Shown here: positions 1 through 24,000 of the stretch, piece after piece
Numbering within the stretch: the stretch's first letter is position 1
Layout: every line of letters starts with the position of its first letter
Origin: Micrococcales bacterium 31B
GTDB lineage: Bacteria; Actinomycetota; Actinomycetes; Actinomycetales; Dermabacteraceae
Length of the DNA stretch: 24,000 bases
Direction: 5' to 3'
Assembly: GCA_022803075.1 (NCBI GenBank)
Contig: JAFFTF010000004.1
Span: forward strand, 164,852 to 188,851
Translations under genes and position numbers: made by a program
Notes under the pieces: model-generated
The model's input: only the letters and a program-made list of their open reading frames with translations
Database searches by the model: none
Told to the model about the DNA's origin: nothing

Positions 1-258
1 GAAGACAATTTGAACCAGGCCGTAGACCTGTACGACGAGGTGCTCCGCACCCGCACCCGCGAGGAACAGCCCCGGGGCCATGCGTACGCTCAGCTCAACC
101 TCGCCAACGCGCTCGCGCATCTGGGCGCATTCGACGCCGCCGAAGAATCGTTGGGCGTGGCGCGCGAAGTGTTCACCGCGCTGAACGACGGGCAGGCCCT
201 CGAATCGCTGCGCGAACTAGAGGCTGGCCTGCGGGAATCCCGCGCGGGGGGTGCGTGA
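1..258 (+). CDS. 3' end of a TPR-like repeat protein (5' truncated by the window edge)
   Basis: The frame is open from nt 1 (EDNLNQ...), so the TTG at 10 is probably not the real start. The helical repeat text 'AYAQLNLANALAHLGAFDAAEESLGVAREVF' is TPR-like. The TGA at 256-258 overlaps the next start (GTGATG). Confidence 0.5.
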   Translation, partial: EDNLNQAVDLYDEVLRTRTREEQPRGHAYAQLNLANALAHLGAFDAAEESLGVAREVFTALNDGQALESLRELEAGLRESRAGGA

Positions 259-677
259 TGGAGGCGCACCTGCGGCAGCAGTTCGACGTGCTCCTCGCGA
301 CGTCCTGCGAGGCGTTCACCGAGCGCATCGTGCAGCGCTGCGCGGGCGGCGAGTCGGCACTGGCGGCACTGCGCTCGAACCCCCAGGGTGAGGGCGTGTG
401 GCTCGATGATTTCGTCGAGGCGGTGTTTCGCGAGAACCTGCTCGACTCGCCCGACGGGGCGCTGTTCGTGCTGGGCGCGTTGGCGCGCAGGCCCGTTCCC
501 TCCGGGTGGCCCGCGGGTTCGCCCTCGGCTGCCACGCAGGCGACCACGCAGGCGACCACGCAGGCTGCCGCGCAGACGGTCGCGAGCACGGTCACCGCCC
601 TCGCGCGGCACGTGTTCGCCGAACTTTTGCAGCAGAAGGTGGTCGAACAGTTGAGCCGCAGTCTCAGTTTCGGCTAA
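255..677 (+). CDS. Hypothetical protein with a TQ-rich repeat, translationally coupled to the upstream gene
   Basis: 140-aa ORF. The start is GTG 255 or ATG 258, either of which overlaps the upstream TGA. High-GC3 coding pattern, same strand as the hyp genes. I recognise no motif. It contains ATQATTQATTQAAAQT. Confidence 0.55.
   Translation: MMEAHLRQQFDVLLATSCEAFTERIVQRCAGGESALAALRSNPQGEGVWLDDFVEAVFRENLLDSPDGALFVLGALARRPVPSGWPAGSPSAATQATTQATTQAAAQTVASTVTALARHVFAELLQQKVVEQLSRSLSFG
531..575 (+). repeat. Codon-phased 12-bp tandem repeat (GCGACCACGCAG-like, about 3.75 copies) encoding (A/T)T(T)Q
   Basis: Direct reading: gccacgcag gcgaccacgcag gcgaccacgcag gctgccgcgcag. Confidence 0.8.
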
Positions 678-740
678 CCGCCGTGCCATCCCGCGCCACC
701 CGAACCGCCCCGCTCTTGAGCCCACTGCAACGAGGTACTG

Positions 741-1730
741 ATGACAGTCACCCAGCCGCCCATCGCGAGCCCCGCCGCGTCGAGCCCCGCCCTGGCACCC
801 CTGAACGCCGCCGACCTGGCCGCGCTGAGCCTCGACCAACTTGGTGAACGACTCGACGACCTGCAGCGTCGCCTGACTCCCGCGGCGCCCGCGCCCGACG
901 GTGCTGAGGCCGTGGCGGCCGCGAGCATCCAGGCGCACCACGAACTGCACCGGCGGGCCCTCACCACCATGGTGAAGGCGCTCAAGGCTGACCCCGCCGC
1001 GAAGGCCGTGCTGTTCGACCTGGTCGACGCCCCCGAGGTGGCCATGGTGTTGCAATTGCACGGCATCGTTCGCCCTAACCCTCTCGTGCAGGTGAACCAG
1101 GCGCTCGAAACCCTCAACGCGCAGCTCGGTCAGCAGGGCGCCGACGTAGCCCTCGTGAGTTTCGACGAGGGCCGCGTGACGCTGCGCTACGGGGGCGGCG
1201 CTGCCAAGGGATGCTCCGCGGCGTCCCTACGCGAGGGGGTCGAAGACGCCCTGCGGGCCGCAGTGCCGAGCGTGCGCGAGATCATCACGGCACCCAACCA
1301 GCCCAGCCCCACCCTGATACCCCTCAGCGCCCTCACCGTGGGGCCGCCGCAGGCCGGCGGCTCGGCACCCCCCGCACAGGCGCCCGCCGACCCCGAGCTC
1401 GCGGCGGGGGGCTGGTTTCAAACACTGCGCGCCAGCACCCTCAGCCCCGACAAGGTGCACCCCATTACCCTGCGCGCGGCAGACGAGACCGACCTCGAAG
1501 TGATCGTCGTGAGCATCGATCAACAGATCAGCGCCTATGTCAACGAGTGCGCGCACCAGGGCCTGCCGCTCGATAACGCGCTCGTTGTCGACGGAGTGCT
1601 CACGTGCAATTGGCACGGCTGGTCGTTCGATGCGTGCAGCGGAGAGTGCATGTCGATGCAGGGGGCCCAGCTCGCGACCCTCGACGTGCGGGTCGTTGAC
1701 GACATGGTGTGGGTCAAGGCGCAGGGCTGA
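741..1730 (+). CDS. NifU-like domain / Rieske [2Fe-2S] fusion protein (hydrogenase-associated Fe-S protein, HucE/HhyE-like)
   Basis: The C-terminus has the Rieske signature C-A-H-x16-C-N-W-H (CAHQGLPLDNALVVDGVLTCNWHGWSF). The middle region is Nfu/NifU-C-like (LVSFDEGRVTLRYGGGAAKGCSAASLREGVEDAL). A P/A-rich linker joins the two. The stop overlaps the hypF start (TGATG). Confidence 0.8.
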   Translation: MTVTQPPIASPAASSPALAPLNAADLAALSLDQLGERLDDLQRRLTPAAPAPDGAEAVAAASIQAHHELHRRALTTMVKALKADPAAKAVLFDLVDAPEVAMVLQLHGIVRPNPLVQVNQALETLNAQLGQQGADVALVSFDEGRVTLRYGGGAAKGCSAASLREGVEDALRAAVPSVREIITAPNQPSPTLIPLSALTVGPPQAGGSAPPAQAPADPELAAGGWFQTLRASTLSPDKVHPITLRAADETDLEVIVVSIDQQISAYVNECAHQGLPLDNALVVDGVLTCNWHGWSFDACSGECMSMQGAQLATLDVRVVDDMVWVKAQG

Positions 1731-4258
1731 TGACGCAAACTACGGTGCACCCCGTCGCTGCCCCGGCCGCGACGGAACTTCGGCGCGCCCGCGTGACCGT
1801 GCGCGGGCTCGTGCAGGGCGTCGGGTACCGGCCCTTTGTCGCGCTGCTGGCCGAGCGCTGCGGCGTGACCGGCTGGTGTGCGAACACCGCGACGAGCGTC
1901 GAGGTTGAGGCGCAGGGCGGGGCGCCCGAGGTCGAGCGGTTCGTCGCGGCCCTACGCGACGGGCACCCCCCACTCGCGGTCGTCTACGGCACCGAGGTGG
2001 GTGCGGCCCCCGTCGTCGTCGACGAAACCGCGTTTACCATCGTGACCTCGGAGGACACCGCCGGGGCCCGCACCCTGATTGGCCCCGACGTCGCCGTGTG
2101 CGGCGACTGCCTGCGCGAGATGGGCGACAGCGCCGACCGCCGCTACCGGCATCCCTTCATCACGTGCACCAACTGCGGCCCCCGCTACACCATCATCGAA
2201 GACTTGCCCTACGATCGCGCGACCACCACGATGCGCGAGTTCCCCCTGTGCTCCGCGTGCCGCAGTGAGTACGAGGACCCTACGAATCGACGCTTCCACG
2301 CGCAGCCCGTGAGCTGCCACGACTGCGGGCCGACCCTTGAACTGGTCACCGCGGCGGGTACTGGCGGGCCGACCCGCGCCGCCGCCCTCGACGGGGCCGC
2401 GCGGCTCGTGCGCGAGGGGGGAATCCTCGCGGTGAAGGGACTCGGGGGGTTCCACCTGGCCGCGCGGGCCGACCTGGACGCCACGGTGGCCCGATTACGC
2501 GAGCGCAAGCGTCGGCCCGCGAAGCCGTTCGCGCTCATGGTCGATTCGCTGGAGACCGCCGCGCGACTCGTGGTGTTATCGGACGCCGCGCGGGCCGCGT
2601 TGGCGGGCCCCGCAGCGCCCATCGTGGTGGCCCCGCGACGGCCCGAACGCTCCGGCCACGCCAACCGCCCCGAGCACCCCAGGGTTTGCGATCTCGTGGC
2701 GCCCGAGTGCGACGAACTCGGCATCATGCTCGCCTACACGCCGCTGCACCACCTGCTGCTGAGCGCTAGCGGGCTGCAGGTGCTGATTATGACGAGTGCG
2801 AATCACGCCGAAGAACCCATCGCGACCACCAATGCTCAGGCGCAGCGGCTGCTCGTCGGGGTGGTCGAGGCCGTGTTGCAGCATGACCGCGAGATCGTCG
2901 CACCCTGCGAAGACACGGTGCTGCTGAGCGATGCGGAGGGCGGTCTCGCCCCACTGCGGCGCTCGCGGGGTCTCGCCCCGCTGCCGGTCGCGCTGCCGGT
3001 CGCGGCCCTCACCGAGCCGGTACGCGAGCCGGTCAGCGAGCCCGTGACCGAGCCGGTCAGCGAGCCGGTCAGTGAGCCGGTGGTGTTCGCGGTCGGCGCC
3101 GAACTGAAGAACACCTTCGCTCTCGCACGCGACGGCTACGCGTTCCTGTCTCCGCACCTCGGCGACATGCACACGCTCGAGGCGCAGGCCGTCCATGCGG
3201 CGCAGGCCGCCCGCGCGCTCGCCGTGCACAACGTGACGCCCCGTCTCGTGGTGAGCGATCTGCACCCCCTGTATTCGACCGGCGGCCTCGCCGAACGCTA
3301 CGCCGACGAGTGGGGAGCCGAGCACGTGCGCGTGCAGCACCACCACGCACACGCGCTGAGCCTCGCCGCCGAACACGACCTGCTCGGTCACCTGCACGCG
3401 GGTGGCGCGCTCGCGGCCCTGACCTTCGACGGCACCGGGTTCGGCTGCGACCGGCAGATCTGGGGCGGCGAACTGCTGCTGTGCACCGGCGAGAGCGCCG
3501 ATCGACTCGGCCACCTCGCGCCGCTCACGCTCGCGGGCGGCGACGCCGCGGTGCGCCACACGGCCAAGCTGGCGCTCGCAGTCACGGAGGAACTCGGCGT
3601 CCCCACCCCACCCGGGGTGACCGCCTACCTGGACGCGCACGGGGGCTGTTCCCTAGCGCGGGGCCAGTTGGCCGCGGGGCTGCAGTGCGTGCGCACCACC
3701 AGCGCGGGGCGCCTGTTCGACGCGGCCGGCAGCGTGCTCAACCTCTGCCACGAGGCCACGTTCGAGGGCCAGGGTGCCATCGCACTCGAGGCGGCCGCGC
3801 GGCGCGCGCTGAGCGGCCGCGATGCGGCGTGGGCGCTCGCGGAGGTCGAGCGTCCGGGCGGAGAGGCGGGCCGGGTGGCAGGTCAGGCGGCACCGGTGTA
3901 CGCGCCCGCGCTGCTGCCCTGGGAGGCCATCATGCGTCATCTCGTGGCAGAGTCGAGCGCCGCCCCGCTCACGGCAGCACTCCAGGGGCGCCTCGCGCTC
4001 TCGTTTCACGTGTGGCTCGGCGAAGCCGCGGCCGATCTCGTGGCGCGCGTTGGGGTCCCCCGCGAGGTCCCCGTGGGGTTGACCGGCGGGGTGTTCGCGA
4101 ACCGAGTACTCACCGCCGTGTGCCGACTGCACTTGCAGCGCCTCGGCTACCGGGTGCTCACGCATCGGGCGGTACCCGCCAACGATGGGGGCCTCGCCCT
4201 CGGTCAAGTCGCGTACGGCGTGCTGCGCCGCACGAGAAAGGAGTCAGCATGTGCTTAG
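1730..4258 (+). CDS. hypF: [NiFe]-hydrogenase maturation carbamoyltransferase HypF
   Basis: Acylphosphatase-like N-terminus (VRGLVQGVGYRPFV). Two Zn-finger pairs (CGDC...CTNCGPRYT; CSAC...CHDCGP). YrdC-like segment (VKGLGGFHLA). Kae1-like C-terminal half (VFAVGAELKNTFALA ... GGVFANRVL). I chose ATG 1730, which overlaps the upstream stop, over GTG 1709. Confidence 0.95.
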   Translation: MTQTTVHPVAAPAATELRRARVTVRGLVQGVGYRPFVALLAERCGVTGWCANTATSVEVEAQGGAPEVERFVAALRDGHPPLAVVYGTEVGAAPVVVDETAFTIVTSEDTAGARTLIGPDVAVCGDCLREMGDSADRRYRHPFITCTNCGPRYTIIEDLPYDRATTTMREFPLCSACRSEYEDPTNRRFHAQPVSCHDCGPTLELVTAAGTGGPTRAAALDGAARLVREGGILAVKGLGGFHLAARADLDATVARLRERKRRPAKPFALMVDSLETAARLVVLSDAARAALAGPAAPIVVAPRRPERSGHANRPEHPRVCDLVAPECDELGIMLAYTPLHHLLLSASGLQVLIMTSANHAEEPIATTNAQAQRLLVGVVEAVLQHDREIVAPCEDTVLLSDAEGGLAPLRRSRGLAPLPVALPVAALTEPVREPVSEPVTEPVSEPVSEPVVFAVGAELKNTFALARDGYAFLSPHLGDMHTLEAQAVHAAQAARALAVHNVTPRLVVSDLHPLYSTGGLAERYADEWGAEHVRVQHHHAHALSLAAEHDLLGHLHAGGALAALTFDGTGFGCDRQIWGGELLLCTGESADRLGHLAPLTLAGGDAAVRHTAKLALAVTEELGVPTPPGVTAYLDAHGGCSLARGQLAAGLQCVRTTSAGRLFDAAGSVLNLCHEATFEGQGAIALEAAARRALSGRDAAWALAEVERPGGEAGRVAGQAAPVYAPALLPWEAIMRHLVAESSAAPLTAALQGRLALSFHVWLGEAAADLVARVGVPREVPVGLTGGVFANRVLTAVCRLHLQRLGYRVLTHRAVPANDGGLALGQVAYGVLRRTRKESACA
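3014..3082 (+). repeat. Codon-phased 12-bp tandem repeat (GAGCCGGTCAGC-like, about 5.75 copies) encoding (EPV[R/S/T])n inside hypF
   Basis: Direct reading: gagccggtacgc gagccggtcagc gagcccgtgacc gagccggtcagc gagccggtcagt gagccggtg. It is preceded by a 2x12-bp duplication, ctgccggtcgcg ctgccggtcgcg (about 2983-3006). Confidence 0.9.
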
Positions 4259-4533
4259 GGGTTCCCGGGAGGATCACCGCGATCACCGAACAGGACGGCA
4301 AGATCATGGCCGAGGCCGATTTCGCGGGCGAGACCCGCGCCATCTGCCTGAACTACCTCCCCGACCTGAGCGTCGGCGACTATACGATCGTGCACGCGGG
4401 CTTCGCACTGACCCACCTCAGCGAGGCGGAGGCCCTCACAACGCTCGAGACGATGCGCGATTTCGGGCTGCTGCCGGAACAGGCCAGCGGGCCACCCGCG
4501 CGTCCGGCCCCCACCCCGGAGGCCGTGGCATGA
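4249..4533 (+). CDS. hypC: Hydrogenase maturation chaperone HypC (copy 1, with a Pro-rich C-terminal tail)
   Basis: N-terminal MCLGVPGRI and VHAGFAL are HypC hallmarks. SD gaaaggag lies at 4236-4243. The gene overlaps the hypF 3' end by 10 nt. The C-terminus reads PEQASGPPARPAPTPEAVA. Confidence 0.9.
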   Translation: MCLGVPGRITAITEQDGKIMAEADFAGETRAICLNYLPDLSVGDYTIVHAGFALTHLSEAEALTTLETMRDFGLLPEQASGPPARPAPTPEAVA

Positions 4534-5231
4534 CCGCGCGAACGCCCACGCGCGTCACCCTGCGCAACTTCGTCGACGACCCCCGCGAGGCCAGCGAACT
4601 GCGAGCCGCCGCCATAAGTTGCGCGCGGGCGCTTGCGGGCGGCGGTCGAGTGTGGGGGTGGTCGCGCAGCCCCGTTCGCCTCGGTGAACCGCTGCTCACC
4701 CTCCGGCTACCGGACGCCCCGTGGCCCGCGCTCGCCCTGGCCCGCGAGACGCTCGCCCCCGGCGACGTGCTCGTGATGCTGGCCCCGGGGGACGACGCGC
4801 TGGCCGCGAACCTGGCCCTGCGCTGCCAGGCGTGGGGCGTGCGGGTCGCGTGGCTCGGGGAGGGCGTACGCGTCGGGAGCGCGCACCAGGTCCTCTCCGG
4901 CGACGACCCGCAGCGACTCGTCGACTCCGTGCTGGAGCGCTACCGGCAATGCTGCGAAAATGCCGAAACCCTCGCGCTCGCCATCGCGGAGAAACCCGAA
5001 ACGGACGTGTGCATCACGTGCAGCGACGAGGGCCGCCTCGCGGAGGTGCTCACTCTCGATTCGGGGCCGCTCGGCCAGGCGCACGTGCGCACGGAGGCGT
5101 CGCTCTCCGAGCCCGTCGACCTCATGCTGACGCCCGAGGCGAGGGTCTTCGACCTGGTCCTCGTGCACGCGGGCCTCGCGATCACGCAGGTTGCCGCCCC
5201 ACCCCTCACCCACCACCAGGAGTCCGAATGA
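4530..5231 (+). CDS. Two-domain hyp accessory protein: degenerate SIS (GmhA-like) N-domain fused to a HypC/HupF-like C-domain
   Basis: ATGA overlaps at both ends (4530-4533 and 5228-5231). The C-terminal 60 aa resemble HypC (CITCSDEGRLAEVL ... DLVLVHAGLAI), but the Cys is internal, within CxxC. The N-domain layout resembles a SIS fold (ALAGGGRVWGW ... GDVLVMLAPGDDALAANLALRCQAWGVRVAWLGEG), but the S-x-S-G type phosphosugar motif is absent. Confidence 0.65.
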   Translation: MTARTPTRVTLRNFVDDPREASELRAAAISCARALAGGGRVWGWSRSPVRLGEPLLTLRLPDAPWPALALARETLAPGDVLVMLAPGDDALAANLALRCQAWGVRVAWLGEGVRVGSAHQVLSGDDPQRLVDSVLERYRQCCENAETLALAIAEKPETDVCITCSDEGRLAEVLTLDSGPLGQAHVRTEASLSEPVDLMLTPEARVFDLVLVHAGLAITQVAAPPLTHHQESE

Positions 5232-6340
5232 CCAGCACCCCGGCCGCTGCCCGCACGAGCAGCAAAGACGTTAGTGAGGCGGGTGTGTTGCAGCGCATTG
5301 AGGCGATGCGTAAGCGCCGCCCCCGGCTGCTCGACACCGTCGTCACGCTCGCGCATGGCGCGGGCGGCAAGAGTTCGGCGGCGCTCGTGGACAACGTGTT
5401 CGCCGACGCGCTCTCGAACCCCTACCTCGACGAGATGGGCGACGCCGCGCGGTTGACGCTGCCGGGTGGCGACACGCTCGCGTTCAGCACCGACTCGTAC
5501 GTCGTGAACCCGCTCGAGTTTCCCGGCGGCAGCATCGGCGACCTCGCCGTGAACGGCACCGTGAACGACCTCGCGGTCTCGGGCGCGATTCCGCAGTACC
5601 TCAGCGCGGGCTTCGTGCTCGAAGAGGGTTTTAGCATCGAGCGGCTGCGGGCGATCGTCGCCGACATGCGGGCCGCGGCCGCGCGCGCCGGGGTACACAT
5701 TGTCACGGGCGACACGAAGGTGGTGCCGCGCGGCGCCGCGGACGGCCTGTACATCAACACGAGCGGCATTGGCGTGGTCCCCGCCGGACGCACGCTGGGT
5801 GCGGGTCTCGTGCAGCCGGGCGACGTGCTGGTGCTGAGCGGCACCCTCGCCGACCATGGCATGGCCGTCATGCTGGCTCGGGGCGACCTCGCGCTGGAGG
5901 CCGACCTGCACAGCGACACGGCGCCCGTGAATGCCCTGGTGGAGGCCCTGCTCGCGGCGGCCCCCGGCACGCGCTGGATGCGCGACGCGACGCGCGGCGG
6001 GCTCGGCACCGTGTGCAATGAATTGGCGCAGGCGACGGGTCTCGGGGTGATCCTCGACGAGGCGTCCCTGCCCGTATTGCCGCACGTGCTCGGAGCGTGC
6101 GACATGCTCGGCATCGACCCCCTCTACGTCGCGAACGAGGGCAAGTTCATGGCGGTGGTTCCCGCAGACGAGGCGGACGCCGCGGTGGCCGCGTTGCGGG
6201 GTCAGCCCGGCGGCGAGCGGGCCACGATAGCGGGCGGCATCGTCGCCGAACCGGAGGGCATCTGCGCGCTGCGCACGTCGTTCGGGGGCACGCGCATCGT
6301 TGACATGCTGGTGGGCGACCCCCTGCCGCGGATTTGCTGA
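5228..6340 (+). CDS. hypE: Hydrogenase maturation protein HypE (thiocarbamate dehydratase)
   Basis: AIR-synthase-like fold text (TLAHGAGGKSS; GDLAVNGTVNDLAVSGA). Diagnostic C-terminus ...GDPLPRIC. Confidence 0.95.
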   Translation: MTSTPAAARTSSKDVSEAGVLQRIEAMRKRRPRLLDTVVTLAHGAGGKSSAALVDNVFADALSNPYLDEMGDAARLTLPGGDTLAFSTDSYVVNPLEFPGGSIGDLAVNGTVNDLAVSGAIPQYLSAGFVLEEGFSIERLRAIVADMRAAAARAGVHIVTGDTKVVPRGAADGLYINTSGIGVVPAGRTLGAGLVQPGDVLVLSGTLADHGMAVMLARGDLALEADLHSDTAPVNALVEALLAAAPGTRWMRDATRGGLGTVCNELAQATGLGVILDEASLPVLPHVLGACDMLGIDPLYVANEGKFMAVVPADEADAAVAALRGQPGGERATIAGGIVAEPEGICALRTSFGGTRIVDMLVGDPLPRIC

Positions 6341-6377
6341 AAACACCACGAACAAAAACGCGAGATAGGAGGCCACC

Positions 6378-6650
6378 ATGTGCCTGGGGATTCCCGGTGA
6401 GGTAGTAGAGATCGTCGATGCGGCGGAGCATTTGGCGAAGATTGACGTGAGCGGCGTGCAGCGCACCATCAGCGTGCGCCTGCTGGCCGACGATAACGTG
6501 CAGGCGGGCGACTGGGTGCTCGTTCACGTGGGGTTTGCCATGTCAAAGATTGATGCGACGGAGGCGGCCCTCACGCTCGAGCAAATTAAGCACATGGGCC
6601 AGGAGTACACGGACGAGCTGGAATCCTTTAAATCCAGCGTGATTCTTTGA
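6378..6650 (+). CDS. hypC: Hydrogenase maturation chaperone HypC (copy 2)
   Basis: MCLGIPGEVVEI ... GDWVLVHVGFAM. Strong SD taggagg lies about 6 nt upstream. The gene sits in the lower-GC segment together with hypD. Confidence 0.9.
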   Translation: MCLGIPGEVVEIVDAAEHLAKIDVSGVQRTISVRLLADDNVQAGDWVLVHVGFAMSKIDATEAALTLEQIKHMGQEYTDELESFKSSVIL

Positions 6651-6659
6651 GAGGCCGAG

Positions 6660-7784
6660 ATGAAATACGTTGACGAATTTCGCGACCCCGCCGCGGCGCG
6701 CGCGCTCGTGAAGGCGATTCACGACATCGTGGGGGAGCGGCATTACAAGTTCATGGAGGTGTGCGGCGGCCACACGCACACCATTTACCGCCACGGCATT
6801 GAACACTTGCTGCCCGAGAACGTCGAGTTGATTCACGGCCCGGGCTGCCCCGTGTGCGTGATTCCGATGGGCCGCAACGACGATGCCGTGTGGCTCGCCA
6901 ATCAGCCGAACGTCATTTTTACGACGTTCGGAGACATGATGCGCGTGCCCGGCACGAACGGTTCGCTGCTGGAGGCAAAGGCCAAGGGCTCCGACGTGCG
7001 GTTCGTGTATTCTCCGCTGGATGCGCTGAAAATCGCGGTCGACAATCCCACTCGCGAGGTGGTGTTTTTTGCGGTGGGCTTTGAAACGACGGCGCCCTCT
7101 ACTGCGGTAACGCTGGTGCGGGCGCGCGACCTCGGGGTAAAGAACTTTTCTATCTTTTGCAATCACGTCACCATCGAGCCGCCGCTGCGGGCGATCTTGG
7201 ATTCGGACGATCTCATTCTCGACGGGTTCATCGGGCCGGGGCACGTCTCCACCGTGGTGGGCACCTCCATCTACGACTTTATTCCCGCCGAATACAAGAT
7301 TCCCCTCGTCGTGACGGGCTTTGAGCCGCTCGACATTCTGCAGTCCATTTACATGCTGTTGCAGCAGTACAACGAGAGTCGCTGCACGGTTGAAAACCAA
7401 TATTCTCGGGTGGTGCGCCCCGAGGGTAATGTGCAGGCGCTCGCGCTCATGGAGCGCACGTTTACGCGCAGGCCCACGTTCGAGTGGCGCGGCCTCGGGC
7501 ATATTCCGGAGTCGGCCCTCGGCATTAGCGAAGAGTTCGCCGACCTGGATGCCGAACGCCGCTTCAACATGCCGGGGGTGCGGGTCGAGGACAACAAACT
7601 GTGCGAGTGTGGGAGCGTTCTGAAGGGCGTCATCAAGCCGTGGGAATGCAAGGTGTTTGGCACGGCGTGTACGCCCGAAACGCCCATCGGCACGTGCATG
7701 GTGTCGCCCGAAGGAGCCTGCGCGGCCTACTACAACTTCGGCCGCCTGCATCGCTCGACCGCGCAGTTGGTGGGTCAGGGGTAA
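6660..7784 (+). CDS. hypD: Hydrogenase maturation Fe-S protein HypD
   Basis: MKYVDEFRD...; CGGHTH; GPGCPVCV; FAVGFETT; C-terminal Cys cluster (CECGSVLKG ... CKVFGTACTPETPIGTCMVSPEGACAAYY). Confidence 0.95.
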   Translation: MKYVDEFRDPAAARALVKAIHDIVGERHYKFMEVCGGHTHTIYRHGIEHLLPENVELIHGPGCPVCVIPMGRNDDAVWLANQPNVIFTTFGDMMRVPGTNGSLLEAKAKGSDVRFVYSPLDALKIAVDNPTREVVFFAVGFETTAPSTAVTLVRARDLGVKNFSIFCNHVTIEPPLRAILDSDDLILDGFIGPGHVSTVVGTSIYDFIPAEYKIPLVVTGFEPLDILQSIYMLLQQYNESRCTVENQYSRVVRPEGNVQALALMERTFTRRPTFEWRGLGHIPESALGISEEFADLDAERRFNMPGVRVEDNKLCECGSVLKGVIKPWECKVFGTACTPETPIGTCMVSPEGACAAYYNFGRLHRSTAQLVGQG

Positions 7785-7797
7785 CGGAGGGCATGCC

Positions 7798-8550
7798 GTG
7801 ACCGCGATCACCCCGGGCGAACGGCTGTTTGCGCGGTGTGCCCACGCTCCCAACTCGCGCGGGTACTGCGGCCCTCGCACGACCGAGTTGGAGGCCGTCG
7901 CGCTCGGAGGCACGGGCGACGTGCTCGCAGCAGCGCGTCGCTTCTCGGGTGTCTGGGTGTACCTCGACCTCGCGGCGCAGCAACTGGGCCGCGATGACCC
8001 GCTCGCCCTCGACCTCGTGCAGGCCTATTGGTTGGGGACGCCCCCGCCCCCGGGATTCGCGCGCCCCGCGTTCGCGCGTGACCTGGTGCAGCGCATCGCG
8101 AACCAGGCGGGCTCTTATTGGAAGTACCTGACCCCCGAGCTCGAGGCCGAGGTGGTGCCCACCCACGGGTTTCACGTGTTCGGCGTGTACCCGTGGAGTC
8201 GACTGCTGCACCGGGGCGCCCCCGAACCGCTCATGGTGCTGGAATCCTGCCGTCTCACGCCCGCGCGGGTACTCGCGGTGTCGGGTGCTGGGCCGGGGGA
8301 TCGCCTGCTGGTCGCGGCGCGCCCGCTCGAATGCGTCGACGGTGAACTGCGGCTCCGAGCGGAGCGGGAGCGCTGGGTCGAGTACACGCTCGGCGGCGGC
8401 ACCTTCTTCGACGCGCCGCCGCGCGTGGGCGACTGGGTGGCGCTGCACTGGGATTTCGCGTGCACCGCGCTGACCGCGGCCCAGGCAGCCGCCCTGGAGG
8501 CCGACACGGTAGAGCAGGTGCGGTGCGTGAACCTGCGGGCCGAGGCGTAG
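7798..8550 (+). CDS. Conserved-looking hypothetical protein closing the hyp operon (Cys motif CAHAPNSRGYCGP)
   Basis: 250-aa ORF starting at GTG 7798, 6 nt after SD ggaggg (7786-7791) and 13 nt after the hypD stop. High-GC3 coding pattern. I can name no domain with confidence. Confidence 0.65.
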   Translation: MTAITPGERLFARCAHAPNSRGYCGPRTTELEAVALGGTGDVLAAARRFSGVWVYLDLAAQQLGRDDPLALDLVQAYWLGTPPPPGFARPAFARDLVQRIANQAGSYWKYLTPELEAEVVPTHGFHVFGVYPWSRLLHRGAPEPLMVLESCRLTPARVLAVSGAGPGDRLLVAARPLECVDGELRLRAERERWVEYTLGGGTFFDAPPRVGDWVALHWDFACTALTAAQAAALEADTVEQVRCVNLRAEA

Positions 8551-8626
8551 CGCCACACAACAACGCGGCCGACCCGAGGCCGGGCCGACCGCGCGTCCGC
8601 AAGCACCTCTCGGCGCCTCAACCGAA

Positions 8627-10717
8627 TTAGCAGCCCTTGCGGACCACCTGCACCACCGAGGGGCGCGGCCCACTGACCTGGCCGGGGGCGGGCGAACTCT
8701 TCACCACGTCGGGCCAGTACGAGGCCGGGGCGTCGAACTCGCCGTCTTCACCGGGGTGCTGCACCGCGACGAAGACCGAGCCGTCGCGGTCGTGGATGAC
8801 CGGACCGCACGTCTCGGCGCCCGCGGGCACCGCGAGGAACTGCTCAATCGTGCCGCGCTTGTCACCCTCGAGGTACACGCGGTAGAGGCCATCGTTGTAC
8901 CCGATGGTGCCGGGCTGGCCGTCGGTCGAGATCCACAGGTGGCCCTCGGAGTCGAACGCGAGGTTGTCGGGGCACGAGAGCGGCGCGACGGGAATCTCGA
9001 CGCCGCCGAGCACCACCTTCGCGTCCTTCGGCGTTCCCGCGAGCAGCAGCAGGGTCCACGTGAACTGCAGCGGGTCGGCCGTCTCGGTGATTTCGATGAT
9101 CTGACCGGTCTTGTTGTTCGCGCGCGGGTTGGCTGCGTCCACCTGCTCGGCCGTGCGCGACGTGTTGTTGGTGCACGCGGCGTACACGCGGCCCGTGATC
9201 GGGTGAATGTCGACGTCCTCGGGGCGGTCCATCTTGGTGGCACCAGCCTGATCGGCCGCGAGACGCGTAAACACGCAGATCTGCTCGACGCTCATGCCCT
9301 CGATCATCGATTCGCCGCCGACCATGAGGGGCAGCCACTCGCCCGTGGGCGCGCCGTCAGCGCCCGTCTCGGCGTTGAAGCGCGCTACGTACAGGTCGCC
9401 CGCGCTCAGCAGGGTCTTGTTGAACTCGCGGTCGCCCTCGCGGTACTTATCGGCCGAGACGAACCGGTAAATGTACTCGAAGCGCTCGTCGTCACCCATA
9501 TACGCCACGGCGTGGCCCTCGGCGTTGATGTGTACGTTGGCGCCCTCGTGCTTGAAGCGGCCCAGGGCCGTGTGCTTGACGGGAGTCGAGGTGGGGTCGT
9601 GCGGGTCGATCTCGATGACGTAGCCGAACCGGTTGGGCTCGTTTTCGCCGCCGGTCAGCGTCGCGTCAAAGCGCGGGTCGACCTTTTCGTAGCCGTAGCC
9701 CGCGCTGTCGGGTGCCAGGCCGTAGCGGGCGTTTTCGGGGGTCTCGGGGGCGTTGAAGTAGCCGTGAAAGTTCTCTTCGCCCGAGAGCACCGTGCCCCAG
9801 GGGGTGGTGCCGCCCGAGCAGTTTGCGAACGTGCCGTAGGCGATGGTGCCGGTCGGGTCGGCCGCCGTCTTCACGTGCTCCGAGCCCGCGCCGGGACCGT
9901 CGAGCACGAACTTCGTGGTGGCGGTGATGCGGCGGTTGTGGGGGCCGTCAACGACCGCGGTCCACGGCTTGGTGTGCTTCTTGCGCGCCAGGTCAACGAT
10001 GCTGAAGCCGACGGCCTGCATCGAGACGCGCAGGTTTTCGAGTTCAGCCTCGCCCGTCGCGCCGGGCGGATACATGAGGCCATCGTTGGTGTATTCGTGG
10101 TTGCAGGTGAGCAGGGCGCGCGTGGCACCGTGCCTGGCGTGGCCATCGAGCTCAATGATGTCGAGGTAGTCGTTGTTGTAGCCGAACCGCTTGGCCTGCA
10201 GCGCGGCGGTCTGCTGCGTGATGTCGAAGGCGGGCACGCCCGAGAACAGGGGGTCGCCCCAGCGCAAAATGACGTGCGACTCGAAGCCAGCGGGCACCGT
10301 CATCGAGTCGACGTCACGGGCCACGGGGGCGATGGCGTCGAACTCGAAGTCGGCGACGCGGGTACGACCCTTGCCCTTGCCGGGGTTGCTCTTGCCGGGG
10401 TTGCCCCGACCCTTGCCGTTATTGCCGTCCTTGGCGGCTGCGGCGAGGGGGTTGGCGAGCGAGAACGCTCCGCCCGCGAGGAACGCGAGGGCACCGGCAC
10501 CCTTCAGCAGGTTGCGGCGGGTCAGGTCGGAGACGACCGATTCGAAGGTGCCGTTGCCGCTCACGTTGGGGGCGGGCTTCGAGCACTGGTCGGCGCACTT
10601 GAGGTGGCACGTGACGGCGCTGCGCCGGCCGTGGGTCAGGCCGAGCATTGGGAGAAACCGGCGGCCCTGGGGGGCGGGCTGCTGGGCAGGCTGGGGGGAG
10701 GGGTGGGAGCATGACAT
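8627..10717 (-). CDS. phoX: PhoX-family (DUF839) secreted alkaline phosphatase with a Tat signal
   Basis: Twin-arginine motif TRRNLLKGAGALAFLAGGAF. PhoX-like core NCSGGTTPWGTVLSGEENF and beta-propeller-type text throughout. Start ATG 10717 has AAGAGG 7 nt upstream; the internal ATG 10648 has no SD. Confidence 0.85.
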   Translation of the reverse strand: MSCSHPSPQPAQQPAPQGRRFLPMLGLTHGRRSAVTCHLKCADQCSKPAPNVSGNGTFESVVSDLTRRNLLKGAGALAFLAGGAFSLANPLAAAAKDGNNGKGRGNPGKSNPGKGKGRTRVADFEFDAIAPVARDVDSMTVPAGFESHVILRWGDPLFSGVPAFDITQQTAALQAKRFGYNNDYLDIIELDGHARHGATRALLTCNHEYTNDGLMYPPGATGEAELENLRVSMQAVGFSIVDLARKKHTKPWTAVVDGPHNRRITATTKFVLDGPGAGSEHVKTAADPTGTIAYGTFANCSGGTTPWGTVLSGEENFHGYFNAPETPENARYGLAPDSAGYGYEKVDPRFDATLTGGENEPNRFGYVIEIDPHDPTSTPVKHTALGRFKHEGANVHINAEGHAVAYMGDDERFEYIYRFVSADKYREGDREFNKTLLSAGDLYVARFNAETGADGAPTGEWLPLMVGGESMIEGMSVEQICVFTRLAADQAGATKMDRPEDVDIHPITGRVYAACTNNTSRTAEQVDAANPRANNKTGQIIEITETADPLQFTWTLLLLAGTPKDAKVVLGGVEIPVAPLSCPDNLAFDSEGHLWISTDGQPGTIGYNDGLYRVYLEGDKRGTIEQFLAVPAGAETCGPVIHDRDGSVFVAVQHPGEDGEFDAPASYWPDVVKSSPAPGQVSGPRPSVVQVVRKGC

Positions 10718-10802
10718 GGTGTTGCCTCTTAACGTGGTGGTAGATCAACCCGGGCAGCCTATAAGGGGTGATCTACGCGGTTGAGACCCTTGTCTTAATT
10801 TT

Positions 10803-10832
10803 GTGACCGCTTGAGGTGAACGCCAAGTAACC
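10803..10832 (-). promoter_or_regulatory. Candidate PhoP-type direct repeats (PHO-box-like) upstream of phoX
   Basis: The minus strand reads GGTTACttggc GTTCACCtcaagc GGTCAC. The first two hexamers are 11 nt apart and the third is 13 nt further on. They lie 86-115 nt upstream of the phoX start. GTTCACC matches the core of Streptomyces PHO boxes. Confidence 0.25.
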
Positions 10833-10912
10833 ACGTAGATGTCTTGGGTAACGAGATGTGGGGGCGGGGCGCGGGGTATCGGACGCTCCGGGGGCAGGGC
10901 CGTTCGGGCAGC

Positions 10913-10946
10913 AAAAACCCGCCTGCCTCGGCACGAGGCGGGCGGG
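10913..10946 (-). terminator. Rho-independent terminator of crgA
   Basis: The minus strand reads CCCGCCCGCCTCG-tgc-CGAGGCAGGCGGG-TTTTT: 12 of 13 bp paired, a 3-nt loop, then a T5 tract. It begins 30 nt after the crgA stop. Confidence 0.75.
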
Positions 10947-10975
10947 TTCGTCGTAAGCGCGAGCGCTGGCGGGGG

Positions 10976-11242
10976 TTACTTCCAGTTCAGGAGCATGCCG
11001 AAGCCCACGAGCATGACGCCGCCGCCGACCGCGAGGTTCCAGTTGCCGATGTTCAGCGGGTACTGCGCGTAACCGCTCGCGCTGAGCACGTAGGTGGCCA
11101 CGAGATAGGCGAGGCCGAGCACCATCAGGGTGACCATGAGGGGCGCGTACCACCGGGGGTTCGTCGTCGAAGCGGGGCGCGGCCGCGAGGCACTCGTTCG
11201 CCGAGTGTCCTTGGCGGAGCGGGCTTCTTTCGATTCAGACAC
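10976..11242 (-). CDS. crgA: Cell division membrane protein CrgA
   Basis: 88 aa. Basic N-terminus, then NPRWYAPLMVTLMVLGLAYLV (TM1) and IGNWNLAVGGGVMLVGFGMLLNWK (TM2), the typical CrgA pattern. GTG start. Conserved neighbourhood with sortase and trpG. Confidence 0.85.
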   Translation of the reverse strand: MSESKEARSAKDTRRTSASRPRPASTTNPRWYAPLMVTLMVLGLAYLVATYVLSASGYAQYPLNIGNWNLAVGGGVMLVGFGMLLNWK

Positions 11243-11581
11243 GATAGATACTCACCTTGCTTGTTGGTTCGCCACGCGGGGAAGCGGGCGGGCGTGGAAT
11301 CTGAGATGCGGCGCGGGCGCCCATCGCAGCACTTCGCGGCGCTCCCACGCGCGACATTTGGACCCAATTCTACGATATGAAGTTGTGACACTGCAGCATA
11401 TGCTCGCTCAGCAGGGCGCTTGTGCCCCATTGCCGCCACGTATTCAGGGAGCATCCAGGCTGTTTTCTAAAAGTGCTCCTGATGCCGACTGCGCAAATTG
11501 GCGGTACCGTTGAAGTACTCATTGTGGCTGCGCGAGATCCGGCGCGCCACCTGTACCAATGGTTTTGTCGAGCGAGGGCAC

Positions 11582-12379
11582 ATGTCAGATGCTGCAGTAC
11601 TCAACGAATCGCGTAACTCGCCGCCATCACGCGGTGCGGTGGCGATCATCAGCGGCGTGTTGGGCGAGATTCTCATTACCCTCGGCGTGTTGTGCGGCCT
11701 CTTTGCCGTGTGGCAAATTTTCTGGACCGACGTGGTCGCAGGCGACCTACAACAGAAAACAATCAACTCCGTAGTGCGGGAGTGGGACGCCAGCGCGGCA
11801 GAGCCCCTACCGACCACCGCGGCACCCCGCGGCGAGTACGGCGACCCGCCGGTGCTCGATCGCGACTCGCTCAACCCGTCCCAGGTGTACGGCATCATGT
11901 GGATCCCCCGGTTCGGCGAAAACGGCATCCCCCTCGCAGAGGGCACCGACACCAAGACCGTGCTTGACGAGGGCGAAGCCGGCCACTACCCCGACACCGC
12001 CATGCCCGGTGAGGTCGGCAACTTCGCGACCGCCGCGCACCGCTCGAGCTACGCCAAGCCCTATCACCTCATCGCGGACCTGCAAGAGGGCGACCCCATC
12101 GTCGTCGAAACCAAAGACGCCTATTACGTCTACAAGTACACGAGCTACGAGATCGTGAGCCCCGCAGACACCGCCGTGCTGCTACCCGTGCCACGCCAAC
12201 CTGAGGCCACCGCAACCGACCGGCTGCTCACCCTCACCGCCTGCCACCCCATGTACTCACTGCGCGAGCGGTACATTGCCTACGGCAAGTTCGACTACTG
12301 GGTGCCGCGTAGCGCGGGCATCCCCGCCGAGATCCTCACGACCACCAACGTTGCCGCTGCGGCCCAAGGAGCCAACTAA
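11582..12379 (+). CDS. srtE: Class E sortase (membrane-anchored transpeptidase)
   Basis: N-terminal TM segment (VAIISGVLGEILITLGVLCGLFAVW). Catalytic TLTACHP motif. Downstream Arg (LRERYIAYG). I preferred ATG 11582 with GAGGG 5 nt upstream; the ORF is open from 11498. Confidence 0.85.
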   Translation: MSDAAVLNESRNSPPSRGAVAIISGVLGEILITLGVLCGLFAVWQIFWTDVVAGDLQQKTINSVVREWDASAAEPLPTTAAPRGEYGDPPVLDRDSLNPSQVYGIMWIPRFGENGIPLAEGTDTKTVLDEGEAGHYPDTAMPGEVGNFATAAHRSSYAKPYHLIADLQEGDPIVVETKDAYYVYKYTSYEIVSPADTAVLLPVPRQPEATATDRLLTLTACHPMYSLRERYIAYGKFDYWVPRSAGIPAEILTTTNVAAAAQGAN

Positions 12380-12540
12380 TGTATGCTGCCCTATGGCGCG
12401 TCCTGCCGGGACACTGGTTCCTCAAAGTGCTGATCCTGTTGGCCCTGGCCTTCGGCGTCGTCGTGCTCTGCTTTAACTACGTATTCCCCGCCATCGCGCC
12501 GTTTGTGCCGTTCAACAACGAGGCGACGGTCGGCAGCTGA
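12379..12540 (+). CDS. Small (53 aa) single-pass membrane protein, below the ORF-track cutoff
   Basis: My own translation: MYAALWRVLPGHWFLKVLILLALAFGVVVLCFNYVFPAIAPFVPFNNEATVGS. The ATG overlaps the sortase stop (TAATG). GC3-rich codons. It ends 11 nt before trpG. Confidence 0.6.
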   Translation: MYAALWRVLPGHWFLKVLILLALAFGVVVLCFNYVFPAIAPFVPFNNEATVGS

Positions 12541-12551
12541 TTCGAGGCCCC

Positions 12552-13229
12552 ATGAACACCGCCGCACCCGGCGCCACCGCGCAGGCTCAACCTCGCATTC
12601 TCGTGGTCGACAACTACGACTCGTTCGTCTACACCATCGTCGGCTACCTGCAGCAACTCGGTGCGCACTGCGACGTGGTGCGTAACGATGAGGTCCCCCG
12701 TGACGGCGCGGGCGTGCCCGATCTCGCAGGCTACGATGGCGTGCTCTTGTCGCCCGGCCCCGGAAACCCGGCCGAAGCCGGAGCGTCACTCGACGTGATT
12801 CGGGCGTGCGCGGCGTCCGCCACCCCCATGCTGGGTGTGTGCCTCGGCCACCAGGCGCTCGGCGAGGCGTTCGGCGCCACCGTTACCCATGCCGAACACC
12901 TCATGCACGGCAAGACGAGCCTTGTGCAGCACGCGAACGCGGGTGTCTTTGCGGGCCTGAACGCGCCCTTCACCGCGACGCGCTATCACTCGCTCGCGGT
13001 CGTGCGCTCCACAGTGCCCGCCGAACTGGTGATCACCGCGGAGACCGCGGACGGCGTCGTGATGGGTCTCCAGCACGCGACGCTGCCGCTGCACGGCGTG
13101 CAGTTTCACCCCGAATCGGTGAAGACCGAGGGCGGGCATCGCCTGCTCGCGAACTGGCTCGAGGGCATCGACGGCGTTTCGGCCGCCGAGCGCTCGCGCG
13201 GCCTCGCCCCGCTCGTCAGCGCCACCTAG
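12552..13229 (+). CDS. trpG: Glutamine amidotransferase component II of anthranilate / aminodeoxychorismate synthase (TrpG/PabA)
   Basis: ILVVDNYDSFVYTIV; catalytic GVCLGHQALG; RYHSL; GVQFHPESV. Sequence alone cannot distinguish TrpG from PabA. Confidence 0.9.
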   Translation: MNTAAPGATAQAQPRILVVDNYDSFVYTIVGYLQQLGAHCDVVRNDEVPRDGAGVPDLAGYDGVLLSPGPGNPAEAGASLDVIRACAASATPMLGVCLGHQALGEAFGATVTHAEHLMHGKTSLVQHANAGVFAGLNAPFTATRYHSLAVVRSTVPAELVITAETADGVVMGLQHATLPLHGVQFHPESVKTEGGHRLLANWLEGIDGVSAAERSRGLAPLVSAT

Positions 13230-13239
13230 CCGGCGCTAC

Positions 13240-15795
13240 CTACACCGACTCCTGCTTCGACCCGCGCCGCAGGCGAGCCCACAGCTTCTGGGCGACCCGA
13301 GCCCGAGGCCTCAGCGCCCGCGTCTCGCGGTCGAGGGTGTGCACCACCTGGGCGAGCGGCACGTGTTTGGTCAGGGTCGTCACTGCCCCCACCACACCCG
13401 GGTCGCGATACCGGCGCTCGTTGAGCGCGTCTACGAGGGCGCCCCAATCGCTGTGCAACTCGTCGCCGAGCGTCAGGCCCCGTTCGCCGAGCGCGCGCGT
13501 GGCCGCCTGCAGCGTCTCGCTTGGGGCAGTGCCCGCCGGCCAGCCGAAACCACGGTCGGACGCCACGGCACCCACCTCGGCATAGGCCGCCTCCAGGGCT
13601 GCGCGGCTCGGCAGCGGGGTCGTCGCCGCGTCGCCCATGGCCGCGAAGTGTTGGCGCTGCTGCCAGGCGCGGCGCCCACGCGACCAGGCGTGCGGTAGGT
13701 GCAGCGCGCCGATGGCGAGCACGAGCAGTGCGAGGGCCGCCGCGGCAAGCCGCGCCGGAAGACTGAGACCCTCAAACCAACCCGTGACGCGCTCCATGAC
13801 GCTGGGCGTGGCTACCGCGTCCGCGCTCGCGGCGGTGCCCGGCGCCGGGGCGGCACCCTCGGCCGGGTCGGTGAGCGCCGACGAGGCCGAGGCGCTGGGC
13901 GTCGCGGACGAGGTCGAGTCGCTCGGCTCGGGGGTCGCCGAACTGGAGGTCTCGGAGGGGGTGGCGCTCGGCTCGGGGGTCGACCCGGGCGGCGGCCCGT
14001 TCAATTGGTCTTGCCAGGACGGCGACGAATATGAGCCCGTCGGGCCCGCGGGCGTCGGCTCGAACCGCACCCACTGCGGATTCTCCGTGGTGCCCATGTT
14101 GAGCTCGGGCCACGCGTGGGCGTTGTGATTCGTCACGACCACGTTGCCGTTGGCGTCGGGCTGCCCCAGGTAGCCCACGACGACTCGCGCCTCGATGCCC
14201 TCGTACTGCGCCATGAGCGCCATCACCGACGAGAACTGCTCGCAGTACCCCTCGCCCGACTGCAAGAAACCCGTGATCGGGTCGGTGTCCTCGGGCGAGG
14301 TGTAGTTAATGTTGTAGCGAAACCCGCGAAAGTAGTTTTGCAGCGCGAGCGCCTTGTCGAGCTTGGTTTCCGCGCCCGAGGTCACCTCGTCGCTCACCGT
14401 GCGCAGCAGCGTGGGCACGCTGCTCGTGAGCGCGGACGATGAGGTCTGCATGCTCCACGCGCTTGGGTCAGCCACCTCGGCGCGGCTCGTCACCTCGTAC
14501 GACAGGCCGCGATTCGACGCGCTTTGAAACTTCAAAACCTGGCCAAACGCGTTGTAGCCCCATTCGCCGGAACCCTCGAGCATTTGCGCGGATTCGACCC
14601 CTGCGGGCACCGGCAGGTAGCGATTCTGCGCCCCCACGTCGATGAAGGTGTAGGTCACGTTTTGGCCGGTGTAGGGCGCGGGGGGTTGCGCGGTCAGGCC
14701 GTCGCTGGCCTGGCTCAGGTCAGCGTCGAATTCGTCACCCACCTGCCGCCACGTGTAATTTTGGTAGAGGCTCAGCACTCCCACGCGCACGTAGTTATCG
14801 GCGTTCGCGGTGTCGGTGGCGAAGGTGAAAACCTCGCGCTCCACGGGGTCGCGCAACTGGCTCGACACGTTGACCGAATTGTCGAGCATCGAGCCGCCCG
14901 CCACCTGCCCGTACTGGGTGACATCGAACGCAAACGACGGCGACCCGATGGTCTCCGTGCGCGAACTGAGCGCCCCACCCGCCACGGCCACGCCGATCGC
15001 GACCACGCCGACGAGGAGGGTGCTCACGGTACCGAGGGCCCGGGCGTCCGCCCTAAATCGGCGGGTCGAGCCGGACGCGCGGGGCACCCGTTGGTGCCGC
15101 GTGGGACGCGTGGCGACGTCCACGAGAAACATGAGGCCGCAGGCCAGGGTCGCGACGGCAAAAATGGTGGGGTCGGGATTGAGGGGGGTGAACAGTCCGC
15201 TCGCGATGACAACCCCGAGGATGGGCAGCAGCGAGAGCGCCACCGCCCGCAGGCTCACGTACGTGGCGTCGATCCAGGCGGTCAGCACGGCCACGCCCAG
15301 CGTGGCGAGCGCGAGGGTGTTGCCGAGAATCACGAGGGGAACGCGCCCCGTAGCGATGTCGAGGCGCACCGGTTCGATGAACTCGGCCACGGCACTGGGG
15401 TTCCAGTTGGCCGGGAGCACTACGTTCGGGGTGAGCGGTGCGACGCCCGGCAGCACCATCGCGATGACGAACAGTTGCACGGGCACCGTGAGCAGCACGC
15501 GCAGCCACGACCGGGCAAAGGGGGCAGCGAGGGCCAACGCGAGGCGCACGAGGGCGCCCGCCGCGAGCACGAGCGCAATCATGCCGTGGGCCGAGTTCAG
15601 CCAGGTGACCTCGATGATGGGGTGCAGCGAGTACACCACGGCCCACGCGGCGAAAGCGGCGATCGCGGTGCGCGCGAGATCGCGGCGGATGGCACGCCAG
15701 CGAGCACCGGGCGCCTGCGGGGCCCCCTGCGGCGACTTCAGGGTCGCGGCGGATGGCACATGTGCGGCGTTCACAAGAGTTGGGTTCGTGGTCAT
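13240..15795 (-). CDS. Multi-pass membrane transglutaminase-like protein (TgpA-type)
   Basis: About 6 N-terminal TM helices. Transglutaminase core GEGYCEQFSSVMALM ... NAHAWPE. S/T/P/E-rich linker (PEPSATPSETSSSATPEPSDSTSSATPSASASS), one more TM segment and a C-terminal cytoplasmic tail. I chose ATG 15795 (ATGA overlap with the DUF58 stop) over 15861. Confidence 0.85.
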   Translation of the reverse strand: MTTNPTLVNAAHVPSAATLKSPQGAPQAPGARWRAIRRDLARTAIAAFAAWAVVYSLHPIIEVTWLNSAHGMIALVLAAGALVRLALALAAPFARSWLRVLLTVPVQLFVIAMVLPGVAPLTPNVVLPANWNPSAVAEFIEPVRLDIATGRVPLVILGNTLALATLGVAVLTAWIDATYVSLRAVALSLLPILGVVIASGLFTPLNPDPTIFAVATLACGLMFLVDVATRPTRHQRVPRASGSTRRFRADARALGTVSTLLVGVVAIGVAVAGGALSSRTETIGSPSFAFDVTQYGQVAGGSMLDNSVNVSSQLRDPVEREVFTFATDTANADNYVRVGVLSLYQNYTWRQVGDEFDADLSQASDGLTAQPPAPYTGQNVTYTFIDVGAQNRYLPVPAGVESAQMLEGSGEWGYNAFGQVLKFQSASNRGLSYEVTSRAEVADPSAWSMQTSSSALTSSVPTLLRTVSDEVTSGAETKLDKALALQNYFRGFRYNINYTSPEDTDPITGFLQSGEGYCEQFSSVMALMAQYEGIEARVVVGYLGQPDANGNVVVTNHNAHAWPELNMGTTENPQWVRFEPTPAGPTGSYSSPSWQDQLNGPPPGSTPEPSATPSETSSSATPEPSDSTSSATPSASASSALTDPAEGAAPAPGTAASADAVATPSVMERVTGWFEGLSLPARLAAAALALLVLAIGALHLPHAWSRGRRAWQQRQHFAAMGDAATTPLPSRAALEAAYAEVGAVASDRGFGWPAGTAPSETLQAATRALGERGLTLGDELHSDWGALVDALNERRYRDPGVVGAVTTLTKHVPLAQVVHTLDRETRALRPRARVAQKLWARLRRGSKQESV

Positions 15796-16973
15796 AGCGT
15801 TTCCAGCACCGACTCCCAGGCCTGCGTGAACTGGGCGTGACGAGGGCCCTCCGGATGCCACGGCACCGCCATGGGGCGCGGATGGGCAGGGTTGCCGCCG
15901 CGCGTGGAGACCTCGCCGCTGCCGACCGTGAAGACGAGGCTTGGGCGCGAGTACGTGTCGTATTCGTCGTGATGCTCGATGAGTTCATGGGTGCGATCGG
16001 CGCGGTGCGGGTCATCGAGCCTGGCCAGCGCGAGGTTACGCTGGGCCACGTGGATGGCTTGGGCGTTCAACCGGGCCCGACCCGGCTGACCCGAGGCTGC
16101 GGCCGCCAGCGAGGGGGCCAAGGCGTTGTTCTGACCGTCGCAGATGCGCACCACCATGCCGTGCTGGGCGAGGTTGACGGCAACGCTCAGGCCGGTCTCG
16201 ACGATCGCGCTGACGTGAGGGCTCTCGGCGCCGCCCATGGCCTCCAGCGCGGGGGTAATCACGACGGTCGCATGCAGTCGCTCGACGGGCTCGACATCGC
16301 GCACCATGAGTTTGCCCCGGCGGGCGCTCGCTCCCCAGTGCACGCGCCGCAGTTCGTCACCCACGGCGTACTCGCGCGGGATCGGGCTGAGTTCGGTTTC
16401 GGCGTCGTGCTGTGCCAGTCTCGACAGTACCGGCAGCGACACCAGGCGCGGCAGCACGAGCACCTCGCGCACCCCTAGCAGGCGGGGAGTCACCGACCGG
16501 CGCCAGAGCCCAAACGGGTCGGTTACGCGGCAACGCGGCGTCGCGAATTCGTAGCGCCCCAGGCGGGCTGAGGGTTCGCCGAGCGCGCCCGACTCGGTTT
16601 CGAGCACTGCGGCGCGCAGGCAACGGCCGACTGTCACGAGCCGGGTGCGCACGGGGTCCCCTTGCAGGGTCTCGGGCACGCCTCCCTCGACCTGCTCGAC
16701 GCGCGCCGGGCCTGCGGCCTGGCTCGGGCCCGGCAGCGCGTTGTCGTAGGCGCGCACCCAGACGGTGCGCGAGAGGTGCAGGGGTCGCCATGCGAACTGA
16801 CATAGTAGCCACGTCAACACGACGAAGAGTGCCAGGGTGACCGCGAGCTGCGCCGCGATGATCACGCCGAAGTTGCTAAACACGTACCAGAGCAGGGCCA
16901 CGAAGGCGAGGACGAAGCCGCCTCGCCACGTGAGAAACGGTAGCCCCAGGAGGGCGGGGCGGGGGTTGGCCAT
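15792..16973 (-). CDS. DUF58 (vWA-like) family protein
   Basis: Two N-terminal TM helices plus the family motif GDELRRVHWGASARRGKLMVRDVE. The start lies 1 nt after the MoxR stop. Confidence 0.85.
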   Translation of the reverse strand: MANPRPALLGLPFLTWRGGFVLAFVALLWYVFSNFGVIIAAQLAVTLALFVVLTWLLCQFAWRPLHLSRTVWVRAYDNALPGPSQAAGPARVEQVEGGVPETLQGDPVRTRLVTVGRCLRAAVLETESGALGEPSARLGRYEFATPRCRVTDPFGLWRRSVTPRLLGVREVLVLPRLVSLPVLSRLAQHDAETELSPIPREYAVGDELRRVHWGASARRGKLMVRDVEPVERLHATVVITPALEAMGGAESPHVSAIVETGLSVAVNLAQHGMVVRICDGQNNALAPSLAAAASGQPGRARLNAQAIHVAQRNLALARLDDPHRADRTHELIEHHDEYDTYSRPSLVFTVGSGEVSTRGGNPAHPRPMAVPWHPEGPRHAQFTQAWESVLETL

Positions 16974-16974
16974 G

Positions 16975-17994
16975 TTAACGTGCGCCGACGGCGAGGGGCA
17001 CCTGCGCTGACAGTTCGCGCAAGATCTGGTCGGAATCCTGGCCGCTCGCGAACGCGCGGGGCGCGAGCTGGACCCGGTGCGACCACAGGGGCAGCAGCAG
17101 GGCTTGGAGGTCGGTGGGCAGCACGTGATCGCGGCCCGAAATTGCGGCGTACGCCTTGGCCGCGCGCACGAGGTGAACGGTCGCCCGGGGCGAGACGCCG
17201 AGCCGCAGCAGTGGATGCTGCCGCGTGCGATTCGCGAGGTGAACCGTGTATTCGAGCAGTTCGGGCGAGATGAAGATGCTGCGCACCTGATTCATCATCG
17301 AGGCCAGTTCGCCCGCCGAGGTGATCGTGTTGATCGTGTGCAGCGCAGCGTGCGCGGCCTTGAAGTCGTTGCTGCGGCCGGATTGCACGGCGAGCATCTT
17401 GATCTCGGAGGTGGGGTCGGGGTAGCCCAGCGAAATGCGCGCCATGAAGCGGTCGCGCTGAGCCTCGGGCAGGGCGTACGTGCCCTCCATTTCGATGGGG
17501 TTCGATGTGGCCATCACCATGAAGGGGCGAGGCAGCTCGTGCGTTTCTGAGTCGACGGTGACGTGGCTTTCTTCCATCGCTTCGAGCAGTGCCGACTGCG
17601 TCTTGGGGCTCGAACGGTTGATCTCGTCGGCGAGCAGCAAGTTGGTGAAGATGGTGCCGCGACGAAACTCAAACTCGGTACTGCCCGGGCGCAGGATGGA
17701 GACTCCCGTAATATCACTGGGCAGCAAGTCTGGGGTGAATTGAATGCGCCGTTGATCGACGCCAAGCGCACGCCCCATCGAGGTCGCCAGCATGGTCTTG
17801 CCGACCCCGGGCACGTCTTCGATGAGCAGGTGGCCGCCCGCAAAGAGAACGGTCAGCGCGATACGAATGTGTTGTCCCTTGCCCTCAATCACTTTTGACA
17901 CTTCGTCATACAGCGCGCCCGCGCAGGCCGAAATGAGGGCGACATTCGCTTCTGGATGTTGGGGCACGGCAACCTCGTTCGTTTCGGCGGGCAC
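16975..17994 (-). CDS. MoxR-family AAA+ ATPase
   Basis: Walker A LIEDVPGVGKT. Walker B / sensor LLLADEINRSSPKTQSALLEAMEE. Text is MoxR-like end to end. The start is uncertain: GTG 17994 has no SD, while GTG 17967 has GAGG 5 nt upstream. Confidence 0.9.
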   Translation of the reverse strand: MPAETNEVAVPQHPEANVALISACAGALYDEVSKVIEGKGQHIRIALTVLFAGGHLLIEDVPGVGKTMLATSMGRALGVDQRRIQFTPDLLPSDITGVSILRPGSTEFEFRRGTIFTNLLLADEINRSSPKTQSALLEAMEESHVTVDSETHELPRPFMVMATSNPIEMEGTYALPEAQRDRFMARISLGYPDPTSEIKMLAVQSGRSNDFKAAHAALHTINTITSAGELASMMNQVRSIFISPELLEYTVHLANRTRQHPLLRLGVSPRATVHLVRAAKAYAAISGRDHVLPTDLQALLLPLWSHRVQLAPRAFASGQDSDQILRELSAQVPLAVGAR

Positions 17995-18167
17995 GGCAAG
18001 CGTGTCGGTCGGGTCAGCGCAGGTATGCGCCTCCTAAACCTCCACGCTAGCAGCCTGGCCGAGCCTCCTGCTGAGAGTTACTTGAGGGCTCCCTTCATGC
18101 AAAAGTTCTGCGGCCCGATCTGGCGGCTATGTTATGTGGACCCTTTTAGTGTGAACCTGGTTTGGGG

Positions 18168-20051
18168 CTAGAACAACTCGTAGTAATTGGGGCGTAGCGG
18201 ATTGTTCTCCCACCCCAGGTACGCGGCCGCACGCAGAATGCGCGCCATGGGCGACGAGGGCACGGCGCCGGGGGTGGGTGCCGCAAGGCCGGGCACCACC
18301 GCGCGCACCACGTGACAACCGCAGGCCCGGGCGTCGTCTGTCGTGAGGTCGACGATGATGTATTCCCACCCATTGCGTTGCAACGAGGCGCGCGCGTCGA
18401 GGCCCGGCGAGGCGGGATACGTGGCGAGCGTGGTGTCGGAGACGCGCTCGCGCATGGCCGCGCTCTGCGCCTCGGTGACGGCGCGAGCCCGCTGTTCGCT
18501 TTGCAGGTGATGGTGCAGCAGGGCCTCGGTGGCGGCAAGTTCGCACGCGGTTTCGTAGTCGCGATGAGATGCGCAGCCGTAGCCGACGTAGTTGTCTTTC
18601 TCGACTATCGCAAGCACGGTCGGAAGGTCGTAGGTGTTGCGCAGGTCAAGGAGGGTGAGGTCAACGGAACACGGGGCACCCGACTCGGTCACCCAGGCGT
18701 CCTGAATGGACGCGGGGGTGGGCAGTTGGTCGGCCACGCCGCCGCGGGTCCACCAGACTGCGAGGGCGTCTTGGCAGATGACATTGCGCAGGGCCATCTC
18801 GGCGGCATCATCGTGATGCAGGCTGCTCCCGAGGCCCGAGAGTTCGATGTGGGGGTGAACGCAGCCGCGCTCAAAGGTGCGGAACACGGTGTCACGGGGC
18901 ACCCACACGGGAAGCCCCTCGTAGTCGCCCTTGATCCACCAGATGGGTGTCTCGGGGTCTCGCTGCGCCATGGCCAGCGTGCGGGTCAAGACGAAGTCGA
19001 AACGGCTGAGGTCAACGACGTTTTCGCCGGCTTCGAGCAGGGCGCGCCGGGGGGCGTGCCAAATTTCGCCCTGAGTGTGGATACTCGAGCAGTAGCGGCC
19101 CAGTGCGCGCAGTGCGCTCTCGGCGGTGGGCGACGTCGGGTCGAGCCCTTGGCGAAGCTCGCCGATCTTGGCGACCATGCCGGGCGTGGATTCGGCGGTG
19201 AGCCCGGGCACTTCGAACGGGGCTATCAGGGTGAACTCGGTGTACGCGAAGTGGCGTGGGTAGCCTGCTGGGCCGAGCTGAGTGGAGACCCCCGTAATGA
19301 TGCCCGTATAGGGGTCGATGAGCGGCAACGCGGATTCGGCGGCTGAGACATTGTGCGCGAGGGCGCGGGGGTCGTCCCGATGGTCGTCCAACGGATCGGT
19401 TTCTCGGGGTGAGGTGGGCGGAGGCAACACCGGGTGGGGGGTTTGAGTCTCATCGTGCCACGCGAGGAGGTTGGCGAGGCGTCCGAAACAGTGCGGATTG
19501 CGGTTGAGTTCGGTAGCGGTGGCCTGCACGGCGCGCAGCAGGGCGGCTTCGCAGGCCTCTGGGGTGAGCGGCTGACCGTAGCGGATTTGCAATCGGGGCA
19601 CGACGACTTCGAATTGGTGCCAATCTTCGTTGCGGCCGGGGCCGAAGGCGAGCGACCAGACTCCGACCGAGGTGGTCCACAGCAGGAGGCGGGGGCCGGT
19701 GATGGCGTCGAGGGCGGCGAAGTGGGGGGCGGGACTCTCGCGCGTGATGAGCACATGCACATCAACCAGATCGGGGTCGCGCGGAGTGGTGTCGGTCGCC
19801 CACTGCGCGATGGGCAGGGCGTGCGCGCGGCCGGAGGTGCTCGGGGAAGTTCTGGAGGGGTCGCCGACGAGAGGCTGCGGCTCGGGGTGGACGTCGAGGG
19901 TTTCGGTGAATACGGCGAAGAGGTCGGGCGGGGCGTCGACGGTGACGCGGACCTGGGAGAGCCCCCCGACGGAAGTGTCTAATGCGGTGTTTTCGCCCAC
20001 CACAAAGGCGTGCTTGAAGGGCACGACATTTGAGGTGTTGGCGGAGGTCAT
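18168..20051 (-). CDS. YcaO-superfamily protein with an N-terminal extension of about 230 aa and apparently substituted ATP/Mg-binding residues
   Basis: YcaO-like landmarks occur in the canonical order. These are LIDPYTGIITGV; TAESALRALGRYCSS (expected SAL.EA.ERY); PIWWIKGDYEGLPVWVPRDTVF; GLGSSLHHDDAAEMALRNVICQDALAVWW (expected E..ERDA); and IIVDLTTDDARACGCHVVRAVVPGL. The assignment was made by eye only. Confidence 0.65.
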   Translation of the reverse strand: MTSANTSNVVPFKHAFVVGENTALDTSVGGLSQVRVTVDAPPDLFAVFTETLDVHPEPQPLVGDPSRTSPSTSGRAHALPIAQWATDTTPRDPDLVDVHVLITRESPAPHFAALDAITGPRLLLWTTSVGVWSLAFGPGRNEDWHQFEVVVPRLQIRYGQPLTPEACEAALLRAVQATATELNRNPHCFGRLANLLAWHDETQTPHPVLPPPTSPRETDPLDDHRDDPRALAHNVSAAESALPLIDPYTGIITGVSTQLGPAGYPRHFAYTEFTLIAPFEVPGLTAESTPGMVAKIGELRQGLDPTSPTAESALRALGRYCSSIHTQGEIWHAPRRALLEAGENVVDLSRFDFVLTRTLAMAQRDPETPIWWIKGDYEGLPVWVPRDTVFRTFERGCVHPHIELSGLGSSLHHDDAAEMALRNVICQDALAVWWTRGGVADQLPTPASIQDAWVTESGAPCSVDLTLLDLRNTYDLPTVLAIVEKDNYVGYGCASHRDYETACELAATEALLHHHLQSEQRARAVTEAQSAAMRERVSDTTLATYPASPGLDARASLQRNGWEYIIVDLTTDDARACGCHVVRAVVPGLAAPTPGAVPSSPMARILRAAAYLGWENNPLRPNYYELF

Positions 20052-20307
20052 AGTTCGAGCGTGACACTATTCGATGGGGCGGTCAACAGCAGATTCTCGG
20101 TGGCCGCGGGGCGTATCGACGCAGCGTGAAATGAGGGGCCCACTGCCCTAGCTGTGGGTGATGCGGGTCAGGGGCGGGGCCTGGGGCGGCGGCGTGGTTT
20201 ATGGTGTGTAGTCTCGGCTGCCGGGTGACCGGGCGAGCTGCGTTTGTGCAGTTAGTGGGCGGGTGCGAGATCGCCTCGGGGTGTCGCCTGACTTCTGTCA
20301 ACCCTGC

Positions 20308-20360
20308 TGCATTGATCACTCAATGCAACCATGCGTGGCACAAAGTAGCATTGCAATGCT
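20308..20360. promoter_or_regulatory. Two palindromes sharing the half-site GCATTG in the AT-rich intergenic region (candidate operators)
   Basis: TGCATTGA-tcac-TCAATGCA at 20308-20327 (8-bp arms) and AGCATTG|CAATGCT at 20347-20360 (perfect 14-mer). Each alone is near chance expectation for 24 kb. The shared half-site and 20-bp proximity are the only support. Confidence 0.2.
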
Positions 20361-20619
20361 TTGTTACAGATGTATACAAATTTTGGTGATGCCCAACACG
20401 CGGCGCTTCTGTTTTTCTGCGGTAGTGGTGTATTGAACCCGTTTGATCGCGATTGCGTTCGGTTCGGGTTCGTTGCGTCCGCGCGCCCGCGCCGCAGAAT
20501 GCCCCAACAAAAACTGCAGCGCGGGCACGGCTCGGACAAGATAGAGGCCAAATGCGGTTTGCATTCGCACCGAAATGGGGGGAATGTAAGATCAGAGAGA
20601 TTGCAGAGCGGAGTCGTGC

Positions 20620-23325
20620 GTGAGCATACAGTTAGGTCTTGTGCTGGAGGCACTGGCCGAACGTCTTGGCGCCCACAGCGTCATCCTGCAAGATGCTGAG
20701 GGCGGCCTGCCCTACAGTTCCTGGGGGTTGCACCGCGATGTCGCCATGCCAGAAATGACCGTGGGCCTACCGAGCCTTTCGCAGCTCGCGCCCGTGCTCG
20801 ACCGCGTACTGCGCAGTCACTCCGGCACTATCCTGCACGAGGACGTCGACGAACTCAGTTTCAGCGGCATCGCCGTCGTGAGCGATCATTTCGTCGGCGT
20901 ACTCTGCGTGTTCCACCCCAAGGGCCATCGCCTCACCGCCGAACACGAATCGGCCATGCGCCTCGCAAGCCATATCTGCACCTCCGTTCAGCAAATCAAG
21001 GGCCAACGCAACACGCAGGAACGCCTCGACGAACTCGTCACCTATTGCGCCTCCGTGCTCATGAGTATCGGCTGGTCGGAGGTCAGCCGCGGCGTGGACG
21101 AGGTCGTGCGCGTCGTGGGCAAGTTCTTCGCCGTCGACAGTTGCTTTCTGCGCTACAACGACTTCGACCTCGGTCTCACCCGCCTCGTCGCTATCTCGCC
21201 GCCGCGAGATTTCGTACCCAGCCCCGACCCCCTCTACGAGATTCCGTTCGACTCCGACGACGCGTTCAGCCTCGTGCACGACTTCAAAGACGTGCTGCTG
21301 GTCCCGAGCGACCCCCAGGCGTTTGACGGCCGCTATGCCAAACTGCAAGCCCTCGGCTACGCAGCCACGAGGTTCGAGACGTGCTCACTCGTCGCCGTGC
21401 CCATGCTGAGCGGCACCGACACCACCGGAATGCTCACGCTCGCGACCATCAGCGACCGCAACTGGACAGCCCATGAACTCGGGGCGCTACGCGCCATCTC
21501 GGGACTCCTCTCGCAGATGTATGCGCGCGTGACGGCCGAAGAAGAACTGCACCGGCTCGCGCACGTTGACGAACTCACTGGGCTGCCCAACCGTCGCGCG
21601 GTATTCGAAGTGCTGGCCGACTGGGCGGCGCAGGCAGACAAGCGGCCGTTCGCCCTCATGTTCGTTGACATGGATCGCCTCAAGGTCATGAATGACCTGC
21701 TCGGCCACACGGGCGGCGACATTTTCTTGCGCTCGGTCGCCACGGAACTCAGGCAGTACCTCGACAAAGACGACGTCATCGCGCGCATCTCTGGCGACGA
21801 GTTCGTGATCTTGCGCTCCAACTGCCGCAACGTCGTGCAGGCCCGCACGCTCGCGGCAAACCTGCTCAGCCAGGTGGCCGTGCCCCTCGAAATTATGGGG
21901 CGCAGCGTCAGCCGCAGCGCCTGCTTCGGCATCGCCATGTCGTACGGCGCCGAGACGAACCCCACCGACCTGCTGCGCTCGGCCGACCTCGCCCTGCGCG
22001 AAGCCAAGAGTGAGGGTTCGGGCACCATCAAGGTGTTTGACGACGAACTGCAGCGCACTACCCTCGACCGCGCCGCCCTCGAGCTCTACCTCGCGAGCGC
22101 AGCCGGAAACGGCGAACTGAGATTGTTTTTTCAGCCCGAGATCGATCTCGCGAGCGACCGCGTCATCGCCCTAGAGGCCCTGGTGCGCTGGGACCATCCG
22201 CGGCTGGGTATGCTCGGCGCGGGCGACTTCATTCCCATCGCCGAGGAATCCAACCTCGTAGGCCAGATCGGCAACTGGGTGCTCGACACCGCGATGCAAC
22301 AACTTGCGCGCTGGAAGCAACTACCTGGCCTCGGCGACCTCATGATTCGCATCAACGTGAGCGTGAGCGAATTGGTTGGCCTCGACCTCGTCGACCGCCT
22401 GCAAGTGAACTTGGAACGCCACCACCTCGACGGCTCCGACGTGTGCCTCGAGGTCACCGAGTCGAGCGTTATCAAGCGCCTTGACGTCGTGCAGAACACC
22501 CTGAACGCCGTGCGCAAGTTGGGCGTCCGGCTCGCGATTGACGACTTCGGCACGGGCTACTCATCGCTAGCGCAACTGCGTGACCTGCCCTTTGACGTGT
22601 TGAAAATCGACCAGCAGTTCGTTCGCAACCTGCGCGATGACCCCAAAAATCAGGCGATTGTCGCAGCCACTATCGCGCTCGCGCAGGCCATGCATCTCGA
22701 GACCGTGGCCGAGGGCATCGAGGACGCCGAGTCCATGCGCATTCTTTCTGACCTCGGGTGTGGCAGTGGTCAGGGCTACTACTTGGCGCGCCCTAAGCCG
22801 GCCTCGGATGCCGAGGCGTGGCTGCGCCGCATGGCCGAGCGCAAGACCCGCGACGGCATGGGGGCGGTGGCCTTTGCAGAGGCCGAGGCCGTGTTCGAAG
22901 CGAACCACGAGGGGTTTCACGAGGAGTCGGCCGACGCGCCGTTCACCGAGGTGATTGCCGAGATCGTCTCGCTTTCGTGCCCCGACGGTCGGCCGCTCCC
23001 CGAGGGTGGTTTTTCGGTAGACGAGGACGCCGTGTGGCCCTTTGATCCGGAAAGCGCCGTGAGCCCCGTGGCGGCGGAGGTTCGAGAGCCGCAATCCCAG
23101 GCGTCGCCGAAGGCAGCCGCCTCCGCACCCAGCGCGCGCAAGCGTACGAAACCGAAGACCTCCGCCGCAAAGCCCGCGGCGCGTAAGCCCGCGGCCGCTA
23201 AGCCCGCGGCCGCTAAGCCCGCTGCGCCGAAGGTCGTTGAGTCAACCCCCCACGCCGACGAGGCGGAGGTCCCCGCGACCGCTGAGCCGCCGCGCGTCTG
23301 GCCCCGCGCCCCGCGCGCCAGCTAG
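20620..23325 (+). CDS. c-di-GMP signalling protein: two GAF-like sensor domains, GGDEF (SGDEF variant), EAL, and a K/A/P-rich disordered tail
   Basis: GTG start with GGAG 6 nt upstream. GGDEF domain (GLPNRRA ... RISGDEFVIL). EAL domain with EALVRW, EVTES, DDFGTGYSS, KIDQQF, EGIED and QGYYLARP all present. The last 170 aa or so are low complexity and end in (AAKPA)n. Confidence 0.9.
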   Translation: MSIQLGLVLEALAERLGAHSVILQDAEGGLPYSSWGLHRDVAMPEMTVGLPSLSQLAPVLDRVLRSHSGTILHEDVDELSFSGIAVVSDHFVGVLCVFHPKGHRLTAEHESAMRLASHICTSVQQIKGQRNTQERLDELVTYCASVLMSIGWSEVSRGVDEVVRVVGKFFAVDSCFLRYNDFDLGLTRLVAISPPRDFVPSPDPLYEIPFDSDDAFSLVHDFKDVLLVPSDPQAFDGRYAKLQALGYAATRFETCSLVAVPMLSGTDTTGMLTLATISDRNWTAHELGALRAISGLLSQMYARVTAEEELHRLAHVDELTGLPNRRAVFEVLADWAAQADKRPFALMFVDMDRLKVMNDLLGHTGGDIFLRSVATELRQYLDKDDVIARISGDEFVILRSNCRNVVQARTLAANLLSQVAVPLEIMGRSVSRSACFGIAMSYGAETNPTDLLRSADLALREAKSEGSGTIKVFDDELQRTTLDRAALELYLASAAGNGELRLFFQPEIDLASDRVIALEALVRWDHPRLGMLGAGDFIPIAEESNLVGQIGNWVLDTAMQQLARWKQLPGLGDLMIRINVSVSELVGLDLVDRLQVNLERHHLDGSDVCLEVTESSVIKRLDVVQNTLNAVRKLGVRLAIDDFGTGYSSLAQLRDLPFDVLKIDQQFVRNLRDDPKNQAIVAATIALAQAMHLETVAEGIEDAESMRILSDLGCGSGQGYYLARPKPASDAEAWLRRMAERKTRDGMGAVAFAEAEAVFEANHEGFHEESADAPFTEVIAEIVSLSCPDGRPLPEGGFSVDEDAVWPFDPESAVSPVAAEVREPQSQASPKAAASAPSARKRTKPKTSAAKPAARKPAAAKPAAAKPAAPKVVESTPHADEAEVPATAEPPRVWPRAPRAS
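23170..23232 (+). repeat. Codon-phased 15-bp tandem repeat (AAGCCCGCGGCCGCT-like, 4 copies) encoding KPAA(A/R)
   Basis: Direct reading: aagcccgcggcgcgt aagcccgcggccgct aagcccgcggccgct aagcccgctgcgccg aag. Confidence 0.85.
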
Positions 23326-23434
23326 CCAGCTAGCCAGCTAGCCAGCTAGCCAGCTAGCCAGCCAGCCAGCTAGCCAACCAGCCAACCAGCCAACCAGCCA
23401 ACCAGCCAGCCAGCCAACTAGCCAACCAGCCAAC
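23317..23434. repeat. 118-bp GCCA-phased microsatellite: (GCCAGCTA)5, (GCCA)2, GCCAGCTA, (GCCAACCA)4, (GCCA)2, GCCAACTA, GCCAACCA, GCCAAC
   Basis: Direct reading. The first unit supplies the last two codons and the TAG stop of the GGDEF-EAL gene (gcc agc tag). There are seven CTAG tetramers within about 105 bp. Confidence 0.95.
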
Positions 23435-23609
23435 GCAGCGTGTAGCGCCCGGGGCGCCCGAGGCGTCCGGGCGACCGGTGTCGTCGGCGCGTCCGTGCGG
23501 GTCCTGCCGAGAGCCGCGGGCTTCCAGATTTGAGCATGCGCCAGGTCGATCTGACTAATACTGGTTATTTAACTGCTAATCTATTCAGAGTCGATCAAAG
23601 GAGGTGCCC

Positions 23610-24000
23610 ATGGTGGAGTCCTCGACCGCCAAATCCCAACGCTGGGAGCCGCTCCTCAGCTTGCTTTCTGAGCGCAAACGATTGAGCGTACAAGACGTCG
23701 TAGACCAGCTCGGCATCTCGCCCTCCACGGTGCGCCGCGACTTCAGCGAACTCGCGAGCCTGCAACTCGCCAAGCGCGTCCACGGCGGCATCGTCGCTAC
23801 CGAGGTGGCCTACGAGATCCCCAGCCGCTACCGCAAAAACTGCGCAGACGACTCCCGCATCGAACGCATCGCCGCCGCCGCGATGGACCTCGTCGGCCCC
23901 GGCGACTGCATCGCCTTCAACGGCGGCACCACCACCACGGCCGCCGCCCGCGCCCTGGCCCTGCGCGCCGACCTGATCGGACCGCCCGGTGACTACGTCG
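23610..24000 (+). CDS. DeoR/GlpR-family transcriptional regulator (3' truncated by the window edge)
   Basis: My own translation starts at ATG 23610, with SD aaaggagg at 23597-23604. It reads MVESSTAKSQRWEPLLSLLSERKRLSVQDVVDQLGISPSTVRRDFSELA...RVHGG...IAFNGGTTT. This gives a winged-HTH followed by the start of a DeoR C-terminal sensor domain. It is not in the ORF track because there is no stop within the window. Confidence 0.85.
   Translation, partial: MVESSTAKSQRWEPLLSLLSERKRLSVQDVVDQLGISPSTVRRDFSELASLQLAKRVHGGIVATEVAYEIPSRYRKNCADDSRIERIAAAAMDLVGPGDCIAFNGGTTTTAAARALALRADLIGPPGDYV

Follow-up and report, generated by a model that had tools for sequence, protein, structure and literature searches.

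The four co-directional genes described here from Micrococcales bacterium 31B very probably represent two unrelated units lying side by side, an ordinary MoxR-DUF58-TgpA triad and an orphan, degenerate YcaO-like gene, with their adjacency being accidental and no joint system being formed. They lie within a 24,000 nt stretch of contig JAFFTF010000004.1 (the window), for which an earlier note, made from the sequence alone, had raised the idea that the YcaO-like protein functions together with the triad. On the reading preferred here the triad would be self-contained, its MoxR AAA+ ATPase being cytoplasmic, its DUF58 protein anchored in the membrane and its TgpA protein polytopic. The YcaO-like protein (627 aa) would be a copy of a fused E1-like/YcaO heterocyclase, full in length yet degenerate and more eroded than the degenerate clade to which it is closest; it may be either an orphan relic or a stand-alone pseudoenzyme, and neither a partner YcaO nor an exporter or precursor is apparent beside its gene within 24 kb. 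Its position in front of MoxR would then be a lineage-specific accident of gene order.

Open reading frames and Pfam assignments bear out the arrangement given in the earlier note, with four co-directional, minus-strand genes of the families named there (Table 1), all of which have host-like coding signatures and GC3 values of 0.80–0.87. The MoxR, DUF58 and TgpA genes are translationally coupled, as had also been stated: MoxR and DUF58 are separated by a single nucleotide (TAA-C-ATG), and the stop codon of DUF58 overlaps the TgpA start as ATGA at 15797–15794. Because of this overlap the TgpA start is most likely the ATG at 15797, the longest ORF (13240–15861; 873 aa) reaching up to a GTG at 15861. 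A gap of 174 nt had been given between the YcaO-like and MoxR genes; the gap is real and its measured length is 173 nt, the stop codon of the YcaO-like gene ending at 18168 and the earliest possible MoxR start being a GTG at 17994. Any longer MoxR ORF is blocked by an in-frame TGA.

Table 1. Genes and intergenic regions of the minus-strand run and its divergent flank (positions are those of the window).
Feature	Position	Strand	Basis
YcaO-like gene, 627 aa	18168..20051	-	Pfam YcaO, TIGR03604, AF2 model, codon signature
MoxR-family AAA+ ATPase, 339 aa (triad gene 1)	16975..17994	-	AAA_3 and AAA_lid_2
DUF58 protein, 393 aa (triad gene 2)	15792..16973	-	Pfam DUF58; triad position
TgpA-type membrane transglutaminase-like protein (triad gene 3)	13240..15797	-	TgpA_N and Transglut_core
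Intergenic gap, YcaO-like stop to MoxR start, 173 nt	17995..18167	-	sequence
Divergent intergenic region, YcaO-like gene to GAF-GGDEF-EAL gene, 568 nt	20052..20619	.	sequence

The 339-aa protein matched Pfam AAA_3 (6e-61) and AAA_lid_2 (1e-22), identifying it as MoxR; its translation shows Walker A (GVGKT) and Walker B (LLADE) motifs, and its best relatives are actinobacterial MoxR proteins of 53–58% identity. The match of the 393-aa protein to Pfam DUF58 is weak (26.0 bits; cutoff 23.4), and a word-indexed homologue search with it returned only itself. It occupies the DUF58 slot of the conserved triad, its tblastn matches being the middle triad gene in six other loci (L012, L013 and L015–L018), and it has hydrophobic segments within residues 7–63. 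The 873-aa protein carries TgpA_N (1e-26) and Transglut_core (3.5e-22) domains, at least seven N-terminal hydrophobic segments and the Cys motif GYCEQF. MoxR is the first gene and TgpA the third in all six orthologous triads with flanking sequence, and the order (MoxR, DUF58, TgpA) and tight linkage of the window triad are those of an MRP-type MoxR operon.

The same MoxR-DUF58-transglutaminase trio has been described in the literature (PMC12067865; PMC8430577). The window triad shares its gene order and tight coupling with actinobacterial MoxR (MRP)-DUF58-transglutaminase/vWA operons, examples of which are the PFNA core of Bifidobacterium (pkb2-fn3-aaa-atp-duf58-tgm) and the mycobacterial moxR1 operon, but it has no FN3 or kinase gene and in this differs from the PFNA cluster. 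The RavA-ViaA system of E. coli likewise places a MoxR-family ATPase beside a vWA-related partner (PMC12067865), although RavA belongs to another MoxR subfamily (the window MoxR scored 26 bits against the NCBIfam RavA model, cutoff 681) and RavA-ViaA is without a transglutaminase component. By analogy with MoxR/vWA pairs such as RavA-ViaA, the MoxR ATPase presumably acts via its DUF58 (vWA-associated) partner on the envelope protein.

The protein encoded in front of the triad passed the gathering score of Pfam YcaO (PF02624; 57.6 bits, cutoff 25.7, residues 315–589), while its score of 93.4 bits against TIGR03604 (SagD) lay below the cutoff of that family (219.25). No TM segments were predicted in it. 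Its AF2 model has a pTM of 0.72, with pLDDT values of about 85–93 across most of residues 245–620. When the model was compared by Foldseek with LynD, MusD and TruD, E-values of 4e-22 to 1e-17 and TM scores of 0.50–0.60 were obtained over about 610–640 columns, and further matches were found to the YcaOs of M. jannaschii and M. kandleri, E. coli YcaO and McbD (all, LynD, MusD and TruD included, with E-values of 4e-22 to 9e-9). A phmmer search of PDB sequences with the single 627-aa sequence gave no match and a family profile was required; the resulting profile alignment places the YcaO-like family on TruD, LynD and MusD, covers both the E1-like and YcaO parts, and aligns EAIERY and ELVERD of TruD to 'avahYC' and 'hViahD' of the family. 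The 627-aa protein models as a full-length, degenerate homologue of the fused E1-like/YcaO heterocyclases of the LynD/TruD type, and the predicted fold is common to it and the fused cyanobactin-type enzymes (LynD, TruD/PatD and MusD) over its whole length. It is only 14–17% identical to these enzymes and, unlike them, lacks both the Mg/ATP acidic residues in motif 1 and motif 2 and a proline motif at the C-terminus. The N-terminal 95 residues of the model are of low confidence, and it is this part, low-confidence or unaligned, that corresponds to the leader-binding region of LynD. In contrast to the LynD, TruD and MusD systems, no precursor, protease or oxidase genes occur near the YcaO-like gene of the window.

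The residues of motifs 1 and 2 taken here to bind ATP and Mg are those indicated by the TruD alignment and by a review that is cited further below. Motif 1 reads LRALGRYC in the 627-aa protein against the canonical GEAVERYC, and motif 2 reads LRNVICQD against LEEVIERD, so that the acidic pairs are replaced by R/G and N/C, respectively, and the Arg of motif 2 by Q. The Glu of motif 3 is kept (ATEAL). At the C-terminus the sequence ends in NYYELF (...PNYYELF) and not in a PxPxx or proline-rich tail; canonical homologues have tails of the form P.P.. (e.g., PLPHA, PHPFP), and those of the degenerate clade end in PYPGW. A segment of about 50 aa that is conserved in the relatives is also absent. Among the 137 HMMER matches of at least 400 aa, E..ER[YHFLW] was present in 123 and E..[EQ]RD in 105, and just 11 were without both, most of them members of the PYPGW clade. 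Having lost the Mg/ATP-binding acidic residues in both motif 1 and motif 2, as well as its C-terminal proline motif, the 627-aa protein most likely cannot activate amide backbones, and the suggestion in the earlier note of a YcaO pseudoenzyme agrees with these features. The ORF is uninterrupted, its 627 codons containing neither a frameshift nor an internal stop, and has a GC3 of 0.82 in both halves; with such an intact reading frame and codon usage like that of the host, the gene is not obviously decaying and may retain some role. Horizontal transfer was considered and rejected, the composition and codon usage of the gene being indistinguishable from those of its neighbours (JS divergence 0.031).

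Continued YcaO activity of the protein, independent of the triad and relying on non-canonical residues or an unlinked partner, with the RiPP precursor or protein that it modifies encoded elsewhere, appears very unlikely. The well-predicted fold, the retained Glu of motif 3 and the intact ORF with its coding signature are consistent with such activity, as are two GCATTG..CAATGC palindromes in the divergent region (20348–20359 and 20309–20326), operator-like sites that point to regulation of one or other of the divergent genes. This pattern, which was picked post hoc, occurs twice in the divergent region and nowhere else in the window, where 0.01 occurrences were expected. Against activity stand the replaced acidic pairs, the Arg to Q change in motif 2, the missing proline-rich terminus and the deletion of the conserved segment. 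A review that cites Dunbar 2014 (PMC8120280) attributes the ATP-binding motifs to every YcaO protein, which also argues against it. The surroundings provide no apparent partners either: precursor-like small ORFs around the gene were checked and none was convincing, no second YcaO or ABC exporter gene, no E1/TfuA/Ocin-ThiF partner and no dehydrogenase gene was found in the 24-kb window, and the neighbours are instead genes for GAF-GGDEF-EAL, MoxR, DUF58, TgpA, GATase, sortase and PhoX proteins.

The relatives of the 627-aa protein are distant. A HMMER search that took in representatives of about 15 billion proteins gave a closest relative with an E-value of 7e-28 and 35% identity, and the 627-aa protein was the sole member of its 50%-identity cluster; a word-indexed search returned only itself and one match of 23% identity. 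The top HMMER matches (P0003–P0009) all belong to a degenerate clade with a PYPGW tail, of 24–35% identity, found in Microbacterium, Glycomyces, Salinibacterium, Pseudoclavibacter, Aeromicrobium and Kineosporiaceae, and no description of this clade was found in the literature searched. In an NJ tree the 627-aa protein is sister to the clade with a bootstrap of 93/200 (47%), the distances being saturated. Both have lost the acidic residues of motifs 1 and 2 and are of similar length (590–680 aa), but the PYPGW tail and the segment of about 50 aa are features of the clade that the 627-aa protein does not share.

A consistent gene neighbourhood surrounds the degenerate genes of these relatives. 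Wherever upstream flank was available (16 loci), the gene directly upstream of the degenerate one encodes a catalytic fused YcaO (251–255 bits against TIGR03604, cutoff 219), the two overlapping at stop and start in one case (L004), and the catalytic gene is itself preceded by a CydDC-like ABC exporter pair, with FecCD-type importer genes in the same block. A '406-aa' plus-strand ORF upstream of this cassette was rejected as a wrong-strand call, the real gene being a minus-strand FecCD permease. Because the gene pairing is fixed, proteins of the degenerate clade are probably the non-catalytic partner of the neighbouring catalytic YcaO. The YcaO-like gene of the window differs in that neither a catalytic YcaO gene nor genes for an ABC exporter pair or a FecCD/PBP importer adjoin it.

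The pairing with the triad does not recur outside the window. Eighteen loci of the nearest YcaO-like relatives were compared, 16 of which were informative (at least 1.2 kb of downstream flank), and in none of these was MoxR, DUF58 or TgpA found downstream; as a positive control, the same neighbour scan detected all three genes in L012, L013 and L015–L018. Conversely, none of the six orthologous triads has a YcaO gene upstream, the neighbours there being a divergent mraZ (twice), PNPOx, DUF2505, a resolvase and an unknown gene. Among the triads compared, a YcaO-like upstream neighbour is confined to the genome of the window, the triad of which, unlike two of its relatives, is not next to mraZ. 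The source lineage is isolated, with a best MoxR match of 58%, so that these counts describe distant relatives and not the lineage itself. No mention of YcaO together with MoxR was found in the literature searched. The neighbourhood analysis that the earlier note had proposed, once run, does not uphold a functional system of YcaO with MoxR, DUF58 and transglutaminase, since what accompanies the relatives is a catalytic YcaO together with ABC transporter genes, not the triad, and the caution given there, that the adjacency could be fortuitous, was sound.

Within the gap, consensus scans revealed no minus-strand terminator-like or sigma-70-like site, the RNA fold was no more stable than those of shuffled sequences (z = -0.79), and there was no Rfam match anywhere in the window, including the 173-nt gap and the 568-nt divergent region. 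As the genes are co-directional, the gap is 173 nt and no terminator is recognisable, read-through transcription from the YcaO-like gene into the triad is possible. It could be envisaged that the degenerate protein was co-opted in this lineage and, co-transcribed with MoxR, DUF58 and TgpA, serves them without catalysis of its own, as an adaptor or as a scaffold that presents substrates, and the shared strand and hairpin-free gap, together with a loss of catalytic motifs in an ORF that is nonetheless intact and of host codon usage, would fit a retained, non-enzymatic role of this kind. Such co-option is judged very unlikely, however, given that the pairing is seen in 0/16 informative loci and 0/6 triads and is not mentioned in the literature searched, and that the gap is long beside the 1-nt and overlapping junctions within the triad. 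In addition, MoxR heads the operon in 6/6 relatives and, because the upstream gene is divergent in 4/6 of them, the triad MoxR would be expected to have its own promoter.

More doubtful still is a detailed form of the same proposal, in which a dead fused-cyclodehydratase homologue that has lost its catalytic partner was co-opted as a cytoplasmic adaptor, co-transcribed with the triad, and delivers a peptide or protein client to MoxR and the transglutaminase; if true, a pseudoenzyme of the YcaO fold would operate together with a MoxR system, a combination of which no description is known. The least probable alternative is that the YcaO-like ORF was recently inactivated and is becoming a pseudogene without a functional product, leaving the triad alone functional: the gene has no partner genes, it has decayed further than the degenerate clade (the deletion of about 50 aa, the lost PYPGW tail and the low-confidence N-terminal 95 residues) and it stands alone in its cluster, but its 627 codons are free of frameshifts and internal stops and the GC3 of both halves is typical of maintained genes in the window.

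With two unrelated, adjacent units as the preferred explanation, the YcaO-MoxR pairing fails as a proposed new system and should not be carried forward. The 627-aa protein is of value as a clear case of a YcaO fold with degenerate ATP/Mg motifs 1 and 2, and one that is annotated by pipelines as a 'YcaO-like family protein' and might wrongly be taken for a RiPP enzyme by genome-mining tools. The better target for follow-up is not the window but the block found in its relatives, a conserved and apparently undescribed actinobacterial arrangement in which genes for a FecCD/PBP/ATPase importer and a CydDC-like exporter pair occur together with those for a catalytic fused YcaO and its degenerate partner.

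The earlier note on this DNA proposed that a 627-aa YcaO-like protein forms a functional system with the products of the adjacent MoxR, DUF58 and transglutaminase (TgpA) genes. This proposal is not supported: the pairing was seen in none of 16 informative loci of YcaO-like relatives, and a YcaO gene accompanies none of six related MoxR-DUF58-TgpA triads. What remains is a divergent and degenerate protein from a known superfamily, adjoining an ordinary, already known operon. The description of the locus itself holds, as ORF positions and Pfam matches confirm four co-directional minus-strand genes and their family assignments. The junctions are also as claimed, with TAA-C-ATG between MoxR and DUF58 (1-nt gap) and an ATGA overlap joining the DUF58 stop to the TgpA start, which gives the likely TgpA start in the table below. 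By contrast, 173 nt lie between the end of the YcaO-like gene and the first codon at which MoxR could begin, a longer MoxR ORF being blocked by an in-frame TGA. This gap has no Rfam match and its RNA fold is not more stable than shuffled sequences (z = -0.79), and simple consensus scans, which are weak for Actinobacteria, detected neither a minus-strand terminator-like hairpin nor a sigma-70-like promoter within it; the YcaO-like gene may thus be transcribed either with the triad or apart from it.

Features of the window, from left to right.
Feature	Position (nt)	Strand	Remarks
Rieske-NifU fusion protein	741-1730		Hydrogenase-maturation cluster (741-6340, left of window; gene starts unrefined)
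HypF	1709-4258		Same cluster
HypC-like domain	end of ORF 4185-5231		Same cluster
HypE-like AIR-synthase-type protein	within 4721-6340		Same cluster; domain match
ORFs of 456, 346 and 178 aa	6543-8673 and 10844-11380		No Pfam match
PhoX, sortase, class-I glutamine amidotransferase			Right of hydrogenase-maturation genes; amidotransferase convergent with TgpA
TgpA-type transglutaminase	longest ORF 13240-15861; likely start 15797	-	TgpA_N and Transglut_core
DUF58	15792-16973	-	Pfam DUF58, 26 bits, barely above cutoff
MoxR	16975-17994	-	AAA_3 (6e-61) and AAA_lid_2
YcaO-MoxR gap	17995-18167		
YcaO-like, 627 aa	18168-20051	-	Pfam YcaO, 57.6 bits, residues 315-589
Two palindromes	20309-20326 and 20348-20359		GCATTG/CAATGC half-sites
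GAF-GGDEF-EAL			Right of YcaO-like gene, divergent, across a 568-nt intergenic region

The triad forms a unit of its own, and the gene upstream of it varies among genomes. In all six contigs with enough flank (Brachybacterium, Nocardioidaceae, Georgenia, Nanopelagicales and two further assemblies), MoxR comes first, then DUF58, then TgpA, and the upstream neighbours are either divergent (mraZ of the dcw cluster twice, a resolvase and an unknown gene once each) or co-directional (PNPOx and DUF2505, once each). This agrees with published work, in which MoxR together with DUF58 and either a transglutaminase or a vWA protein is a known but poorly understood actinobacterial arrangement, occurring in the PFNA core of Bifidobacterium and in the moxR1 operon of mycobacteria (PMC12067865; PMC8430577). 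The window MoxR keeps its Walker A (GVGKT) and Walker B (LLADE) motifs, and its best relatives are only 53-58% identical (58% being the best among 5.8 billion clusters), confirming an isolated lineage. The source organism is phylogenetically isolated, and the DUF58 and YcaO-like proteins are essentially without word-level relatives. Hydrophobic segments occur at the N-terminus of the DUF58 protein, while TgpA has at least seven N-terminal ones and one more after its core, in which a GYCEQF Cys motif is followed by HAWPE (His). Within the same stretch (residues ~538-600 of TgpA, 873-aa numbering), 'FEPT', with Glu, stands at the position of the 'DPT' motif, where the catalytic Asp of the transglutaminase core is presumably to be expected.

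The 627-aa protein is nearly an orphan. A word-indexed search returned itself and one 23%-identical protein, and exhaustive HMMER against 1.8 billion cluster representatives gave 213 matches at E <= 1e-3, with only the protein itself below 1e-30 and the best relative, 35% identical, at 6.7e-28. Its score against the SagD-family model TIGR03604 is 93 bits (cutoff 219). Its family profile matches TruD, MusD and LynD across the E1-like and YcaO parts (E ~1e-21), and an AF2 model built from the family alignment (pTM 0.72; pLDDT ~85-93 in the C-terminal domain, with 95 low-confidence N-terminal residues) superimposes on these whole chains (E 4e-22 to 1.7e-17; TM 0.50-0.60 across ~610-640 columns). 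Together, profile and predicted fold argue that it is a full-length homologue of the fused heterocyclases. No TM segment is predicted.

Alignment with canonical YcaOs shows the acidic pairs of motifs 1 and 2 to be replaced: LRALGRYC stands for GEAVERYC and LRNVICQD for LEEVIERD, aligned with EAIERY and ELVERD of TruD. Dunbar and colleagues reportedly found that these glutamates ligate Mg/ATP. The C-terminal tail reads NYYELF in place of PxPxx, and a ~50-residue segment conserved in the closest relatives is absent. Among 137 homologues that are 400 aa or longer, E..ER[YHFLW] occurs in 123 and E..[EQ]RD in 105; both are missing in 11, most of which form a clade ending in 'PYPGW'. PMC8120280, citing Dunbar 2014, describes the ATP-binding motifs as present in all YcaO proteins. 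Judging from the motifs, catalysis has probably been lost. The motif 3 Glu is kept, but with both acidic pairs replaced it seems very unlikely that the protein is still active, in a non-canonical way, on an unlinked substrate.

The top HMMER matches are exactly this degenerate clade. Its alignment was scanned against one genome per species, giving 11 loci (three each in Glycomyces and Microbacterium, one each in Salinibacterium, Pseudoclavibacter, Aeromicrobium, Kineosporiaceae and Dermatophilaceae), and metagenomes added seven, for a total of 18. Of these, 16 have at least 1.2 kb downstream, sufficient to reveal a following MoxR gene. Searches of the 18 loci by tblastn with the window MoxR, DUF58 and TgpA gave no matches (E <= 1e-5 for genomes, <= 1e-6 for metagenomes), while the same queries readily found all three genes in control triad loci. 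The suggested neighbourhood analysis thus found no enrichment of the homologues beside the triad; their partners are a catalytic YcaO and ABC genes. A fused catalytic YcaO of 750-850 aa, with TIGR03604 scores of 251-255 bits (above cutoff) and a weak match to the TIGR03882 leader-binding domain, lies directly upstream in all 16 loci with upstream flank, and genes for a CydDC-like ABC exporter pair come before it. Further conserved genes, divergently oriented, encode a FecCD permease, a Peripla_BP_2 binding protein and an ABC ATPase. None of these genes occurs in the window, which also lacks RiPP genes (second YcaO, E1-like, Ocin-ThiF, TfuA, dehydrogenase or exporter), and no small ORF near the YcaO-like gene is convincing as a precursor. 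A lineage-specific co-option of the protein as a MoxR adaptor would fit the co-directional placement, but given these neighbourhoods it is very unlikely; consistent with the claim that no such pairing had been described, nothing in the literature searched mentions both proteins. In an NJ tree the 627-aa protein is sister to the degenerate clade. Because distances are saturated and the bootstrap reaches only 93/200, this makes its descent from that clade likely rather than certain, and another fused cyclodehydratase could possibly have degenerated independently.

Other features of the window were also observed. The two palindromes in the divergent region (AGCATTGCAATGCT; TGCATTGA-gtga-TCAATGCA) may be operators of one or both promoters; their pattern, picked after the sequence was read, occurs twice in the window, where 0.01 occurrences would be expected. 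The three ORFs without Pfam matches have atypical codon-position GC (GC3 0.62-0.73 vs 0.80-0.91 in neighbours) and the GC content around them is lower (0.63 at 6001-8000; window 0.60-0.75). They may be wrongly called frames, or else genes that are foreign or evolve fast. Plus-strand GC skew is strongly positive (+0.24) at 19001-20000, the 5' half of the YcaO-like gene, which fits a C-rich coding strand for its Pro/Thr/Ala-rich, low-confidence N-terminal region.

Despite the missing segment, a nascent pseudogene is the least likely reading, with GC3 at 0.80-0.87 in all four genes and codon usage matching neighbouring genes. We consider the following picture probable. On the model of MoxR/vWA pairs, RavA-ViaA among them, the MoxR ATPase would work through DUF58, with the membrane transglutaminase-like protein or the clients of that protein as its target; in relatives, the degenerate YcaO-like protein would serve the neighbouring catalytic YcaO as a non-catalytic partner; and in Micrococcales bacterium 31B it would be an orphan relic or stand-alone pseudoenzyme, unlinked to the triad.

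The block in the relatives, at 1937-12711 in locus L004, runs from a divergent metal-chelate-type importer through the CydDC-like pair and the catalytic fused E1-like/YcaO cyclodehydratase to the degenerate partner, with an overlap of stop and start between the last two genes in L004; equivalents are in L001-L003, L005-L007, L009-L011, L019, L021 and L025. It has no recognisable SagB-type dehydrogenase or precursor, and no matching description appeared in the literature searched for YcaO and metallophore. It suggests an undescribed YcaO product, possibly metal-binding, and this conserved block is the more promising lead.
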